The notes under the pieces are model-generated. The model was not told the DNA's origin. It searched no databases and was given only the letters and a program-made list of their open reading frames with translations. Shown here in pieces: positions 1-64,000 of a DNA stretch of 64,000 nt. Every line of letters begins with the position of its first letter. The stretch's first letter is position 1. Source of the stretch: an uncultured Chthoniobacter sp. (GTDB lineage Bacteria; Verrucomicrobiota; Verrucomicrobiia; Chthoniobacterales; JACTMZ01); the NCBI GenBank assembly GCA_964609925.1, contig CAZSUJ010000008.1:4785-68784 (forward strand), written 5' to 3'. The position numbers were made by a program, and so were the translations under genes.

Positions 1-6
1 CGCGCG

Positions 7-831
7 ATGAACGCGCTTTGGCCGCCGGCGCGGCTTGTCTCCGGCGCAGCGCGCGCCCGCGGTTCGAGTTTCGCCCCGGCTTTCCTGCTCCTCGGGCGCG
101 CGCGGCGGCGCGACCTCACGGTGCTCTACGCATTCTGCCGCGCGGCGGATGACGTGGCCGATGCGGACGGATCCTCCGAGGCGGAGCGGCAGGAAGCGCT
201 CGCGGCGTGGCGGGCGGGCTTTACGAGCGCAGACTCGGAAGGACTCCCCGAGGACCTCACTGAGTTGCTCCGGCGCCGGGCTTTGGACCCGCGGCTGTGC
301 CTTGAACTGCTCGACGGGGTGGAGACCGACCTAGCCCCAGCCGTGCGGATGCCCGACCGCGCGGCCCTCGATCTTTACTGCCACCGCGTGGCCGGTGTGG
401 TGGGACGGCTCTGCCTGCCTGTTTTCGGCGCGGACCCGGCGCGCGCGGCGGATTACGCGGAGACGCTCGGACGCGCCCTGCAGCGCGTCAACATCCTGCG
501 CGATACGGCGGACGATTTGCGGCGGGGGCGGATTTACTTTCCGCTCGATGAGCTGGCCGCGGAGGGGTTGGACGCCGGGAGTTTCAGCGGCGACCACGCG
601 CGGCGGCAGCGTTACCTTGAATCCTTCGCGGCGGAGACGGATGCGCTGCTCGCAAAGGCGGAGGAGGTTTGTCCGGGCAAGGACCGGGCGGCGCTGCGTC
701 CGGCGCGGGTGATGGCGTCCGTTTACGGCGCGCTGCTGGCGAAGATGCGCGGCAGCGGCCTGCGGGTCATGGAAGAACGCTACCGGTTGACGGCGGCGGA
801 GAAGGCTCTGGCCGCGTTGCGCGGTCAGTAA
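7..831 (+). CDS. squalene/phytoene synthase family protein (HpnD/HpnC-like)
   Basis: 274-aa ORF. SSFAPAFLLLG..RRDLTVLYAFCRAADDVADA and NILRDTADDLRRGRIYFP resemble the two conserved Asp-rich boxes of head-to-head isoprenoid synthases. The exact family member cannot be decided by eye. Confidence 0.7.
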   Translation: MNALWPPARLVSGAARARGSSFAPAFLLLGRARRRDLTVLYAFCRAADDVADADGSSEAERQEALAAWRAGFTSADSEGLPEDLTELLRRRALDPRLCLELLDGVETDLAPAVRMPDRAALDLYCHRVAGVVGRLCLPVFGADPARAADYAETLGRALQRVNILRDTADDLRRGRIYFPLDELAAEGLDAGSFSGDHARRQRYLESFAAETDALLAKAEEVCPGKDRAALRPARVMASVYGALLAKMRGSGLRVMEERYRLTAAEKALAALRGQ

Positions 832-1979
832 CCAGCCTTCTTCAGCATCGTGGCGATGCCTTTCGTGTTGTCCGCCAGCGTGCCCATGCGGAAGAACACA
901 TGGCCGCTGCGCCCGGGGCCGATGGTGCGCGAAAGCGCGACCTGGCGGAGGATCTCCTGCGGCGGCCAGCCCTGCTCGCTCATGCGGTAGGCTGCGATAC
1001 CCGGATAGATGGGGACGCCGCGGGGGTTGGCCGCGGAGCCGCGCCACCATTTGAGGAGTTCGCCGAAGGACTGCGGCGAGTTGTCCTTCCAATAGAGCTG
1101 CGGCACGAGGTAATCCACCCAGCCGCTGCGCATCCATTTGACCGGATCAGCGAAGATCTGGTTCAGCTGGTCGAGGCCCGCCTTGACGGTGGGTGGCTGG
1201 CCCTTCGTGTAGATGCCGAACGGGCTGATGCCGAAGACGGCGCCCGGGCGGGCGGACTTGACGGCCTGCGAGGCGCGGGCGACGAGGCGGTTGACGTTGT
1301 CGCGGCGCCAGTCGTCGAGTTCGAGCTTGCCGCCGCCAGAGCGGTAACGCGCGTAGGTCGCGCTGTCGGGGAAGTTCACTTTCCCTCCGGCCGGCGGGTA
1401 GGGATAGAAGTAGTCGTCGAAGTGGATCCCGGCCACGGGGTAACGCTTGGCGATGTCGGAGACAACCTTGACCACGTGGTCCTGCACCTCGGGCGCGCCC
1501 GGGTCCATGCACACGATCGAGCCGATGCGGTGGGCGTGGGCCGGATAGCGGCGCGCCATGTGGCCGGACGCGAGGGAGTTGCCCGCCTTGACCGAGGCGC
1601 GGTAGGGGTTGATCCAAGCGTGGGTGCGGAGTCCGCGCTTGTTTCCCTCCTCGATGCAGAACGCGAGCGGATCGTAGCCGGGATCGCGGCCCTGCGCTCC
1701 GGTGAGGAAGCGGCTCCAAGGCTCGATCGATGAGCGGTAGAGGGCGTCGCCCTCGGGGCGGACCTGGAAGAAAATGTCGGTGAGCCCGAGCGACTTCGCC
1801 GAGTCGAGGAGGCGGACGAGTTCCGCCTTCTGCTCCGCGGCCGAGGATCCCTTCGACGGCCAGTCGAGGTTGTGCACGGTGGAAATCCACGCACCGCGGA
1901 ACTCGGCCTGCGCGGGGAGCGCGAGGGCGATGAACGCGGCGAGGACGCTAAGCCACAATCTCGGTGCCGACGCCTTCAT
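825..1979 (-). CDS. secreted glycoside-hydrolase-like family 10 (GHL10/DUF187) protein
   Basis: Lies inside ORF 825..2024. ATG at 1979 gives the signal peptide MKASAPRLWLSVLAAFIALALPAQA followed by EFRGAWISTVHNLDWPS, the usual N-terminus of this TIM-barrel family. Confidence 0.65.
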   Translation of the reverse strand: MKASAPRLWLSVLAAFIALALPAQAEFRGAWISTVHNLDWPSKGSSAAEQKAELVRLLDSAKSLGLTDIFFQVRPEGDALYRSSIEPWSRFLTGAQGRDPGYDPLAFCIEEGNKRGLRTHAWINPYRASVKAGNSLASGHMARRYPAHAHRIGSIVCMDPGAPEVQDHVVKVVSDIAKRYPVAGIHFDDYFYPYPPAGGKVNFPDSATYARYRSGGGKLELDDWRRDNVNRLVARASQAVKSARPGAVFGISPFGIYTKGQPPTVKAGLDQLNQIFADPVKWMRSGWVDYLVPQLYWKDNSPQSFGELLKWWRGSAANPRGVPIYPGIAAYRMSEQGWPPQEILRQVALSRTIGPGRSGHVFFRMGTLADNTKGIATMLKKAGY

Positions 1980-2826
1980 TGGTGAAAATTTCGAGAAGCA
2001 AAGCATGGGGCAATCGTCCGTCAATCATGTGTGTTTTGCCCACCCCTTTTTCGAGCGCGGCCACGGCGCCCTGGACTTTCGGGATCATGCCTCCCTCAAT
2101 GACTTTCTGGCGGATGAGCGTGGCCACCTGCGGCCCGTGGACCGTGGGGATGAGGGACGAGTGGTCGTCGCGGTCGCGCATGATGCCGGGCACGTCGCTG
2201 AGGAAGATGAGCTTCTCGGCACGCAGCGCGGCGGCAATGGCGGCCGCGGCCTCGTCGGCATTCACATTGAGCGGCGCGCCCTCGGGCGAGGACGCGACGG
2301 GCGAGACGACGGGAACGACCTCCTCTTGGAGTTTGGCGATGAGACCGGATGCCTCGACGCCGGTGACCCGGCCTACGAATCCAATGTCTTCCTTGCCGCC
2401 GCGACCGTTGTCCACCGGAGGAAGTTTCTCGGCGCGCAGGACGTCGCGGCCGGACAAGCCCGCGGCGCGGCCGCCGAAGGAGTTGATGGTGGCGACAAGG
2501 CGCGGGTTGACCTCGCGCACGAGGACCTCCTCGACGATGCCGATGGAGGCTTCGTCGGTCACCCGCAGGCCGTTGACGAAGCGGGCGGCCAGGCCGGACG
2601 CGCGCATGCGGGCGCTGATGGCCTTGCCGCCACCGTGGACGAGGACGGGGTTGATGCCGACGGCCTCGAGGAACACGATGTCGCGCAGGAGCCGGTCCAC
2701 CACCTCGTCGTCCTCCATCGCACTGCCGCCGTATTTGATGACGAAGGTGCAGCCGCGGAATTTCTGCATGAAGGGCAGCGCCTCGATGAGGGTGGCGGCG
2801 CGAAGATGGGGGTCGGCGAGGCTCAC
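1948..2826 (-). CDS. argB: acetylglutamate kinase
   Basis: Last 292 aa of merged ORF 1948..3774. IEALPFMQKFRGCTFVIKYGGSAM, VLVHGGG and LNVNADEAAAAIA are ArgB signatures. GTG at 2826 was chosen as the start because it lies just after the argJ stop. Confidence 0.88.
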   Translation of the reverse strand: MSLADPHLRAATLIEALPFMQKFRGCTFVIKYGGSAMEDDEVVDRLLRDIVFLEAVGINPVLVHGGGKAISARMRASGLAARFVNGLRVTDEASIGIVEEVLVREVNPRLVATINSFGGRAAGLSGRDVLRAEKLPPVDNGRGGKEDIGFVGRVTGVEASGLIAKLQEEVVPVVSPVASSPEGAPLNVNADEAAAAIAAALRAEKLIFLSDVPGIMRDRDDHSSLIPTVHGPQVATLIRQKVIEGGMIPKVQGAVAALEKGVGKTHMIDGRLPHALLLEIFTNEGVGTEIVA

Positions 2827-2828
2827 GG

Positions 2829-4040
2829 CTATTCGCTGAGGTTGAGCTCGACGAATTTCTCCGTCAGGTCGGTCGTGTAGACCGTGTAGAAGGATTTGCC
2901 CTGGTGGAGGTCGATGGTGACCGTGAACCTGCGGTGCGAGACGGCCTCGACGAGCTGGTTCTTGGGCGTGGGCGCGGCGGTGCCGGCGCGGACCGCGGCC
3001 ACACCGTCGTAGTAGATGTCCACGAGTTCCTCGCGGATGCGCACGCCGCAGTAGCCGGCGGCGTCGAGGATGCGGCCCCAGTTCGGGTCGTTGCCGGCCC
3101 ATGCGCACTTGACCAGCGTCGAGTTCGCGACGGCCTCGGCGACTTTGCGTGCGGCCTGGAAGCTGGAGGCGCCGCGCACCTGCACGGTCACGAATTTCGA
3201 GACGCCCTCGCCGTCCTCGACGATCATATGGGCGAGCTTGAGGCAGACTTCGTGGAGGGCTTCGACGAAGAGAAGGTAGTCGGGCGAGTTGGTCTTCAGC
3301 GGCGGGCCGCCGGACTGGCCGTTGGCCAGCGCAAGGACGGTGTCGTTGGTGCTCATGTCCCCGTCCACCGTGATCCGGTTGAACGTGCGCTCGACCACGT
3401 TGTGGAGCGCGTTCTGCAAGCCGCCCTTGGTGAGATTGGCGTCGGTGGTGACGACGCAGAGCATGGTCGCCATGTTCGGGTTGATCATGCCGGCACCCTT
3501 GGCCATTCCGCCCACGCGAAATGTGCCGCCGGACCCGCGGACCTCGACCGCGTATTCCTTGGCGAACGTGTCGCTGGTCATGATCGCGCGCGCCGCGGCG
3601 CCGCCGTTGGCGGCCGAGAGGCGCGCGGCGAGTTCGGGCACGCGGGCGGTCATTTTGTCGAGGGGGAGCGGGACGCCGATGCGGCCGGTCGAGCAGACGA
3701 GGACGCGGCGCACGCCGCAATCGAGGACGTCGGCCACGGCGACCGCGAGGGACTTGGCAGCCGAGACACCGCACGGTCCGGTGCAGGCGTTGGCGTTGCC
3801 GCTGTTGAGGAGCACGGCGCAGGCGTGCGGGGCGCGCAGATGGGCGCGCGAGACACGGACCGGCGCGGCCTTGACGCGGTTCGTGGTGAACACGCCGGCG
3901 CCGACGGCAGGGACAGCCGACGCGACGAGCGCCATGTCATCACGTCCTTTGTTCGAGGCCTTGATGCCGGCGAAAACGGCCGACGCACGGAAGCCCGCGG
4001 CGGCGGTGACACCTCCTTCGATGGTCTTCCAGCCACTCAT
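2829..4040 (-). CDS. argJ: bifunctional glutamate N-acetyltransferase / amino-acid acetyltransferase
   Basis: 403 aa from ATG 4040 inside ORF 2829..5105. Contains NSGNANACTG and the self-cleavage site PNMATMLCVVTTDA. The start overlaps the argC stop by 4 nt (ATGA). Confidence 0.9.
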   Translation of the reverse strand: MSGWKTIEGGVTAAAGFRASAVFAGIKASNKGRDDMALVASAVPAVGAGVFTTNRVKAAPVRVSRAHLRAPHACAVLLNSGNANACTGPCGVSAAKSLAVAVADVLDCGVRRVLVCSTGRIGVPLPLDKMTARVPELAARLSAANGGAAARAIMTSDTFAKEYAVEVRGSGGTFRVGGMAKGAGMINPNMATMLCVVTTDANLTKGGLQNALHNVVERTFNRITVDGDMSTNDTVLALANGQSGGPPLKTNSPDYLLFVEALHEVCLKLAHMIVEDGEGVSKFVTVQVRGASSFQAARKVAEAVANSTLVKCAWAGNDPNWGRILDAAGYCGVRIREELVDIYYDGVAAVRAGTAAPTPKNQLVEAVSHRRFTVTIDLHQGKSFYTVYTTDLTEKFVELNLSE

Positions 4041-5071
4041 GGCAGTCCGAGGCCCTCGTCCCAGCCCTGCGAGAGGTTGAAGGCCTGCACTGCCTGGCCG
4101 GCCGCGCCCTTGCCGAGATTGTCGAGCGCGCTGAAAAGCAGCAGCCGGCCGGCGCGCACATCGTCGCGCGCGGCCAAGTCCACGAAGTTGGTGTTCATGA
4201 CGTGTTTGGAATCCGGAAGACCGGGCACGAGGCGCACGAAGCGCCGTCCCGCGTAGGCTTCGCGCCAAGCGGAAAGCACCTCGGACGCACCCACGCCACC
4301 ACGCGGGGTGGCGGTGATCGTCGTGATCATGCCCCGCGTCACAGGGACGAGGTGCGGCGTGAATGTGACGGTGACCGTCGCGCCGGCGGCCGCGGAGAGT
4401 TCCTGCTCGATCTCCGAGAGATGCCGGTGCCGCGGCGCGCCGTAGGCCCGCAGGCTTTCGTTGCACTCCGAGAAAAGCAACGGCACCTCGGCCTTGCGGC
4501 CGGCGCCACTCACGCCGCTGAGGCTGTTGATGACGATCGAGGCGGGATCGAGAAGGCCGCGCGCAAGGAGCGGCACGAGCGGCACGAGGATGCTCGTGGG
4601 ATAACAACCGGGGCACGCCAGCAACCCGGCTCCCCTCAGGGCTCCTTCGGGCAGAATCTCCGGCAGCGCGTAAACCGCCCCACCCAGCAACTCCGGCGCG
4701 GGGTGCGGTCCGCCATAGAACTCGGCGAACACATCGGCCGAACGCAGACGGAAATCCGCGCTGAGATCCACCACCTGCACGCTCGCGGCGCGAAGCGGTC
4801 GGGCGAACTCGGCGGCGAGGCCGTGCGGGAGGGCGAGAAAGACGGTGGTCGCGCCCGAGGCTTGCAGGGCCGCAGCCGTTGGCTCGACGAAATCCAGTTC
4901 GCCGAGCGGACTTCCCAGCAGCCGCGGGAAGACCTCGGAGGCCTTGCGTCCGGCGGATTGCCGCGAGGTCAGGGCCACCACGCTCACATGCGGATGCCCC
5001 GCGAGCAGCGCGACCAACTCCTCGCCGGAATACCCGCTTGCCCCGACGACCGCGACTTTCACCTTTTGCAC
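4037..5071 (-). CDS. argC: N-acetyl-gamma-glutamyl-phosphate reductase
   Basis: 344 aa with N-terminal KVAVVGASGYSGEEL and active-site LLACPGCYPTS. The start codon at 5069-5071 is GTG. Confidence 0.9.
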   Translation of the reverse strand: MQKVKVAVVGASGYSGEELVALLAGHPHVSVVALTSRQSAGRKASEVFPRLLGSPLGELDFVEPTAAALQASGATTVFLALPHGLAAEFARPLRAASVQVVDLSADFRLRSADVFAEFYGGPHPAPELLGGAVYALPEILPEGALRGAGLLACPGCYPTSILVPLVPLLARGLLDPASIVINSLSGVSGAGRKAEVPLLFSECNESLRAYGAPRHRHLSEIEQELSAAAGATVTVTFTPHLVPVTRGMITTITATPRGGVGASEVLSAWREAYAGRRFVRLVPGLPDSKHVMNTNFVDLAARDDVRAGRLLLFSALDNLGKGAAGQAVQAFNLSQGWDEGLGLP

Positions 5072-5106
5072 CGCCCCGTTTTACCGTGGACGCGCCGCGG
5101 TGCAAA
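5065..5106 (-). promoter_or_regulatory. 10-bp perfect inverted repeat spanning the argC start codon
   Basis: TTTGCACCGC (5065-5074) and GCGGTGCAAA (5097-5106) are exact reverse complements separated by 22 nt. On the argC mRNA the 3' arm contains the GTG start. Confidence 0.3.
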
Positions 5107-5167
5107 CGCGCAAAAATGCAACCTGCGGCGCTTGCTTTCCGGCGCGCGCGGCGGTTTGTTCGCCTCC

Positions 5168-6838
5168 ATGCGCGTCTGCCCCCTCAAGCGCGCCGCGGCC
5201 GGCCTCGCCGTTGCCGCGGGTTTGCTGCCCGTTTGTGCGACGGGCCAACTCCTGCGCGAGAGGGCCGAAAACACTTCGCAAGTCACGGCCACGCTGGGCT
5301 CGGCTCGTCCGCTCGTGCAGTCGGTTGTGGTGGCCGAGGGTGCCGGCGCCTTCCAACTGGCCAACCCGAATTTCCAAGACGAGCAGGTCGTTCTCAACCC
5401 GGCGGTCCAACCGGACGCGAACACGCGCCTGTTCTTCGAGAGCCGTCTGGGAATCGCCACGACCAACCAGGTCGCCCGCGTCGAGGTCAGCACGAACAGC
5501 GGCGGCGCGTGGAGCCAGATCTGGTCGCAGGCCGGGCTCGGAACGAGTTCGACCGGCCAGGGCTCCTACAGCCTCGTGAACATCCCGCTCGCCGCCTACG
5601 CCGGGCAGAGCTTGCTCGTCCGGTTCCGCTACGACTTCACGGGAGTGAGCGCCTACACCAACACCACGGCATCGCCGCCGTATGGCTGGTTCATCGACGA
5701 CATCCAGATCGGAACACGCTTCGACCCCCGTTTCCATGTCGGAGCGGGCGATCCGACTCCCGATGAGATCCTGCTTTTGGAATACATCAACCGCGCACGC
5801 ACGAACGCGACCGCCGAGGCCCTCCGCCTGCGCAACACGACCGACCCGGGTGTCACGAACGCGATCGGATTTTTCAGCGTCAACCTCGACCTGATGCAGG
5901 CGCAGTTCGCCACTCTGAGCAATTCGCTGCCGCCGCTCGCGATGAACCACCGCTTGGTCGCGGCCGCCCGTTTGCACAGCCAGGACATGTTCAACGGCGC
6001 CTTCCAATCCCACACTTCATCCACCAACCCGCTTCCGCCCAACCAGCCCCTCGACGGCACCTCCAACCGCATCACCCGCCAAGGCTACGCCTGGCAATCC
6101 TACGGGGAGAACATCTACGCGTATGGCGAGAACGCATGGTTCGCGCACGCCGGGTTCAACATCGATTGGGGCATCGGTCCGGGCGGCATGCAATCGCCGC
6201 CGGGCCATCGGCTGGCCATCCACTCGCCCGCGTTCCGCGAGGCCGGGCTCGGCGTCGTCCTTGGCACCAACACCATCGGCACTAACAGCGTCGGACCGAT
6301 GATCGTGACGCAGGACTTCGCCTCTCCCCAAGGCGGCGGCGGCCCGCTTCTCACTGGCGTCGCGATCAACGACGGCAACACGAACCGCTTCTACGATCCG
6401 GGCGAAGGCATCGACGGCGTGCGCGTCGAGGTCGCCGGCGGAAGCTCTTTCACCATCAGCTCGACCCATGGCGCGTTCTCCCTGCCTTTGCCGGGCGACG
6501 GGACGCATGAGCTGCTCTTCCTCCGCGGCACGTGGGCTCCGGTGCGCCGTGGCGTCGCGGTGACCAACGGCGCGAATGCCAAGGCCGACTTCCTCGGCCA
6601 ACGCCTGCGCGTGGAGTCGCTCCGGCGCCTCTCTCCCACGCAAGCCCGCATGGTCGCAAACATCAGCCCGGCGCATTCCTCGCTGGCCGTCATGCGTTCC
6701 GGCGACCTGCAGTCGTGGACCAACACGCCCCACACCCCCACGACGCTCACCAACGGCCTCCTGCAGATCGACATCACGCTGCCCGCGCCATCCGACCGCC
6801 TCTTCTTCCGCGTCGAGTCTGCGTGGACGAACCTGTGA
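5168..6838 (+). CDS. secreted CAP/SCP/PR-1 domain protein
   Basis: ATG 5168 inside ORF 4202..6838 gives the signal-like MRVCPLKRAAAGLAVAAGLLPVCATGQ. Central EYINRARTNA..AARLHSQDM..GENIYAYG resembles a CAP domain. The C-terminal region is beta-rich. Confidence 0.6.
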   Translation: MRVCPLKRAAAGLAVAAGLLPVCATGQLLRERAENTSQVTATLGSARPLVQSVVVAEGAGAFQLANPNFQDEQVVLNPAVQPDANTRLFFESRLGIATTNQVARVEVSTNSGGAWSQIWSQAGLGTSSTGQGSYSLVNIPLAAYAGQSLLVRFRYDFTGVSAYTNTTASPPYGWFIDDIQIGTRFDPRFHVGAGDPTPDEILLLEYINRARTNATAEALRLRNTTDPGVTNAIGFFSVNLDLMQAQFATLSNSLPPLAMNHRLVAAARLHSQDMFNGAFQSHTSSTNPLPPNQPLDGTSNRITRQGYAWQSYGENIYAYGENAWFAHAGFNIDWGIGPGGMQSPPGHRLAIHSPAFREAGLGVVLGTNTIGTNSVGPMIVTQDFASPQGGGGPLLTGVAINDGNTNRFYDPGEGIDGVRVEVAGGSSFTISSTHGAFSLPLPGDGTHELLFLRGTWAPVRRGVAVTNGANAKADFLGQRLRVESLRRLSPTQARMVANISPAHSSLAVMRSGDLQSWTNTPHTPTTLTNGLLQIDITLPAPSDRLFFRVESAWTNL

Positions 6839-6850
6839 GGCGCGAAGGCC

Positions 6851-7351
6851 TCACTTGACCCGCAAGCGCACGACCTCCTCGGTGCCGAGCGGTGGCTTCG
6901 GCGCGTTGGTGCCGAAGAAATGGGTGTGCGTCAGCTCCGACCCGGTGTGCAGCGAAGCCTGCATCGTCCAAAGCAGGAAAACGCCGGCCGCGACTGAGAC
7001 GAGCCGCGCGGCCAGGCCGATCCCCGGGATCCGCGCGCCGAACCATGCGGCCGCCGCCGCCACCGCCGCGAGCCACGCGGCGAAAAGCAGCAGGTCGGAC
7101 ACGTTCTTGTGCTCCTGCACCGCCGTGGCGACAGATGCGCCGACATAGCGCACCTCGTCCGCCGCGGCGATGCCGGTCGAGTGCGCCCACGAAGCGGCCA
7201 GCGCACCCAGCAGCATGGACCAGCCGGCCAGGGTGAGGACGCGGCGGTCCGGCCACACGAGAGCCACCCACGCGGCCAGAACCCCGAGCAGCAGGAGCGT
7301 GACAGGGAAGTGAACCGCGAACGGATGGATCGGGTCGGGGAGGTGCAGCAC
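6851..7351 (-). CDS. DUF2231-like integral membrane protein
   Basis: C-terminal 166 aa of ORF 6851..8539 from GTG 7351. HPFAVHFPVTLLLLG is followed by about four hydrophobic spans. The upstream part of the ORF is antisense to bioF and was discarded. Confidence 0.5.
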   Translation of the reverse strand: MLHLPDPIHPFAVHFPVTLLLLGVLAAWVALVWPDRRVLTLAGWSMLLGALAASWAHSTGIAAADEVRYVGASVATAVQEHKNVSDLLLFAAWLAAVAAAAAWFGARIPGIGLAARLVSVAAGVFLLWTMQASLHTGSELTHTHFFGTNAPKPPLGTEEVVRLRVK

Positions 7352-7450
7352 CCTTGCGGAATAGCCGCTGGCCTGCGGCCTTGGCAATGCCGGGCGCGCC
7401 GCATTCCCCCGTGGACTCGGCGGCGGCGTTGGGGAAAACTCCGCGTCCGC

Positions 7451-8722
7451 ATGTTCGAGGACTTCCTCAAGCAATCGCTCACCGGCCTCGATCGCCGCCA
7501 CCTCCGGCGCTCGCTGCCCCCGGCCGGCGGCGTCACCGGCCCCGCGGCCGAGCGCGGGGCGCACACCCTGCACAACTTCTCGTCGAACGACTACCTCGGG
7601 CTGGCCGCGCACCCCGCGGTGATCAACGCCGCCGTGCGCGCGGCCCGCGACTTCGGCGCCGGAGCCGGGTCGTCGCGGCTGGTCAGCGGAACGCAGCGGC
7701 CCCATCGCGAACTCGAGGAAAGGCTGGCCGGCTTCAAGCGCACCGAGGCCGCACTCGTCTTCGGCAGCGGCTACGCGGCCAGCACCGGCGCCATCGCGGC
7801 GCTGGCCGGACGCGGCGACGTCGTCCTGCTCGACCGCCTGAGCCACGCCTGCCTGGTGGACGGAGCGCGCCTGAGCGGCGCCACGCTCCGTCCGTTCCAC
7901 CACAACGACACGGGGCACCTCGAACACCACCTGCGCTGGGCGCGGACGAAGCACCCGTCGGCGAAGATCTTCGTCGTGACCGAGTCGGTCTTCAGCATGG
8001 ACGGCGACACGGCCCCGCTCCGCGAGATCGTGGAACTCAAGGACCGCCACGGCGCCATCCTCATGCTCGACGAGGCGCACGCCGTCGGCGTGCTCGGCCG
8101 GGGCGGCCGCGGTCTGGCCGAGGCGTCGGGCGTGGCCGGACGCATCGAGGTGCAGATGGGAACGCTGGGCAAGGCGCTGGGCAGCGCGGGCGGATACATC
8201 GCCGGCTCGCGCAACCTGGTGGATTTCCTCGCCAACAAAGCCCGCAGCTTCGTCTTCTCGACCGCTCCGCCCGCCTCTTCCGCAGCTGCGGCCGCGGAAG
8301 CGCTCGAGCTTTGCACCGGGCCGGAAGGCGACCAGCGCCGCGCCCGCCTGCGGGAACTCGCGGGCCTGCTCGACCCAGCCCCGGACGCCGCCATCCACCC
8401 GGTTGTGCTCGGTGCCGAGGAGGATGCCCTCCGCGCGTCGGCCGGACTCGAAAGACTCGGCTTCCTTGTCCCCGCGATCCGTCCGCCCACGGTGCCCGCC
8501 GGCACGTCGCGCCTGCGCGTGAGCCTCTCGGCGGCGCATGAACCGGCGACGGTGCGCCAGCTCGCCGCCGCGCTGGGCGCCCTGCGCGAGCCCGCGGCCG
8601 CGGGCGACGCCGACAGCGTCTGTCCGGTCTGCGGCGCGCCGCTCACGCAGGAGAAATGCAAGGTTGTGTGCCGCAGCGCCGTCTGCGGCTACCGCATCGT
8701 TTTCAATTGCTCGGAGTTCTGA
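7451..8722 (+). CDS. bioF: 8-amino-7-oxononanoate synthase with Cys-rich C-terminal extension
   Basis: ATG 7451 inside ORF 7109..8722. NDYLGL, GSGYAASTG, SVFSMDGD and MGTLGKALG (PLP lysine) fit BioF/KBL-class aminotransferases. There is an extra tail of about 45 aa containing CPVC..CKVVC..C. Confidence 0.85.
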   Translation: MFEDFLKQSLTGLDRRHLRRSLPPAGGVTGPAAERGAHTLHNFSSNDYLGLAAHPAVINAAVRAARDFGAGAGSSRLVSGTQRPHRELEERLAGFKRTEAALVFGSGYAASTGAIAALAGRGDVVLLDRLSHACLVDGARLSGATLRPFHHNDTGHLEHHLRWARTKHPSAKIFVVTESVFSMDGDTAPLREIVELKDRHGAILMLDEAHAVGVLGRGGRGLAEASGVAGRIEVQMGTLGKALGSAGGYIAGSRNLVDFLANKARSFVFSTAPPASSAAAAAEALELCTGPEGDQRRARLRELAGLLDPAPDAAIHPVVLGAEEDALRASAGLERLGFLVPAIRPPTVPAGTSRLRVSLSAAHEPATVRQLAAALGALREPAAAGDADSVCPVCGAPLTQEKCKVVCRSAVCGYRIVFNCSEF

Positions 8723-8740
8723 GCCGCGCAGAATCCGCCC

Positions 8741-10594
8741 ATGCGATTTTCATCCCCCGACACCGACGCAAAGATCCAGCGGGTTCCCTCGCGTGACGAG
8801 ATTCCCGAGGCCGACCGCTGGGATCTCACCCACCTCTATCCCGACGACGCCGCGTGGGAGGCGGAGTTTGCCGCGCTGCAGGGTCGCCACTCAGGCATCG
8901 GCCAGTTCCGCGGGCGGCTGGCCGAGTCGGCTGCCGCGCTGCTGGCCGCGCTTGAGTTCGAGAAATCCATCGACCAGCCGCTCGAGCGCCTCGGCACTTA
9001 TGCCAGCCTGCGTGTGAGCGAGAACGCATCCGATCCGGCCTTCCTCGACCGCGAGGCGCGCCTCGAGAACCTGCGCACGCGCATCATCGAGGAGTGCTCG
9101 TTCCTCAGCCCGGAGTTGATGGCCATCCCGGACGACGCTTTCGCCACGCTCGCCGCCGCACCGTCGCTGCAGCCGTGGCGCCGCTCGCTCGAACGCCTGC
9201 GCCGCTTCCGGCCGCACACGCTGGACGAGCCGCAGGAGCGCCTGCTCGCGCTGGCCGGACAACCGCTAGCCGGGCACGAGGAGACCTTCTCGCAACTGAC
9301 CAACGTGGATCTCAAGTTCGGGCTCGTGGCCGACTCCTCGGGCTTGGAACGCGAGCTCAGCCTCGGCAGTTTCAGCTCCTTCCTTGTGAAGCCGGACCGC
9401 GAACTGCGCCGCCGCGCCTTCCACCAGTTCTACGCCGAGTTTTCGGACCACAAGTTCACACTCGCCAGCACGCTGGCCAACTCCGTCCGGGCTGATGTCT
9501 TCCACGCCCGCGCGCGCAACCACACGTCAGCGCTCTCCGCCGCGCTCTTCCGCAACAACATCCCCGAGGCCGTCTACACGAACCTCGTTTCTTCCGTGCG
9601 GGCCAACCTCGCGCCGCTCTTCCGCTACTACGAACTGCGCCGCCGCGCCTTGGGACTGGAGGACATCCATCACTACGACACCTACGTCCCGCTGGTGGAG
9701 AGGGTCACGACGAACATCCCGTTCGACGAGGCCATCGACCACGTCATCGCGGCCGTCGCGCCGCTCGGCCCGGAGTATGCGCGCGAGTTGGAGTCGGGCC
9801 TGCGCGGGCGCTGGTGCGACCGCTACGAGTCGCGCGGCAAGCGCAGCGGCGCCTTCTCCAGCGGTTGCTACGGGTCCCCGCCTTACATCCTGATGAACTA
9901 CAAGGCGGACGTGTTCGCGGACATGTTCACGCTGGCGCACGAGGCCGGGCACTCGATGCACACATGGTATGCGCAGCGATCGCAGTCGTTCCAAGACTAC
10001 CACTACCCGATCTTCCTCGCGGAGGTCGCCTCGACCTTCAACGAGGAACTGCTCACCCACCACCTGCTCGAAACCACCGACGACCCGCGCATGCGCGCCC
10101 ACCTGCTCAACCGGCAGATCGACGACCTGCGCGGCACGATCTACCGGCAGACCATGTTCGCCGAGTTCGAGAAGATGATCCACGAGCGGCAGGAGGAAGG
10201 CGGGGCGCTCACGCTGGATGCCTTCACCTCGATCTACCGCGGCTTGCTCGAGGCCTACTTCGGCCCCGCCTTCGTCCTCGACGCGGAACTCGACCTCGAA
10301 TGCCTGCGCATCCCCCACTTCTACAGCGCGTTCTACGTCTACCAATACGCCACCGGCATGAGCGCGGCCATCGCCCTCTCGCGGCAGGTGCTTGAGACCG
10401 GCGACGCCTCGCGCTACCTCGGCTTCCTGCGCTCGGGCGGCCTCGAGCATCCCATCGACACCCTGACCGCCGCCGGTGTGGACATGACCTCGCCCGAACC
10501 GGTCGGCCGCGCGCTCGCATTGTTCGCGCGGCGGGTGGACGAGCTGGCCGCGCTGCTCGGCGTGGACCTCGACACGCCACCCGCCGCCGCATGA
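8741..10594 (+). CDS. pepF: oligoendopeptidase F (M3B family)
   Basis: 617 aa with the zinc motif TLAHEAGHSMH. Length and overall pattern are typical of PepF. Confidence 0.85.
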   Translation: MRFSSPDTDAKIQRVPSRDEIPEADRWDLTHLYPDDAAWEAEFAALQGRHSGIGQFRGRLAESAAALLAALEFEKSIDQPLERLGTYASLRVSENASDPAFLDREARLENLRTRIIEECSFLSPELMAIPDDAFATLAAAPSLQPWRRSLERLRRFRPHTLDEPQERLLALAGQPLAGHEETFSQLTNVDLKFGLVADSSGLERELSLGSFSSFLVKPDRELRRRAFHQFYAEFSDHKFTLASTLANSVRADVFHARARNHTSALSAALFRNNIPEAVYTNLVSSVRANLAPLFRYYELRRRALGLEDIHHYDTYVPLVERVTTNIPFDEAIDHVIAAVAPLGPEYARELESGLRGRWCDRYESRGKRSGAFSSGCYGSPPYILMNYKADVFADMFTLAHEAGHSMHTWYAQRSQSFQDYHYPIFLAEVASTFNEELLTHHLLETTDDPRMRAHLLNRQIDDLRGTIYRQTMFAEFEKMIHERQEEGGALTLDAFTSIYRGLLEAYFGPAFVLDAELDLECLRIPHFYSAFYVYQYATGMSAAIALSRQVLETGDASRYLGFLRSGGLEHPIDTLTAAGVDMTSPEPVGRALALFARRVDELAALLGVDLDTPPAAA

Positions 10595-11805
10595 AGCGCG
10601 CCTTCCTCGACAAGGTGCTCGCCCGCCTCCGGCGCATCCAGCCGGAGGAGGTCGAGGCGTTCTTCGTCGAACTCGCGCGCGACAAGCGGTTCCTCGAGAC
10701 GATCTTCAACGCCATCCGCGAGGGCGTCATCGTGACCGACACCGCCGGCACAGTGGTCTTCCTCAACGAGGCCGCCTGCCAGCTCTTCGGCCTCGAACCG
10801 GCCTCCGCCCTCGGACGTCCGCTGGCCGAGAAGATCAGCGGCCTGCGCTGGAAGGAGTTGGCGCAGGGACGCGAGGTCGTCACGCGGGACATCGAGGTCT
10901 TCCACCCGGAGCACCGCATCCTCAACTTCTATGTCGTGCCGCTCATCACCGAGCCGGACGGCGACGCGGAGGGCGGGGCGCAGGCCGGATACGCGCTGAT
11001 CATGCGCGACTTCACCGAGCGGCACCGCGAGGCGCAGGAGACGCTCGAGAGCGAACGGATCGCCGCCCTGCAACTCCTCGCCGCAGGCGTGGCCCACGAG
11101 ATCGGGAACCCCCTGAACTCGCTCAACATCCACCTGCAACTCCTCGAGCGCCGCCTCCGTCGCCTGCCGCCGGGCGAGCAGGCGCAACTCCTGCAACCGC
11201 TCGAGGTGGCCCGCGACGAGATCGCCCGGCTCGACACCATCGTGACGCAGTTCCTGCGCGCCATCCGCCCCGCGCCGCTGCAACGCGCGCCGCGCGACAT
11301 CAACGCGCTCGTCTCCGGCGCCGCGGAATTCCTCGGCCCGGAGCTCAAATCCCGCGGCATCCTCCTCGAACTCGACCTCGCGCCCGGCCTGCCCGTGCTC
11401 GAGGTGGACCACGACCAGCTCAAGCAGGCGTTCTACAACGTCATCAAGAACGCGTGCGAGGCCATGGGCCAGGGCGGATTGCTCAAGGTCCGCACATCCT
11501 CGGATGCGGACTGGGTGCAGGTGAGCTTCACCGACACCGGGGGCGGGATGAGCCGCGAGGCCATGGCCCGGATTTTCGAGCCCTACTTCACGACGAAGAA
11601 GGCCGGCAGCGGTCTCGGGCTCATGATCACGCAGCGCATCGTGCGCTCCCACGGCGGGGAGATCGCCATCGAGAGCGACCCCGGTCGCGGCCTGCGCCTG
11701 ACCATCCGCCTCCCGCGCCACGACCGCCAAGTGCAGATGCTGCCGCCGGCGCCGCTCACCCTTCCGGCCCCGCGCCGCCGCAAGGAAAGCCGCCTCCCCT
11801 CTTGA
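10591..11805 (+). CDS. soluble PAS-domain sensor histidine kinase
   Basis: H-box AAGVAHEIGNPLNSL, N-box NVIKNACEAM, G-boxes DTGGGM and GSGLGL, and an N-terminal PAS-like IFNAIREGVIVTD. No transmembrane segment. ATGA overlap with the pepF stop. Confidence 0.85.
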   Translation: MKRAFLDKVLARLRRIQPEEVEAFFVELARDKRFLETIFNAIREGVIVTDTAGTVVFLNEAACQLFGLEPASALGRPLAEKISGLRWKELAQGREVVTRDIEVFHPEHRILNFYVVPLITEPDGDAEGGAQAGYALIMRDFTERHREAQETLESERIAALQLLAAGVAHEIGNPLNSLNIHLQLLERRLRRLPPGEQAQLLQPLEVARDEIARLDTIVTQFLRAIRPAPLQRAPRDINALVSGAAEFLGPELKSRGILLELDLAPGLPVLEVDHDQLKQAFYNVIKNACEAMGQGGLLKVRTSSDADWVQVSFTDTGGGMSREAMARIFEPYFTTKKAGSGLGLMITQRIVRSHGGEIAIESDPGRGLRLTIRLPRHDRQVQMLPPAPLTLPAPRRRKESRLPS

Positions 11806-11837
11806 TCGGCGGCGGCGGACAGATACTTTATCGCGCC

Positions 11838-12059
11838 ATGGATTCAGTCTCGGGTCGGGATCTCAGGAAGCTGCGCGAAACGAAGGGCATCACGCTCGAC
11901 GAGGCGGCCGCCGCGACGCGGCTGCGCACCTCGATCATCGCCGCGCTTGAAGGCGGTGCGGCCTGCGACCTGCTTGCGCCGGTTTACCAGGAACTCTCGC
12001 TGCGCACCTACGCCCGCTTCCTCGAGGAGGCCGCGGAGAAAGCCCCGGCCAAGGCGTAG
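11838..12059 (+). CDS. small helix-turn-helix (RodZ/XRE-like) protein
   Basis: ATG 11838 inside ORF 11454..12059. GRDLRKLRETKGITLDEAAAATRLRTSIIAALE looks like an HTH. Confidence 0.45.
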   Translation: MDSVSGRDLRKLRETKGITLDEAAAATRLRTSIIAALEGGAACDLLAPVYQELSLRTYARFLEEAAEKAPAKA

Positions 12060-12064
12060 ACCGT

Positions 12065-12829
12065 TCAGGACGCCGGCCGCACGGGCACGCCGCGGGACGC
12101 GAGGAAGCGCTTCACATCGCTGACCGTGTGCTCGCCAAAATGGAAGATACTCGCCGCGAGCACCGCATCCGCGCCTGCGCGCAGCAGCACGTCGGCCATG
12201 TGCTCCAACTTGCCCGCGCCCCCGCTGGCAATCACCGGGATACCGACCGCGCCTGACACCGCGGCCACCATCTCCATGTCGTAGCCCGCCTTGGTGCCAT
12301 CGGCGTCCATGCTGGTCAGGAGGATTTCGCCCGCACCCAATCTCTCCACCTCCTGCGCCCAGGCCACCGCTTCGAGATCGGTCGGATACCGGCCACCGTG
12401 CGTGTGGACGGTCCAACCGCCGCCGGGGCGACGCCGCGCGTCGATCGCCACCACGATGCACTGCGAACCGAACCGCTCCGCGCCCTCCCGCACGAGTTCG
12501 GGACGCTGGATGGCCGAGGTGTTCACGCTGACCTTGTCCGCCCCGGCGCGGAGCATGAGCCGCATGTCGTCCACCGTGCGGATCCCCCCGCCCACGGTCA
12601 GCGGCATGAAACACTCCGAGGCGGTCCGTTCGACCACGTCCACCATGGTGGCGCGGTTGTCCGACGACGCCGTGATGTCGAGGAAGACAAGTTCGTCCGC
12701 CCCCTGGCGGTCGTAGGCCCGCGCGCACTCGACCGGGTCGCCCGCGTCGCGGAGTTCGAGGAATTTCGTCCCCTTGACCACGCGGCCGCCGGTCACATCG
12801 AGGCAGGGAATGATGCGTTTTGTCAGCAC
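12065..12829 (-). CDS. hisF: imidazole glycerol phosphate synthase cyclase subunit
   Basis: 254 aa. (M)[28 protein letters not shown] and the later [10 protein letters not shown] are HisF signatures. GTG start. Confidence 0.92.
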
Positions 12830-12914
12830 GCGTGGAGAATGACGGCCGGCGCGTAACCGCGCAACCCGCGGATATTTTCTTTGCGCCGGGGCGCTCGTTT
12901 CCTACGGTTCGCCG

Positions 12915-13517
12915 ATGCGCGCCTTTCTCCAAGCGGCCTTGATGGCCGTTGCCGTCGTGTTCCTGACCGGATGCGCCGGCTCCGGCGGCATCGGCCGCTT
13001 CGGCACGGTGGTGGTGGACGCCGGCCACGGCGGGATCGACAAGGGGGCCAAGGGAGTGGACGGGTCGATGGAAAAGAAATACGCCCTCGACACCGCCAAG
13101 CGCGTCGAAAAAGGCCTCAAGCGCCAAGGCTACCGCGTGGTCATGACACGCAAGGGCGACTACTTCGTGCCTCTGCCGACCCGAGCCGCCATTTCGAACC
13201 GGACCCGCGGTGCGATCTTCGTCAGCATCCACTACAATTGGGCCCGCTCGGCCGCCGCGGGCACCGAGACCTACTACTACAGCCCGCGCTCCTACCCGCT
13301 CGCGGCCAACATCCAGCGCGAACTGGCGAAGTTCACCAACAACCGCGGCGTCAAGACCGCCCGCTTCCACGTCCTGCGCAACAACACCCGCCCGGCCGTC
13401 CTCGTCGAACTCGGCTTCCTCTCCAGCTCGGCCGAGGCGCGCCGCATCCGTTCGTCCGGCTACCGCCAAAAGCTCGCCGACGCCGTGGTCCGCGGCATCG
13501 TCAAGTCATCGCGCTGA
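12915..13517 (+). CDS. N-acetylmuramoyl-L-alanine amidase (Amidase_3), lipoprotein
   Basis: Lipobox LTGC. VVVDAGHGGIDKGA, FVSIHYNWA, GTETYYYS and VLVELGFLSS. Confidence 0.8.
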   Translation: MRAFLQAALMAVAVVFLTGCAGSGGIGRFGTVVVDAGHGGIDKGAKGVDGSMEKKYALDTAKRVEKGLKRQGYRVVMTRKGDYFVPLPTRAAISNRTRGAIFVSIHYNWARSAAAGTETYYYSPRSYPLAANIQRELAKFTNNRGVKTARFHVLRNNTRPAVLVELGFLSSSAEARRIRSSGYRQKLADAVVRGIVKSSR

Positions 13518-14192
13518 TTCCGGCAGGTCGCGCGGCGGAGAGCCCGCGACCGGAGGGATCGGGACGCCGAAAACCTCCGGCCCGCCCGGAGCAAACGCCG
13601 CGAACAGCCTCGCCGCCGTGATGCTGCACTGCAGCCGGCGCTGCGAACGGTCGATCTTCGGATTCACTTGGATCGCCGCCGACGCGAACGGCTCTTCTTT
13701 CTTCCTCCGCAGCACCTCACGACGCACTTCCGCGATCGGGCGCGACGTGTCTTTCACGATGCGGTCGAGCTCGAGCAGATCTTCGCGCCGGACATCGCCC
13801 CACAGGGCGCGCCAAGCGGACGGCTCGACGCGCGCCACCAGCGAGCGCACGAAGCGCTTGGTCTCGCCGTCCTGCCGCCAGAAACCGACGATGAGCAGGA
13901 ACGGCTCGTTGATGTCGTATTGCCGCAAGGCATCGCCGAGCCCCACCGGCGATCCGTCTTTGGTCGCCTTCGGATTGACCGGGATGCCGCCGTGATCCTT
14001 GTTCGCCGAAGCCGGGATGTCCCACTTCTGCGTCGCCCCGTCCGGCCGGTAGCCGCCGAAAAAGGTGTCCGCCACCCAATGCTCGAACGACAGCCCGTGC
14101 TGCTGGACCTCGGAGGCGGATACAGGTCGCACCGCGAGGAAGAGGAGCACGGCAAGCCACGCGCAGAGTGAAGAGGGGGGCGTGCGGGCCAT
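13506..14192 (-). CDS. hypothetical secreted protein
   Basis: ORF 13506..14198. ATG at 14192 gives the signal-like MARTPPSSLCAWLAVLLFLAVRPVSASE. I recognised no family motif. Confidence 0.45.
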   Translation of the reverse strand: MARTPPSSLCAWLAVLLFLAVRPVSASEVQQHGLSFEHWVADTFFGGYRPDGATQKWDIPASANKDHGGIPVNPKATKDGSPVGLGDALRQYDINEPFLLIVGFWRQDGETKRFVRSLVARVEPSAWRALWGDVRREDLLELDRIVKDTSRPIAEVRREVLRRKKEEPFASAAIQVNPKIDRSQRRLQCSITAARLFAAFAPGGPEVFGVPIPPVAGSPPRDLPESAR

Positions 14193-14303
14193 GGCCACAC
14201 AAGGACTTCACGCTGCAGAGCTGTCAAGAGCCGTTGCCCACCACGCGGACGCCGTGCCGTGCGGCCACCTCCGCATGCGGCAACGGCGGTGGCACCGCGC
14301 CGA

Positions 14304-15038
14304 CTACAAGCGCGGCCGGCGGCGCAGGCGGTAGGCCACCAAACCCGCGCCAGCCAAGGCCAGCAACGCGTAGGTCGAGGGCTCGGGCACGGCATTGATG
14401 GCCGTGCCGGGAGAGCCGATGTTGCCGAGGGCGTTGCTCGAAGTGTAGGTGAGTTGGTTGAAGTCGGTGCCGGCGATCGTGCCCAACGTGCTGATCACGC
14501 CATTGCTGGACGATCCATAGGTGTCAAAACCGCCGCTGCTGTTGTAGCCGTAAAAGAAAGTGGAGCCCGTGGTGGCGGCGCCGAAATTGACGCGCGGCGT
14601 CTGCTCGGTGCCATTGGTGGCGAAGAGCACAACGCCGTCGCCGCCAGCCCCGAAACTGACTCCGGCGCCGGTGTAGGAGCCGATGGCGATGGTGTTCGCA
14701 TTGGTGCCCCAGAAGGCCCGAAAATTCGGGATGTCCGTGCCCGGGGAGGCCGACTCGAGGAAGACAACCGTCTGTCCCGCGCCAATCGAAGTGATGCCGT
14801 TGAGCAACACCGCGTTGGTGAACGAGAAGGAGTTGTCGTCCATCCGCCATCCGGAGATGTTAACCGAATTGGTCAGGTCGAAGTTGGTGACCTCGAACCA
14901 ATCAGCTGTGCCGCCGGCTCCGGACTGGCTCATCACCTCGGTGATGCGGAGGGTGGACAGCTGCGCCTCGGCCCTCGGGCTGATGGCGAAGGTCGCGGCG
15001 GCGAGCAATGTGATGGCAAGGAGCGATGATGTTTTCAT
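14304..15038 (-). CDS. lamin-tail-domain protein with PEP-CTERM anchor
   Basis: ATG 15038 inside ORF 14304..15557. Signal MKTSSLLAITLLAAATFAISPRAEA, LTD-like LRITEVMSQSGAGGTADWFEVTN..ISGWRMDD, and C-terminal VPEPSTYALLALAGAGLVAYRLRRRPRL. Confidence 0.75.
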   Translation of the reverse strand: MKTSSLLAITLLAAATFAISPRAEAQLSTLRITEVMSQSGAGGTADWFEVTNFDLTNSVNISGWRMDDNSFSFTNAVLLNGITSIGAGQTVVFLESASPGTDIPNFRAFWGTNANTIAIGSYTGAGVSFGAGGDGVVLFATNGTEQTPRVNFGAATTGSTFFYGYNSSGGFDTYGSSSNGVISTLGTIAGTDFNQLTYTSSNALGNIGSPGTAINAVPEPSTYALLALAGAGLVAYRLRRRPRL

Positions 15039-15188
15039 GAGCAGTGGTTTTGTGTGCATGGCGGACGCAAAGTAGACGGGATACCACTTCACATCCAAGC
15101 ACTGGGTTTCAGTTCGCTGAAACACCGCCTGACAGCGCAACTTCAAGTTGCTGGGATACGCAAGGCGGGCTACGTTTCCACCCCCTTC

Positions 15189-18100
15189 ATGAGGACATTC
15201 TGGTATCTTTTCGCATTCGTCTTCTTGGGCCTGGCCTCGGGTCGCTCCCAGACCATCGTTTTCAGCGAAATCCACTACAACCCCGCGGATGGAGCGGTTT
15301 CGGGGAATGACTACGAGTTTCTCGAACTCAAGAACACCGGCCCCGCCGCTGTCGATCTGAGGGGGGCGGCGATGGTGGCAGGGATCACTTACACCTTCAC
15401 GCAATCCGTCATTGTTCCCGCCGGCGGCTCCCTCGTGCTGGCCAAGAACCGCACACGGTTCGCGGAGCGTTATCCGACGGTGACCAATCTCGCCCCCGGC
15501 GTCTTCGGCGGCCAACTCTCCAACAGCGGCGAGACCCTCACCCTCGTCAATGGGCAAGGCGCGCAGCTTTATTCAGTGACCTACAAGGATACCGACGGTT
15601 GGCCGCTCCGTGCGGACGGTCTGGGAAGCTCGCTTGTGCTCGAGAACCCGACGGGCAATCCCGACGATCCAGCCAACTGGAAGGACAGCGCGCTCTTGCA
15701 CGGCCAACCCGGCCAAGAGTCGCTCACCGCGTGGACCGATGTGGTGCTCAACGAGATCCTGGCCCACACCGATCCGCCCGAGGAGGACGCCATCGAACTG
15801 AAAAACCTGTCCTCAGGGCCCATTGATTTGACCGGCTGGTTTCTGACGGACAACCCGAGCTTCCCGACGAAATACAAGATCACCTCGGCCAGCCCGCTCC
15901 CGGGCGGAGGCTACCGCGTCTTCTACGAATACCAGTTCAACGCGAACCCCCCGGTGGATCCGCAGAACCAGCCTTTCCTCATCAGCTCCACCGGGGAGTC
16001 CGTCCTGCTGCTGGCCCCCCACCCTAACGGCTTGCGCATCGTTGATGGCGTGAAGGTCCCCGCCACGCCGAATGGCGTCACGTTCGGCCGCCACCTCGAC
16101 GGCGTCGGATCGTTCACCCTCTTGGAGTTTCTGACCTTCGGCTCGACGGGCTACACCACGCCGGAGCAATTCCGGATGGGCCAAGGCGCCGCCAACAGCG
16201 GACCCTTGGTGGAATCCGTGGTGATCAACGAAGTCATGTATCACCCCGCCACGGAGCCCGAGGAAAACTTCGAGTATATCGAGTTCTTCAACCGCGGCCC
16301 CGTCGCGATCGATCTCTCCGGCTGGGTCATGCGGGGGGTCGGTGACTACGCGTTCCCCGCGGGCACGACGATCAGTGCGGGCGGCTACCTGGTGCTCGCC
16401 TCGAATCCCGCGGCCGTGATCGCGAAATACGGACTCAATCCGACCACCGTCGTCGGACCCTACACCGGACAACTGAGCAACAGCGGCGAGCTGCTTCGCC
16501 TCACGGATGCTGACGGGGTCATCATCGATTTCGTGGAGTATCAACACGCGGAACCTTGGCCGGCGGCCGCCGATGGCCAGGGGCCGTCCCTCGAGCGGCT
16601 GGCCCCGGGCGTGCGCGGCGACGGGTTGTCCAACTGGCATTCCTCGCGGGCCACCACGGATTGGGTGCAATTGACGTGGACCCAGACCGTGAGCGGCAGC
16701 AGCCAGGATCTCCGCATCTGGGCGGACTACAACGGCCTGATCTGGCTGGATGACGTGTCGGTGAAAAAGGTGGGCACCCCGACCGAACTCGTGCCGAACG
16801 GTGGCTTCGAGGAAGGCGCGGCGGGTTGGACCGCCGTTGGCAACCACGCCGCATCCCGCCCCGAACCCGCACAGGGCCGCAATGGCACGAGCGGTTACGG
16901 CATCGGCGCCAACTTCACGCGCATCCTCGCCGACAACACCGCCTACGTTTACCAAGGCGATTCCGCCACCAACAATGTCCGCACCGGCGCCATCGCCACC
17001 GAGGACGGCCAGGAATACGAAGTTTCGCTGTGGCTGCGACGGGGAAGTCTTGGCGGCAAGGTCAACGTCCTCTTCGCCGGCCAGACCCGCAGCGTGGATT
17101 TCGGGAACGCAGGAACACCGGGCGCGGCCAACAGCATCACCCTGCCCGAGCCCGGCCCGGGCATCCAAAACGTCGCCCACGCCAGCAACACCGTGGCCAT
17201 CGGGGGGACAAATGCCGTGGTCGCCGATATCTCCGGCAGCCCCGACCTCGTCGAGTTGCGCTACCGCTTCGTCGGCGACGGCACCTACAAGTTCACCGCG
17301 ATGGACTACCAGTCCGTGCCCATGACCCCGACCGGGGGCACCAGCTATTCGGGCACTATTCCCGGCATGGGCACCAACGGCGCCGTCCTCTACCACATCC
17401 GCGCCCGCAAGAATGCGCTGGCCTACGAAGTCGTGAGCCCGCGTTTCGACGACCCCAACCGCGACTGGGGGTATCGGGTGGAGAGCAATCCGATGCAGAC
17501 CACGGTCCCGAATTGGCGCATCTACGTGGACGGCGGCCCCATCGTCTATCCCTTCTCCTTGTATGCCGTTGCCGTCAGTCCCGATGGCCAGGTCTTCCCC
17601 CACTCCATCGTGCGGCACCGCGGACGGGTTTCCTCCTCGTCGCCCACAACCACGGGCATCGCCCTGCGCATGAACAAAGGCCGGGACTACGATTCGTTCT
17701 TCGCGCCCGATCAAGAGGCGATCAACTTCCGCCACCGCAGGAATATCTCCACCGCGCAGCACAGTCGCACGGTGAACGAATACCTCTTCTACCGCCTCCA
17801 GCGCCTGCTCGGCCTCGTCACCGCGCACACCCGCCATGTTTGCCTCTGGATCGACGGCGATCCCACCATCACCATGGAATTGGAATCACCGCAAAACGGA
17901 TTCCTCGATGTCCACGGCCTCGACTCCGCCGACTACATCTCGCGCGCCGGCTACACCGGACGCAATCGCATCGATGGCGACGATCTCCTGGACAATTTCG
18001 ATCTCACGCAGTGGCAACTGGAGAACGCGTCCGGCCCCGACAAGCTCACGCTGGTCAAAAACAACCTCTGGCTGGAAACCACGCTCCTCAGCATCGCCCT

Positions 18101-19634
18101 CAACAACATCGCGTCCAACGGCGATCAGCACTCGATGTGGAACACATTCCAGCACCGCCGCGCCGACAACGGGCTTTGGAGTTTCTACCCGTGGGACACC
18201 GACATCGCCTTCAACCCGACCCAACTCATGGCCAACGGGTCGCCCCTGCTGCAGATGCACCCGTATTACCAGACGCCGAACCACCCCAGCATGTGGAGCA
18301 TTTCCGACGCCTTACCACTGGGCTCGGTCCTGTTTTATCCCGAAACCGGCCCCGATTCGGTCTACACGCTTTCCTACCGCCACCGTCAGCAGATGAACCT
18401 CTGGCGCCTCAGCCAGACCTTGTTCACCGAGGGATTCCTCGACCCCATCCTCGATCAGCTGGTGACCGAAGTCGGTCCGGCCTTCGACCAGATTGCCTCG
18501 CTGCCGGGACAGGGCAGCGACGCACGCCGCCGTTTCGTCTCGCAGGTGAACAACGTGAAGACCTTCATCGAGCAGCGGCGCGCCTGGCTCTACGGCGCCG
18601 ATTGGTCGGACAAGGATCCGGCGATTTGGAGTGCCGATAAATCCTACGACCCCACCGCCGTGGTGATCAGCGAGATCATGGTCGATCCGGCCGCAGGCCC
18701 CCGTTACATCGAACTCTACAACCCCACCACCGAGAGCATCGACGCCAGTTGGTGGCGGTTGGACATCGGGACCAGCCAGTTCCGCCTGCCCCACGGCACG
18801 CTGATCGCCCCGGAGTCCCGCCTGGTCATCACCGAGTCCCAATCCTCGCTCACCACCCTCTACACCGAGTTCTCCGATCCCACCCGGATGGTCCAGCGGA
18901 ACAACAGCCTGCCGCTGTGGGACGACGCCTTCGACCCGTTGGCCAAGTCCGAGTATCGCACCCGCGCCGTCGAGATCCCCGGGCTGCAACTGCCCTTGCT
19001 CGGCACCACCATCACGCTGCGGGACTGGCAGGAGCGTGTCGTCTGCCAAGTGCCCTACCTGCAAGGCGCGGGCTGGCCCACCGTCCCGGGCTCTTCGTTG
19101 GAACTGGTGGCAGGACAGAATCCCGCGCTCCCCACCTCGTGGCGCTCGAGCTTCAACGTCGGGACACCCGGCTCGGCCAACACGGCGGATGACGATCTGG
19201 ATGCGGACAGCCTCCCCGACTCATGGGAGCAGCAACTGGTCGATCACTTCGGCCACATCCAGAACATCGCCGACGTTGATCCCAACCGGGCCGAATTCGG
19301 AGACGGCTTGTCGAACCGAGACAAATACGTCATGGGCCTCGATCCCACGCTTCCCGGACAGAAGGCACAACTGCTCTCCATCGAAGCGACCGGCCCAACC
19401 ATGGAGATCACCTACCCCACGGTGGCCCCGGGGAGCGGCTACATCAACCGCTTCTACACGCTGGAGTGGAAACCCAGCCTAACCGGCCCCCAGGCTTGGA
19501 CCCCAGTCGAGAGCCACCGGGAAAGGCCGGGCGACGGGCTCACCCACACCTACACCAACAGCATCCTCGGACAAGGCCCCGGCTTCTTCCGCCTCCTCAT
19601 CGACGCCGAGCCCGCCAGACAATCCGGCTGGTGA
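15189..19634 (+). CDS. giant secreted multi-LTD / CotH-family protein
   Basis: ATG 15189 (M46 of ORF 15054..19634) gives the signal MRTFWYLFAFVFLGLASGRSQ. LTD-like units repeat (VFSEIHYNP..YEFLELKN, VLNEILAH..AIELKN, VINEVMYHP..YIEFFN, VISEIMVDP..YIELYN). The central block NKGRDYDSFF..VNEYLFYRL..LWIDGD resembles CotH. An Asp-rich DDDLDADSLPDSWE lies near the C-terminus. Confidence 0.8.
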   Translation: MRTFWYLFAFVFLGLASGRSQTIVFSEIHYNPADGAVSGNDYEFLELKNTGPAAVDLRGAAMVAGITYTFTQSVIVPAGGSLVLAKNRTRFAERYPTVTNLAPGVFGGQLSNSGETLTLVNGQGAQLYSVTYKDTDGWPLRADGLGSSLVLENPTGNPDDPANWKDSALLHGQPGQESLTAWTDVVLNEILAHTDPPEEDAIELKNLSSGPIDLTGWFLTDNPSFPTKYKITSASPLPGGGYRVFYEYQFNANPPVDPQNQPFLISSTGESVLLLAPHPNGLRIVDGVKVPATPNGVTFGRHLDGVGSFTLLEFLTFGSTGYTTPEQFRMGQGAANSGPLVESVVINEVMYHPATEPEENFEYIEFFNRGPVAIDLSGWVMRGVGDYAFPAGTTISAGGYLVLASNPAAVIAKYGLNPTTVVGPYTGQLSNSGELLRLTDADGVIIDFVEYQHAEPWPAAADGQGPSLERLAPGVRGDGLSNWHSSRATTDWVQLTWTQTVSGSSQDLRIWADYNGLIWLDDVSVKKVGTPTELVPNGGFEEGAAGWTAVGNHAASRPEPAQGRNGTSGYGIGANFTRILADNTAYVYQGDSATNNVRTGAIATEDGQEYEVSLWLRRGSLGGKVNVLFAGQTRSVDFGNAGTPGAANSITLPEPGPGIQNVAHASNTVAIGGTNAVVADISGSPDLVELRYRFVGDGTYKFTAMDYQSVPMTPTGGTSYSGTIPGMGTNGAVLYHIRARKNALAYEVVSPRFDDPNRDWGYRVESNPMQTTVPNWRIYVDGGPIVYPFSLYAVAVSPDGQVFPHSIVRHRGRVSSSSPTTTGIALRMNKGRDYDSFFAPDQEAINFRHRRNISTAQHSRTVNEYLFYRLQRLLGLVTAHTRHVCLWIDGDPTITMELESPQNGFLDVHGLDSADYISRAGYTGRNRIDGDDLLDNFDLTQWQLENASGPDKLTLVKNNLWLETTLLSIALNNIASNGDQHSMWNTFQHRRADNGLWSFYPWDTDIAFNPTQLMANGSPLLQMHPYYQTPNHPSMWSISDALPLGSVLFYPETGPDSVYTLSYRHRQQMNLWRLSQTLFTEGFLDPILDQLVTEVGPAFDQIASLPGQGSDARRRFVSQVNNVKTFIEQRRAWLYGADWSDKDPAIWSADKSYDPTAVVISEIMVDPAAGPRYIELYNPTTESIDASWWRLDIGTSQFRLPHGTLIAPESRLVITESQSSLTTLYTEFSDPTRMVQRNNSLPLWDDAFDPLAKSEYRTRAVEIPGLQLPLLGTTITLRDWQERVVCQVPYLQGAGWPTVPGSSLELVAGQNPALPTSWRSSFNVGTPGSANTADDDLDADSLPDSWEQQLVDHFGHIQNIADVDPNRAEFGDGLSNRDKYVMGLDPTLPGQKAQLLSIEATGPTMEITYPTVAPGSGYINRFYTLEWKPSLTGPQAWTPVESHRERPGDGLTHTYTNSILGQGPGFFRLLIDAEPARQSGW

Positions 19635-20010
19635 GCTGCTGCTGACCCGCGGGCTCGTGTTCCCGCGACCGGATCGGCTCCGATGTGTGGGCGCTGGATG
19701 ACGGTGGGATCAAACCGCGGCCACCAACAGGGCACCGGACTTCATGCGGGCCGCCATGTCTCATCCAAGCGCGCATCGAAATGTTTGGAGGCAGCGCTGG
19801 GCGTCGACCGACACCCGCAGCATGTGCCCGTTCAGACCGCACCGGAATCAGTGCGCTGCCAACTGGCGGGAAATGAGCGCGTCCGCGCGGGCGATGGCTT
19901 TGCGGGCCGCGCGTGATTCCTCAGGTGTGGAGGAGCGGAATCCGTGCTTCCGCAAGATTTGATCCGACTCATCCACGGTCATCAGCGGGCCGACCAACCG
20001 ACCCGCTCGT

Positions 20011-20316
20011 TCAGTGGGCGAGGAAATCGGCGAGGTAGTTTTCGGCATTTTGCGCAATGTCGCGGAGGGCATAGTTGAATGCTTCGCTGTAAGTCAACGT
20101 AGGGCAGGGCAGTTTGCCGCGCAAGCCCTCGACCAGCCCGAGAACGTCGCGATGGGCAAAACCATGGGCCGTGTCGTAGCGGGTCACGCACTGCAACTGG
20201 CCCGCAACCTCACACAGCAACACGACGCGAAACGACGCGGTCTTTCCCGCCACGATGTTCCGCCATGCGAAGATGTGACCGCAGGCCAACCATCGGATGA
20301 ACTCCTTCTCCGGCAT
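20011..20316 (-). CDS. hypothetical protein (101 aa)
   Basis: ATG 20316 inside ORF 20011..20649. The region upstream of this ATG is Arg/Pro-rich shadow-like sequence. No family was recognised with confidence. Confidence 0.35.
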   Translation of the reverse strand: MPEKEFIRWLACGHIFAWRNIVAGKTASFRVVLLCEVAGQLQCVTRYDTAHGFAHRDVLGLVEGLRGKLPCPTLTYSEAFNYALRDIAQNAENYLADFLAH

Positions 20317-20456
20317 GCGCCGGACAATATCACCGGTGCCAAGCTGGCTGCAGAGTGCGGCCGCATCCGGCGGCCTCGCCCTCCCTTCGCCTCGCTGCTC
20401 CTGACCGACCGTCCCTGGGCCCGCGGCAGACTTTTGCCCGCGCCCCGGGGCGCGCT

Positions 20457-20846
20457 TCACCAAAGCACCTTCACTCCCGGATACCCCGCGATGTGCGGGT
20501 CGCCGGTCACGATGGTCATCTGCTCCACGAGGGCTTGCGCCACGAGCATCCGGTCGAACGGATCGCGGTGGAGGAAGGGCAGGTCGATGACGCGGCGGGT
20601 ATGACGCCATTCCACGGGCAGAGCCTGCGCTGCGCCGCTCTCGATCCACTCGGCATGGAGACTTTCGACGCCGCCGAGCAGTTCGAGTTTCTTGAGCGAC
20701 GCCTTGATCGCAATCTCCCAGAAGGTTGATTCGCTGATGAAGAGTTCGTTGCCGGGGTCGGCCAGGGCGGCCCGCACCTGCTCCGGCAACCGCGCGTCGC
20801 CGGACCGATGCCAGATCAATGGTTGGGCATCAAGGAGGAGCCTCAT
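20457..20846 (-). CDS. vapC: PIN-domain toxin VapC
   Basis: 129 aa. LLLDAQPLIW, STFWEIAIK and DPFDRMLVAQAL are typical of a VapC PIN domain. ATGA overlap with the upstream antitoxin. Confidence 0.85.
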   Translation of the reverse strand: MRLLLDAQPLIWHRSGDARLPEQVRAALADPGNELFISESTFWEIAIKASLKKLELLGGVESLHAEWIESGAAQALPVEWRHTRRVIDLPFLHRDPFDRMLVAQALVEQMTIVTGDPHIAGYPGVKVLW

Positions 20847-21088
20847 TTCATGTAGTCCGCCATGTCATCCAGCGGCGCGTCGAAGTCTGCCGCGAGGTGC
20901 GGCACCGTCCCCGCTCCGTAACCGAAGGGGAGCCGGACCGTCTTTTTCCCTCCCCCGAGGGGCCGGAGTTCCGCCACCGGCTTGCCCCTCTTGGTGATGA
21001 CATAGACCGCACCGCTCTTTTCCACCTTGGCCACCATCTCGGAAAGGTGCGTCTTGGCCTCAAACAGACCGGTCTCCTGAATCTTCAT
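20843..21088 (-). CDS. Phd/YefM-family antitoxin
   Basis: 81 aa. AKTHLSEMVAKVEKSGAVYVITKRGKPVAELRP is the Phd/YefM N-terminal fold signature. Confidence 0.8.
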   Translation of the reverse strand: MKIQETGLFEAKTHLSEMVAKVEKSGAVYVITKRGKPVAELRPLGGGKKTVRLPFGYGAGTVPHLAADFDAPLDDMADYMK

Positions 21089-21094
21089 GAACAG

Positions 21095-21124
21095 ACTAGA
21101 TTACAAACTAGTTGGAATTGTCAA
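21095..21124 (-). promoter_or_regulatory. candidate promoter and operator of the phd-vapC operon
   Basis: On the minus strand TTGACA (21124-21119), a 15-nt spacer and TAATCT (21103-21098) lie about 10 nt before the ATG. The inverted repeat ACTAG-N8-CTAGT (21095-21112) overlaps the -10. This is a locally AT-rich patch in a GC-rich genome. Confidence 0.35.
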
Positions 21125-21148
21125 CAAACGAACCTTCCCGCAGACCGT

Positions 21149-22420
21149 TCAATGTTGCCCACCAAACTGACCTCCGGGAGGAGTTGCTGAGCTGTGATGG
21201 AGGTTTCCGCCGCGCGTGATCGCCTCTCGCCGCGCCATGAGGTGGGCGCGGGCGGCCGGATCTTCGCAGAGGCCGATGGCGCGCTCGTAGGCCGCACCTG
21301 CTTCCGCCGTGCGCCCCGCATCGGCCAACAAGCGGGCCTTTGCTGCCCAGAACGGCTGATGATTCGCGGTGCGGTCTTCGTCAATCCTCGCCAGCAAGTC
21401 GAGGCCCTGCGCCGGGCCCGAGACATGTGCGACGGCCACGGCGTGGCCGATCCGTGCACCGATGGCCGGGGTGATCTTCAACAGCGCCTCGTAGATCGCG
21501 ACGATCGCAAGCCAGTTGACGCCGCCGGTGATGCGGCGCTCGGCATGCGCGGAGTGGATCGCGGCCTCCAGTTGGAAGCGGCCCGGCTGGTTCATGGCCG
21601 CAGCCTCGGCGAGCAACAACTCAGCGCGGTCGATCGAGGCGTGGTCCCACCGGGAGCAGTCCTGCTCGTCGAGCGGAACGTAGCGGCCGTCGTCGTCGCT
21701 GCGGGCGCGGGCCCGGGCGCTGCTGTGGAGAATGAGGGAGAGCAGGCCGGTGGCCTCGGCGGATTCGGGGACAAGTTTGTGCGTCAACTCGGCCAGCCGC
21801 AGGGCCTCATGCGTCAGTGCCTGTGGGGAGCCTTGGGTGAACGCCGCGTAGATCGCGTCGAGCACGTAGCCGAGCCGCTCAGGCAGCGACTCGGGCTCCG
21901 GGACGGCGAACGGAATCCGGGCGGCTTTGATTTTCGCCTTCGCCCGCACGAGCCGCTGGGCCATGGCCTCGGGGGCGACGAGGAAGGCGGACGCGATGCT
22001 CCGCGCGTCGATCCCGAGTATGACCTGCAACATGAGCGGCGTGCGGGACGCCTCGTCGATGGCCGGGTGGGCGCAGACGAAGAGGAGTTTGAGCCGCTCG
22101 TCGGGGAATTCGGCCTCGTCGGATACCGTCTGCGGCCCGGGATCGAAAGTCTGCCGGACGAGGTCGCCCGACCGTTCCCGCACGGCCTGCCTCCGCTGTC
22201 CATCCAGCAGCCTGCGCCGGGCAACCGTCAGGAGCCACGCGGCCGGCTTGGCCGGGATCCCGCGCGCGGGCCACTGACGGACGGCGTCGAGGATGGCCTC
22301 GCTCAAGGCATCTTCCGCCGCGGCCAGATCGCCGTCGGCCCGGGAGGCCAGGTAGCCGACGAATTGCGCGCGGGATTCGCGCACCGCGGCTTCCAAGGCC
22401 TCCGAGGCGTGGGCGTTCAA
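21149..22420 (-). CDS. ECF-type sigma factor with long C-terminal extension (SigJ/DUF6596-like)
   Basis: Last 423 aa of ORF 21149..22975 from TTG 22420. Sigma region 2-like AWLLTVARRRLLDGQRR and region 4-like ASAFLVAPEAMAQRLVRAKAKI, followed by an extension of about 200 aa. The usual YciI partner lies upstream. Confidence 0.72.
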   Translation of the reverse strand: MNAHASEALEAAVRESRAQFVGYLASRADGDLAAAEDALSEAILDAVRQWPARGIPAKPAAWLLTVARRRLLDGQRRQAVRERSGDLVRQTFDPGPQTVSDEAEFPDERLKLLFVCAHPAIDEASRTPLMLQVILGIDARSIASAFLVAPEAMAQRLVRAKAKIKAARIPFAVPEPESLPERLGYVLDAIYAAFTQGSPQALTHEALRLAELTHKLVPESAEATGLLSLILHSSARARARSDDDGRYVPLDEQDCSRWDHASIDRAELLLAEAAAMNQPGRFQLEAAIHSAHAERRITGGVNWLAIVAIYEALLKITPAIGARIGHAVAVAHVSGPAQGLDLLARIDEDRTANHQPFWAAKARLLADAGRTAEAGAAYERAIGLCEDPAARAHLMARREAITRGGNLHHSSATPPGGQFGGQH

Positions 22421-22431
22421 GCGGCGGGGAA

Positions 22432-22794
22432 CTACGGGGTGGGCGGTGCGGGGAGCACCGGGCGCACTTCCGTCGAGCCGGAGACGGACGAAGGACTGCG
22501 TGCCGCCCATTCCAAAGCGGTGTCGAGGTCGGGCACGTTGATCACGAAGAACCCTCCGAGCATCTCCTTCGATTCCGCGAAGGGGCCGTCGTGCAGGATG
22601 CGCTTGCCGTCGCGGATCCGCACGGTGGTGGCCGTCTCGGGCGGCTGCAGGCCGGCGCCGCTGACCATGATGCCGGACTCGACCAAGGTGTTGCAGTAGG
22701 CCGACCACGCACCCCAGTAGGCGGGGGCTTGTTCGGGATCGTTCCGCTTGGCGATCTCCGACTGCGGCTCTGTGAAGATGAGCATGTATTCCAT
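22432..22794 (-). CDS. YciI-family (DGPF) protein
   Basis: ATG 22794 inside ORF 22432..23424. MEYMLIF..., HDGPFAESKEMLGGFFVI. Confidence 0.8.
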   Translation of the reverse strand: MEYMLIFTEPQSEIAKRNDPEQAPAYWGAWSAYCNTLVESGIMVSGAGLQPPETATTVRIRDGKRILHDGPFAESKEMLGGFFVINVPDLDTALEWAARSPSSVSGSTEVRPVLPAPPTP

Positions 22795-22928
22795 AGTGGT
22801 GGTTGTGTTGTGTGTTGGATTGTTTGGCGAGTCGCGTGATTGCGGCTCGACATAACGTCGTCCGAGCCCGGCTGCAATCGACATGCGTGACGAAAAAAAT
22901 CCGCGTTTTCTGGCGCGGGTCAGCCTGC

Positions 22929-23507
22929 TCAGGCCTTGATCCCGACGAGAGGCAGCACGATGGGCAGCACCGCATTGACGAACTCCTCGCGGCTCTGGGA
23001 CTGGTCCCGCTGCCATTCGGTGGCCGCGCCGCAGATGGCCCAAGTGGCCATGGTGGCGCGGAGTTCGGTGCTGGCGCGCTCTTGCTCGGGACAGGAACTC
23101 ACGGCCCCCTCGACGAGGAAATCGCGCAGGCGGGCGCGGATGGTGGACTCCACGAGAGGGGCGGCTTGCCGCTGGAACTCCTGGCATTGGGCGGAGAAGT
23201 CGGCGAAGAACTCGCACACCGTCTCGATGAGCGCCCGGATGGCGTGGGGGCATTGCGCGGGACGCCCGGCCATGCGCTCCCGGAAGGCCCGGTCGAACCG
23301 GTCCCCGATCAGGTCCTGAAACAGCGCGAACTTGTCCGTGTAGTGGTCGTAGAAGGTCGCACGATTCAAGGTCGAACGGTCGGCGATATCCTGAACCGAG
23401 ATCTCCTGCAGGGGCTTGGCGCACAGCAACTCCTCGAAGGCGCGAAGGAGCATTTCCCTCGTGCGTTTGACCCGCGGGTCGAGTTGGCGGTCAGTCCCCG
23501 TTTCCAC
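22929..23507 (-). CDS. TetR/AcrR-family transcriptional regulator
   Basis: 192 aa with the HTH ISVQDIADRSTLNRATFYDHYTDK. GTG start. Confidence 0.85.
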   Translation of the reverse strand: METGTDRQLDPRVKRTREMLLRAFEELLCAKPLQEISVQDIADRSTLNRATFYDHYTDKFALFQDLIGDRFDRAFRERMAGRPAQCPHAIRALIETVCEFFADFSAQCQEFQRQAAPLVESTIRARLRDFLVEGAVSSCPEQERASTELRATMATWAICGAATEWQRDQSQSREEFVNAVLPIVLPLVGIKA

Positions 23508-23552
23508 CCCGCAAAAATACCACTTGACCGTTTTCCCGTCTAGTGATGGTAT

Positions 23553-23568
23553 AACGACAGATGTCGTT
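23553..23568. promoter_or_regulatory. candidate TetR operator
   Basis: Perfect palindrome AACGACA-ga-TGTCGTT in the divergent intergenic region between the TetR gene and the DUF5069 gene. It lies just downstream of TGGTATAAC, which may be an extended -10. Confidence 0.4.
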
Positions 23569-23619
23569 TATCAGACAAATGGCGTCCAACTGAACACAAC
23601 ACACCCACGAAAAGACACA

Positions 23620-24066
23620 ATGAGCACCACATTGAATCCCAAAGACCTGACCGTTGAAGCCCCGCGCAGTCCTCGCGCGCGGCTGGGCGGCTACATCATC
23701 CTCGCCCGCGCCCTCGACAAAGGCCGTGCGGCCTTGGCCGGCAAGATCGGCGAATATCACTTCGATTGCCCGGTGGACAACTTCCTTTTCTCCTTCAAGC
23801 AGGTGAAGGGCAGTGACATCAAAGCCCTCCTTGAGCAGGGCGCGACGGACGACGAAGTGGTGGCCTGGCTGAACACCAACGGCGCGCCGAAGACCGCCGC
23901 GGAAATCGAGCAGTTCAACCGCGACACCGAAGGCTACCGCCCCTACGACAACCCGGAGCAGCGTGACTGGTTCGCCGGAGAGGCCAGCAAGGCCGGTCTG
24001 GATCCGGCCAAGGTGACGCTGTTCGATTGGCTCGACGTCGACGACAAGCAGAGCTTCTCGAACTGA
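23620..24066 (+). CDS. DUF5069-like protein
   Basis: ATG 23620 inside ORF 23416..24066. APRSPRARLGGYIILARALDKGRAALAGKIGEYHFDCPVDN matches my memory of the DUF5069 N-terminus. Confidence 0.55.
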   Translation: MSTTLNPKDLTVEAPRSPRARLGGYIILARALDKGRAALAGKIGEYHFDCPVDNFLFSFKQVKGSDIKALLEQGATDDEVVAWLNTNGAPKTAAEIEQFNRDTEGYRPYDNPEQRDWFAGEASKAGLDPAKVTLFDWLDVDDKQSFSN

Positions 24067-24070
24067 GGCG

Positions 24071-24239
24071 GCCGTGACGGGGCGGTCAGGGCTTCCTGAC
24101 TGCCTCGTCAAGCGCCCGGCCCGCCCGACTCCTGCCGCCCAATCTGGCAACGTTTCCTGGAATTGTTGGCTGCCCGCTATGGACGCGCAGCAAGTGCAAA
24201 GCGCGACGGGAAAATGTCAATAAACCATGCCTGACCCCT
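24071..24239 (+). repeat. 169-bp direct repeat, copy 1
   Basis: Aligns without indels to 26171..26339 with about 16 mismatches by eye (roughly 90% identity). Offset is exactly 2,100 bp. Confidence 0.8.
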
Positions 24240-24261
24240 GCGAAGGGAGCTCAAGCAGGCT

Positions 24262-25692
24262 CTAAAGGATCGGGGCAAGGAGGCGGGCGGCTTTGACGCC
24301 GATTTTCATGTGCAGGGGAAGCGCGTGGTAGGCGCGGGCGTCCACTTCCTCGGATTCCGCGAAGTCCCGCTCGAACATGGCCGCGGTCTGCGCGGCGAAG
24401 CGCGCGTCGGCCACCGCGAGGGTGATCTCGAAGTTGAGGCGGAACGAGCGGTTGTCGAAGTTCGCCGTGCCGACGGCGGCAAAGTCGTCATCCACGACCA
24501 GCGCCTTCTGGTGCAGGAATCCGCCGTGGAAGCGGTGGATGTGGATGCCGGGTTCTTCGAGTTCCTTGAGCGGGGCGAAGGAGGCCAGCCAGACAAAGAA
24601 GTGGTCGGCCTTGGCCGGGAGCAGGATGCGCACCTCCACGCCGCGGAGGGCGGCGAGTTCCAAGGCCAGCAGGATGCCTTCGTCCGGCACGAAGTAGGGA
24701 CTGGCGATCCACAGGCGGCGGCGGGCCATGGAGATGACCTGCAGGAAGAAGAGCGTGCATTGCTCGTTCTGGTCCGACGGCCCCGAGTCCAGCACGAGGG
24801 CGCGCTGGTCCGGGGGCCCGGCGGGCGGGACGTGCGGTTGCCAGAGGACGTTGATCATTTCCCCCGTGGCGAAAAACCAATCGGCGGCGAAGGACATTTG
24901 CAACTGCAGCACGGTCGGCCCCTCGACCCGCACGTGCGTGTCACGCCAACGGCCGAACTTCGGATCGAGCCCGAGATATTCGTCGCCGACATTGTGTCCG
25001 CCGATGAAGCCGACGCGTCCGTCAACGACCACGTTCTTGCGGTGGTTGCGGAAGTTGAGCCGCCAACGGTCGCGCCAGCCACGGAAGGCGCAGAACGGAA
25101 CCATGCGCACGCCGCGGGCGGTCCACTCCCGGGCGATGCGCCGCGTGAGGCCGGCGCTGCCGAGCTGGTCGTAGAGGAAGCAGACCTCGACTCCTTCGGC
25201 GGCCTTGGCCGCGAGGGCCTCGAAGAGCCGGAGGCCGAGGCCGTCGGGGCGCACGATGTAGAACTGCACGAGGATGGACCGGCGCGCGGTGGCGATCTCC
25301 CCGAGGATGGCGTCAAACGTGGCTTGGCCGTCGATCAGCAGCTCCAACTGATTGCCGCGGAGGAAATCCCACCCGGCGATGGCGGTCAGCGTCGCGGCCT
25401 CCGGAGGCGCGAGGTCGGCGGGATCGACGCGATAGGGTTCGGTGGACTGGCGGATGGCGGCGATGCGGTCGCGGCTCTCCTCGAACTTGCGCGCCATGAC
25501 CTCCGCGTGCGTGTCGAAACGCCGGCTGCCGAAGAACCAGTAAAGCGGCACGGCCAACAGCGGGAAGGCCAGGAGGCCGACGACCCAAGCGATCGTGCCC
25601 TGCGGGGTGCGCACGGTGAACAGGGCGTGAACCGCGCTGATCACCCCCGCCACCTGCAGGGCCACAAGCAAGCTGGAGAGAAGCCATACCAT
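24262..25692 (-). CDS. cls: cardiolipin synthase (two HKD motifs)
   Basis: ATG 25692 inside ORF 24262..25833. N-terminal transmembrane helices, HRKNVVVDG..GGHNVGDEY and HQKALVVDDDFAAVGTANFDNRS. Confidence 0.85.
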   Translation of the reverse strand: MVWLLSSLLVALQVAGVISAVHALFTVRTPQGTIAWVVGLLAFPLLAVPLYWFFGSRRFDTHAEVMARKFEESRDRIAAIRQSTEPYRVDPADLAPPEAATLTAIAGWDFLRGNQLELLIDGQATFDAILGEIATARRSILVQFYIVRPDGLGLRLFEALAAKAAEGVEVCFLYDQLGSAGLTRRIAREWTARGVRMVPFCAFRGWRDRWRLNFRNHRKNVVVDGRVGFIGGHNVGDEYLGLDPKFGRWRDTHVRVEGPTVLQLQMSFAADWFFATGEMINVLWQPHVPPAGPPDQRALVLDSGPSDQNEQCTLFFLQVISMARRRLWIASPYFVPDEGILLALELAALRGVEVRILLPAKADHFFVWLASFAPLKELEEPGIHIHRFHGGFLHQKALVVDDDFAAVGTANFDNRSFRLNFEITLAVADARFAAQTAAMFERDFAESEEVDARAYHALPLHMKIGVKAARLLAPIL

Positions 25693-25823
25693 GCGTCCGC
25701 CTACTTCTCCGCCCCGCAAGGGGTCAGAGCAAGCAGCCAAAACAAGGGGGGAGCCGAACAGTCCGGGATGCCCCAAAAAAAGATTGAACGCCGGCCACCC
25801 GACCAAGGTCTGACCCCCCGCAT

Positions 25824-25964
25824 ATGAAATCACTCCTTACACTCACCCTCACGGCCCTGACCCTTGCTGCCTTCAGCACCACCGTCCTCGCGGGCGATTG
25901 CGGTGACTGCCCGGCGGGCGAAAAGAAGGACAAGGCCAAGACGGAGCAAGGCAAGGCGAGCTGA
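25824..25964 (+). CDS. small secreted Cys-x-x-Cys, Lys-rich peptide (46 aa)
   Basis: Not in the ORF track because it is under 60 aa. I read ATG 25824 to TGA 25962-25964, translating to MKSLLTLTLTALTLAAFSTTVLAGDCGDCPAGEKKDKAKTEQGKAS. The N-terminus is clearly signal-peptide-like, and a strong terminator follows. Confidence 0.4.
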   Translation: MKSLLTLTLTALTLAAFSTTVLAGDCGDCPAGEKKDKAKTEQGKAS

Positions 25965-25989
25965 AGCTCGACTTCCATCAATCACAGGG

Positions 25990-26021
25990 AAGGGCGGCCC
26001 CCAAGGCCGCCCTTCTTCTTT
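25990..26021 (+). terminator. Rho-independent terminator
   Basis: Perfect 10-bp stem AAGGGCGGCC / GGCCGCCCTT with a 5-nt loop, followed by the T-rich CTTCTTT. Confidence 0.6.
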
Positions 26022-26101
26022 CGCGGGGGTGGGCCTGGCGCAGGGGCTGCAACTTGCCAACACGCGGCCGGTCCGGAGGCCCGGCCCCAACTTTTCGGGC
26101 C

Positions 26102-26170
26102 TTACTCTTCGGTGAAGACGGCGCGGAAGAAAGAGGCGGGCTGAGTTCGGGGGGCGGTGAGTTCGAGGAG
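26102..26170 (-). pseudogene. orphan 3'-end fragment related to the 38651..42118 gene
   Basis: The minus strand reads ..LLELTAPRTQPASFFRAVFTEE-stop. The intact gene ends ..LLQLTAPTSEPAAFFRAIYTEE-stop. No upstream ORF continues this fragment. Confidence 0.55.
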
Positions 26171-26339
26171 GCTGCGATGGGGCGGCAAGGGGTTCCTGAC
26201 CTCCCCGTCAAGCGCCCGGCCCGCCCGGCTCCTGCCGCCCAATCTGGCAACGTTTCCTAGAACTGTTGGCTGCCCGCTATTGGCGGGCAGCAAGTGCAAA
26301 GCGCGGCGGGAAAATGTCAATAAACCATGACCGACCCCT
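26171..26339 (+). repeat. 169-bp direct repeat, copy 2
   Basis: See copy 1. Contains a 9-bp hairpin, GCTGCCCGC (26269-26277) / GCGGGCAGC (26283-26291). Confidence 0.8.
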
Positions 26340-26509
26340 ATCTCCTACGGGATTGCTATGACACATTTTCGCCTTGCCGCAGGCGCATTTTGCTTCGGGA
26401 ATCTGCTCGCGGATTCTACCCTGCACCCCATGCAATGGGCTGCCCGTCGTCAAGAGCACGCGACCCTGCCGGAGAAGCAGCGCATGAACCCTGCCGCCCC
26501 GACTCCCGC

Positions 26510-28897
26510 ATGAACAAGAAGAGCCTCAGCGAACGGGACATCAGCACGAAGTTCATCACGCCTAGTCTGGTGGCGGCTGGTTGGGACCTCGATACCCAGA
26601 TTCGCGAGGAGGTCAGCTTCACCGACGGCCGCATCTATGTGCGGGGAAAAATCCACACGCGCGGTGCGAGGAAGCGCGTGGACCATCTCCTCTACTACAA
26701 ACCCAACATCCCCCTCGCGATCATCGAGGCCAAGGACAACAACCACACCATTGGTGCAGGCCTTCAGCAGGCCCTCGGCTACGCCGACTCGCTCGACGTT
26801 CCTTTCGTCTTCAGCAGCAATGGCGACGGCTTTCTCTTTCACGACAAGACGGTGCAGTCCGGCGCAATCGAGACTGAGCTTCCGCTCGGCGCGTTTCCAT
26901 CCCCCGACGAACTCTGGACCAAATACAAAGCGTTCAAAGGCATCAGCGACGAGGCCGCACCGGTCGTCGCGCAGGATTACTTCACCGACGCGTCGGGCCG
27001 CGCGCCGCGCTACTACCAGCAGATCGCCATCAACCGCACGGTCGAGGCCATCGCCCGCGGCGAAGGCAACAACCGCCATCTGCTCGTCATGGCGACCGGC
27101 ACCGGCAAGACCTACACCGCGTTCCAGATCATCTACCGCCTTTGGAAAAGCGGTCTGAAGAAGCGCATCCTGTTCCTCGCGGACCGCACTGCGCTCATCG
27201 ACCAGACCGTCCGCGGCGATTTCCGGCACTTCAAGGACGCCATGACGGTGATCAAGCACAAGGAGATCGACACCGCCTACAACATCTACCTGTCCCTTTA
27301 CCAAGGCCTTTCCGACAGCAACGACGCCGACGCCTACAAGCAGTTCAGCCCCGAGTTTTTCGACCTCGTGATCGTTGATGAATGCCACCGCGGCAGCGCC
27401 CGGGAGGACAGCAAGTGGCGCGAGATCCTGGAGTATTTCAAGACGGCGACCCACCTCGGACTGACGGCCACGCCGAAGGAAACGAAGGACGTCTCCAGCA
27501 CGGAGTATTTCGGCGAGCCACTTTACTCGTATTCCCTCAAGCAGGGCATCGAGGACGGTTTTCTGGCCCCCTACAAGGTCATCAAGGTCACGCTGGACGT
27601 GGACGCGGAGGGGTGGCGTCCGCCCAAAGGATTCAAGGACAAGGAGGGCAAGCCGGTTGAGGATCGCATCTACAACCGCACGGACTTCGACCGGAACATC
27701 ATCGTCGAGGAGCGGCGAAAGGTCGTCGCGCAGAAAGTCACCGAGTTCCTGCGGGGGAGCGATCGCTTCTCGAAGACCATCGTGTTCTGCGTGGACATCG
27801 AGCATGCCGAGGGGATGCGACGGGAGCTGGCTAACGCCAACGCCGACCTCGTTGCCGCCAACAGCAAATACGTGATGCAGATCACCGGGGACAACAAGGA
27901 GGGCAAGGACCAGCTCGACGCGTTCATCAGTCCGTCCGAGCTTTATCCCGTCATCGCCACCACCTCGAAGCTCATGACCACCGGCGTGGACGCCCAGACC
28001 TGCAAGCTCATCGTCCTCGATTCGAACATCGGCTCGATGACCGAGTTCAAGCAGATCATCGGACGCGGCACCCGCATCAACGAGGACTTCGGGAAGCATT
28101 ACTTCACGATCATGGACTTCCGGAACGTGACCGCCCTCTTCGCGGACAAGGATTTCGATGGCGACCCGGTGCGGGTTAAGGAAGCGACGGAGGACGACGA
28201 TATCTCCGACACCGACCGCGAAACCGACGACGAGCCGATCATCGACGACCTTACCGGTGACACGATCGAATTCCCCGAGCCTTATCCGACCTGCGTCCCG
28301 ATTGTTTCCGACGACAAGGCCGAGTTCACCGCCCGCCGCAAAGTGACGGTCAACGGCGTGGAAGTCGTCGTCATCAAGGAGCGCGTCCAATACCTGGGCG
28401 AGGACGGCAAGATCATCACGGAAAGCCTGCGCGACTACACCCGCAAGAGCATCCGGCGGGCCTATGCTTCGCTCGGCGATTTCCTCGCCTCGTGGAATCA
28501 GACGGAGAAGAAGCGCGCCATCGTCGAGGCGCTTGAGCAGCAGGGGGTGATTTTCGCGGCCCTGCAGGAGGAGATCGGCTCGGCTTTCGATCCGTTCGAC
28601 CTCATTTGCCATGTGGCCTACGAACGGAAGCCGCTCACACGCCGGGAACGGGCGGAGCAGGTGAAGAAGCGCGACTATTTCACCAAGTATGGCGATCTCG
28701 CCCGCAAGGTGATTGATGCGTTGCTCGACAAATATGCCGACGATGGCGGGCTCGACCTGGAGAATCCGGCCATCATCACCCTTGATCCCATCAAGCGTCT
28801 GGGCACCGCACAGGAGATCATGGGTGCTTTCGGTGGCAGGCCGGGCTTTGACGCAGCGATAGACGCCCTGACGAAGGAACTTTACCGCGCCGCCTGA
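26510..28897 (+). CDS. hsdR: type I restriction enzyme R subunit
   Basis: ATG 26510 inside ORF 26327..28897. N-terminal nuclease region SERDISTKFITPSL..IIEAKD, helicase motif I MATGTGKT and motif II VIVDECHRGS. Confidence 0.9.
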   Translation: MNKKSLSERDISTKFITPSLVAAGWDLDTQIREEVSFTDGRIYVRGKIHTRGARKRVDHLLYYKPNIPLAIIEAKDNNHTIGAGLQQALGYADSLDVPFVFSSNGDGFLFHDKTVQSGAIETELPLGAFPSPDELWTKYKAFKGISDEAAPVVAQDYFTDASGRAPRYYQQIAINRTVEAIARGEGNNRHLLVMATGTGKTYTAFQIIYRLWKSGLKKRILFLADRTALIDQTVRGDFRHFKDAMTVIKHKEIDTAYNIYLSLYQGLSDSNDADAYKQFSPEFFDLVIVDECHRGSAREDSKWREILEYFKTATHLGLTATPKETKDVSSTEYFGEPLYSYSLKQGIEDGFLAPYKVIKVTLDVDAEGWRPPKGFKDKEGKPVEDRIYNRTDFDRNIIVEERRKVVAQKVTEFLRGSDRFSKTIVFCVDIEHAEGMRRELANANADLVAANSKYVMQITGDNKEGKDQLDAFISPSELYPVIATTSKLMTTGVDAQTCKLIVLDSNIGSMTEFKQIIGRGTRINEDFGKHYFTIMDFRNVTALFADKDFDGDPVRVKEATEDDDISDTDRETDDEPIIDDLTGDTIEFPEPYPTCVPIVSDDKAEFTARRKVTVNGVEVVVIKERVQYLGEDGKIITESLRDYTRKSIRRAYASLGDFLASWNQTEKKRAIVEALEQQGVIFAALQEEIGSAFDPFDLICHVAYERKPLTRRERAEQVKKRDYFTKYGDLARKVIDALLDKYADDGGLDLENPAIITLDPIKRLGTAQEIMGAFGGRPGFDAAIDALTKELYRAA

Positions 28898-29637
28898 TGC
28901 CCGCGTTCAGCGACTATCTGGTCTTTGTGGACGAGAGCGGGGACCACAACCTCGCCGGCATCGACCCGCAGTTTCCGGTGTTCGTGCTGCTCTTCGCCAT
29001 CATCCGCAAGGAAGAATACATCGGTCAGGTCTGTCCTGATCTGCAGCGGTTCAAATTCGAGTTCTGGGGACATGACGAGGTCGTGTTGCACGAGCATGAG
29101 ATCCGGAAGCCGTTCGGCGATTTCCTCTTCCTGCTGCAAAAGGCGCGGCGGGAGCGGTTTTTGGACGCGTTGACGGAGCAGATGACGCGGCTTCCGGCGA
29201 CCTTGGTGGCCGTGGTCATCGACAAGCCTGCCTACGCTGCCCGCTATCATGCCCCGGTGAATCCCTACGATTACGCGTTGGAGGCGGGCTTGGAGCGGGT
29301 CTATCGGCACTTGGAAGGTCTCGGGCAAGCGCGTGCCACCTCCGCGGTCATCGTCGAGAAGCGAGGCCGCAAGGAGGACGCCGAATTGGAGTTGGCCTTC
29401 CGGCGAGTCTGTGACGGGGCGAACGTCCTACACCGTGCGTTGCCCTTCCAGTTGGTCATGATTCCGAAAACGTCGAACTCTGCCGGCCTGCAGTTGACCG
29501 ACCTCATGGCTCGGCCGGTTGCGCTGCATCACCTTCGCCCGGACCAACCGAACCGCGCCTTCCAGATCATCGAACCCAAGCTCCGCCGCAGCCCGACGGG
29601 ACAAGTCGAGGGCTGGGGGTTAAAGCGTCTTCCCTGA
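28897..29637 (+). CDS. DUF3800-like protein
   Basis: 246 aa. N-terminal YLVFVDESGDH is the DUF3800 hallmark as I remember it. The start overlaps the hsdR stop (TGATG). Confidence 0.65.
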   Translation: MPAFSDYLVFVDESGDHNLAGIDPQFPVFVLLFAIIRKEEYIGQVCPDLQRFKFEFWGHDEVVLHEHEIRKPFGDFLFLLQKARRERFLDALTEQMTRLPATLVAVVIDKPAYAARYHAPVNPYDYALEAGLERVYRHLEGLGQARATSAVIVEKRGRKEDAELELAFRRVCDGANVLHRALPFQLVMIPKTSNSAGLQLTDLMARPVALHHLRPDQPNRAFQIIEPKLRRSPTGQVEGWGLKRLP

Positions 29638-29926
29638 AAATGCGAAGGGCCTCCGGGAAATCCCAGAAGCCCAGCGCCGGGCGGATATTTCCACCCCAAC
29701 TTCTTTGAAGTTTCACACACGCTCCCCGCTCCGTCAACCATCTGAGGAAAGGATGAACTATGAAGGATGCAGTGCCGGATTTGGGGGAGCGCACGCAGCC
29801 TGCCCCATCGAAGCTTGCGGCCCTCCGCGATGGGTGCGACCAACTCCTTGCCATCTTCACGACGATCTCGAAGACCGCGAAATCCAAACCTTCATAACTC
29901 ATCCTTCAACCTTCATCCTTCTCTCC

Positions 29927-31375
29927 GTGCCGAACATCTCCGCCATCATCAAGAACGTCCGCAACATCATGCGGAACGAGGACCAAGGCATCTCCGGCGA
30001 TGCCCAGCGGCTGGAGCAGCTTGGATGGATGCTCTTCCTGAAGATCCTCGACGAGAAGGATCAGGAGCTCGAACTGATCCGCGAGGGCTACACGTCGGTC
30101 ATCCCGGAAAGATTCCGCTGGCGGAGCTGGGCCGCCGATCCCGAGGGCATCACGGGCGAGGAACTCCTCCTCTTCATTGATCACCCGACCGACGGCCTCT
30201 TCGCGCAGTTGAGCCAGCTCAAGTCCCCCCACGCGCCCCAGCGCGCCGGGCTCGTCCGCGAGGTCTTCGACGGACTGAACAACTACATGAAGTCCGGCTT
30301 CGCCATGCGGAAGGTCATCAACCAGCTCAATGGCTTCGACTTCAACAACTCCGACGACCGCCACATTTTCGGCACCATCTACGAGTCCATCCTCATCGAG
30401 CTGCGCGACGCCGGGAACAAGGGCGAATACTACACCCCGCGCGCCATCACGCGGCTCATGACGCAGATGACCGACCCGCGGCTCGGGCAGAAGGTCCTCG
30501 ATCCCGCGGCCGGCACGGGCGGCTTCCTCAGCGCCGCCATTGATCACATCCGCGAAAGGGGGGTCCGCACGCTCGATGACGAGGCCATCCTCCAGCGCTC
30601 CATCACGGGCTGGGAATACAAACCCGTCGCCTACGTGCTCGGCCTGACCAATCTCATCCTTCACGGCCTCGACGTCCCGGATTACCACTACATCGACAGC
30701 CTCAAGGTCGAATACAGCACCATCGGCCCGAAGCAGCAGGTGGATGTCATCCTGGCCAACCCGCCCTTCGGCGCGGGCATCGCCGACGGGGTGGAGACGA
30801 ACTTCCCCGCGGCCTACCGCTGCCGCGAATCCGCGGATCTCTTCGTCATCCTCATGCTCCAGCTCCTCAAGCCCGGCGGCCGGGCCGCCATCGTCCTGCC
30901 GGACGGCTGCATCACCGGCGACGGCTACAAGGAGCGCATCCGCGAGAAACTCCTCACCGACTGCAACCTCCACACCATCGTCCGCCTCCCGCAGTCCACC
31001 TTCCACCCCGCCACCGTCTCCACGAACCTCCTCTTTTTCGAGAAAGGCACGCCAACGAAGGAAATCTGGTATTACGAGCACCGCCTGCCCGAGGGACAAA
31101 AGAGCTACTCGAAAACGAAGGTCATCCAGTTCGAGGAATTTGCGCCCATGATCGAATGGTGGGGCGGCGAAAGCCGTTCCGGCCGCGCGGAAAACGAAGT
31201 CGCGTGGAGGGTAAGGGTCGAGGACCTCAAGCGGGGGTTTGATCTCGATGTGAAGAATCCGCATCGGGACGAGGGGGAAGTGAACTTATCCGCCGTGGAA
31301 ATCATCAGCCGAATTGAACAAGGCTTCGACCGCTCTCGGGGACATTTGGACAAGCTCAGGTCGCTCATCAAGTGA
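29927..31375 (+). CDS. hsdM: type I restriction-modification N6-adenine DNA methyltransferase subunit
   Basis: GTG 29927 inside ORF 29705..31375. HsdM_N-like ISAIIKNVRNIMRNE..LEQLGWMLFLKI, SAM motif VLDPAAGTGGFL and catalytic ILANPPFG. Confidence 0.9.
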   Translation: MPNISAIIKNVRNIMRNEDQGISGDAQRLEQLGWMLFLKILDEKDQELELIREGYTSVIPERFRWRSWAADPEGITGEELLLFIDHPTDGLFAQLSQLKSPHAPQRAGLVREVFDGLNNYMKSGFAMRKVINQLNGFDFNNSDDRHIFGTIYESILIELRDAGNKGEYYTPRAITRLMTQMTDPRLGQKVLDPAAGTGGFLSAAIDHIRERGVRTLDDEAILQRSITGWEYKPVAYVLGLTNLILHGLDVPDYHYIDSLKVEYSTIGPKQQVDVILANPPFGAGIADGVETNFPAAYRCRESADLFVILMLQLLKPGGRAAIVLPDGCITGDGYKERIREKLLTDCNLHTIVRLPQSTFHPATVSTNLLFFEKGTPTKEIWYYEHRLPEGQKSYSKTKVIQFEEFAPMIEWWGGESRSGRAENEVAWRVRVEDLKRGFDLDVKNPHRDEGEVNLSAVEIISRIEQGFDRSRGHLDKLRSLIK

Positions 31376-32691
31376 ACTGGCCGCAAAAGAAAATCGGCGA
31401 CTTCCTGACTGAGGGCAGCGTTGAAGCAGCTTCGCCCTCAGCTGAACGGAGGATTCGGGTTCGACTGAACGCTGAGGGCGTCGAGAAGCGCCCGTTGATC
31501 GCCGAGACGGAAGGTGCGACACGGTATTTCCAACGGAAAGCCGGTCAGTTCATCTACGGTAAGCAGAATCTTCACAAAGGTGCCTTCGGCGTCGTGCCCC
31601 TTGAACTCGATGGCTTCGAAAGCAGCTCGGACCTTCCCGCCTTTGACGTAAGCGATGGCCTTCGCCCAGAGTGGCTTGTTTACTTTCTAAAGCAGGGCAA
31701 CTGCTACAAGTCTCTCGCTTCGATCGCTCGTGGCGCGGCGACAAAGCGCATTCAACCGGAAGCGCTGTTCGGGGTCGAACTGCCCGTTCCACCGATTGAG
31801 CTTCAGGACGAGATCATCCAACGGATGAACGAGTGTGTTCACGAGCACTCGAAGCTGGAGCAAGAGATTTCCCACCAAGAACAACTCCTCACCAAACTCA
31901 AGCAAGCCATCCTGCAAGAGGCGATTCAGGGGCGGCTGACGGCGGGGTGGCGGGATGCGCATTCTGAGGTGGAACCCGCCAGCAAGCTCCTCCAACGCAT
32001 CCAAGCCGAAAAAGCCCGCCTCATCGCCGCCAAGAAAATCCGCCCCGAAAAGCCCCTCCCGAGGATTTCCCCCGACGAGATTCCCTTTGAGATTCCCAAC
32101 GGCTGGGAATGGTGCCGGTTCGGCTCATACGCCCGATTCGAGCGGGGTAAGTTTTCTGCGAGGCCACGCAATGACAAACGCTTCTTCGGCGGCCCATATC
32201 CTTTCATCCAGATCGGAAGCCTCGACGAGCACGGCTCAGTAGTTACTTCATTCACTCAGACCCTCAATGAAGCTGGCCTTGAAGTGAGCAAGATGTTTGA
32301 GGCAGGCACCATCGCCATCGCCATTGTCGGTGGAACGATTGGAAACCTCGGGGTGCTTGGCCGTGATATGTGTTTTACGGACAGCGTCGTTGGAGTGCGT
32401 CCAAGCGTTCTGACATGCCAAGACTTCATTCTGTTACTGCTACGGGCAAAGCAGCCAGAGATTCAATCGGTCGCATACCAGCGAGCGGGCCAACCGAATA
32501 TCAGCTTGCCGAACCTTACAGACATCATCGTTCCCATCCCACCGTTGGCCGAGCAAGCGGCGATCGTGGAGCGGGTGGAGGGGCTGATGGCGACCTGCCG
32601 GGCGCTGGAAGCGGAGATCGAGCACGCCCGCACCCACGCCGCCCATCTCCTGCAAGCCGTCCTCAAAGAAGCCTTCGCTCCAAACCTGTGA
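31372..32691 (+). CDS. hsdS: type I restriction-modification specificity subunit
   Basis: 439 aa with two variable halves separated by the conserved helices QEQLLTKLKQAILQEAIQGRLT and HAAHLLQAVLKEAF. GTGA overlap with the hsdM stop. Confidence 0.8.
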   Translation: MNWPQKKIGDFLTEGSVEAASPSAERRIRVRLNAEGVEKRPLIAETEGATRYFQRKAGQFIYGKQNLHKGAFGVVPLELDGFESSSDLPAFDVSDGLRPEWLVYFLKQGNCYKSLASIARGAATKRIQPEALFGVELPVPPIELQDEIIQRMNECVHEHSKLEQEISHQEQLLTKLKQAILQEAIQGRLTAGWRDAHSEVEPASKLLQRIQAEKARLIAAKKIRPEKPLPRISPDEIPFEIPNGWEWCRFGSYARFERGKFSARPRNDKRFFGGPYPFIQIGSLDEHGSVVTSFTQTLNEAGLEVSKMFEAGTIAIAIVGGTIGNLGVLGRDMCFTDSVVGVRPSVLTCQDFILLLLRAKQPEIQSVAYQRAGQPNISLPNLTDIIVPIPPLAEQAAIVERVEGLMATCRALEAEIEHARTHAAHLLQAVLKEAFAPNL

Positions 32692-32701
32692 ACTGGAACT
32701 C

Positions 32702-35700
32702 ATGGACTTACCAGGGAATCTAACACCTGAACAAATCGAACAAATGCGTGCGTTTCTTGAGCACATGCAGCGGTTCGCCCCGCCATCGGACCAAACCATC
32801 GGAGGGCTATGCGATACGCATGAACAACTGGTAGAGGAACTCAGCCAATTCACCCTCGAATCAGCCATTCCGTTGATTTCGGCCTTGGAGACAATTCCGT
32901 GCCTATTAGAGACAACTATCCGCATTGAGATGTTGGTTGCCATTGCAGTTAGTCGCTGCAAAGGCAACAAACAGGCAACTTCAGAAGCACTCCATCATTG
33001 GTTGTCCCTATTAGATGAGTCGCCGATGGCCCTCTTGGAAGATCCCATGGAAGATGTGTTTATCGGCTATGTCTGCACGGACCGTGGTGGATTCCGCGTA
33101 TATCAGGGAATCTTCTCAAACGCAGACTTCAATCTTGAGCGCTTGGGCGCCTTCATGGCGGAAAAGACCAACGCACCGGACTTCGGAACCGCCTACGACT
33201 CTGCCATTGAGATACTGAAAGTCAGCGAAGCAATCGCAGATGAGTTAAATCACGAACGCTATCTTGTTGGTAACAAGTCGGAAAGCGATGGATTAACGAT
33301 CCCGGCAGGCACTTCCATTACAAGCCACTGTTCAGCCGTTGTCTTTGATGCCGACAAAATAGGCCGACTCGGAATTGACATGGCGAAGCTTGAGCCGTTC
33401 ACGCTCACAAAAGAGAAATCTGCCGCTCTCGACTCCCATCAACTATTCGGATCGCCCATCGAACTGAATCCACTTATCCCATTAGATGGCGGATTTGTCG
33501 TGGCTTCTCCGACCAGCATTTGCCGCGCAGCAATCGTGCGCCTTGTTGATGCTGCGTCTAGGATCGGCGGATGGGCAGATACTTTTTTTGCCACCGAGAG
33601 CGCAACGTTTTTCGTGAACGCGATAGTCAACCGAATGGGCATCAAACCCTTGAACGGCCTCAAGCTACCGGAGCTACCGTCTTCTTTGCCTCCACTTTTC
33701 CCAATGGTCGGGCAGTTCGACTATGGGATGCCAGTTATCGCATTCACTAAGGCATCACATCTCAGTGATGGCAGCGACCTTGAGGAAATGGAGTCATTTA
33801 CCAAGGAGCAGGCTATTGATCTGGACGAATACTTCACGAAGTGCTGTGAGGCATGTGAAGAGATCGAAGGCTTCCGAGGAGGATTGGTTCTACTGGCGTT
33901 CGCCGGCTTTGGCAAACCTGCAGCGTTCGCCGCTCTACAGCCTAGGCAAGGGTGGCAGCTTTTCACCGCTGCGCTGGGTGATTGGCAAACACTCGCTGGA
34001 GACCAGGATTTGGATGCAAAGCGCCTGTGGTATCTTGGACTTCAGGAGAAACTAGCCGAGCGCTACAATCTGGAGTTTGTAAACCCCTCGGGACTGGTAA
34101 ACTTGTATGGCTTTTGGAAAGACAACGATTTCAGTCTGATACACAAGGCTATCGACCCAAAAAACCCGCACAACATGATCGCAATAGATGGGTCATACTC
34201 CCTTCGAATCAATTCGGAGCTGAGATCGATTCGCGACCGCCATTGCCGCCAATCCATGAGCGATGCCAAGTGGATCACACTGGAGCGACAAGGCCGAGGC
34301 TTGAACCCTGACCAGACGGCCAACCTGATGTATGTGGATCATGCATCGGCGATCAACGGCTCTCTGAGAGGCTGCGTAGAATACAAGGAAATTGCATGGT
34401 GGGTGCACACCAAGGCGCGTCCGAAGAATCCAAAGTCCCGCAGCATAGTTTATCGGCTCTGGGAGTGTGTATTCAACTGGATTGAATACACCCTACCGAA
34501 GGTCTACTCAGTCACCATAAAGCACCGAGACAAACCAATCGCCATCGAGTTGACATTCCTAGAGGTGGAGGAGTGGAACATTGAGAGAATCATAGAGGTT
34601 TCCGAAGACAAATGCGGTCTTTCCATGCAAGCAGACCATGAGAATTGCGTAGTCAGGCTGACTTTCAATGAGGGATTTCTTCGAAGGTTTCATCGCCCGG
34701 ACAACATCGCTGAGAGAGAAATCGTCCGCTCTGTTCTTGAGGGTGCATTTGACATCTACCGGCAGAAAGTTACCGGCCAAGAACTGGATGATCTCACCAA
34801 CCATATCACCAAGAACCAAGATACGCGCTTTTTCCACGTGGTGACCTCTCCTTCATTGGAGTCAGCGCTAGGTGACACTGAACGGGCCGGACCAGCCTTC
34901 ATACCGTTGGAAGAAATCAGCCGGGTTCGTGTTGGTCTAGCTCAATGCATCGCGGCATCCCCACCCGAGAAGATCACCAGTCCAATTGAAGCTAGAGACT
35001 TTCTCGATAAAGCAGTCGCCTACCTACAAAAGGACGTTTGTTCCCGACTCAAACAGCTGGATATTCTCTCGGTCGTCTCACATTCATTCACTCAGTTGGA
35101 TGACATCTCCAGAGACCGCGATCGCTGGAGTCTGTCCACCCGATCCTTGCAGGCCTTATCGGACAATGCGACCTGGCTGCAGGACCGCTTGCGCCGCGAA
35201 AGCGGAAGGCATTCCTTGGCAGAGATCACCAACCGCATATTGATCGAGACGGCAGTCTACTCCCACGACCCGAAGGCTGAGGAATGCATTTCGCAAACGG
35301 AGCACGCTACTCTGCTAGCGAAGCTTGCGGTAATGATGGAGCTTGCGAATCATCGAGATGCCATCGTCGGCGGCTTCGTCGATGCAGATATTACAATCCA
35401 CAAAAACGGAATGATTGATTTCGATGAGTCATTTCAGCAACAGGTATTCCAACCCTACATTACCTCTCGTGTTGACGACAGAATCAAATGGGACGCGGAC
35501 GCCTATGACAGCCATTTCTTCAACCCCGCTGCTTCTGACGACGAACCGACTGGGGAAAACCCAGAAGTTCAAGCATTTCGGCGTGCATTTCAGGCCGAGT
35601 TTGGTTTTGCCTTTGATAAGCTGACTGAGGTCATTGATTTTTTCGCCGAACTTGCACTCACCCAACAACAAGGGGGAGGCATAATCCCCTCTGTGATTTT

Positions 35701-36526
35701 GACAAAGATCCTGAAAGATCGAATTGGTCTTGCTGAATCTCAGATCGACACCTTCCTGCAGCGCTTTGTCCTTCCGATTCGTCCACAATGGGACAGGAAC
35801 CTCCCAGATGAATGTCTGAAAAGCGACGTCTTTCCATGGCGGTTCTTCCGCGGACTTTCGGTATTGGTGCGGCCGTTTGTGGAAGTCCGCTGTTCGCCGA
35901 GAGTATTTGCGGTCTCAGCAACACACTTGATTAGGTGGCGTCGCTACTTGGCCAACTCAATCGCAGATGGACATCTTCCGGATAGGCTATTCAGTTCTGC
36001 GGGGATGAAGAAATATCTTGGGAGCGTAGCTGACAAGAAAGGACATGAATTCACAAAATCCGTTGCCGCGGATCTGTCGTCACTCCTGCCGAACCAACGA
36101 GTAGAAATCAGGATGACCGAGCTCGGAGCGCCATCCAGCCCTGATTTAGGTGACATTGATATTCTCGCTTGGGATGCCAAAACGGAGACCGTATTCCTCA
36201 TTGAGTGCAAGCGCCTGAAAGCGGCACTGACCGTTCCGCAGGTCATCCAACAGCTAGAAGAGTTTCGAGGAAACCAGAAAGAGAAGGACTCATTGGCTAA
36301 ACATCAGCGCCGAGTTGAATGGCTAAAGAAGAACCCCGCAAAGCTCTCGGAAATGATTGGCATTCCCGGCGAGGCTATTCGGTGGGCGCCTCTGCTTGTC
36401 ACCAGAGGACGTGTGCCAATGTCGTATCTGGATGCCTTTGGATGCCCCAAAGAGCAGGTGATTCCTGCAACGGAGCTCCCTGACCATATTGCCTCTCAAC
36501 TAGGGATGGCCAAATCGACACCCTGA
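32702..36526 (+). CDS. 1,274-aa uncharacterised restriction-linked protein with C-terminal Mrr/PD-(D/E)xK-like nuclease motif
   Basis: Uninterrupted 3.8-kb ORF in a lower-GC region, so a chance ORF is unlikely. It starts 10 nt after the hsdS stop on the same strand. C-terminal KKGHEFTKSVAADL..DLGDIDILAWDAKTETVFLIECKRLKAALTVPQVIQQLEEFRG. I found no Walker A motif by eye. Confidence 0.8.
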   Translation: MDLPGNLTPEQIEQMRAFLEHMQRFAPPSDQTIGGLCDTHEQLVEELSQFTLESAIPLISALETIPCLLETTIRIEMLVAIAVSRCKGNKQATSEALHHWLSLLDESPMALLEDPMEDVFIGYVCTDRGGFRVYQGIFSNADFNLERLGAFMAEKTNAPDFGTAYDSAIEILKVSEAIADELNHERYLVGNKSESDGLTIPAGTSITSHCSAVVFDADKIGRLGIDMAKLEPFTLTKEKSAALDSHQLFGSPIELNPLIPLDGGFVVASPTSICRAAIVRLVDAASRIGGWADTFFATESATFFVNAIVNRMGIKPLNGLKLPELPSSLPPLFPMVGQFDYGMPVIAFTKASHLSDGSDLEEMESFTKEQAIDLDEYFTKCCEACEEIEGFRGGLVLLAFAGFGKPAAFAALQPRQGWQLFTAALGDWQTLAGDQDLDAKRLWYLGLQEKLAERYNLEFVNPSGLVNLYGFWKDNDFSLIHKAIDPKNPHNMIAIDGSYSLRINSELRSIRDRHCRQSMSDAKWITLERQGRGLNPDQTANLMYVDHASAINGSLRGCVEYKEIAWWVHTKARPKNPKSRSIVYRLWECVFNWIEYTLPKVYSVTIKHRDKPIAIELTFLEVEEWNIERIIEVSEDKCGLSMQADHENCVVRLTFNEGFLRRFHRPDNIAEREIVRSVLEGAFDIYRQKVTGQELDDLTNHITKNQDTRFFHVVTSPSLESALGDTERAGPAFIPLEEISRVRVGLAQCIAASPPEKITSPIEARDFLDKAVAYLQKDVCSRLKQLDILSVVSHSFTQLDDISRDRDRWSLSTRSLQALSDNATWLQDRLRRESGRHSLAEITNRILIETAVYSHDPKAEECISQTEHATLLAKLAVMMELANHRDAIVGGFVDADITIHKNGMIDFDESFQQQVFQPYITSRVDDRIKWDADAYDSHFFNPAASDDEPTGENPEVQAFRRAFQAEFGFAFDKLTEVIDFFAELALTQQQGGGIIPSVILTKILKDRIGLAESQIDTFLQRFVLPIRPQWDRNLPDECLKSDVFPWRFFRGLSVLVRPFVEVRCSPRVFAVSATHLIRWRRYLANSIADGHLPDRLFSSAGMKKYLGSVADKKGHEFTKSVAADLSSLLPNQRVEIRMTELGAPSSPDLGDIDILAWDAKTETVFLIECKRLKAALTVPQVIQQLEEFRGNQKEKDSLAKHQRRVEWLKKNPAKLSEMIGIPGEAIRWAPLLVTRGRVPMSYLDAFGCPKEQVIPATELPDHIASQLGMAKSTP

Positions 36527-36697
36527 GATCGTCTTATGAAGGCCTACGACCAACAGCGTAATCCTTAAAGCGCGGGAGTGGCGTCAGGGTCGTCGGTGAC
36601 CTATACCGCCTCCCCTTCAGTGCGGAGGCCACACAAGCGGGCCTTGTGGCGAAAATCCCGAAGAGGCAGGCCCTGGGTCCACTGGCTCTCTCACCCT

Positions 36698-37390
36698 CTA
36701 TCCTAACTTTCGCAGCAGTTCGTGAAAAAAATACGAAGGCACGAAACGCAAGAACTCTGATTGCCGGCCTCCCCTAACGACTATGCCGACTAGGTAAACG
36801 ACCGATGTCTCGAGACAAACATCACGAAAGCCCCAAACTGCTCCGCCGCTAATTCCGTTGGGTTCTGACATGCGATTCGCGACCGGCAGTTTCACCACTC
36901 CTAGCCCACAACTGTCGTAACGGCAAAGGGTTCCTTCCCCATAGTAGAGATCGGTTTTTATGGCCTTCTTATCAAGATCAAACATTCTTTCACATTCAGG
37001 ATAGCCACAAAAGGCAATGTCAGCCTTAATGGAAGGATAAAGGCCCTTCTTTAGTGAATAGGGGAAGAAAATGGACTCTGAATAGGTGTCGTCCAAATTG
37101 GTAAAGATCAATACAAGTATATCGCACAGTGAATCACCGCTCCCCACCCGGGCAAGTTCCACAGCTGTATTGACCGTAAACACAGGCGAATTTCTAACAA
37201 ACGAGTCTACTGGAATTCGCATCTCCGAAAGATCTCGGTCCTTCGGTAGACAGTGTCTGGCAGTTAATGCTACACGAGACTTTCCAATCTTGAGTAATAC
37301 ACATGATCCTCCGACGGAGATGGGAAGACTGCTATCCGTATTCTCCCAAAGTATTGGACGAACATGTTTCGCGAGGTCGATAACTCTCAT
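36698..37390 (-). CDS. cytoplasmic trypsin-like (chymotrypsin-fold) serine peptidase, predicted
   Basis: 230 aa with no signal peptide. Candidate catalytic triad in the canonical order: ALTARHCL (His), CDILVLIF (Asp), NGISGGAVWG (Ser, GxSGG). Confidence 0.7.
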   Translation of the reverse strand: MRVIDLAKHVRPILWENTDSSLPISVGGSCVLLKIGKSRVALTARHCLPKDRDLSEMRIPVDSFVRNSPVFTVNTAVELARVGSGDSLCDILVLIFTNLDDTYSESIFFPYSLKKGLYPSIKADIAFCGYPECERMFDLDKKAIKTDLYYGEGTLCRYDSCGLGVVKLPVANRMSEPNGISGGAVWGFRDVCLETSVVYLVGIVVRGGRQSEFLRFVPSYFFHELLRKLG

Positions 37391-37694
37391 GGGTAGTTCT
37401 CGGTAAGTGTGGAATATGCCCGACCACCAAATGACTAGATCATTTTACTTAACACCCGAAACAGGGTGATATGCCGATGATGTGGGTGGTTGCCTGCATG
37501 GTCTAAGCGAAATGATAGCTTGGAACCACGCCCGGCAAAAGAGAGAAATCGGGGCGGGGGCACGAAATCAGATTCAAACATTGGCCTAACACGCCGTTCT
37601 GGGCGTTAAGCCAATGAAGGCCGGGCCTTCACCATTTCTTGACGGTTCAGCCCTGCCGCATGGCTCTTCAGCCGTTCGGCGAGGAGCGGCGGTT

Positions 37695-37740
37695 TCATTT
37701 CTCGGAGCAGATCGCGCGGAAGGCGTTGGGTTCGGAGGAA
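37695..37740 (-). pseudogene. degenerate third copy of the host-gene 3' end
   Basis: The minus strand reads ..SEPNAFRAICSEK-stop, compared with ..SEPAAFFRAIYTEE-stop in the intact gene. Confidence 0.3.
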
Positions 37741-37754
37741 GGATGCGACGGTGG

Positions 37755-37799
37755 GGACACCGCCGCTACAGCTCGGCGGAAACTGTAGGGGCGGTGTCC
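37755..37799. repeat. strong stem-loop (17-nt arms, 16 paired)
   Basis: GGACACCGCCGCTACAG (37755-37771) pairs with CTGTAGGGGCGGTGTCC (37783-37799). There is one mismatch and an 11-nt loop. Confidence 0.55.
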
Positions 37800-37829
37800 A
37801 CACCGCCCGGTCCCAGCTCTCCAACAAAC

Positions 37830-37925
37830 TCCCTCAACGATCATCTCTCAACCCTCAACACCGCCCCCTCTCTCATTCCTCGGTATAGATCGCGCGGAAG
37901 AAGGCGTTGGCTTCGGACGTGGGGG
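37830..37925 (-). pseudogene. 96-nt duplicate of host-gene 3' end plus downstream spacer
   Basis: Aligns without indels to 38608..38703 with 10 mismatches by eye. Retains ..TSEANAFFRAIYTEE-stop (stop at 37873-37875) but has no ORF upstream. Confidence 0.6.
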
Positions 37926-38028
37926 ACGATGAAATCCTGACGGATGGAGAGTGTTCAGTTTTCAGTGCTGGGAGTCGGGGCGGGAATCGGCGTTTGCGAC
38001 GCCTGCGACCGCGGGTTAGGCTGCGGAC

Positions 38029-38205
38029 ATGAGCACCGCGGTTCTTGAGCTGAAGGAAAAAGTCGAGCGCCTCACTCCCGAGGAGCGGGCCGAATTGATG
38101 CAGATCCTCGAAGACATAGAGGACAATGCGTTGGCGGATAAGGCTGAGGCGGAGGGGAACTGGACGTCGTTCGACACCTTGAAGAAGGAATTGGGTCGCG
38201 CATGA
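38029..38205 (+). CDS. small antitoxin (addiction-module component) paired with RelE/ParE
   Basis: 58-aa ORF absent from the track. I read MSTAVLELKEKVERLTPEERAELMQILEDIEDNALADKAEAEGNWTSFDTLKKELGRA. ATGA overlap with the toxin start. Confidence 0.6.
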   Translation: MSTAVLELKEKVERLTPEERAELMQILEDIEDNALADKAEAEGNWTSFDTLKKELGRA

Positions 38206-38465
38206 CCTGGGAGGTCGTCTTCAGCGACTCCTCCAAGAAGTTCCTGAAGAAACTGCGGGACGCCGCGCTTCTCGACCGCCTGCTGGCCGCACTGGAGAAA
38301 CTGGCGACCAACCCGCGGCCGCAGGGATGCCGCAAGCTTTCTGGGACAACGGATCGCTACCGGATTCGCGTCGGGGATTACCGGATCATTTACCGCATCG
38401 ACGACGGAAAGGTGACCGTGCTTGTGCTGGTCATCGGTCATCGGCGCGAGGTTTACGACGGCTGA
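38202..38465 (+). CDS. RelE/ParE-family type II toxin
   Basis: 87 aa. FLKKL..NPRPQGCRKLSGTTDRYRIRVGDYRIIYRIDDGKVTVLVLVIGHRREVY is a classic RelE/ParE pattern. Confidence 0.85.
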   Translation: MTWEVVFSDSSKKFLKKLRDAALLDRLLAALEKLATNPRPQGCRKLSGTTDRYRIRVGDYRIIYRIDDGKVTVLVLVIGHRREVYDG

Positions 38466-38650
38466 GCAGGAAGGCTGCGACGGTGGGGATTGCGGCGTTG
38501 AGGGTCTATGGTTGAAGGTTGAGGGACCGAAAGGCAGCAGGTTGCGAACGAGTGGCCGGTTGCCCTGCGAGGTAGGCTTGGCAACGGCTTGTCGCCTCGG
38601 TCTTCAATCCCTCAACGCTCATCTCTCAACCCTCAACACCGTCTCCTCTC

Positions 38651-41600
38651 TCACTCCTCCGTGTAGATCGCGCGGAAGAAGGCGGCGGGTTCGGAGGTGG
38701 GGGCGGTGAGTTGGAGGAGGTTGCCGGGGGGGGCGGAGAGGCCGTCGTTGCCGGGGGCGGTCCAGTTGGTCCAGGAGAGGAGGTTGCCGGAGGTCTGGAT
38801 GCGGACGCCACGGCCCGGGAGCGAAGACACGGAGACAGTGACTTGTCCGGCGCCGGCGGCGACGGCGGGGACGGGGGTGGCGTCGGGGCGGAGGGGGTCG
38901 GTGCCGGCGAGGAATTCGGCCATGTTGGTGCGTCCGTCGAGGTCGGCATCGAAGGTGCCCTCGCCTTCCGGCGAGCTGGACGAGGCGAAGCGGGCGAGGC
39001 GCCATTGCGGGTAGCTCTGGCGGGCGGGGAGTTCGAGGCGGATCCAATCGATGAGGAGCTGGACGCCGTCGGCATCGACCTCGCTGGTGGCGAGCGGGGG
39101 CATGCGGGTGTAGCCGTTGCGGGCGGCGGCGCGGTTGACGACGATCGAGTTGGTGTCGTTGCCGGGGACGAGCAGGCGGTGGGCGGGATTGAGGGCGGAG
39201 GGCGAGGTGCCGTTGACGAGGCCGGTGTCGAAGAGTTTGAGGTTCGGGCTGGCGTCCCATGCGGCCGGGGCGGTGCCGCCGGTGCTGTGGCAGTAGGCGC
39301 AATTGACGGCGAGGTAGGAGCGGGCGCGGGCCTCGAGCGAGTAGGTGGTCTCGGTCGGGGCGACGTGGCGCGGCAGGTCGGTGTCGGTGAGTCCGGTGAG
39401 GTAACCGGCCTGAGCGAGGCGCTGGATGAAATTGCCGGAGACGCCGGCGATCTGTCCGTCGCGGCTGAGCTGGCGGGTGCGGAACGAGAGGGCGTGTCCG
39501 GCCTGGGGCGAGTGGCAGGTCATGCACTCGGATTGCGAGGGGATGCGCCAGCGCTGCAGGCGTTGCGTGCCGCCTTCGGTGACGGTGATGTCGAATTCCT
39601 CGCCGGCCACGTCGGCGAGGGTGGCGACGGTGCCGTTGGTGTTCCAGCGGTAGGAAACGCCGTAGGCGCCGGTGGAGTTGCGGACGAGGATGCGGGTCTC
39701 GAGGCGGCGGGCGGTGGCGGGATTGCCGCGGGTCGTTTCGAGGTCGAAGTGCTTCACCCAGATCGTGCCGTCGGGCAGCGTCCAGTTGCCCTCGCGGGAG
39801 AAGACGGCGGTGGTGTTGGTCTGCGGCATGCCGAACCAGCGGCGTTTCTTCGCGTGGTCGGACCAGAACGGGAGGTTGACGTCGTAGGCGACGAGGCCGG
39901 GGTTGGGCGTGAGCGCGGCGGGGTCGGCGAAGAGGCCGGTGTCGGCCAGCGTCGCGGGGAAGCCGGAGGTGACTGACTGCGCGACGAGGCGGCGGATGAG
40001 CCCGCTGTCGAGGTCGGCGAAAAGGACGTCGCCATTCGAAGGGTCGCGTCCGATCCCGGCGATCCCGCCCTCGCCGGCGATGCGTTCGGCGACGGGGGGC
40101 GCGACCGTGTCGTCGAGCGACCAGATGTTGCCCGAGACGTAATCGGCGAAGATGTATTTGCCGGCGAGCGAGGGGATGCGGTTGCCGCGGTAAACGATGC
40201 CGCCGGTGACCGAGCGGCCCTGCATGGTGCCGCTGCCGTGGGAATACTCGTAAAAGGGCGGATGGGAGTTGGTCCAGCCGGGCGGACGGCTGTTCCACTT
40301 CGCCCCTTCCAGCGTGCCTTCGCGGAAGGCCCATTCGTAATTGCCGCCCCGGACGATGCGGTTGATCTCCTCGCGGGCGCCCTGTCCGACATCGGCGCAC
40401 CAGAGGATGCCGGTGGCGGGGTCGAACGACATGCGCCACGGGTTGCGCAGGCCGACGGCCCAGAATTCCGTGCGGACGTTCGTGGGATTGACCGTGGAGC
40501 TGAGGAAATTCGTGGCGCCGACCCACGGGTTGTCCGCGGGGACTTCGTAGCGCGGGTAGCCGTTCGTATCGAGCGCGACGGCCGGATGCGGGTTCGGGCG
40601 GAGGTTGGCATCGTCGCCCGCGCCGGTGCCGGACGGCGTGAGGTCGGGCGCTTCGAGGTCCACGTCGATGCGGGTGATGGACGACCAGAAATCGCGGTCG
40701 ATGAGCTGCGAGTTGTTGAGTGTGTCGTTGGCGTTCCCCTCGTCGCCCCAGCTCATGTAGAGGTAGCCGTCCGGCCCGAAGTGCAGGTCGCCGCCGTTGT
40801 GGTTCTCGGCATCGTTGGCCTGCTGGATGAGGATGCGCTCGGAGTTGGTGATGGCGACGTTGGAGTTGGTCGGCGAGGCGGTGAACTCGGACAGGCGCTG
40901 CACGCGCGCTCCGCCGACCGTGGTGGAATAGACGACGAAGAAGCGGCGGTTGGTCGCATAGTCCGGGTGGAAGGCGACGCCGAGCAGACCCTGCTCGCTC
41001 TCGGTCTGGAAAACCTCGGCGGGGGCGGCGGTGCGGCTGTTGACGAGCGCGTCGAGATCGAGGAAGACGCTGCGGGCCGGGGAGGCGAGGTTCGGGATGA
41101 CCACGAGGTCGCCCGTTTTCTCGAGGATGAAGACGCGGTTCGTCTCGCCGGGCGGGGCCACGATGCCGAGGGGCTGGGAGAAGGAGAGGCCGGGGAAGGC
41201 GTTGGTCAGCGCGATGGACTGCGGAGGCGGGGCCGAAGGCATGGCCGCATGCGGCATGGGCAGGCGCGGGGCGGTGCTGACATTCACCGTGACGCTCGAA
41301 GTGCTGGCGAGTCCGGCCGCATCGCGGATGCGGTAGGTGAACGAGTCGGACGTGGTGTTCGTGGCCGTGTGCGTGTAGCGGATGAGGCGGTTGGGTGCGT
41401 CCACCGTGGTGTTGCCGCGGGTCGGAGGCGTGACGATTTCGAGCGTCGAGGGGACGAGGTCGGCGGAGCCGTTGGGATCCACGTCATTGCGCAGGACGGG
41501 GACGCCGACCGTTCCCCCGAGGCCGATGGTGGTGGTGTCAGGCTGCGCCTCGGGCGCGAGGTTCTGCCACGGGCTGAGGCGGCTGCCGGGGATGACGGCG

Positions 41601-42118
41601 AGGGATTGTCCCGGGTAGGACCAGCCGACGCCGAGATTGTCGCCGCCGGTGCCTTCCTTGTGCAGGGCCTCGATGAAGTAGATGCGCCCGGCGACGAGCG
41701 GGATGGTGACGGAGGTTTGCTGCGGGAACTTGGTCCATTCGTTCGGGTTCGTCCACTCGGGCACCGAGGCGATGAGGCGGCGGCTGTCGGGCGAGCTGTT
41801 CGTGCCGAGCCAGAGCTCGCAATTGTCGTCGCCGTGGATCGAGAACGTGTAGTTCCCGGTGACGGGCGCGTGGACCCAGCCGAAGACGCGCGTGCCGTAG
41901 TTGTCGGCGACGTTCACCGGCGCTTGGAAGTTTGTGAGCGTGTTCGTGCTGGAGGGCGAGGCCGGGTAGCTCGGGAGGCCGGTGAGGTTGGCCACCGCGG
42001 TGCCGCCGACGCCGGTCCAGACGTGGCGCGTGATCGATCCGGTGGCGGGCTGCGCGGAAAGCCCCTCCCCGCCCAAGAGGACGAGGCCGGCCGAAAGGGC
42101 GGCGCGCAGGGGGACCAT
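38651..42118 (-). CDS. secreted PA14 / Ig-like / PQQ-type sugar dehydrogenase beta-propeller / di-haem cytochrome c fusion protein
   Basis: ATG 42118 gives the signal MVPLRAALSAGLVLLGGEGLSAQ. PA14-like GNYTFSIHGDDNCELWLG, SGDH-like LLGVAFHPDYATNRRFFVVYS..GGDLHFGPDGYLYMS, and two CxxCH motifs (CMTCH, CAYCH). Confidence 0.8.
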   Translation of the reverse strand: MVPLRAALSAGLVLLGGEGLSAQPATGSITRHVWTGVGGTAVANLTGLPSYPASPSSTNTLTNFQAPVNVADNYGTRVFGWVHAPVTGNYTFSIHGDDNCELWLGTNSSPDSRRLIASVPEWTNPNEWTKFPQQTSVTIPLVAGRIYFIEALHKEGTGGDNLGVGWSYPGQSLAVIPGSRLSPWQNLAPEAQPDTTTIGLGGTVGVPVLRNDVDPNGSADLVPSTLEIVTPPTRGNTTVDAPNRLIRYTHTATNTTSDSFTYRIRDAAGLASTSSVTVNVSTAPRLPMPHAAMPSAPPPQSIALTNAFPGLSFSQPLGIVAPPGETNRVFILEKTGDLVVIPNLASPARSVFLDLDALVNSRTAAPAEVFQTESEQGLLGVAFHPDYATNRRFFVVYSTTVGGARVQRLSEFTASPTNSNVAITNSERILIQQANDAENHNGGDLHFGPDGYLYMSWGDEGNANDTLNNSQLIDRDFWSSITRIDVDLEAPDLTPSGTGAGDDANLRPNPHPAVALDTNGYPRYEVPADNPWVGATNFLSSTVNPTNVRTEFWAVGLRNPWRMSFDPATGILWCADVGQGAREEINRIVRGGNYEWAFREGTLEGAKWNSRPPGWTNSHPPFYEYSHGSGTMQGRSVTGGIVYRGNRIPSLAGKYIFADYVSGNIWSLDDTVAPPVAERIAGEGGIAGIGRDPSNGDVLFADLDSGLIRRLVAQSVTSGFPATLADTGLFADPAALTPNPGLVAYDVNLPFWSDHAKKRRWFGMPQTNTTAVFSREGNWTLPDGTIWVKHFDLETTRGNPATARRLETRILVRNSTGAYGVSYRWNTNGTVATLADVAGEEFDITVTEGGTQRLQRWRIPSQSECMTCHSPQAGHALSFRTRQLSRDGQIAGVSGNFIQRLAQAGYLTGLTDTDLPRHVAPTETTYSLEARARSYLAVNCAYCHSTGGTAPAAWDASPNLKLFDTGLVNGTSPSALNPAHRLLVPGNDTNSIVVNRAAARNGYTRMPPLATSEVDADGVQLLIDWIRLELPARQSYPQWRLARFASSSSPEGEGTFDADLDGRTNMAEFLAGTDPLRPDATPVPAVAAGAGQVTVSVSSLPGRGVRIQTSGNLLSWTNWTAPGNDGLSAPPGNLLQLTAPTSEPAAFFRAIYTEE

Positions 42119-42148
42119 GGCGGGGAAAATCGGCCGTGGCGCGGTGCC

Positions 42149-42166
42149 GGTCAACCGGGAATCAAG
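42149..42166 (+). repeat. 18-nt perfect direct repeat, left copy
   Basis: GGTCAACCGGGAATCAAG is identical to 42857..42874. The two copies bracket the DUF433/DUF5615 cassette. Confidence 0.7.
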
Positions 42167-42232
42167 AGAGGGAACCCGCGGGAACGCCAAACGCCATTTG
42201 CGGGCGGTCGACTGGCATGGTAAGTGGTCGGC

Positions 42233-42484
42233 ATGGCCGCAGTGCTGACCGCTGACCAGATCATCGTCCGCGACCCCACGGTTTGCGGAGGCCAGCCGGT
42301 GATCAAGGGGACAAGAGTGACCTTGCGCACAATTCTGGCCACCCTCGCGGAGGGAGCTTCAGTCGAGGAGATCACCAAGGCATTCCCCACCCTGCGCGCC
42401 GCCGATGTTCAAGCTGTGATTGCTTACGCTGCATCTTCAGCGGAGGAAGACTTGCCCGTGAGCGGCTTGCCAACCGGCTTGTGA
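42233..42484 (+). CDS. DUF433-family antitoxin-like protein
   Basis: ATG 42233 inside ORF 42224..42484. DPTVCGGQPVIKGTRVTLRTIL..GASVEEITKAFPTL is the DUF433 signature. Confidence 0.75.
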   Translation: MAAVLTADQIIVRDPTVCGGQPVIKGTRVTLRTILATLAEGASVEEITKAFPTLRAADVQAVIAYAASSAEEDLPVSGLPTGL

Positions 42485-42846
42485 AGATCAAGCTGGACGA
42501 GAACCTGCCGAGGACGTTGGTGGAGGTTCTTGGAAACCTCGGCCACGAGACGGACACAGTCCCGGACGAAGGCCTGCAGGGCGAGTCGGATGACGTAGTC
42601 TGGCGGACCGCGCAGGAAGAAGGGCGCTTCCTCGTCACCCAAGATCTGGACTTTTCCGACATCCGGAAGTTCGCACCCGGAACCCATCATGGCCTCATGC
42701 TCGTGCGCCTGCGCTTGCCGAGCCAGCGCGGTTTGGAATTGAGGGTTGGCACCGCCTTCGAGGAGATGGGTAGAGGCGACGGTTGGGCCGGGGCGTTCGT
42801 CGTTGTGTCCGACTTGAAGGTGCGTGTCAGCTTGCCCGATCGCTGA
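42481..42846 (+). CDS. DUF5615-family (PIN-like) toxin-like protein
   Basis: GTG 42481 inside ORF 42283..42846. (V)KIKLDENLPRTLVEVL..DDVVWRTAQEEGRFLVTQDLDFSD is typical of the DUF5615 partner of DUF433. GTGA overlap. Confidence 0.7.
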   Translation: MKIKLDENLPRTLVEVLGNLGHETDTVPDEGLQGESDDVVWRTAQEEGRFLVTQDLDFSDIRKFAPGTHHGLMLVRLRLPSQRGLELRVGTAFEEMGRGDGWAGAFVVVSDLKVRVSLPDR

Positions 42847-42856
42847 CCGCGCCACG

Positions 42857-42874
42857 GGTCAACCGGGAATCAAG
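42857..42874 (+). repeat. 18-nt perfect direct repeat, right copy
   Basis: GGTCAACCGGGAATCAAG. It overlaps the stop codon (42870-42872) of the LolA-like gene. Confidence 0.7.
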
Positions 42875-43628
42875 GAGCGGCGAAATCTGCGTCCTTCAGC
42901 GTGACGTCGTGGCGGATGTTCGAGCCGTCGATCTCGGTCGTGCCGCCGCCGGGGCCGGTCACGGTCATGGCGGCCGGCACCGGGCGGCCGAGGTCGTCGC
43001 GGGCGGTGAGGGTCGTTTCGATGCGGCGTGCGAGCTTGCCGTCGCGGTCGTATTTCTCGACGCGGAGCGGGAGCATTTTGCGCGGGTCCACCCAACTGCG
43101 GACGCGGCCGTAGGGTGTCGGGTCGCCGGCGGCGGGCTTCGAGTCGAGGATGAGGCATTCGGCCGCGCCGATCTTCTCCGTGCCGGCGAGCGTTTGGCCG
43201 GGCCAGAGGAAGAAGTTCTCCACGACATCCTGCAAAGCGAGGTCCGACCCGAGGAGGCTGTCGCCGGCCTGTGCGCGGCCGAGTTCGCGGCGGGTGTCGG
43301 GCGGCGTGAGCGATGCGCCCTCGATGGCGCCGCCGGGTTTCTGGCGAAGGACGACCGTCTCGCCCTTGCGTTCGGGCGGCCAGATGACCTGGTAGGAGAC
43401 CTCGGCTGATGACTTGGTGCGGCGCGCCTTGATCTGGACCTGCAACTGGACGGGCGCGGCGGAGCCCGCGGGAGTGAACTTGAACTTCGCCCGCGCCACC
43501 GAATCGCCGTCCTGCACGGCAGCCGCGAGTCCGGAGGCGAGTTCGGCGGCGTCGGGGGCGGCCTTGGACGGCGCGGCGCAAGCAAGCAGTCCGAGCAGAC
43601 AGCAGGCGGCGGGGAAGGTCCGACCCAT
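42870..43628 (-). CDS. LolA-like outer-membrane lipoprotein-sorting family protein
   Basis: ATG 43628 inside ORF 42870..44138 gives the signal MGRTFPAACCLLGLLACAAPSKA. It is a roughly 250-aa beta-rich protein placed as the last gene after a MacB/LolCDE-type ABC pair. The call rests on context and size. Confidence 0.5.
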   Translation of the reverse strand: MGRTFPAACCLLGLLACAAPSKAAPDAAELASGLAAAVQDGDSVARAKFKFTPAGSAAPVQLQVQIKARRTKSSAEVSYQVIWPPERKGETVVLRQKPGGAIEGASLTPPDTRRELGRAQAGDSLLGSDLALQDVVENFFLWPGQTLAGTEKIGAAECLILDSKPAAGDPTPYGRVRSWVDPRKMLPLRVEKYDRDGKLARRIETTLTARDDLGRPVPAAMTVTGPGGGTTEIDGSNIRHDVTLKDADFAAP

Positions 43629-43660
43629 GTCTGGCATCAAGTCTCGGGGCGGGCCCGGCG

Positions 43661-44776
43661 TCAACCCTGAAGCGCCACGCTCGGGGACAGGCGCGAACTC
43701 CGCCACGCCGGATAGAGGCCGCTGACGATGCCGACGGCGACCGCGATCAGCACCGCCTGGATGGCGAGCGGCCAGCCGAGGTCGGGCTCGAGGAAACCGC
43801 GCACCATCGGCGTCACTTCGAGGAGCGCGAGGGTGACGGCACCGAGGACGACGCCGACGATGCCGCCAATGAGGCCCATCACCGCCGACTCGCAAAGCAC
43901 GAGGGCCATGATACGGCCGCGCCGCCAGCCGAGCGCGAGGAGGATGCCGATCTCGTGTTTCCGTTCGAAGACGCTCATCAGCATCGTGTTCATCACGCCG
44001 AGAACACCCACCACGAGGGCGAGGAGCGACGTGCTCCAACTCATGGCGCGGGCGACCTGGAAACCCTGGCTCGTGCCCACGACCTCGCGCGCCTTCACGG
44101 CGCGCAGGCCGGGGTGGGTCTCCTCGATGCGGCGGCACAGGGCGTCCACCGCCGCGGCGTCCGCTCCCTCGGGGACGCGGATGTTGATGAAGTTGGCGCG
44201 CCCGTCGTAGCCCGAAACTTCCTGGAAGCGCGGGAGGGCGAGATTGATCGCGCCGTTTTCCATGACCGACTGCCCGTCCACGATCCCCACGACCTCAAAG
44301 TCGCCCGTCTCGACCTGCAGTCGGTCGCCGGGTTTCTTGCGCAGAACCTGCGCGGCAAGCTTGCCGAGGACGACGGCGGGCTCCTCGGCATCGCGGGGCA
44401 GACGTCCTTCGATCAGGCGGAACTGGTCCCAGGTGAAGGAGCCCCATTCGCGTCCGTAAACAACCATCATCGGCGCGTCCTCGACGCTGAGCATCTGCAT
44501 GAGCGTGGCATTGGCCTCGGCCACCCCGGGAATCGCGGCGATGCCGTCGCGCACCGACTCGTCGAACGCCTTCGGCATGATGCCGCCCTGCATGTTGCTC
44601 ACGATGACGTCGATGCCGATCACGTCGAGTTGGTTGACCACGCTTTTCTCGTAGCCGGAAGAAAGCCCGACCAGCGTGACCACGGCGCCGATGCCGATGG
44701 CGATGCCGAGCACGGTGAGGCCGGTGCGGACGGGGCGGCGCCAAAGACCGCGGAAGATGACTTGGAGGAAAGTCAT
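43661..44776 (-). CDS. ABC transporter permease (FtsX/MacB type)
   Basis: 371 aa. N-terminal RGLWRRPVRTGLTVLGIAIGIGAVV, a large periplasmic loop and three C-terminal transmembrane segments. Confidence 0.85.
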   Translation of the reverse strand: MTFLQVIFRGLWRRPVRTGLTVLGIAIGIGAVVTLVGLSSGYEKSVVNQLDVIGIDVIVSNMQGGIMPKAFDESVRDGIAAIPGVAEANATLMQMLSVEDAPMMVVYGREWGSFTWDQFRLIEGRLPRDAEEPAVVLGKLAAQVLRKKPGDRLQVETGDFEVVGIVDGQSVMENGAINLALPRFQEVSGYDGRANFINIRVPEGADAAAVDALCRRIEETHPGLRAVKAREVVGTSQGFQVARAMSWSTSLLALVVGVLGVMNTMLMSVFERKHEIGILLALGWRRGRIMALVLCESAVMGLIGGIVGVVLGAVTLALLEVTPMVRGFLEPDLGWPLAIQAVLIAVAVGIVSGLYPAWRSSRLSPSVALQG

Positions 44777-45486
44777 GGTCGCGAAGCCCCGTCCCCTTGG
44801 TCCTCCGAGACGATCCGGCCGTCCTTCATGCGGATCATGCGCGCCGCGTGCCGCGCGATGGCGGCGTCATGGGTCACGAGGACGAGGGTGACACCGTGGT
44901 CGGCGCGGAGGCGCAGGAGGAGTTCGAGCACGTTGTCGGAGTTCGTGCTGTCGAGGTTTCCGGTCGGCTCGTCGGCGAGGAGGATGGCCGGGCGGTTGGC
45001 GAGGCTGCGGGCGATGGCCGCACGTTGGCGTTCGCCGCCGGAGAGTTTCACGGGGAGGTGGCCGAGCCGGTGGCCGAGCCCGACCGATTCGAGCAATTCG
45101 ACCGCACGCGCGCGGCGCGAGGCGCGGCTGCCGGGCAGACCGAACATGGGGATCTGCACGTTCTCCTCGATGGTGAAATTCGGCAGGAGGTGGAACGACT
45201 GGAAGATGAAGCCGATCTCCCGTGCGCGGTAGGCGGCCGGGTCGGGCAGGTCGTGCAGCACCTGGCCGCGGAAACGCAATTCGCCGCCGGTGGGGCGGTC
45301 GAGCAGGCCGAACATGTTCAGCAGCGTCGTCTTGCCGCACCCGCTGGGCCCCACGATCGAGACGAACTCACCGTGGCCCACGCGCAGGTCGAGTCCGCGC
45401 AGCGCGGGCACGCGGCCGTCGTCGTATTCACGGGCCAGCCCGCGCGCCTCATAGAGCGGCTGGTCGGCGGAAGCGGGCCCGGACAT
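44773..45486 (-). CDS. ABC transporter ATP-binding protein (LolD/MacB type)
   Basis: Walker A GPSGCGKTT, signature LSGGERQR and Walker B ILLADEPT. Confidence 0.9.
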   Translation of the reverse strand: MSGPASADQPLYEARGLAREYDDGRVPALRGLDLRVGHGEFVSIVGPSGCGKTTLLNMFGLLDRPTGGELRFRGQVLHDLPDPAAYRAREIGFIFQSFHLLPNFTIEENVQIPMFGLPGSRASRRARAVELLESVGLGHRLGHLPVKLSGGERQRAAIARSLANRPAILLADEPTGNLDSTNSDNVLELLLRLRADHGVTLVLVTHDAAIARHAARMIRMKDGRIVSEDQGDGASRP

Positions 45487-45489
45487 CGG

Positions 45490-46443
45490 TCAGGGGACCG
45501 ACGCCCACTGGCGTCCGACGCGGGGGTCGCGCAGGCTGCGCAGGAGGTGGACGAAGGCCGAGCGGTAGTTCGGGAACGGGACGATGTCCTCTTCCTCCTC
45601 CGGCTCGATGAGGTGCTTGTTGTCGGGCAGCTCGAAGAAGGGGATCGAGCTCTTCACGTGGTGGACGCCGTGCAGCGGTTGATGGAGCAGGCTGATCGAG
45701 ACGAGTTTGCCGGCGAACGACTGGCCGATGATGCTGCGGGTGGCGCTCGGACCGCTGTGCCCGCTCAGGCCGACGTGCTCGATGTATTTGCGCCAGCTCT
45801 GCATGTTGCCGGCGATGAAGGCGGGGATGAAGTAGAGGACGAGGAACCAGACCCAGAGGTTAAACCAGGCGACGACGCCGAGGAGGGTGCCCCAGAAGAC
45901 GACCATGCCAACGGTTTCGATCCAGATCCGCCGCCGGACGGCCTTGTTCGTCACCGGCGAGGGCCGCTGCAGGAAAACGCGCCAGAAGAGGAACGGGGTG
46001 TAGAAGAAGCCGAAGTTCAGTTCGAGGAACGCGGCGAGCCGGCGCCACCAGAGCGGCTGCTGCGGGTCGACGAAGGGCCAGAGCTCGAGGTCCTTGGTCG
46101 AGGCGAGGTTGACGTGGTGCTTCTGGTGCAGGGCGCGGTAAAGCGTGAAGGGAGTAACGCTGATCATGCCGACGAGGACGCCGTCGAACTCATTCCACAG
46201 CTTGTTCCCCCGCAGGCTGCCGTGGGCCGCCTCGTGGAACGCGATGAGGAAGGCGTGCATCAGGTGGCTGAGGAGCAGGACGAGCGGGATGAGCAGCCAG
46301 ACCCAACCGCGGTAGAGGCAGTAGGCCGTGACCGCGGTGGTGAGGTAGTAGGATCCGGCCACGAGGGTGAACGAGGCGCGGTTGGCCCACGGCTCCCAAG
46401 CGCCGGTCTCGGTGGACGAAGGAATGGTTTCGGTCGTGTTCAT
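45490..46443 (-). CDS. membrane fatty-acid desaturase family protein
   Basis: Three His boxes: HEAAHG, HQKHH and HGVHH. Confidence 0.8.
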   Translation of the reverse strand: MNTTETIPSSTETGAWEPWANRASFTLVAGSYYLTTAVTAYCLYRGWVWLLIPLVLLLSHLMHAFLIAFHEAAHGSLRGNKLWNEFDGVLVGMISVTPFTLYRALHQKHHVNLASTKDLELWPFVDPQQPLWWRRLAAFLELNFGFFYTPFLFWRVFLQRPSPVTNKAVRRRIWIETVGMVVFWGTLLGVVAWFNLWVWFLVLYFIPAFIAGNMQSWRKYIEHVGLSGHSGPSATRSIIGQSFAGKLVSISLLHQPLHGVHHVKSSIPFFELPDNKHLIEPEEEEDIVPFPNYRSAFVHLLRSLRDPRVGRQWASVP

Positions 46444-47811
46444 TCAGGCGTTGAAGTTGAGTCCGGCATCCGGGTTGCGGACGACTTGGTCCAGCACCCC
46501 GCGGAACGTCCGGTCGAGGTCGTTCAGATCCTCTTCGGGAACAATGGATGGTCGGTTCATCCATATCAATTCGATACGTTTCCCGTCCTCGGTCAACTCG
46601 CAAGCGAGGTCGAAGCGCGAGGTTCCGCTGGAGAGGTTGCGCAGGCTCGACGACATGCCGGGGACCTCGATGCCGGGGAACGGGTGGTTCTGCACGGCGA
46701 AGCGCACGTCGAAGACGGCATGGCGGCGGCGGGGCGACTCCCGCTCGACGGCGGCAGCCAACTCGACGAACGGCATGGCGCGGGCGAAGTCCTCGATGGA
46801 TTCGGCGTGGACGGCGCGGGCGGTGGCGGAGAAGGGGGCGGACGGATCAACGCGGCCGCGCAGCGGCACGATGCCGGAGAAATAGCCCATGGTTTCCTTG
46901 AGGGCGGACTTGCCGCGTCCGGCGGTGGGCGTGCCCAAGACAACATCGTCGGCACCGCGCCAGCGGTGAAGCGCGAGACGGAACGCGGCGAGAAGGACAC
47001 TGAAGAGCGTGACGCCCGTCTGGCGCGCGAGCCCGCGGACCGCCTCGGCCAACTCCGCCGGGAGGTGGCTGACCCGTTTCGCCACGGGGTCCATCGGACC
47101 GGGCGGGGCATCGAAGAGCGGACGTGATCCCGCGAGGCGGTTGCGCCAGTAATCGGCGGCCTCGCCGAGAACGGCGGGCTGCCAGCGGGCCCGCTCAGCC
47201 GCGCCCCACGCCGAGTAGCTCATCTCCAACGGCGGCAGCGAGTCGCGGAGGCCGCGCAGGCGCGACATGTCGCGGCCGGACGACCGCCAGATGCTGATGC
47301 AAGCGGTGTAGAGGTCCTCCACAAAGCTGGTCACTGTCCAGCCGTCGGCGATGGCGTGGTGGATCGTCAGCCCGAGCGCGTGGTGGTCCGGCCCGCGGCG
47401 CACCATTTGCAAGCGGTAGAGCGGCCCGCGGCGCAGGTCGAACGGCCGGGAAAAACCTTCCTCCATCGAGGCGGTTATCTCCCCGTCCGGCAACGACGGA
47501 TCGTCGAGTTCGTGGTAAGCGAGGACCGGCTCGGCTTGCGCACGGACGAGCTGCACCGGGCCCTCCCTTCCCGGGAGGAACGAGGTGCGCATCGCTTCCT
47601 GGCGCGCGACGACGAGACTCATCGCGTCGCGGCAGAGATCGCCGGTGAGCGGGCCGCGGAGGTCGATGTAGGAACGGATGTGGTTGGACGCGTCCTCGGG
47701 AGGAACCGGCGAGGTTTCCCAAAGTTCGCGCTGCGGAAAGGTCGCAGGCACGAGCCGCACCTGACCGCTGGCCACGAGTTCCTGCAGCCGCGTTTTGCCG
47801 TCCTGCTCCAT
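46444..47811 (-). CDS. stand-alone condensation-domain (PapA/NRPS C-like) acyltransferase
   Basis: 455 aa with the catalytic HHAIADGWT (HHxxxDG). Confidence 0.8.
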   Translation of the reverse strand: MEQDGKTRLQELVASGQVRLVPATFPQRELWETSPVPPEDASNHIRSYIDLRGPLTGDLCRDAMSLVVARQEAMRTSFLPGREGPVQLVRAQAEPVLAYHELDDPSLPDGEITASMEEGFSRPFDLRRGPLYRLQMVRRGPDHHALGLTIHHAIADGWTVTSFVEDLYTACISIWRSSGRDMSRLRGLRDSLPPLEMSYSAWGAAERARWQPAVLGEAADYWRNRLAGSRPLFDAPPGPMDPVAKRVSHLPAELAEAVRGLARQTGVTLFSVLLAAFRLALHRWRGADDVVLGTPTAGRGKSALKETMGYFSGIVPLRGRVDPSAPFSATARAVHAESIEDFARAMPFVELAAAVERESPRRRHAVFDVRFAVQNHPFPGIEVPGMSSSLRNLSSGTSRFDLACELTEDGKRIELIWMNRPSIVPEEDLNDLDRTFRGVLDQVVRNPDAGLNFNA

Positions 47812-47819
47812 GCCCGGCC

Positions 47820-50800
47820 TCAGGACATGCCCGCCGGCGAGGGCTTGCGGGGGGTGTCGGCGTCGGCATCCGCGAGGATGTCGTCGAGTTCGGACTCGCT
47901 GAGCGCGGCCAGATCAACGTCGGCCACATCGGCCTCGCCGGCGGAAGGCCCAGGCACCGCTGCGGGCGACGGTTCGGGCGACGCGCCGCCGAGGTGGCTG
48001 TGGATGAGGCTGCCGATCTGGCCGATCGTGCGGGCGCGCATGAGGCTGGCGGGCGGCAGGGTCACGCCGATGGAGGTCTCGATGAGGTTCTCGATCTCGA
48101 CGCCCATGAGCGAATCCAGCCCGAGGTCAGTCAGCGGTTGGTCCGGGCGGAGCGAATCGGGCTTCACGCGCAGGACCGAACCGACGATGTGCTGCAGGGC
48201 CTGCACGATGACGGCCTCGCGTCCTTCGGCCGGAGCCGCTTCGATGCGTGCGCGCCAGTCGCCGGCCGGCCCGGTCGTCTCGGCTTCCTCGGTCTCGGTG
48301 GCGAGGATGCGTTCGATGAGGGGATTCTCCTGCAGGCCGCGGAAGGCCTGCCGCCACTTGCCCCAATCAACGCGCAGGGCCGCAGCCTGCGGTGTCCGGG
48401 CGTCGAGGAAGGTTTCGAGGAGCGCGGTAACCTCGGCGGGATCGAGCGCAGCCGTGCCTTGGCGGAGGAGGTATTCGGCGACCTTCTCATTGCGCGCGAC
48501 GTAGCCGTCGCCGCCGAGCACGCCCCAGTTGACGGCGAGGGCCGGAAGTCCGAGGGCGCGACGATGATGGGCGAGCGAATCGAGGAAGGCGTTGGCCGCG
48601 GCGTAGTTCGCCTGGCCGGGGTTGCCGAAGACGCTGGAGACGGAGGAGAAAAGGACGAACGCGTCGAGGTCCATGCCGGTCGTGGCCTCGTGCAGCAGCC
48701 AGGCGCCGAGGGCTTTCGGCCTCATGACCGTGGCCATGCGCCCGGGCGTGAGGTCGGCCAGCGGCGCGTCGTCGATCACCATTGCGAGGTGGAAGACGCC
48801 CTTCAGGACACGCCCGCTGGTGCGGACCGCCTCCATCACGGCCGCCACGCCCCCCGCGGTGCCGACGTCGGCGGCGACAGCAAGGGCATCCGTTCCCGAG
48901 GAACGCAGCTCGGCGAGAAACTCCGGCGCCCCCTCGGCCTCCGCGCCCTTGCGTCCGGTGAGCACGAGGTGTTGTGCCCCGCGCTTCGCGAGCCAGCGGG
49001 CGAGCACCTTGCCGAAGCCGCCGAAGCCGCCCGTGACGAGGTAGGTGGCGTTCGGATCCACCTCGAACGCGGTCCGCAGCGGCTCGCTGCGGCGCGGGAT
49101 GAGCGGTTCGGCAAACCCGAGGATGACCTTGCCCGAATGCTTGCCGGCGGCCATGAGGCGGAACGCGGCATCCACACGCGCCGGCGGGAAGGACCGGTAG
49201 GGAAGCGGACGCAGGGCGCCGGTCTCCATGAGCCCGGCGATCGTTCCCATCAGATCCCGCGTGAGCGATTCGTCGCCGGCGAAGACCGCGTCCATGGCCA
49301 CGACGTGGAAGGACGCGTTGCGGCGCAGGTGCCAGAGAGGGAGGCGCGCGTTTTGGTAGATGTCGCGCTTGCCGATTTCGATGAAGCGGCCCGATTCGGC
49401 GAGGCAGGAAAGGCCCATCGGGATGGCCTCGGCGGCGAGGGCGTTGAGGACGACGTCAACCCCGCGTCCGCCCGTCAACTCCATGACCCGCTCGGCGAAG
49501 TCGCCGCGACGCGAGTCAATCACATGGTCGGCCCCGAGGGTGGTGAGGAGGGCGCGCTTGGCCGGGCTGCCGGCCGAGGCGATGACCTTCGCACCGAGAT
49601 GCCGCGCGATCTGGATCGCCGCCATGCCGACGCCGCCGGCCCCCGAGTGGACCAGCACCGTCTCACCGGCGCGCAACCGGGCCACGGTGGAAAGCGCGTG
49701 CCATGAAGTCATGAAGACGACGGGGATCGTGGCGGCCTCCTCGTATGTCATGCCTTCGGGCATCGGACGCACATCCGCCGCCCGCGCCAGCGTGTGCGTG
49801 GCGAGCCCGAACACGGCGAGCCCGAACACGGAATCGCCCGGCTTCACGTGGTGGACCCCCTCGCCCACCGCCACGACCTCGCCGGCAACCTCGTCGCCAT
49901 ACATCCTTGCGTCAGCCGTCTCAGCCGGGTAGAGGCCGAGTCCCTTGAGGACGTCGCGAAAATTGAGCGCGGCCGCGCGGGTGCGGATCAGGACCTCGCC
50001 GTGGCCGCAGACCGGCATGGCGAAGGCGGTGAACTTCAAGCTGTCGAGACTGCCGCGCTCGCGCGACTCCAGCCGGAGGGGGACGGTGTCCGGCAACTCT
50101 TGCTCCGCCACTTCCAATCCGCGGGCGAAGCGCTGCACGTAGCGCGCCTCGCCGCGCAGGGCGACCTCGCGCTCGGGTTCGCGGCTGAGGAGTTCGCGGG
50201 TGAGCGCGCCGAGGTCGTCCGCCCCGGGCGACGCCGGGAGGTCGATCGCGCGGCAGGCGACGTGCGGATGCTCGCTGAGAAAAACGCGGAAGAACCCGAG
50301 CACCGCGCCGGCGACGGGCGGGACGGGCGGGCAGTCGCGTCCCGCGGGCTGGGCGCCGCGGGTGACCAAGTCGAGCCGGATGCGCGCCGCCGGGGCGAAG
50401 CCGTCGAGAAGGCGCGCCAGTTGCAGCATGTCGTCCATGCCGAGGGACTGCTCCACGCCGGCTGGTTCGGTGCTCCAGAGATAGACGAAGCGCTGCGGCG
50501 GATTGCCGGACGCGAGTTCGGCGGCGAGTTGCTCCCAATGGGTGGGGTCACCCGGGTGCATGATGACCTCATCCCCTGCGGACGCGAACCCGTCTCCCTG
50601 CAACACCAAGCGGCAGGAAGCTCCGCGCGCGCGGAGCCAATCGGCAAGCCATGCACCAATGCCGGAGCGGTCGGCGAAAACGACCCACGACAAGTCCTCG
50701 GGCGACGACTCATCTTCCGGCAACGCCGCGGGCGCGTCCCACGCCTTGCGCGCGAGCACTCCCACCTGCCCCTCGCCGTCGTCCGCATCGCGAAGGCCCG

Positions 50801-53800
50801 GCAGGCTCGCGGTCTCGACGAAACCCGTCTCGCGCAGCAACTCCTCCCAGCGCTCGCGGGCGAGGAGCGGATGCTCCGGGCGCAGGTCGCGGTCCTTCAG
50901 GCTCCACCAACCGCTGGTCAGGCCGAAAATCGCCTCGGTCCAGAGCCGCGGCGTGGCCACGTCCATGAACATGAGAGTCCCGCCCGGCGCGAGCAAACGG
51001 TGCAGCCCGGCGAGCGAGGCGCGAACGTCGGCCACGGCATGGAGGACGTTCGTGCCGATGATGATGTCGTAGGCCCCGGGCTCGAAATCCTGATCCTCGG
51101 GCGGCCGCTCGAGGTTGAAGACGCGGAACTCGACCTCGGGGAACGCCGCCAGCTTCTGCTGCGCGGGCGGGAAGAATCCCGTCGAGACATCGGTGAACGT
51201 GTAGTGGTGCAGGCCGCGCTCGAGTTGCGGAAGGACATACGAGGCGAGTCCGCCCGTGCCCGCGCCGACCTCGAGGATGCGCAGTCCGCGGCCGTCCGGC
51301 AGCGCCGCGGCGGCCCGGCGCACGGCGGCCGCCAGACCGGCCAGCCAGTGAGCAGTGAAAAGTCCGTCGCCGTAGAATTGCTCAAGCAGATCCGTCCCAG
51401 CACCCGCGAAGAGCACCTGCACGGCGTCCTTGTCGCCGCGCATGATCGGACCGAAGTCCGCCCCCGTGGCCGCGCACAGCATCGCCTCGGACAAATGCCC
51501 CGGCGCCGCGCCGAGAAAATCCCTCAAGTCTTGCGACGCCTTCTCGGCCAACCGGCCGAGGGCGTCGCTCGCGCGCCAACTTCCGGGACCGGTCCCGTCC
51601 ACGAGGCCGCGTCGGCCAAGTTTTTCCATGAGGCGGGTGAAGACCGGACGCATCCCGGCGGCCACGCCGAGCGACTCGGCGGAAAACCCGCGCCCCGGCT
51701 GGACGCCCATGGCGACGAGTCCCGCGGCGACCTGCGAGGCGGCCAGATCGTCCTCCCAAGCCAGGACCGACTCCAGCCGTTCGCGCCCGCGCAGGGCGAG
51801 CACGGCGTCAAGGGCCTCGGCGGCCACGGAGTGAAGTTCGCCCAGCGGCACGGGGATGAGCGGCGTCCGGGGGACGGCGGATTTCAACCTCTCCCAATCG
51901 AGGTGGTAAACAAGCTCACGCCCCTCACCCGTGGCGGAACCGGCGCGGCGGGCCGAGGTGAGCGCCATCGCGCGGAAGCCGTCGATCAGCACGCACGGCT
52001 CGCCCTCGTCGTCATAAATCCCGATGCGGCCGCCCGTGACTTCCTCGCTGCATTGCGTGACGGAGGCGCGCACGCGCCCGGACGCACCCAGCGGGCGCAG
52101 GAAGAGGATGCGGCCGAAGCGCACCGGGAGTTTCAACTTCACGCCGCGCGACTCGACGGTGCGCGCGGCCGCGGAAAAGACGTGCAGGGCGCCGTCGAGC
52201 AGGACGGGATGGACGGCGTATTCGCCGGCGCGCCGGGCCGAGTTCTCGGTGAGCGCGATGAGGCCGCATGATTCGCCCCCGCGCGCGTGCAACTCGCTCG
52301 CGGCACGGAACTCGGGCCCGTAGGGCAGTCCCTTGCCGCGCTTGTGCTCGTAGTGCTCCTCGATATCCGCGGGATCAAGATCCCCGCCGGGCGGGATCCA
52401 GCGCGTGGCCTCGAACGCCGACTCGGTCCGTTCGCCGCGCAGAGATCCGACCACATGGACGGACCAGGTGGTTGAAGGTTCGAAACGGCTCTGCACGGTG
52501 AAGGTGCGTTCCGTCGGATCGTAGGCCAATTCGAGCAGCACGCTGTCCGCCGGATCGGGAAGGATGAGCGGCTTGCGGATCTCGAGGTCCTCGACGGCAA
52601 ACGGCCGCCCTTCAAAAATCTCCACGCCCGCCTCGAGCGCCATCTCGATGAAGCCGGCGGCGGGAAAGACGATATGGTTGTCCACGCGGTGATCGCGCAG
52701 GTAGGCGAGGTGCCGCTCGTCGAGGCGCGCCGTCCAGGTGGGAACCGAGCGCGGAAGGCGCGCGTCGAGGAGGCCGCGCCCGCCCGGCGCGAGGCGGCTG
52801 TGGCGCATTTCGGAAGACTCGTGCCACCAGCGGGCCTTGTTCCACGGATACGACGGCAGGGAAAGCAAGCGGCGCGAGGGCGTCATCGCCGCGAAGTCCA
52901 CCGCAACGCCCATCCGGTGAAGATCGAGCGCGGCCTCGACGTCCGCCTCCTGCTCGCGTTCGCGGCGCGTCGCGGAGACGACCGACGCCGTGCGTCCCGC
53001 GGCGCCGAGGCATTCCTGCACCGAGAGCGCGAGGGCCGGGTGGGCGCTGATTTCCAGCCACACATCCACGCCATGCTCGGCCAGCGCCGCCACGGCGCCG
53101 GTGAACAGCACGGGTTGGCGGATTCCGGCGGCCCAGTAGGACGCGGTGCAGTCGGCACCGGCGCAGCGCATGCCGGTCACGGTGCTGAAGAACGGGATTT
53201 GCTCGTCGGACGGACGCAACCCCTGCAGCGCGGACTCCAGCGTCTCGGCGGCGGGGCGCATCATCGCGTGGTGGAACGGATGCTGGACGCGGACGAAGCG
53301 GTTGAAGACTTCGCGCGATTCGAGCTCGGCGGCCATCGCCTCCAGCGAAGTGCGCAACCCCGCGATGGTGAGCGAGCGGGGGCCATTGAAAGCCGCCACG
53401 CTGGCCGCGGGATCGTGGCGCGCGATGAGATCGGCCGCGCCCTCCGCGTCCAGCCCGACCGCAAGCATCGCGCCCTCGTGGCGGGCGCAGCCGGACATGG
53501 CCTGCGCGCGGATGACGATGATGCGCGCAGCCTCCTCCATCGGCAGGATCCCGGCAACGCACGCGGCGGCGAGTTCACCGACGCTGTGGCCGACGATGGC
53601 CGACGGACGGACCCCGCGCGATTGCCAGAGCGCGGAAAGCGCCATCTGCATGGCGAAGATCGCCGGTTGGCCGACCTCGGTCTCGCCGAGGCGGGTGGAC
53701 TTCTCATCGCGTCCGAGCTCCTCGAGCAGGTCGAAGTGCGCGTGCGGCTTCATGGCCTCGGCGCATGCCAGCATCATGTCGCGGAAGACCGGTTCGGCTC

Positions 53801-55484
53801 TCATGAGTTCGCGCCCCATACCCCACCATTGCGGCCCCTGTCCGCTCATGACGAAGGCGACGCGGGGGGCGGGTTCGCCGTGCGGGGTGAAGGACGTCTT
53901 GATGCCGGGCGACACGCCTTCCGCGGCGAAGGCCGTCAGCTCCGCGGAGAGTTGCGTGAAATCCCGCACGGGCAGCGTGAGGCGGTGCGAGTGGTGGTTG
54001 CGCCGCACGCCGAGCGTGTAGGCAAGGTCGGCGGGCGAGGCATCCGGCCCCGCCTCGAGCCAAGCCGCGAGGTTCCGCGCGGCGGTGCGCAGCGATTCCT
54101 CCGAGCGAGCCGAGAGCATGACCGGCCAAGCGCGGGAGTCGGCGGTCGTTGCGGGCGGTTGCTCCGCGGCGGCGGGCGGTTCCCCGACGATGGCGTGGGC
54201 ATTGGCCCCGCCGAAACCGAACGAGTTGACCCCGGCGACCCTCGGGCCGCCGCCAACGGCCGGGAAAGGCTCGACGCCCGTCGGCACACGCAGGCGCCAC
54301 GCCTCGAAGTCGATGTGCGGGCTCGGCGTCTCAAAGTGGAGACTCGGCGGAATGAGGCCGTGGCGGACCGCGAGCGCCGCCTTGATGATGCCGGCGATCC
54401 CCGCCGCGGTCTCGAGGTGACCGAGGTTCGTCTTGACCGAACCGATGGTCAGGGGACGAGGACGATCCTCGCAAAGAGCCCTCGCCAGCGCGTGGGCCTC
54501 GATGGGATCACCAACCGCGGTGCCGGTGCCGTGCGCTTCGACGTAGCCGACATCCGAGGGGCGGACGCCCGCGACGCGGCAGGCTTCGACGACGAGCCGC
54601 GCTTGCGCTTCCTCGCCGGGAAGCATGATGCCGTTCGTGTGGCCGTCCTGATTGGCCGCGGTGCCAAGGATGACGGCATAGACGGGATCGCCATCGGCCA
54701 GCGCGCGCGACAACGGCTTGAGCAGGACCATGCCGGCGCCCTCGCCGCGCACGAATCCGTTCGCGCCCGCATCGAAGGCGCGGCAACGGCCGTCCGGCGA
54801 AAGCATCGAGGCCTGCGAGAAACCGATGAAGCCGTCCGGCGTGATCATGACGGTCACGCCCCCCGCGAGCGCGGCCGCGCAGCGTCCGTCGCGGAGGTGC
54901 TGGCAGGCCACATGGACCGCGGTGAGGGCGGACGAGCACGCGGTATCCATGGCGATGCTCGGGCCGGTGAGGTTGAGGCAGTAGGAAATGCGGTTGGCGG
55001 CGATGCTGTGGGCGTTGCCGGTGGGCGAATGCGGGCTGATTCCGGCGCGGTCGGCCGTTCCGCCCTGGATCATCTGGTAGTCGGTGTGCGAGATGCCGGC
55101 GAAGACGCCGATGTCCGTGCCGTTGTCGTGGTCGAGCACGATCCCCGCGTCCTCGATGGCCTCCCAGGATGTCTCGAGGAGGAGGCGCTGTTGCGGATCA
55201 ATGTAGGGCGCCTCGCGGGGAGAGATGCCGAAGAACTGCGGATCGAAGAGGTCGATGCCGTCGATGAACCCGCCATGGCGGGCCATGGATTTGCCCGGGA
55301 TGCCCGGCTGGGGGTCGTAGAAACGGGAGACGTTCCAGCGGTCCGGCGGGACCTCGACCACCGCGTCGCGCCCCTCGAGGAGGAACTTCCAGAAATCCGC
55401 GGCGCTGTTGAGTCCGCCGGGGAACCGGAGGCCGACGCCGATGATCGCGATCTTTTCGTCCTGCATTTCCTGAAGCTGAAGCAC
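47820..55484 (-). CDS. type I polyketide synthase, KS-AT-DH-cMT-ER-KR-ACP, no TE
   Basis: KS (DTACSSAL, EAHGTGT, NLGHLE), AT (GHSVGE), DH (HRVDNHIVFPAAG), MT (ILEVGAGTGG), ER (LVHSGAGGVGMAAIQ), KR (YLVTGGFGGFG) and ACP (LGLDSLMGVE). The start is either GTG 55484 or ATG 55466. Confidence 0.92.
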   Translation of the reverse strand: MLQLQEMQDEKIAIIGVGLRFPGGLNSAADFWKFLLEGRDAVVEVPPDRWNVSRFYDPQPGIPGKSMARHGGFIDGIDLFDPQFFGISPREAPYIDPQQRLLLETSWEAIEDAGIVLDHDNGTDIGVFAGISHTDYQMIQGGTADRAGISPHSPTGNAHSIAANRISYCLNLTGPSIAMDTACSSALTAVHVACQHLRDGRCAAALAGGVTVMITPDGFIGFSQASMLSPDGRCRAFDAGANGFVRGEGAGMVLLKPLSRALADGDPVYAVILGTAANQDGHTNGIMLPGEEAQARLVVEACRVAGVRPSDVGYVEAHGTGTAVGDPIEAHALARALCEDRPRPLTIGSVKTNLGHLETAAGIAGIIKAALAVRHGLIPPSLHFETPSPHIDFEAWRLRVPTGVEPFPAVGGGPRVAGVNSFGFGGANAHAIVGEPPAAAEQPPATTADSRAWPVMLSARSEESLRTAARNLAAWLEAGPDASPADLAYTLGVRRNHHSHRLTLPVRDFTQLSAELTAFAAEGVSPGIKTSFTPHGEPAPRVAFVMSGQGPQWWGMGRELMRAEPVFRDMMLACAEAMKPHAHFDLLEELGRDEKSTRLGETEVGQPAIFAMQMALSALWQSRGVRPSAIVGHSVGELAAACVAGILPMEEAARIIVIRAQAMSGCARHEGAMLAVGLDAEGAADLIARHDPAASVAAFNGPRSLTIAGLRTSLEAMAAELESREVFNRFVRVQHPFHHAMMRPAAETLESALQGLRPSDEQIPFFSTVTGMRCAGADCTASYWAAGIRQPVLFTGAVAALAEHGVDVWLEISAHPALALSVQECLGAAGRTASVVSATRREREQEADVEAALDLHRMGVAVDFAAMTPSRRLLSLPSYPWNKARWWHESSEMRHSRLAPGGRGLLDARLPRSVPTWTARLDERHLAYLRDHRVDNHIVFPAAGFIEMALEAGVEIFEGRPFAVEDLEIRKPLILPDPADSVLLELAYDPTERTFTVQSRFEPSTTWSVHVVGSLRGERTESAFEATRWIPPGGDLDPADIEEHYEHKRGKGLPYGPEFRAASELHARGGESCGLIALTENSARRAGEYAVHPVLLDGALHVFSAAARTVESRGVKLKLPVRFGRILFLRPLGASGRVRASVTQCSEEVTGGRIGIYDDEGEPCVLIDGFRAMALTSARRAGSATGEGRELVYHLDWERLKSAVPRTPLIPVPLGELHSVAAEALDAVLALRGRERLESVLAWEDDLAASQVAAGLVAMGVQPGRGFSAESLGVAAGMRPVFTRLMEKLGRRGLVDGTGPGSWRASDALGRLAEKASQDLRDFLGAAPGHLSEAMLCAATGADFGPIMRGDKDAVQVLFAGAGTDLLEQFYGDGLFTAHWLAGLAAAVRRAAAALPDGRGLRILEVGAGTGGLASYVLPQLERGLHHYTFTDVSTGFFPPAQQKLAAFPEVEFRVFNLERPPEDQDFEPGAYDIIIGTNVLHAVADVRASLAGLHRLLAPGGTLMFMDVATPRLWTEAIFGLTSGWWSLKDRDLRPEHPLLARERWEELLRETGFVETASLPGLRDADDGEGQVGVLARKAWDAPAALPEDESSPEDLSWVVFADRSGIGAWLADWLRARGASCRLVLQGDGFASAGDEVIMHPGDPTHWEQLAAELASGNPPQRFVYLWSTEPAGVEQSLGMDDMLQLARLLDGFAPAARIRLDLVTRGAQPAGRDCPPVPPVAGAVLGFFRVFLSEHPHVACRAIDLPASPGADDLGALTRELLSREPEREVALRGEARYVQRFARGLEVAEQELPDTVPLRLESRERGSLDSLKFTAFAMPVCGHGEVLIRTRAAALNFRDVLKGLGLYPAETADARMYGDEVAGEVVAVGEGVHHVKPGDSVFGLAVFGLATHTLARAADVRPMPEGMTYEEAATIPVVFMTSWHALSTVARLRAGETVLVHSGAGGVGMAAIQIARHLGAKVIASAGSPAKRALLTTLGADHVIDSRRGDFAERVMELTGGRGVDVVLNALAAEAIPMGLSCLAESGRFIEIGKRDIYQNARLPLWHLRRNASFHVVAMDAVFAGDESLTRDLMGTIAGLMETGALRPLPYRSFPPARVDAAFRLMAAGKHSGKVILGFAEPLIPRRSEPLRTAFEVDPNATYLVTGGFGGFGKVLARWLAKRGAQHLVLTGRKGAEAEGAPEFLAELRSSGTDALAVAADVGTAGGVAAVMEAVRTSGRVLKGVFHLAMVIDDAPLADLTPGRMATVMRPKALGAWLLHEATTGMDLDAFVLFSSVSSVFGNPGQANYAAANAFLDSLAHHRRALGLPALAVNWGVLGGDGYVARNEKVAEYLLRQGTAALDPAEVTALLETFLDARTPQAAALRVDWGKWRQAFRGLQENPLIERILATETEEAETTGPAGDWRARIEAAPAEGREAVIVQALQHIVGSVLRVKPDSLRPDQPLTDLGLDSLMGVEIENLIETSIGVTLPPASLMRARTIGQIGSLIHSHLGGASPEPSPAAVPGPSAGEADVADVDLAALSESELDDILADADADTPRKPSPAGMS

Positions 55485-55490
55485 CGGCGG

Positions 55491-56816
55491 TTACGGTTCC
55501 GGATGCGCCTTGATGAAGGCGGAGAACCAACGCCCGGTCGGCTCGAGGATGCGGTCCTTCGTCACCGGGTCGTAGCTGAAGAGCCCGAACTGGCCGTGCC
55601 AGCCCTCCTTCCATTCGTAATTGTCCACGAGGGTCCAGGGGAAGTAGCCCCGCACGTCCACCCCGGCCTCCATGGCCCGGCGCATCTGCGCGATGTGCTC
55701 GCGGAGATAGCGGATGCGCTTGCGCTCGCTCTGCGTGCCGAGGCCGTTCTCGGAGATGATGACGGGCTTGCCGTAGCGTTTGTTCACGGCGGTGAGCACA
55801 TTGAAGAGCCCCTCGGGCACGATCTCCCAGCCGAGTTGGGTGTAGTCGGACGACATCTCGCCGTGGCCGCGGCTGAGGAAGCGCAGGATGCTGGCGTCCT
55901 GCGAGTAGTAGTAATTGACGCCGATCATGTCCATCGTGTCGGCCACCATGTCGAGGTGGTCGTAGTTCTGCCGCTGGACGATGTTGTAGATGAACTTGGT
56001 CGGGTCGAGCAGGACGCGGCGGCGCCATTCGGGCAGCGAGTAGATGCCGATGATGATCGCGTCCTTGCGGTGGGCGCGGACGATGGCGGCGGACTCGCGG
56101 AACATCTCCGCGGCCTCGCGCATGGCCTTCTTGTAGCCGAACGCGTTCAGGAGCAGCCCCGGCGGCCAGTGCCCGGCGATCCAGCCGAGTTGGAGGGCGC
56201 CGTTGGGCTCGTTCTGCGGCACGTAGATGCGGACCTGCGGGCCCATGGCCTTCACGACGCGGGTGACGTGGCGACGCCACGCCTCGCGGACATCGGGGTG
56301 GAGGAAGTTCGAGCGGCCCTTGTTTTTCGGATCGTAGAGCCAGTCGGGGAAGGTGAAGTGCCAGAGTGTGACGATTGGCTCGATGCCGGCGGCGCGGAGC
56401 TGGCGGGCCATGCGGACGTATTGGGCCAGGGCCTTCTCGTTGATCACGCCGGGCTTGGGCTCGACACGCGCCCACTCGACGCCGAAGCGGAAGTGGGTCA
56501 CGCCGAGTTGCTTGAGGGCGGCGATGTCCTTGTCGAACCGCGTCCAGGAAAACACCGCGTCGTCGCCGCGCACGGGCGCATGGCCCTCGACGCCGTAAAC
56601 ATCCCAGTCCGTCTGGAAATACATGGGCGAGCCGGGCTTCTCTCCGCGGTCCTCGTTCTGGAAGCTCGCGGTCGAGGTCCCCCACCAGAACCTCTCCTTC
56701 GGCAGGCGCTTGGTCACGACGGGGTCCGCGGGCGGATGGTAGGGACCGGGCGGCGTGACGCAGCCGGCGAGCAACAGGCATGCGGCGACTAGGATGATTG
56801 CTCCGGCTTGCTTCAT
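55491..56816 (-). CDS. glycoside hydrolase family 1 lipoprotein
   Basis: ATG 56816 inside ORF 55491..57089. Lipobox LLLAGC, acid/base YVPQNEPN and nucleophile VIISENG. Confidence 0.85.
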   Translation of the reverse strand: MKQAGAIILVAACLLLAGCVTPPGPYHPPADPVVTKRLPKERFWWGTSTASFQNEDRGEKPGSPMYFQTDWDVYGVEGHAPVRGDDAVFSWTRFDKDIAALKQLGVTHFRFGVEWARVEPKPGVINEKALAQYVRMARQLRAAGIEPIVTLWHFTFPDWLYDPKNKGRSNFLHPDVREAWRRHVTRVVKAMGPQVRIYVPQNEPNGALQLGWIAGHWPPGLLLNAFGYKKAMREAAEMFRESAAIVRAHRKDAIIIGIYSLPEWRRRVLLDPTKFIYNIVQRQNYDHLDMVADTMDMIGVNYYYSQDASILRFLSRGHGEMSSDYTQLGWEIVPEGLFNVLTAVNKRYGKPVIISENGLGTQSERKRIRYLREHIAQMRRAMEAGVDVRGYFPWTLVDNYEWKEGWHGQFGLFSYDPVTKDRILEPTGRWFSAFIKAHPEP

Positions 56817-56842
56817 GGGCGCGAGACTATTTACTGGGCACC

Positions 56843-57757
56843 ATGTTCGCAAAGCCTCAACTGGCCGCACTCGCCCTGCTCGTCGCCGCCCTTCCCGCCG
56901 CTGCCCAGACCCCGCGCAGCCCGACGCCCGACCGTTTGGAGATGAAGGACGGCTCGGTGCTCCGGGGCATGATCCTGCGCAACGAAGCGAACGCGGTCCT
57001 TTTCCAGACGACCTCCGGCGAGCGCCTCGTGTCAAAGAACGACATCCGCCGCATCCACGAGGAAGCCGATCGCGACATCTACCTCGCACAGGTCACGGCG
57101 CCGGGCCGCCTGCCCTCATGGATGGCCATCCTCCACGACTTCCGCGACCATGACTCGATCTGGCGCGTCCAGTTCATCCCGTCCGTGCGGCACGATACCG
57201 GCGAACTGCGCAACATCCCCTACCTCTCGTTCAACGTGAACCGCCAGGGCGTGATGAACATCTACGGTCCGCCCGAGGACCCGGTGGCGATCCAGTTCGG
57301 CATCTTCGGCAAGCGCGGCCGCAGCGACAAATACCACCAGATCGTGCGCGAATTCCTCGGCGGTCACCTCAACAGCCGCCGGGCGATCGCCACGCTCTAT
57401 TCACTCTCGCTGCGCGGCGACAAAAAGGCGGCCGACGGCCTCGTCTTCATCATCACGCCGCCGAGCCAGCCCGAGTCGCACGGCGGTTGGTGGCTCACCG
57501 TGGCCGACGCCGACCGTCTCGAGGGGGCCCGCGTCCCGGACGCGAAATACGCCGCGGCGACCCGGCCGTTCGAGGACGTCTTCCACAAGGACGGCACCCT
57601 GAGGGAGGACAACGCCCAGAGATTCGACCAATGGCTGGTCGGCACACTCACGCGCCTGCCCAGCCAGTTCCCGAAAATCCGCGGATTCTACCGCGACGAG
57701 CAGGGGACATTCCGCCTGATGCAACTCGACACGCCCTGGTTCTCGGCCGGGCTATAG
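56843..57757 (+). CDS. hypothetical secreted protein
   Basis: ATG 56843 inside ORF 56798..57757 gives the signal MFAKPQLAALALLVAALPAAAQ. No family was recognised. Confidence 0.5.
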   Translation: MFAKPQLAALALLVAALPAAAQTPRSPTPDRLEMKDGSVLRGMILRNEANAVLFQTTSGERLVSKNDIRRIHEEADRDIYLAQVTAPGRLPSWMAILHDFRDHDSIWRVQFIPSVRHDTGELRNIPYLSFNVNRQGVMNIYGPPEDPVAIQFGIFGKRGRSDKYHQIVREFLGGHLNSRRAIATLYSLSLRGDKKAADGLVFIITPPSQPESHGGWWLTVADADRLEGARVPDAKYAAATRPFEDVFHKDGTLREDNAQRFDQWLVGTLTRLPSQFPKIRGFYRDEQGTFRLMQLDTPWFSAGL

Positions 57758-58924
57758 GTTGTCGTCGAAGACGGCCACGGCCGACTCGGTCAGCCGCTGC
57801 CAGAGCGGGCGGCGCGCCCAGGCAGCGGGCTTCACCTCGCGCGCGCCGTGCAGGTCGCGGGCGAACATGGCGCGCATCGCCCCGCCGGTGGCGGCATCGG
57901 CCAGGAGGAGGTTGAACTCGTAGTTCCTTGTCATCGAGAGCGGGTCGAGGTTGCTCGATCCAACGAGCACAATCTCGCCGTCGGCCACGGCCGTCTTGGC
58001 GTGGACCATGACGCCGCGCCACTCGTAGATGCGTGCGCCCGCGGCCATGAGGCCGGCATAGCGGCGGCGCGCCGAGGCGGCGGCGAAGGGATGGTTGTTG
58101 TTGCCGGGCAGCAGGAACCTCACGTCCACCCCGCGCCGCGCCGCCGCCTCGAACGCAGCCACGACCGGCCCGGGCGTGACGAGGTAGGCGTCGGTGATCT
58201 CGAGGCTGCGCCGCGCCTGCTGCGCCAGCCAGATGTAGATGCCGGCCACGCGGTGCGCGCCGGGTTGGTCGGCCGCGACCATCCCGCACGGGGCGGGGGA
58301 CGGTTCGCCGGGCACGGCCGTCGCGTCCGCGTCCGGCACCGGCTCGTTCGCCGCGCGGCGCCACATCGCCTCGAAGGCCGCGGCCACGTCGCCGGCCAGC
58401 GGTCCTTGGACGAGCAAGGCCGTGTCGCGCCAGTCACGCCCCCCCTGCCAGCGCGGAGCCCAGTTGTCGCTGATGCAAAGGCCGCCCACCACCGCGACCT
58501 TGCCGTCCACCACGAGTGTCTTGCGGTGGTCGCGGTGGCGGATGCGCGGCCATGTCCACGGCGCCCACGGCAGGACCGGCGAGAAGGCCCGGAACGGCAC
58601 TCCCTCGGCCGCGAGGTGACGCGCCACCGACCCGCCGCGGACCATCATGGTGCCCACGGGATCGTAGAGCACGCGCACCGCGACACCGCGCCTCACCGCG
58701 TCGCCGAGCGCTCGGGCGAACCGCCGCCCGGTCGCGTCGCCCGCGAAGATGAAGTTCTCGAACCAGACCGACTCGGATGCCGAGGCGATGAGGTCCAGCA
58801 TCGCCGGGAATGCCTCATCACCGTCGCGCAACACGCGCGCCCCCTCGACCGGACGCGCCGGTGCCGCCGCGAGTCGCGACAGCGCGGCAACCATCGAGGG
58901 CTCGAGGAACGATCCGCCTGTCAT
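57752..58924 (-). CDS. phospholipase D / cardiolipin-synthase-like HKD protein
   Basis: ATG 58924 inside ORF 57752..60358. HKD motifs HRKTLVVDGKVAVVGG and HAKTAVADGEIVLVGSSNLD. Confidence 0.8.
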   Translation of the reverse strand: MTGGSFLEPSMVAALSRLAAAPARPVEGARVLRDGDEAFPAMLDLIASASESVWFENFIFAGDATGRRFARALGDAVRRGVAVRVLYDPVGTMMVRGGSVARHLAAEGVPFRAFSPVLPWAPWTWPRIRHRDHRKTLVVDGKVAVVGGLCISDNWAPRWQGGRDWRDTALLVQGPLAGDVAAAFEAMWRRAANEPVPDADATAVPGEPSPAPCGMVAADQPGAHRVAGIYIWLAQQARRSLEITDAYLVTPGPVVAAFEAAARRGVDVRFLLPGNNNHPFAAASARRRYAGLMAAGARIYEWRGVMVHAKTAVADGEIVLVGSSNLDPLSMTRNYEFNLLLADAATGGAMRAMFARDLHGAREVKPAAWARRPLWQRLTESAVAVFDDNL

Positions 58925-59014
58925 GCCGGCGAAGATAGGCGGACGCGCCCGCTTGGCCAGCGCGCCCGTTTCCCGATTTGCCAAAACAGGCGCGCCCGGT
59001 AACCTTCCCGGTCC

Positions 59015-60459
<1,445 letters not shown>

Positions 60460-60463
<4 letters not shown>

Positions 60464-62064
60464 AGCCTGCGATCCGCCACGCCGCCGCCCTCGCCGCCGC
60501 GGTCCTCCTGCTCATTCCCGGCCCCGCCCGCGCCATGGAAAGCTTGCGCGACTACTTCGCAGCCAAGCCATCCCCCTCGCCCACCGAGGCGGGTGCGCCG
60601 GCCGCCACACCCCCTCCGGCCACCCCGGACGCCTCTCCGACACCTCCCCCGTCGGCCTCCACACAGCCACCCGTCGTCCGCGTCAACGTGGCCAGCCAAT
60701 CCCCGAGCTTCACCCAACCCTGGCGCAAGTCGCCCCCGTCCATCCGCCAGGGCCTCGGTGTCGTGCTGGTGGACGGCCGCATCCTCGTGACCGCCGAGCT
60801 GGTCGCCAACCATACCTACGTCGAACTGGAGAAGCCCGAGACCGCGCTCAAGGCGGCCGCACAAGTCGAGATCGTGGACTACGACGCGAACCTCGCCATC
60901 CTCGCCGCCCCGGCCGCCGAGTTCCTGCAGAAGATCCCCGGTGCGAAGCTCGACGAGACCGCCGCCGTGGGCGACCGCGTGGAAATCCTCCAACTCGAGG
61001 CCAACGGCCGCCCGGTCAGCACGGCGGCGACCATAACGACGATCGAAGTCGGCCCCTACCCGATGGATGAGAGCGCGCTGCTCCTCTTCCGCCTCAGCGT
61101 TCCGCTGCAGTCGCGCGAGAACAGCTTCACCGTCCCCGCTTTCCGCGACGGGCGGCTCGTCGGCCTGCTCATGCGCTACGACCCGCGCACGCAGACGGCC
61201 GACGTCGTCCCGGCCCCGGTCATCGCGCAATTCCTCCGCGCGGCCGAGGCGAAGCCCTACGCCGGGTTCCCTCGCGTCGGCCTCGGTTTCTCCGACACGC
61301 GCGACCCGCAATTGCGGCGGTTCGCCGGTCTGCCCGACGGCACCGGCGGCGCCTACATCACGAAGGTCACTCCCGGCTCGCCCGCCGAGGCGGCCGGCCT
61401 GCGTGTCGGCGACATCCTCCTGCGCGTGGGCGACCGCGTCATCGACCAGGACGGCAACTACGAGGACCCGCGCTTCGGCCGGATCTCGCTCGCCCACCAT
61501 GTCTCCACCGTGCTCCAGCCGGGCGAGGAGGTGCCGTTTGTCGTCTGGCGTGACGGGGCCGAGACCACTCTCACGGCGAAGCTCGCGCCGCGCGACCGGG
61601 CGGACATGATCAGCGAGCCCTACATCTTCGATGAGCCTCCGAATTTCGTCATCGTCGGCGGCATCGTCTTTTCGGAGTTGTCCCGCCAGTTCCTTCGCGA
61701 ATGGGGGCCGAACTGGCCGCGCGAGGCGCCGCTGCGCCTCGTCTATCTCGACCGCTACCAAAGCGAACTCCCGGCCGACCGCGGCAAGATCGTCTTCATC
61801 AGCGCCGTGCTGCCCGGAACGAACACCGTCGGCTACGAGCAGCTCGGGTTCGAGGTCGTCGAGGAGGTCAACGGCAAGCCGATCCGCAGCCTGCGCGACT
61901 TGGCCGACGCCGTGGACAACCCGCCCGACAAATTCCACCGCATCAAGCTCGCCGAGGATCCGGGCCTCATCGTGCTCGACGTCGAGGGCAGCAAGGCCGA
62001 GGAGGAACGCATCAAGCGCGACTACCGCCTGCCCAACCTCCGCCAGCTCCCGCCAGCCCCCTGA
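60460..62064 (+). CDS. secreted HtrA-like paralogue with PDZ domain and degenerate active site
   Basis: GTG start overlapping the upstream stop. PDZ-like GAYITKVTPGSPAEAAGLRVGDILLRVGD. The Ser-box position reads RENSFTVP instead of GNSGGP. Confidence 0.65.
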
Positions 62065-62076
62065 CCACACCAACCC

Positions 62077-63405
62077 ATGTCATCACCCGTCCGCGTCCGC
62101 TTCGCCCCCTCGCCCACCGGCTTCCTCCACGTCGGCGGCGCCCGCACCGCGCTTTTCAACTGGCTCCACGCCCGCCACACCAGCGGCACTTTCGTCCTGC
62201 GCATCGAGGACACCGACCGCGAGCGGCACAACGAGGAGGCCGTGCGCGCGATCTACGACGGGCTGCGCTGGCTCGGTCTCGATTGGGACGAGGGCGCGGA
62301 GAAAGGCGGCGACTTCGGCCCCTACTACCAGAGCGAGCGCGGCGCCATTTACGAGCGCTACCTCGCCATCCTCCAGGACAAAGGGATGATCTACGAGGAC
62401 GCCGGCGCCCTGCGGTTCCGTTCGCCCCGCGAGACCGTGGTCGTGGAGGACGACGTGTGCGGCTCCATTCCGTTCGACCTCTCGAACCCCGGCACGCACC
62501 CGGACATGACCGTGCGCCGCCCCGACGGCTCGTGGATCTTCCATTTCGTCAACGTCGTGGACGACATCGAGATGAAGATCACGCATGTCATCCGCGGTGA
62601 GGACCATCTGTCGAACACGCCCAAGCACATCGAGCTTTACCGCGCCTTCGGCGTCCAACCGCCGCATTTCGCCCACATCCCGCTCATTCTCAATCCCGAC
62701 GGCACGAAGATGAGCAAGCGCGATCAGGGCGCGAGCGTCCAGAGTTACATCGAGCAGGGCTACGCCCCCGAGGCCGTGCGCAACTACCTCTGCCTGCTCG
62801 GATGGTCGCCCAAGGACAACCGCGAGATCCTGCCCATCCGCGACATCATCGAGTTGTTCGAACTCAAGAACATCAACCGCCGCAGCGCCGGGTTCGACCT
62901 CGACAAGTGTTTCTGGATGAACGGGCAATACCTCATCCAGATGAGCCTCGAGCGTTTCGCCGACCTCAGCCTGCCCTTCATCGAGAAGGCCGGTATCGCC
63001 TACGGCTCCCGCGCCGCCCTCCTCCCGGCCCTCGCCTTGGTCAAAGAGAAGGTCAAGCACCTCACCGACGTGCCCGGGTGGATCGAGTTTTTCTTCAACG
63101 ACAACTATGCGTTCGACGAGGCCAGCGCGGACAAGGCCCTGCGCTCCCCCGGGGCCATCGAGCGCCTGCACGTCCTCGGGGACCAACTCGGACGCGTGGA
63201 CCCATGGACGGCCGACGCCATCGAGGCGTCCTTCAAAGAGCTCGCCGCCACCTTGGGCGTCAAGACGGCCCTGCTCGTCCACCCCGCCCGCGTGGCCGCC
63301 ACCGGCCGCAGCGTCGGCCCCAGCCTTTACCACCTGCTCGAACTCCTGGGCCGCGACCGCGTCCTCGCCCGCTTCACCCGGGCCCGCGAGACGTTCGGCG
63401 GTTGA
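62077..63405 (+). CDS. gltX: glutamate--tRNA ligase
   Basis: HIGH-type PSPTGFLHVGG, RIEDTD and KMSKR. Confidence 0.9.
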   Translation: MSSPVRVRFAPSPTGFLHVGGARTALFNWLHARHTSGTFVLRIEDTDRERHNEEAVRAIYDGLRWLGLDWDEGAEKGGDFGPYYQSERGAIYERYLAILQDKGMIYEDAGALRFRSPRETVVVEDDVCGSIPFDLSNPGTHPDMTVRRPDGSWIFHFVNVVDDIEMKITHVIRGEDHLSNTPKHIELYRAFGVQPPHFAHIPLILNPDGTKMSKRDQGASVQSYIEQGYAPEAVRNYLCLLGWSPKDNREILPIRDIIELFELKNINRRSAGFDLDKCFWMNGQYLIQMSLERFADLSLPFIEKAGIAYGSRAALLPALALVKEKVKHLTDVPGWIEFFFNDNYAFDEASADKALRSPGAIERLHVLGDQLGRVDPWTADAIEASFKELAATLGVKTALLVHPARVAATGRSVGPSLYHLLELLGRDRVLARFTRARETFGG

Positions 63406-63772
63406 GCCGGGCGCAACGCCTCGCTGTCCACCATCCTTCCCGTCTGGCCGCGTTATCCGACCAGCCCTCCGGGCGGCGAGAGCGTCGGAACGCCTGCGGG
63501 ACATCCTGTCGTCCGAACTCCGCGGCAAACACCGCTTCGGGGATGACCCACTCGACAGCCGCTCACGCCGCGCTCCCGACAGAGAAGAAACGCCCCAATG
63601 TTACTTTCTGCAGAAAGTGCAAATGTCTGTCTTTGCACCCAAAGCGCAAGAACTCGGCTTGGTGAACCACGGGGAATGCGGCGGTGAGGGTCGGTCGTTG
63701 TTCAGCCGGCCAGTGTTCAGGCCCCGTCAACCGGGAAAATCCAGGATCGCCGCTCCGAAATTGGCAGGATGA

Positions 63773-64000
63773 TCAACCGAAGCGTCCGGTGACGTAGTCT
63801 TCGGTCCGCTTTTCCTTGGGCTTGGTGAAGATGGTGCGGGTGGCGCCGAATTCAATCAGCTTGCCGAGGTAGAAGAACCCGGTGAGGTCAGAGCAGCGGG
63901 TGGCTTGCTGCATGTTGTGCGTCACGATGACGATGGTGTATTCGCGCTTGAGCTCGTTGATGAGTTCCTCGATGCGCGTCGTGGCGATGGGATCCAAGGC
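63773..64000 (-). CDS. pstB: phosphate ABC transporter ATP-binding protein (C-terminal part, truncated by the window end)
   Basis: ..[41 protein letters not shown] is the characteristic PstB C-terminus. Confidence 0.85.

Follow-up and report, generated by a model that had tools for sequence, protein, structure and literature searches.

Upx, the 'uncharacterized PD-(D/E)-XK defense protein', is an anti-phage family with a published size of 2,093 homologues in nr, a cryo-EM structure (9wuf; PMC13099982) and a reported trigger (PMC13601566). Its founding member, SeUpx from Salmonella enterica NCTC6026 (SQI81149.1), protects E. coli against PhiV-1 on its own (PMC13099982), and this defence is abolished by E1176A or by E1176A/K1178A (PMC13099982; PMC13601566). 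The C-terminal domain (CTD) of SeUpx is a canonical PD-(D/E)xK nuclease, and the protein acts in vitro as a Mg2+-dependent ssDNA 3'-5' exonuclease (PMC13099982) that does not cut dsDNA and is activated by a protein (PMC13099982; PMC13601566). Anti-phage activity is known only for SeUpx, HpUpx (Hydrobacter penzbergensis) and PbUpx (Pyrinomonadaceae bacterium), the last two being divergent members that respond to diverse large terminases (PMC13601566), and the survival of infected cells is disputed (PMC13099982; PMC13601566).

The dispute concerns both the trigger and the N-terminal domain (NTD). Zhou et al. describe the NTD as an atypical nuclease and the middle domain (MD) as a regulatory hub, with the ejection protein gp16 as the trigger of a 'direct immunity' in which cells survive at high MOI (PMC13099982). 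Evans et al. 2026, by contrast, describe the N-terminal region as a putative sensor of the phage large terminase ATPase domain and report toxicity resembling abortive infection; gp16 did not activate SeUpx, the terminase was the sole hit of a genome-wide PhiV-1 screen, and HpUpx gave partial defence against T4, a phage without a gp16 homologue (PMC13601566). The evidence for terminase binding by Upx comes from toxicity screens of a genetic kind and from AlphaFold 3 modelling, not from a solved complex (PMC13601566).

The window analysed here, a 64,000-nt stretch of DNA from an uncultured Chthoniobacter sp., encodes a divergent but clear, full-length member of this already named and structurally solved family (Table 1). 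As first described, the gene is an uninterrupted ORF of 3,825 nt that follows hsdS on the same strand, running from ATG to TGA and specifying 1,274 aa. Its only PADLOC match is the Upx profile PDLC02221 (E=6.3e-130, 432.6 bits, aa 18-1243 against profile positions 16-1250 of 1271), and NCBIfam NF042954 aligns with it over the full length (460.6 bits, E=7.6e-138, aa 30-1242 against 9-1222 of 1240). This score misses the NF042954 equivalog trusted cut-off of 1900 bits widely, so the ORF is no close orthologue of SeUpx, although that cut-off bounds SeUpx-like sequences and not the wider Upx family. The exact protein and all 35 homologues carry a precomputed match to Pfam PF28173, 'Upx-like'. A search of one Pfam-A version (E<=0.01) returned no match for the ORF, and none to Mrr_cat, NERD or DUF4263 in particular; because PF28173 is absent from the version searched, this blank is no evidence of novelty, and it explains why the preliminary description failed to place a protein that other libraries place at once.

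Table 1. Features of the locus, in positions of the window
Feature	Coordinates	Strand	Evidence
Low-GC island, nested tiers	26200..38600	.	Composition profiles, per-gene GC and GC3
hsdR, type I restriction subunit	26327..28897	+	Pfam ResIII, EcoEI_R_C, HSDR_N; PADLOC REase_I 1115 bits from aa 62
DUF3800 gene between hsdR and hsdM	28897..29637	+	Pfam PF12686, E=5.6e-12
hsdM, type I methyltransferase	29705..31375, start ambiguous (29705, 29753 or 29927)	+	Pfam N6_Mtase E=2.8e-60; PADLOC MTase_I E=1.5e-177 from aa 77
hsdS, type I specificity subunit	31372..32691	+	Pfam Methylase_S; PADLOC Specificity_I E=2.6e-59
Whole Upx gene, single-protein anti-phage defence, 1,274 aa	32702..36526	+	ORF, PADLOC, NCBIfam, PF28173, phmmer, Foldseek
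NTD, ~aa 1-514 (SeUpx NTD 1-515)	32702..34243	+	phmmer alignment to 9wuf_A and limits in PMC13099982
MD, ~aa 515-714 (SeUpx MD 516-714), regulatory hub between NTD and CTD	34244..34843	+	9wuf_A alignment; limits and role from PMC13099982
CTD, ~aa 715-1274, helical part and PD-(D/E)xK core	34844..36523	+	9wuf_A alignment; model secondary structure
PD-(D/E)xK nuclease core, ~aa 1113-1274 (SeUpx 1121-1272)	36038..36523	+	Alignment to SeUpx
Catalytic codons D1153, E1168, K1170	36158-36160, 36203-36205, 36209-36211	+	Alignment to SeUpx
Small ORF convergent with Upx, 230 aa, within lowest-GC segment	36698..37390	-	PADLOC LmuA E=3e-8 only

Direct comparison with SeUpx points the same way. A phmmer search against the cryo-EM chain 9wuf_A gave E=5e-85 with a collinear alignment over aa 39-1243, and identity is approximately 25% over 1,124 aligned residues, counted on a SeUpx sequence rebuilt from phmmer alignments (residues 36-983 and 1016-1251, with 984-1015 missing). 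SeUpx was not reached by a word-index homologue search with the ORF. The two proteins are of near-equal length (1,272 aa in SeUpx), and both are single genes with no NTPase; HpUpx and PbUpx function down to 16% identity (PMC13601566), a range that takes in the 25% seen here. An AlphaFold2 model of aa 75-1274 (pLDDT 85.5, pTM 0.84) predicts the three-domain NTD-MD-CTD fold of 9wuf, which was its sole significant Foldseek match in the PDB (E=3.4e-55, TM 0.81/0.80, ~1,245 columns; next-best match, E=0.04). The architecture, first said to match no named defence system, is thus that of Upx, and the ~1,100 N-terminal residues once considered unassignable make up the NTD, the MD and the helical portion of the CTD, a region that belongs to a defence family and not to a non-defence one. 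The reading of the protein as a C-terminal PD-(D/E)xK effector, joined to an N-terminal region of great size that serves for sensing or regulation, with no NTPase and with linkage to type I restriction-modification (R-M), was right.

The catalytic residues of the CTD are fully kept. D1153, E1168 and K1170 align exactly with the SeUpx triad D1161/E1176/K1178 within an identical GDID...IECK, and 32/32 homologues, the most distant at 21% identity, keep D1151, D1153, E1168, C1169 and K1170 unchanged, so the conservation that the preliminary description required of the DID..ECK residues is there. The C-terminal motif is present as reported (KKGHEF from aa 1112, DLGDID...IECK from aa 1148), except that its spacer counts 22 residues and not 21. 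Also as reported, there is no Walker A motif: the whole protein lacks GxxxxGK[ST] and indeed any GK[ST] tripeptide, and the Pfam search found no NTPase domain in it. The proposed Mrr_cat/NERD/Shedu-type layout holds at the level of the PD-(D/E)xK superfamily fold, which is all that the ORF has in common with those nucleases, and fails at the level of a family match. It is extremely improbable that the protein is an Mrr-like or type IV modification-dependent endonuclease complementing the type I system in the manner of TgvAB or BrxU, cutting modified phage DNA with no protein sensing. Although its D..ExK arrangement resembles that of Mrr_cat and TgvAB of V. cholerae shows that a type IV system can sit inside a type I operon, no such Pfam family was matched, the modelled chain superposes on Upx and nothing else, and SeUpx, which a protein activates, spares dsDNA in vitro (PMC13099982; PMC13601566).

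The NTD bears on the published disagreement. SeUpx residues D122, D127, R129, E147 and D173 correspond here to C125, G130, R132, A150 and E176. Among the homologues, the D122 position is Cys in 31/32 and the D127 position Gly in 30/32, E147 is variable, R132 is invariant, and an acidic residue (E/D) at 176 is conserved across the clade. Three of the five reported SeUpx 'NTD nuclease' residues are therefore non-acidic throughout the clade, a modest addition to the literature that lowers the 'dual nuclease' claim and leaves family membership untouched. In the account that follows Zhou et al., immunity would be direct and non-abortive, conferred by Upx as a dual nuclease, with an ejection or structural protein lifting MD inhibition of the NTD exonuclease. 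We judge this unlikely for the present protein, and equally so the further step in which NTD and CTD jointly degrade single-stranded replication intermediates. The conserved R132 and acidic residue 176 fit such an enzyme, as do the NTD exonuclease activity, gp16 relief and high-MOI survival reported for SeUpx (PMC13099982), but the three substituted positions do not, and neither do the inactivity of gp16 on SeUpx, the PhiV-1 screen and the HpUpx defence against T4 (PMC13601566).

Another difference from SeUpx is that the ORF comes, as its relatives indicate, from a Verrucomicrobial lineage, where it closes a type I R-M operon. Between the hsdS stop (TGA) and the Upx ATG lie 10 nt, ACTGGAACTC; hsdR and the DUF3800 gene overlap by 1 nt (TGATG), and hsdM and hsdS by 4 nt (GTGA). 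These 1-, 4- and 10-nt junctions of the packed array hsdR-DUF3800-hsdM-hsdS-ORF1274 were correctly described, whereas its 290-nt spacer exists only if hsdM starts at GTG 29927; the in-frame alternatives are ATG 29753, which is the start annotated on public contig L001, and TTG 29705. The true hsdR start is likely near 26510, as indicated by the PADLOC match from aa 62 and the L001 gene call. Promoter and terminator scans told little, with 1 promoter-like site against 4.2 expected and 16 terminator-like sites against 12.3 expected, none of the latter at the hsdS-Upx junction. All the genes lie on one strand and, judged by spacing, Upx is probably co-transcribed as the last cistron of the hsdR-DUF3800-hsdM-hsdS operon. 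The DUF3800 gene has no match in PADLOC or NCBIfam, and the closest related locus (L002) lacks it.

This arrangement recurs. Across 16 distinct loci of the Verrucomicrobial clade, an intact hsdR-M-S-Upx array is found at five, hsd remnants at two more and no hsd genes at nine; the copies at loci L018, L020 and L022 are solitary. Defence contexts surround 11 of the 16, so the lack of association with defence islands that would have refuted the preliminary description is not seen. The hsd-linked copies are spread over several Upx lineages and at least two different hsd families, and in Verrucomicrobiota Upx is often the last gene of a type I restriction operon, a modestly new observation; the main text of neither Upx paper mentions such a context (PMC13099982; PMC13601566). 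One might suppose a guard like PrrC, silenced by the Hsd complex or monitoring it and firing upon a phage anti-restriction protein. We consider this very unlikely: tight linkage after hsdS does recur in several Upx lineages and parallels the position of known cargo embedded in hsd loci, but nine loci lack hsd genes altogether and some copies are solitary insertions. Moreover, the linked hsd systems come from different families (only ~100-140 bits alike), which argues against a specific Upx-Hsd protein partnership, and SeUpx, HpUpx and PbUpx work in E. coli, where no cognate R-M system accompanies them (PMC13099982; PMC13601566).

Second defence genes of a different mechanism, set in the same orientation in or against an hsd operon, are known from PrrC in EcoprrI, TgvAB in V. 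cholerae VPI-2 and the 'guilt-by-embedding' sets of Payne et al., whose main text does not mention Upx. By the strict definition of embedding, it is the DUF3800 gene that qualifies here, since it has hsdR on one side and hsdM on the other; Upx is appended after hsdS, and it is unrelated to PrrC and to the GmrSD-like TgvAB in sequence and domains. PrrC combines an ABC-ATPase with an anticodon nuclease. The analogy to PrrC, RloC and the rlo genes drawn earlier is therefore one of position: PrrC and RloC lie between hsd genes, whereas the ORF follows hsdS and has neither an ABC-ATPase nor an anticodon-nuclease domain, no Walker A motif and no corresponding PADLOC or Pfam match. Avs1-3 share the sensing logic of Upx, reportedly the same trigger (the large terminase) and often an Mrr-like nuclease effector, but they are built on a STAND NTPase with a TPR sensor, and the ORF has no NTPase motif or domain and no Avs match in PADLOC. 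[quoted passage not shown] On domain content and homologue contexts, we rejected the readings of the ORF as a PrrC-like guard, as a type IV/Mrr enzyme and as an Avs protein.

Composition suggests that the parts of the locus have different histories. GC is 0.61 in hsdR and hsdM, 0.58 in hsdS, 0.515 in Upx and 0.47 in the downstream ORF, against a backbone of 0.687, and GC3 is 0.56 in Upx against 0.82 in hsdR; a tRNA search found no tRNA gene marking the island. Because its GC and GC3 tier differs from those of hsdR and the backbone, Upx was probably acquired horizontally, apart from and later than hsdR and hsdM. The 230-aa downstream ORF found nothing in Pfam, NCBIfam or PDB searches and does not occur beside the other Upx homologues, and its membership in the Upx/hsd unit is uncertain.

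Taken together, and arguing from homologues, the locus very probably encodes an Upx-family single-protein system, a protein-triggered nuclease separately acquired and layered with R-M. By homology to SeUpx, the protein would be a three-domain monomer in which the N-terminal and middle regions form the sensor and regulator and the CTD, with its PD-(D/E)xK residues, the Mg2+-dependent nuclease effector. Large terminase is a late, universal protein of tailed phages. During infection, to judge from the homologue experiments, the N-terminal region would bind a phage protein, most probably the large terminase ATPase domain, and binding would free the nuclease, so that DNA is degraded and phage production stops. 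R-M would hit unmodified incoming DNA early, and Upx would catch those phages that escape restriction once late genes are expressed. Perhaps, too, Upx has in this clade repeatedly become the last cistron of different hsd operons, which would imply selected co-regulation or synergy, and its NTD is primarily a sensor, with dual nuclease activity no trait of the family; we offer this tentatively, as a possibility that we doubt more than we favour. If it is true, an early, DNA-level barrier (R-M) is paired with a late, terminase-sensing one (Upx).

The clade's NTD substitutions and hsdS-Upx arrangement leave the picture of Upx itself unchanged, and the gene is an ordinary member of the family. For annotation, a 'hypothetical protein' and its Verrucomicrobial relatives become Upx-family anti-phage nucleases, and the locus is best called a defence island in which type I R-M is joined by Upx (and by DUF3800). 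The clade also provides natural sequence evidence on the published disagreement over whether the NTD is nuclease or sensor, and the recurrent hsdS-Upx operon may serve as a test case for synergy between R-M and a terminase sensor.

The 1,274-aa protein is a member of the Upx family and probably works like Upx; more precisely, it is a divergent new member of a family that is known and has recently been well characterised. A search of the ORF against a copy of Pfam-A lacking the Upx-like family gave no match, and all other resources used assign the protein to one family, Upx. Two Upx profiles align over their full length: PADLOC PDLC02221 'Upx' (E=6.3e-130; profile positions 16-1250 of 1271 on aa 18-1243) and NCBIfam NF042954 'anti-phage protein Upx' (E=7.6e-138). 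The NCBIfam score, 460.6 bits, lies far under the 1900-bit equivalog cut-off, which gauges closeness to SeUpx, the founding protein from Salmonella enterica, and the window protein is therefore a distant member. Pfam PF28173 'Upx-like' is precomputed on this exact protein and on all 35 homologues in a 5.8-billion-protein collection. Searching PDB sequences with phmmer returned one real match (E=5e-85), the 1,272-aa SeUpx chain 9wuf_A, with which the alignment is collinear from aa 39 to aa 1243; identity is ~25% over 1,124 aligned positions, for a chain pieced together from the phmmer alignments with SeUpx residues 984-1015 left out.

The preliminary description had proposed a defence nuclease with a very large NTPase-free sensor, linked to a type I restriction-modification (R-M) operon, in an architecture matching no named system. 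All but the last of these points stand. A confident AlphaFold2 model (aa 75-1274, 32-sequence alignment; mean pLDDT 85.5, pTM 0.84) retrieved 9wuf, 'Cryo-EM structure of Upx', from the PDB with Foldseek (E=3.4e-55, TM 0.81/0.80, ~1,245 columns), and no other PDB match fell under E=0.04. In profile match, fold and catalytic triad the protein agrees with Upx, and like Upx it is a single-gene system without an NTPase; it lacks a score at the NCBIfam equivalog cut-off and the full set of SeUpx-specific residues of the N-terminal domain (NTD). Other identities were considered and rejected: PrrC/RloC-like because there is no ABC-ATPase, Avs because there is no STAND domain, and Mrr_cat, NERD or Shedu because profile matches to these families are absent.

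The C-terminal motif first noticed by eye is present, as KKGHEF from aa 1112 and DLGDIDILAW...LIECK from aa 1148, with a spacer of 22 residues rather than 21. Walker A is indeed absent, as is even the GK[ST] tripeptide throughout the protein. The active site of the SeUpx C-terminal domain (CTD) consists of D1161, E1176 and K1178 (Zhou et al., PMC13099982), which align exactly with D1153, E1168 and K1170 here, GDID...IECK being common to both proteins. A lack of conservation of DID..ECK had been named beforehand as evidence against the proposed reading; this was not the case, since D1151, D1153, E1168, C1169 and K1170 are invariant in 32/32 aligned homologues, one at 21% identity included.

Features of the window and of related Upx loci (L numbers denote loci carrying Upx homologues)
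Locus	Feature	Coordinates	Strand	Remarks
Window	two-PLD-domain protein	24262-25833	-	PLDc_2 x2, PLDc_N; abuts left island boundary; backbone-like GC
Window	hsdR		+	ResIII, EcoEI_R_C
Window	DUF3800 gene	28897-29637	+	between hsdR and hsdM; start overlaps hsdR stop by 1 nt
Window	hsdM		+	N6_Mtase
Window	hsdS		+	Methylase_S
Window	Upx	32702-36526	+	uninterrupted; ATG start, 1,274 codons, TGA stop
Window	downstream ORF	36698-37390	-	230 aa; convergent with Upx; in lowest-GC segment (0.47)
L003	apparent type I remnants flanking Upx	9075-15145
L017	apparent type I remnants flanking Upx	9152-9994
L019	Upx, two pieces	9980-12859, 15021-16079		Akkermansiaceae MAG; whole region 9980-16079
L019	IS66-family transposase gene	13518-14972
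L005	Hypoth_Ymh (PF09509) neighbourhood	12181-14324
L007	Hypoth_Ymh (PF09509) neighbourhood	5725-7883
L018, L022	solitary Upx	~10001-13750		Prosthecobacter

The packed array described earlier was borne out: hsdR and the DUF3800 gene share 1 nt (TGATG), hsdM and hsdS share 4 nt (GTGA), and 10 nt separate the hsdS TGA from the Upx ATG. The array's single 290-nt spacer holds if hsdM starts at GTG 29927, which agrees with the MTase_I profile start and the 478-aa HsdM of L002, the closest related locus. The start is, however, ambiguous (29705-29930): TTG 29705 and ATG 29753 lie in the same frame, the latter just behind GAGGAAAGG and chosen in the public gene call, so that the DUF3800-to-hsdM spacer is 67-289 nt. 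In L002 the DUF3800 gene is missing and hsdM directly follows hsdR, while the same position holds an unrelated 450-aa ORF in L009 and a 136-aa ORF in L016; the hsdR/hsdM junction thus looks like a second cargo slot. Defence genes nested in type I R-M loci are already documented (PrrC, TgvAB in V. cholerae VPI-2, and a 'guilt-by-embedding' survey), in papers whose main text does not name Upx. By the same 'guilt-by-embedding', the DUF3800 gene, which has no PADLOC or NCBIfam match, is a candidate defence gene.

The array lies in a compositional island (~26.2-38.6 kb) within a backbone of GC 0.687. GC is 0.61 in hsdR and hsdM (GC3 0.82), 0.58 in hsdS (GC3 0.67) and 0.515 in Upx (GC3 0.56). Upx GC is also below that of the flanks in most other loci, as expected of a mobile defence gene. 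The downstream ORF, given as 174 aa in the public gene call, matched only PADLOC LmuA (E=3e-8; aa 27-224 against profile positions 16-193 of 425), with nothing in Pfam, NCBIfam or PDB sequences, and is absent beside other Upx homologues. The two-PLD-domain protein may be either a PLD nuclease or a housekeeping protein resembling cardiolipin synthase.

Relatives from species-representative genomes are all from Verrucomicrobiota (9/9; Opitutia, Thalassobacterium, Prosthecobacter, Akkermansiaceae, Nibricoccus). Among 16 distinct Upx loci, the window included, five carry an intact hsdR-(x)-hsdM-hsdS-Upx order with Upx directly 3' of hsdS (window, L002, L009, L015, L016), two carry hsd remnants (L003, L017) and four have neighbours of another defence type (RVT_1 and Hypoth_Ymh beside an MTase/S/ATPase fusion; a KAP NTPase; or MZB together with a NERD helicase); in the remaining five, Upx is solitary or IS-disrupted. 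The hsd-linked copies span at least 3-4 Upx lineages, at most 50% identical. Between the window/L002 and L009/L015/L016 groups the hsd genes are alike by only ~100-140 bits and the Upx genes by ~1,400 bits, so the linkage is not one block inherited intact, and reflects either repeated Upx capture or exchange of the R-M cassette. The main texts of PMC13099982 and PMC13601566 do not discuss R-M linkage.

Individual loci add further detail. In L003 and L017, a 309-aa Bro-N plus N6_Mtase fragment lies 5', and 259-aa SWI2_SNF2 and 181-aa T1RH-like_C fragments 3', which suggests an hsd operon decayed or rearranged around a retained Upx. The L019 gene is inactivated, as the IS66-family transposase gene splits it. 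Hypoth_Ymh lies downstream of Upx and an RVT_1 reverse transcriptase in L005, and upstream of Upx, after an unannotated 452-aa gene, in L007; it is perhaps a further defence module that recurs alongside Upx. In L018 and L022, Upx occupies the same site adjoining a class A penicillin-binding protein gene, perhaps a conserved integration spot; in L022 the GC of Upx is 0.46 and that of its flanks 0.625.

SeUpx by itself guards E. coli from PhiV-1, and ExK mutation abolishes protection (PMC13099982, PMC13601566). SeUpx is monomeric and acts in vitro as an Mg2+-dependent 3'-5' ssDNA exonuclease, whose middle domain boosts the CTD and inhibits the NTD (PMC13099982). SeUpx and the homologues HpUpx (16% identical to SeUpx) and PbUpx become toxic upon co-expression with diverse large terminases, of which the ATPase domain suffices and catalytic activity is in most cases unneeded (Evans et al., PMC13601566). 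Both trigger and outcome are disputed: gp16 and direct immunity (Zhou et al., PMC13099982) versus terminase and toxicity resembling abortive infection (Evans et al., PMC13601566).

Five SeUpx residues (D122, D127, R129, E147, D173) have been called essential for an 'atypical' N-terminal nuclease (Zhou et al., PMC13099982). They correspond to C125, G130, R132, A150 and E176 in the window protein and, clade-wide (n=32), to Cys (31/32), Gly (30/32), Arg (32/32), a variable position and Glu/Asp (32/32). This region aligns gap-free with high posterior probability, which makes the residue assignments reasonably secure; they suggest that any nuclease activity of the N-terminus, if real, is no conserved trait of the family. 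The three non-acidic positions would be more in keeping with a sensing role than with a further nuclease. Drawing at every step on experiments with homologues, we infer that the window protein is most likely a terminase sensor with a C-terminal nuclease, because the full-length fold is conserved, the effector triad is intact and three of these NTD positions lack the acidic residue of SeUpx. What keeps the finding of value is partly this clade-wide residue pattern, which speaks against an N-terminal nuclease being conserved in Upx, and partly the repeated occurrence of hsdS-Upx operons in Verrucomicrobiota.

Follow-up and report, generated by a model that had tools for sequence, protein, structure and literature searches.

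A six-gene operon of Verrucomicrobiota joining a methylating polyketide synthase, a free-standing condensation enzyme, and a Lol-like transport set, with a proposed role in making and moving a cell-envelope lipid

Seven closely spaced genes, all on the minus strand, occupy positions 42870–56816 of the window, the 64,000-nucleotide stretch of DNA analyzed here, which belongs to a metagenome-assembled genome of the Verrucomicrobiota (Chthoniobacterales, going by the names of its relatives). They place a polyketide synthase (PKS) next to a condensation (C) enzyme, a desaturase-family protein, and components of an ABC transport system. Which product does such a locus make, and where does the product go? 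The initial annotation knew of no characterized product for this gene set, and the literature yielded none. The reading favored here, with a probability of roughly 0.55, is that six of the genes make a cell-envelope lipid and move it out of the inner membrane.

Gene layout and the conserved unit

Coordinates, Pfam matches, and sequence motifs all agree with the seven packed genes and the domains first assigned to them. Along the minus strand, a GH1 glycosidase lipoprotein (441 aa; 55491–56816, with an ATG at 56816) is followed by the PKS (2554 aa; 47820–55484) after a gap of 6 nt if translation starts at the GTG at 55484, or 24 nt if it starts at the alternative ATG at 55466. The free-standing C enzyme (455 aa; 46444–47811) lies 8 nt further on. 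Its stop codon abuts the start codon, with a gap of 0 nt, of an integral-membrane di-iron protein of the desaturase/hydroxylase family (317 aa; 45490–46443). An ABC ATPase of the LolD/MacB/DevA type (237 aa; 44773–45486) comes after 3 nt, and its gene overlaps by 4 nt that of a type VII ABC permease (371 aa; 43661–44776). The last gene, separated by 20–32 nt depending on the choice of start, encodes a secreted LolA-like protein (255 aa; 42870–43637), which is a proposed periplasmic lipid carrier. On the other side of the GH1 gene, a divergent plus-strand gene (56843–57757) encodes a secreted protein of 304 aa that matches no Pfam or NCBIfam family.

The order PKS, C enzyme, desaturase-like protein, ABC ATPase, FtsX-type permease, and LolA-like protein recurs in all ten loci excised from relatives, one of which lies on a contig that ends before the LolA-like gene. 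The recurrence of this order argues that the arrangement is not due to chance. A pattern scan of species-level genomes retrieved 347 loci coding for C-enzyme relatives, of which 80, all from Verrucomicrobiota, were kept. This set overlaps in part with the ten excised loci (e.g., L014 is L021, L017 is L022, L016 is L027, and L012 is L023). Among the 80, the PKS lies directly upstream of the C enzyme in 62 of 73 judgeable loci, a desaturase-like gene follows the C enzyme in 67 of 72, and 42 of 53 have the complete set of desaturase-like, ATPase, permease, and LolA-like genes. Where the C enzyme has no adjacent PKS, a PKS orthologue is found elsewhere in the genome in all five cases checked, with 64–70% identity over KS-AT.

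The conserved unit is a set of six genes, from the PKS to the LolA-like gene, and not seven. The GH1 gene adjoins the PKS in 4 of 36 judgeable loci of the 80-locus set and in four of the ten excised loci. It is accompanied by the divergent secreted gene in 4/4 of the GH1-bearing excised loci and in 4/4 of the second locus set, a constant pairing that marks it as a lineage-specific accessory neighbor outside the conserved unit. Neither in the window nor in the relatives is an acceptor-making gene, an adenylation domain, or a carrier protein conserved beside the operon.

The synthase, the condensation enzyme, and the di-iron protein

The PKS is a single-module, highly reducing type I synthase with the order KS-AT-DH-cMT-ER-KR-ACP. 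The corresponding Pfam matches are PF00109/PF02801 (KS), PF00698 (AT), PF21089/PF14765 (DH), PF08242 (methyltransferase), PF08240/PF00107 (ER), PF08659 (KR), and PF00550 (ACP). No thioesterase (TE) is found in the Pfam scan, and no loading module is present. All catalytic motifs are kept in 45 PKS sequences, including the KS C/H/H residues, AT GHSVGE and H-P-F-H, the DH His/Asp pair, the SAM motifs of the cMT, the NADPH motifs of the ER and KR, and DSL in the ACP. The original description of a TE-less, fully reducing, methylating single module therefore holds. The protein carries the sole PKS-type KS of the genome.

The HPFHH sequence of the AT, initially flagged as an oddity, proves to be a conserved variant of the malonyl-type HAFH, the second position being proline in 42 and alanine in three of 45 orthologues. 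GHSVGE together with H-P/A-F-H is a signature that we take to be malonyl-like. Judged by these motifs, the methyl branches should come from SAM via the cMT on a malonyl-type AT and not from methylmalonyl-CoA.

Among PDB entries, full-length mycocerosic acid synthase (MAS; 9d2z, 1033.8 bits) is the best match to the PKS. The second-best family match of the PKS is the NCBIfam Pks2 model NF041183, with 1208.2 bits where the cut-off is 2400, so that there is no equivalog-level match to a characterized mycobacterial synthase. As in MAS with PapA5 (PDIM) and Pks2 with PapA1 and PapA2 (sulfolipid), a TE-less, fully reducing single-module PKS is paired with a condensation-fold HHxxxDG acyltransferase encoded separately. 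In contrast to MAS, the PKS described here has an inserted cMT and a malonyl-like AT in place of the methylmalonyl-CoA route. The two also differ in export, which would fall here to an ABC/LolA-like set in a diderm, whereas mycobacterial MAS/PapA lipids use their own transporters. The fungal highly reducing synthases LovB and MokA share the order KS-AT-DH-cMT-ER-KR-ACP followed by a condensation-fold unit, and LovB and the MokA C domain are both found among the matches (for the MokA C domain, Z 36.0 and 17% identity to the C enzyme). However, the C unit of the operon is encoded apart from the synthase and keeps HHxxxDG in full, and its PKS likewise has an unbroken ER motif.

The C enzyme matches PF00668 over residues 21–450 with 185.8 bits (cut-off 30.6). 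It carries the HHAIADGWT motif at the position first reported for it, and alignments bear out its catalytic conservation: H151, H152, D156, and G157 show no variation in a set of 30 orthologues or in one of 78, and 59 columns are invariant across the 30 sequences. The structure model (pLDDT 88) has a condensation fold. Its matches to NRPS C domains reach Z 35–38 (up to 38.4); SgcC5 (4znm) gives 35.5, VibH (1l5a) 30.9, the enacyloxin release enzyme Bamb_5915 (6cgo) 28.1, PapA2 (6aef) 26.9, and PapA5 (1q9j) 23.9. PapA5 is absent from the best 60 of 74 PDB profile matches to the C enzyme, and neither PapA5 nor PapA2 appears among these 60 or among 46 phmmer matches. Membership in the PapA family was considered for the C enzyme and rejected, both sequence and fold being nearer to ordinary NRPS C domains. 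The parallel with PapA5 drawn in the initial annotation is upheld in part: it stands for the role, the HHxxxDG motif, and the position of the gene beside a TE-less MAS-like PKS but fails for sequence and fold (Z 23.9 versus 35–38). The C enzyme is PapA5-like in role only.

Longer relatives of the C enzyme are ordinary C-A-PCP modules with at most 36% identity, no fused PKS-C orthologue occurs among proteins of 798–2275 aa, and neither an A domain nor a PCP is encoded within or next to the operon, be it in the window or in related loci. Bamb_5915, SgcC5, and VibH likewise have a stand-alone condensation fold and use a carrier-bound donor without a carrier-bound acceptor, although they share only 14–23% sequence identity with the C enzyme.

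How the C enzyme could find its donor is suggested by two conserved elements. The PKS tail behind the ACP bears an acidic motif, VDLAALSESELDDIL (47874–47918, minus strand), present in the tails of 45 PKS orthologues with the family form VDL-D/E-ALSDE-E/D-I/L-D-x-LL. The C enzyme begins with a basic element (codons 4–22; 47746–47802, minus strand) that is found at the N-termini of 45 orthologues in the family form R-x-R-L-K-x-W-L-x-S-G-x-A-R-L-x-P-L and is modeled as a helix (5–15) and a strand (18–22). The acidic tail is proposed to be a docking element for the C enzyme, with the basic N-terminus as its counterpart. In the enacyloxin system, according to the review PMC9113145, a short motif at the carrier C-terminus recruits the N-terminal docking domain of the C enzyme. 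The conserved pair described here, an acidic tail facing a basic N-terminus, resembles that arrangement, but the N-terminal element spans about 20 residues and is not a full β-hairpin docking domain.

The di-iron protein matches PF00487 with 110.8 bits (cut-off 29.7), and its His boxes HEAxH, HQxHH, and HGxHH, as well as the motif RKYxEHxG, are invariant in 72 desaturase-family sequences. No NCBIfam model scores above its cut-off; the best matches are the hydroxylase GntB (33 bits versus 380), CrtR, and DesA, all far below theirs. No sequence match was found in the PDB. The protein would act as a desaturase or hydroxylase.

The ABC and LolA-like transport set

The best NCBIfam match of the ATPase (PF00005) is LolD, with 224.4 bits against a cut-off of 307.75. 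Other NCBIfam scores within the transport set are 182.1 for DevA (cut-off 295.8), 199.6 for MacB (966), and 57.1 for lolCE (362.45). The permease combines a MacB-like periplasmic core (PF12704) with an FtsX C-terminal domain (PF02687) and shows a mean column identity of 74% over 46 orthologues. One permease gene is present per operon, here and in relatives. The LolA-like protein matches PF17131 with 65.5 bits and has 4z48, 3bk5, and 9tp6 as PDB relatives. Its 48 orthologues have Sec-type signal peptides and no conserved lipobox. In four loci, the desaturase-like and ATPase genes are separated by one for a small lipoprotein. The exporter trio claimed in the initial annotation is confirmed as a group that is co-conserved with the PKS and C enzyme, as given by the 42 of 53 loci with all four downstream genes.

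A complex model of the LolA-like protein with the periplasmic domain of the permease has a median score of 0.66, compared with 0.00 for the best control. Runs agree in at least 91% of contacts, and partner pLDDT is at least 91. Of 157 solved complexes, 116 attain the mark set for this score, compared with 2 of 215 mismatched pairs. The model supports a contact between the two proteins but may merely reflect likeness to the solved LolC-LolA type.

The ATPase and permease families are shared with both LolCDE-LolA and MacAB-TolC/DevBCA. The set resembles LolCDE-LolA further in having a periplasmic partner of the LolA superfamily, with the predicted permease contact. In contrast to that system, it has one permease gene instead of two, its carrier belongs to PF17131 and not PF03548, and the LolD and LolC/E models score below their cut-offs. 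Unlike MacAB-TolC/DevBCA, the window's operon has no HlyD-type partner; a HlyD-type gene occurs only in locus L068, with an RND pump. Type VII ABC machines are known for extracting substrates, not for flipping them. The window's operon holds no gene for a membrane-fusion protein, outer-membrane channel, or flippase, and no LolB-like gene was seen in it.

A precedent by description is offered by aryl polyene clusters, for which LolA-like ApeL, the RND protein ApeM, and LolB-like ApeN are proposed, in PMC8253772, to localize a polyketide lipid to the outer membrane. Both cases present a polyketide-lipid cluster with its own LolA-like protein and inner-membrane transporter. However, the aryl polyene clusters use separate, type II-like enzymes and an RND transporter, whereas the present operon couples a type I megasynthase with a type VII ABC pair.

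Proposed pathway and competing explanations

From the genes, their intact motifs, their co-conservation, and the fold likeness of the C enzyme, we infer the following chemical steps, docking, and destination. The TE-less PKS would extend an acetyl or fatty acyl primer with malonyl units, C-methylate with SAM, and fully reduce each unit to give a methyl-branched saturated acyl chain on the ACP. It may work iteratively, as does mycocerosic acid synthase, or perform one extension of a fatty acyl primer. The soluble C enzyme would dock on the acidic tail behind the ACP and pass the chain on to a nucleophile made outside the operon, for example an amine or hydroxyl on a lipid head group or on a common metabolite. 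The membrane di-iron enzyme would then desaturate or hydroxylate the resulting lipid. The ATPase and permease, as a LolCDE-like type VII ABC machine, would extract it, and the LolA-like periplasmic carrier would take it to the outer membrane or cell surface. Several observations count against this envelope-lipid pathway: no acceptor-making gene is conserved next to the operon, yet the nearest relatives of the C enzyme are carrier-dependent, amide-forming NRPS C domains; a type VII ABC machine would extract the lipid, and no flippase is encoded with it; the distribution among genomes, given below, is patchy; and L068 is without the desaturase-like and LolA-like genes.

The same core might instead make a secreted amphiphile, such as an N-acyl amine or amino acid serving as a surfactant, signal, or antibiotic, with the ABC/LolA-like proteins acting in efflux or self-protection. 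This outcome is unlikely, though the most probable of the alternatives. A search with the C protein finds an orthologue in 13 of 24 same-genus genomes (11 of 24 are without one), and an even draw across the phylum finds it in 3 of 400. Such a patchy distribution is more in keeping with an accessory product than with a core lipid of the envelope. The amide-forming kin of the C enzyme and the variation of flanking genes between genomes point the same way, as does L068, in which the desaturase/ABC/LolA-like block is replaced by a HlyD-type adaptor and an AcrB-type pump of the RND kind, a typical efflux set. The swap in L068 also suggests that the chemistry is always paired with an exporter. What speaks against a pumped solute is the soluble LolA-like carrier with its predicted permease contact, which is better suited to passing on a water-insoluble cargo. 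Moreover, the window's operon is devoid of a membrane-fusion protein or outer-membrane channel gene, and a di-iron enzyme embedded in the membrane implies that an intermediate resides there too.

A glycolipid made or remodeled by all seven genes, the C enzyme using a sugar as its acceptor, was hinted at by the GH1 gene in the initial annotation. In this genome that gene ends 6–24 nt ahead of the PKS start on the same strand, an arrangement shared by the closest relatives. The protein (PF00232, 214.5 bits) has a signal peptide ending in the lipobox LLAGC, and its translation holds QNEPNG and SENGLG, whose NEP and ENG carry the catalytic glutamates of GH1. However, the hint is weakened by the small share of loci in which GH1 adjoins the PKS (4/36 judgeable, 4/10 excised) and by its invariable occurrence with the divergent secreted gene, the two looking like a separate inserted pair; the model of the divergent protein has a pLDDT of 58. 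Neither the operon nor its surroundings, in the window or in relatives, hold a conserved glycosyltransferase, and the GH1 hydrolase leaves the cytoplasm, in which the C enzyme resides. Involvement of a glycolipid is thus quite improbable.

Equally doubtful is release by the C enzyme without an external acceptor, through hydrolysis or cyclization, to yield a free methyl-branched acid or lactone. C-like domains that release chains by hydrolysis exist, and the operon and its flanks encode no acceptor pathway. Nevertheless, the complete HHxxxDG motif and the 59 invariant columns in 30 sequences resemble those of transfer-competent C domains. The solved free-standing relatives SgcC5, VibH, and the enacyloxin enzyme use small-molecule acceptors, as far as entry titles and a review, together with general knowledge of these enzymes, indicate.

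That the trio merely sorts lipoproteins next to the PKS and C enzyme without handling their product is scarcely credible: the absence of any match to canonical LolA (PF03548) from this 97.8%-complete genome, the LolD model as best NCBIfam match of the ATPase, and the small lipoprotein gene of four loci would favor it, but the trio is co-conserved with the C enzyme and PKS (42/53), the LolD and LolC/E models fall far below their cut-offs, there is a single permease gene, a second LolA-like gene lies in an envelope-gene context, and the absence of a C orthologue from 11 of 24 same-genus genomes (as searched with the C protein) is too patchy for housekeeping.

Little is known of the envelope lipids and natural products of Verrucomicrobiota, although the phylum abounds in soils and freshwater. 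The operon, which occurs across many lineages of the group, offers a compact, self-contained six-gene target. Should the product be a secreted amphiphile, it would still represent an orphan biosynthetic family worth expressing. Returning to the envelope-lipid reading, a bolder form of it can be put forward tentatively. Several Verrucomicrobiota lineages may make an unseen class of SAM-methyl-branched polyketide lipids, released by a recruited NRPS-type C enzyme and moved over the periplasm along a Lol-like path, in which a type VII ABC extractor and a soluble LolA-like chaperone would have been redirected to a non-protein lipid in place of lipoproteins. Such a system would be a diderm counterpart of the mycobacterial MAS/PapA5 logic for surface lipids, with its own periplasmic shuttle. 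If the envelope-lipid reading is correct, the operon would provide a new class of methyl-branched lipid, a second, independent case of a trans-acting condensation enzyme releasing a PKS chain to the cell envelope, and a test case for the movement of non-lipoprotein lipids by a LolA-like protein and a type VII ABC machine.

Organization and Conservation of the Operon

The initial annotation described a run of seven minus-strand genes separated by small gaps or overlaps at 42870–56816, and ORF listing together with translation bears this out. The run begins with a GH1 lipoprotein (55491–56816, minus strand; PF00232), which starts with an ATG at 56816 and carries a signal peptide ending in the lipobox LLAGC as well as NEP and ENG motifs. 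It continues with a polyketide synthase (PKS) of 2554 aa (47820–55484), a free-standing condensation (C) enzyme of 455 aa (46444–47811; PF00668), a desaturase-family protein (DES) of 317 aa (45490–46443; PF00487), an ABC ATPase of 237 aa (44773–45486; PF00005), a permease of 371 aa (43661–44776; PF12704 and PF02687), and a LolA-like protein of 255 aa (42870–43637; PF17131), all on the minus strand. The gaps are 6–24 nt (GH1–PKS), 8 nt (PKS–C), 0 nt (C–DES), and 3 nt (DES–ATPase); the ATPase and permease genes overlap by 4 nt, and 20–32 nt separate the permease from the LolA-like gene. A promoter and terminator scan of 42000–58000 finds no promoter-like sites and three terminator-like sites, compared with 8.2 expected from shuffled sequences, none of them at a gene boundary.

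The order PKS–C–DES–ATPase–permease–LolA-like is kept in all ten loci cut out from relatives, one of which lies on a contig that stops before the last gene. In a partly overlapping set of 80 loci from a pattern scan, 62 of the 73 that could be judged have the PKS immediately upstream of C (split alignments account for some of the other 11), DES is next after C in 67 of 72, and the four downstream genes are complete in 42 of 53. Where C lacks an adjacent PKS, an orthologue of ~2570 aa is found elsewhere in the genome (5/5 genomes checked). GH1 is present in four of the ten relatives and in 4 of 36 judgeable loci from the larger set. The conserved unit is therefore six genes, with GH1 outside it, and the earlier suggestion that GH1 hints at a glycolipid is weak.

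Wherever GH1 occurs among the relatives, it is accompanied by a divergently transcribed secreted protein, represented in the window by a 304-aa product (56843–57757, plus strand) whose start codon lies 26 nt from that of GH1. This protein matches no known family and shows 75% mean column identity over five sequences; the model built from that five-sequence alignment (pLDDT 58) is too poor for a fold search.

Several loci depart from the common arrangement. In an Akkermansiaceae MAG (locus L068, 11361–15853), genes for an HlyD-type adaptor and an AcrB-type RND pump come after PKS and C and stand where the DES, ATPase, permease, and LolA-like genes would be. Four relatives carry a small lipoprotein gene (~60–70 aa) between the DES and ATPase genes (L046, ~12440–12649; L057, 12364–12555; L067, ~10560–10763; L087, ~4853–5056). 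Its product has a signal peptide and lipobox, an Asp/His run, a Thr run, and a conserved VEERRVAP...ETRVIRSY end; it has no Pfam match, and no such gene occurs in the window. Other insertions are, in L048 (13072–14184), a gene between those for the ATPase and permease whose 370-aa product matches no Pfam family and, in L043 (14321–19974), a 1285-aa patatin-like phospholipase and an alpha/beta hydrolase preceding a second permease-like gene.

The flanks of the ten relatives and of eight variant loci bear no relation to one another, and they yield no glycosyltransferase, adenylation domain, carrier protein, or acyl-AMP ligase that is conserved. In the window, the end of the operon faces a convergent DUF5615/PIN-like gene (42283–42846, plus strand), not seen in the relatives' flanks examined. 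Beyond it lies a 1179-aa protein (38651–42190, minus strand) with PA14, bacterial Ig, glucose/sorbosone dehydrogenase, and cytochrome c domains, in a region of strong GC skew (0.20–0.25). The stretch 26324–38600 holds a type I restriction-modification system (R, 26324–28897; M, 29624–31375; S, 31318–32691) followed by low-GC DNA (51–54% versus 68%) in which lie two ORFs, one of 1312 aa that matches nothing in Pfam and one of 248 aa. On the other side of the operon, an adjacent pair of PDZ-domain genes occupies 59015–62064 (plus strand), the first with a trypsin-like protease domain (HtrA-like) and the second with PDZ only.

The window's genome comprises 3.55 Mb in 211 contigs (97.8% complete). 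Of 24 genomes of the same genus, 13 have a strong C orthologue (E ≤1e-164); 16 other genomes of the order include one with a strong match (48% identity) and three with weak NRPS-type matches only. When 400 further genomes were sampled evenly across the phylum, only three had an orthologue at E ≤1e-80, all of one genus. Close homologues of C carry the names Chthoniobacterales, Terrimicrobiaceae, and Verrucomicrobiales. Among species-level genomes, the pattern scan finds 347 loci that encode a relative of C; the 80 kept are all from Verrucomicrobiota MAGs, with names including Chthoniobacter, Terrimicrobiaceae, Prosthecobacter, Luteolibacter, Akkermansiaceae, Brevifollis, and Pedosphaera. On these counts, the operon is common in some Verrucomicrobiota lineages and patchy across the phylum. 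Full-text searches of open-access papers and bioRxiv listed nothing on this combination of genes, nor on any product of these lineages, in line with the initial statement that no characterized product is known.

The Polyketide Synthase and the Condensation Enzyme

Pfam places the PKS domains in the order KS-AT-DH-methyltransferase-ER-KR-ACP with no thioesterase, and all active-site motifs are conserved over 45 sequences, upholding the description of a fully reducing, methylating single-module enzyme. The conserved elements are the KS cysteine and both histidines, the DH histidine and aspartate, the SAM-binding motifs of the methyltransferase, the nucleotide motifs of ER and KR, and the DSL motif of the ACP. 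The AT carries GHSVGE and an H-P-F-H motif in which proline is found in 42 sequences and alanine in three. By motif rules that we assume to hold here, the AT is of the malonyl type and the KR of the type preceding dehydration. With an AT of this type and conserved methyltransferase motifs, the methyl branches should derive from SAM. The module may act iteratively or may elongate a fatty primer a single time. The closest solved relative is the full-length mycocerosic acid synthase (1033.8 bits), and the score against the NCBIfam Pks2 model is far under the cut-off. The genome has no second PKS-type KS and one PPTase-family match.

Catalytic conservation of the C enzyme had been set beforehand as a test, and HHxxxDG is unchanged in 78 sequences. 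By sequence, the solved structures closest to the enzyme are C domains of ordinary NRPSs (5u89, Txo1/2, TycC, and a PCP-C didomain); SgcC5 matches at E 1e-16, and PapA5 and VibH are absent from the best 60 of 74 profile matches. The structure model (pLDDT 88) gives Z scores of 38.4 for TomBC, 36.4 for Txo2, 36.0 for the MokA C domain, and 35.5 for SgcC5, followed by VibH (30.9), the enacyloxin release enzyme (6cgo, 28.1), PapA2 (26.9), and PapA5 (23.9). By these measures it does not belong to the PapA family. The enzyme is best described, from sequence and model, as a recruited NRPS-type C domain in a PapA5-like or enacyloxin-like role; the PapA5 comparison originally drawn stands for the role and falls for the family. 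Fused C forms among proteins of 798–2275 aa are solely ordinary C-A-PCP NRPS modules (≤36% identity), a PKS–C fusion being longer than this upper limit.

The C-terminal end of the PKS carries a conserved acidic motif, VDL-D/E-ALSDE-E/D-I/L-D-x-LL, and the N-terminus of the C enzyme a conserved basic helix and strand, which we read as a putative docking pair. The analogy is with the enacyloxin C enzyme, for which PMC9113145 describes docking via a short motif; the element here is far shorter than a beta-hairpin docking domain. No adenylation or carrier gene lies alongside the operon, so a free metabolite or the head group of a lipid is the probable acceptor.

Proposed Tailoring, Export, and Overall Pathway

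DES has three invariant His boxes, finds no match in the PDB by sequence search, and falls only in generic desaturase clusters in a protein-atlas look-up. Because it has no informative relative, desaturation and hydroxylation appear equally possible.

The ATPase belongs to the LolD/MacB/DevA families and the permease to the LolCE/MacB families, with all of these models under their cut-offs. In the window, the export block includes only one gene for a permease and none for a membrane-fusion protein. The LolA-like proteins carry Sec signals, lack a conserved lipobox, and should therefore be soluble in the periplasm. The permease periplasmic domain (residues 42–243) and the mature LolA-like protein (residues 27–255), modeled as a complex from 46-row alignments, give a median score of 0.66 against 0.00 for the best control, with contact agreement between runs of at least 91% and partner pLDDT of at least 91. 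Of 157 solved complexes, 116 reach this mark, as do 2 of 215 mismatched pairs; resemblance to Lol complexes of solved structure may account for the pass. Permease residues predicted to lie at the contact include E99 and Q154.

The reading of the ATPase, permease, and LolA-like protein as a housekeeping Lol system of this genome is rejected, given their co-conservation with C and PKS (42/53), the Lol models under cut-off, and the one permease gene. Canonical LolA (PF03548) has no match in the genome (97.8% complete). The genome holds a second LolA_like (PF17131) gene on another contig (C19, locus L107, 6359–7048), where its neighbors are LpxK, PAP2, and a PMT_2-type membrane glycosyltransferase. 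Six other MacB-type permease-domain matches are also present in the genome.

Aryl polyene clusters, as described in PMC8253772, offer a precedent: there, too, the genes for a polyketide lipid come with dedicated LolA-like and LolB-like proteins and a transporter. For the operon described here, the proposed route from PKS to C enzyme to export is well supported by conservation, with the PKS directly before C in 62 of the 73 loci that could be judged and the four downstream genes complete in 42 of 53.
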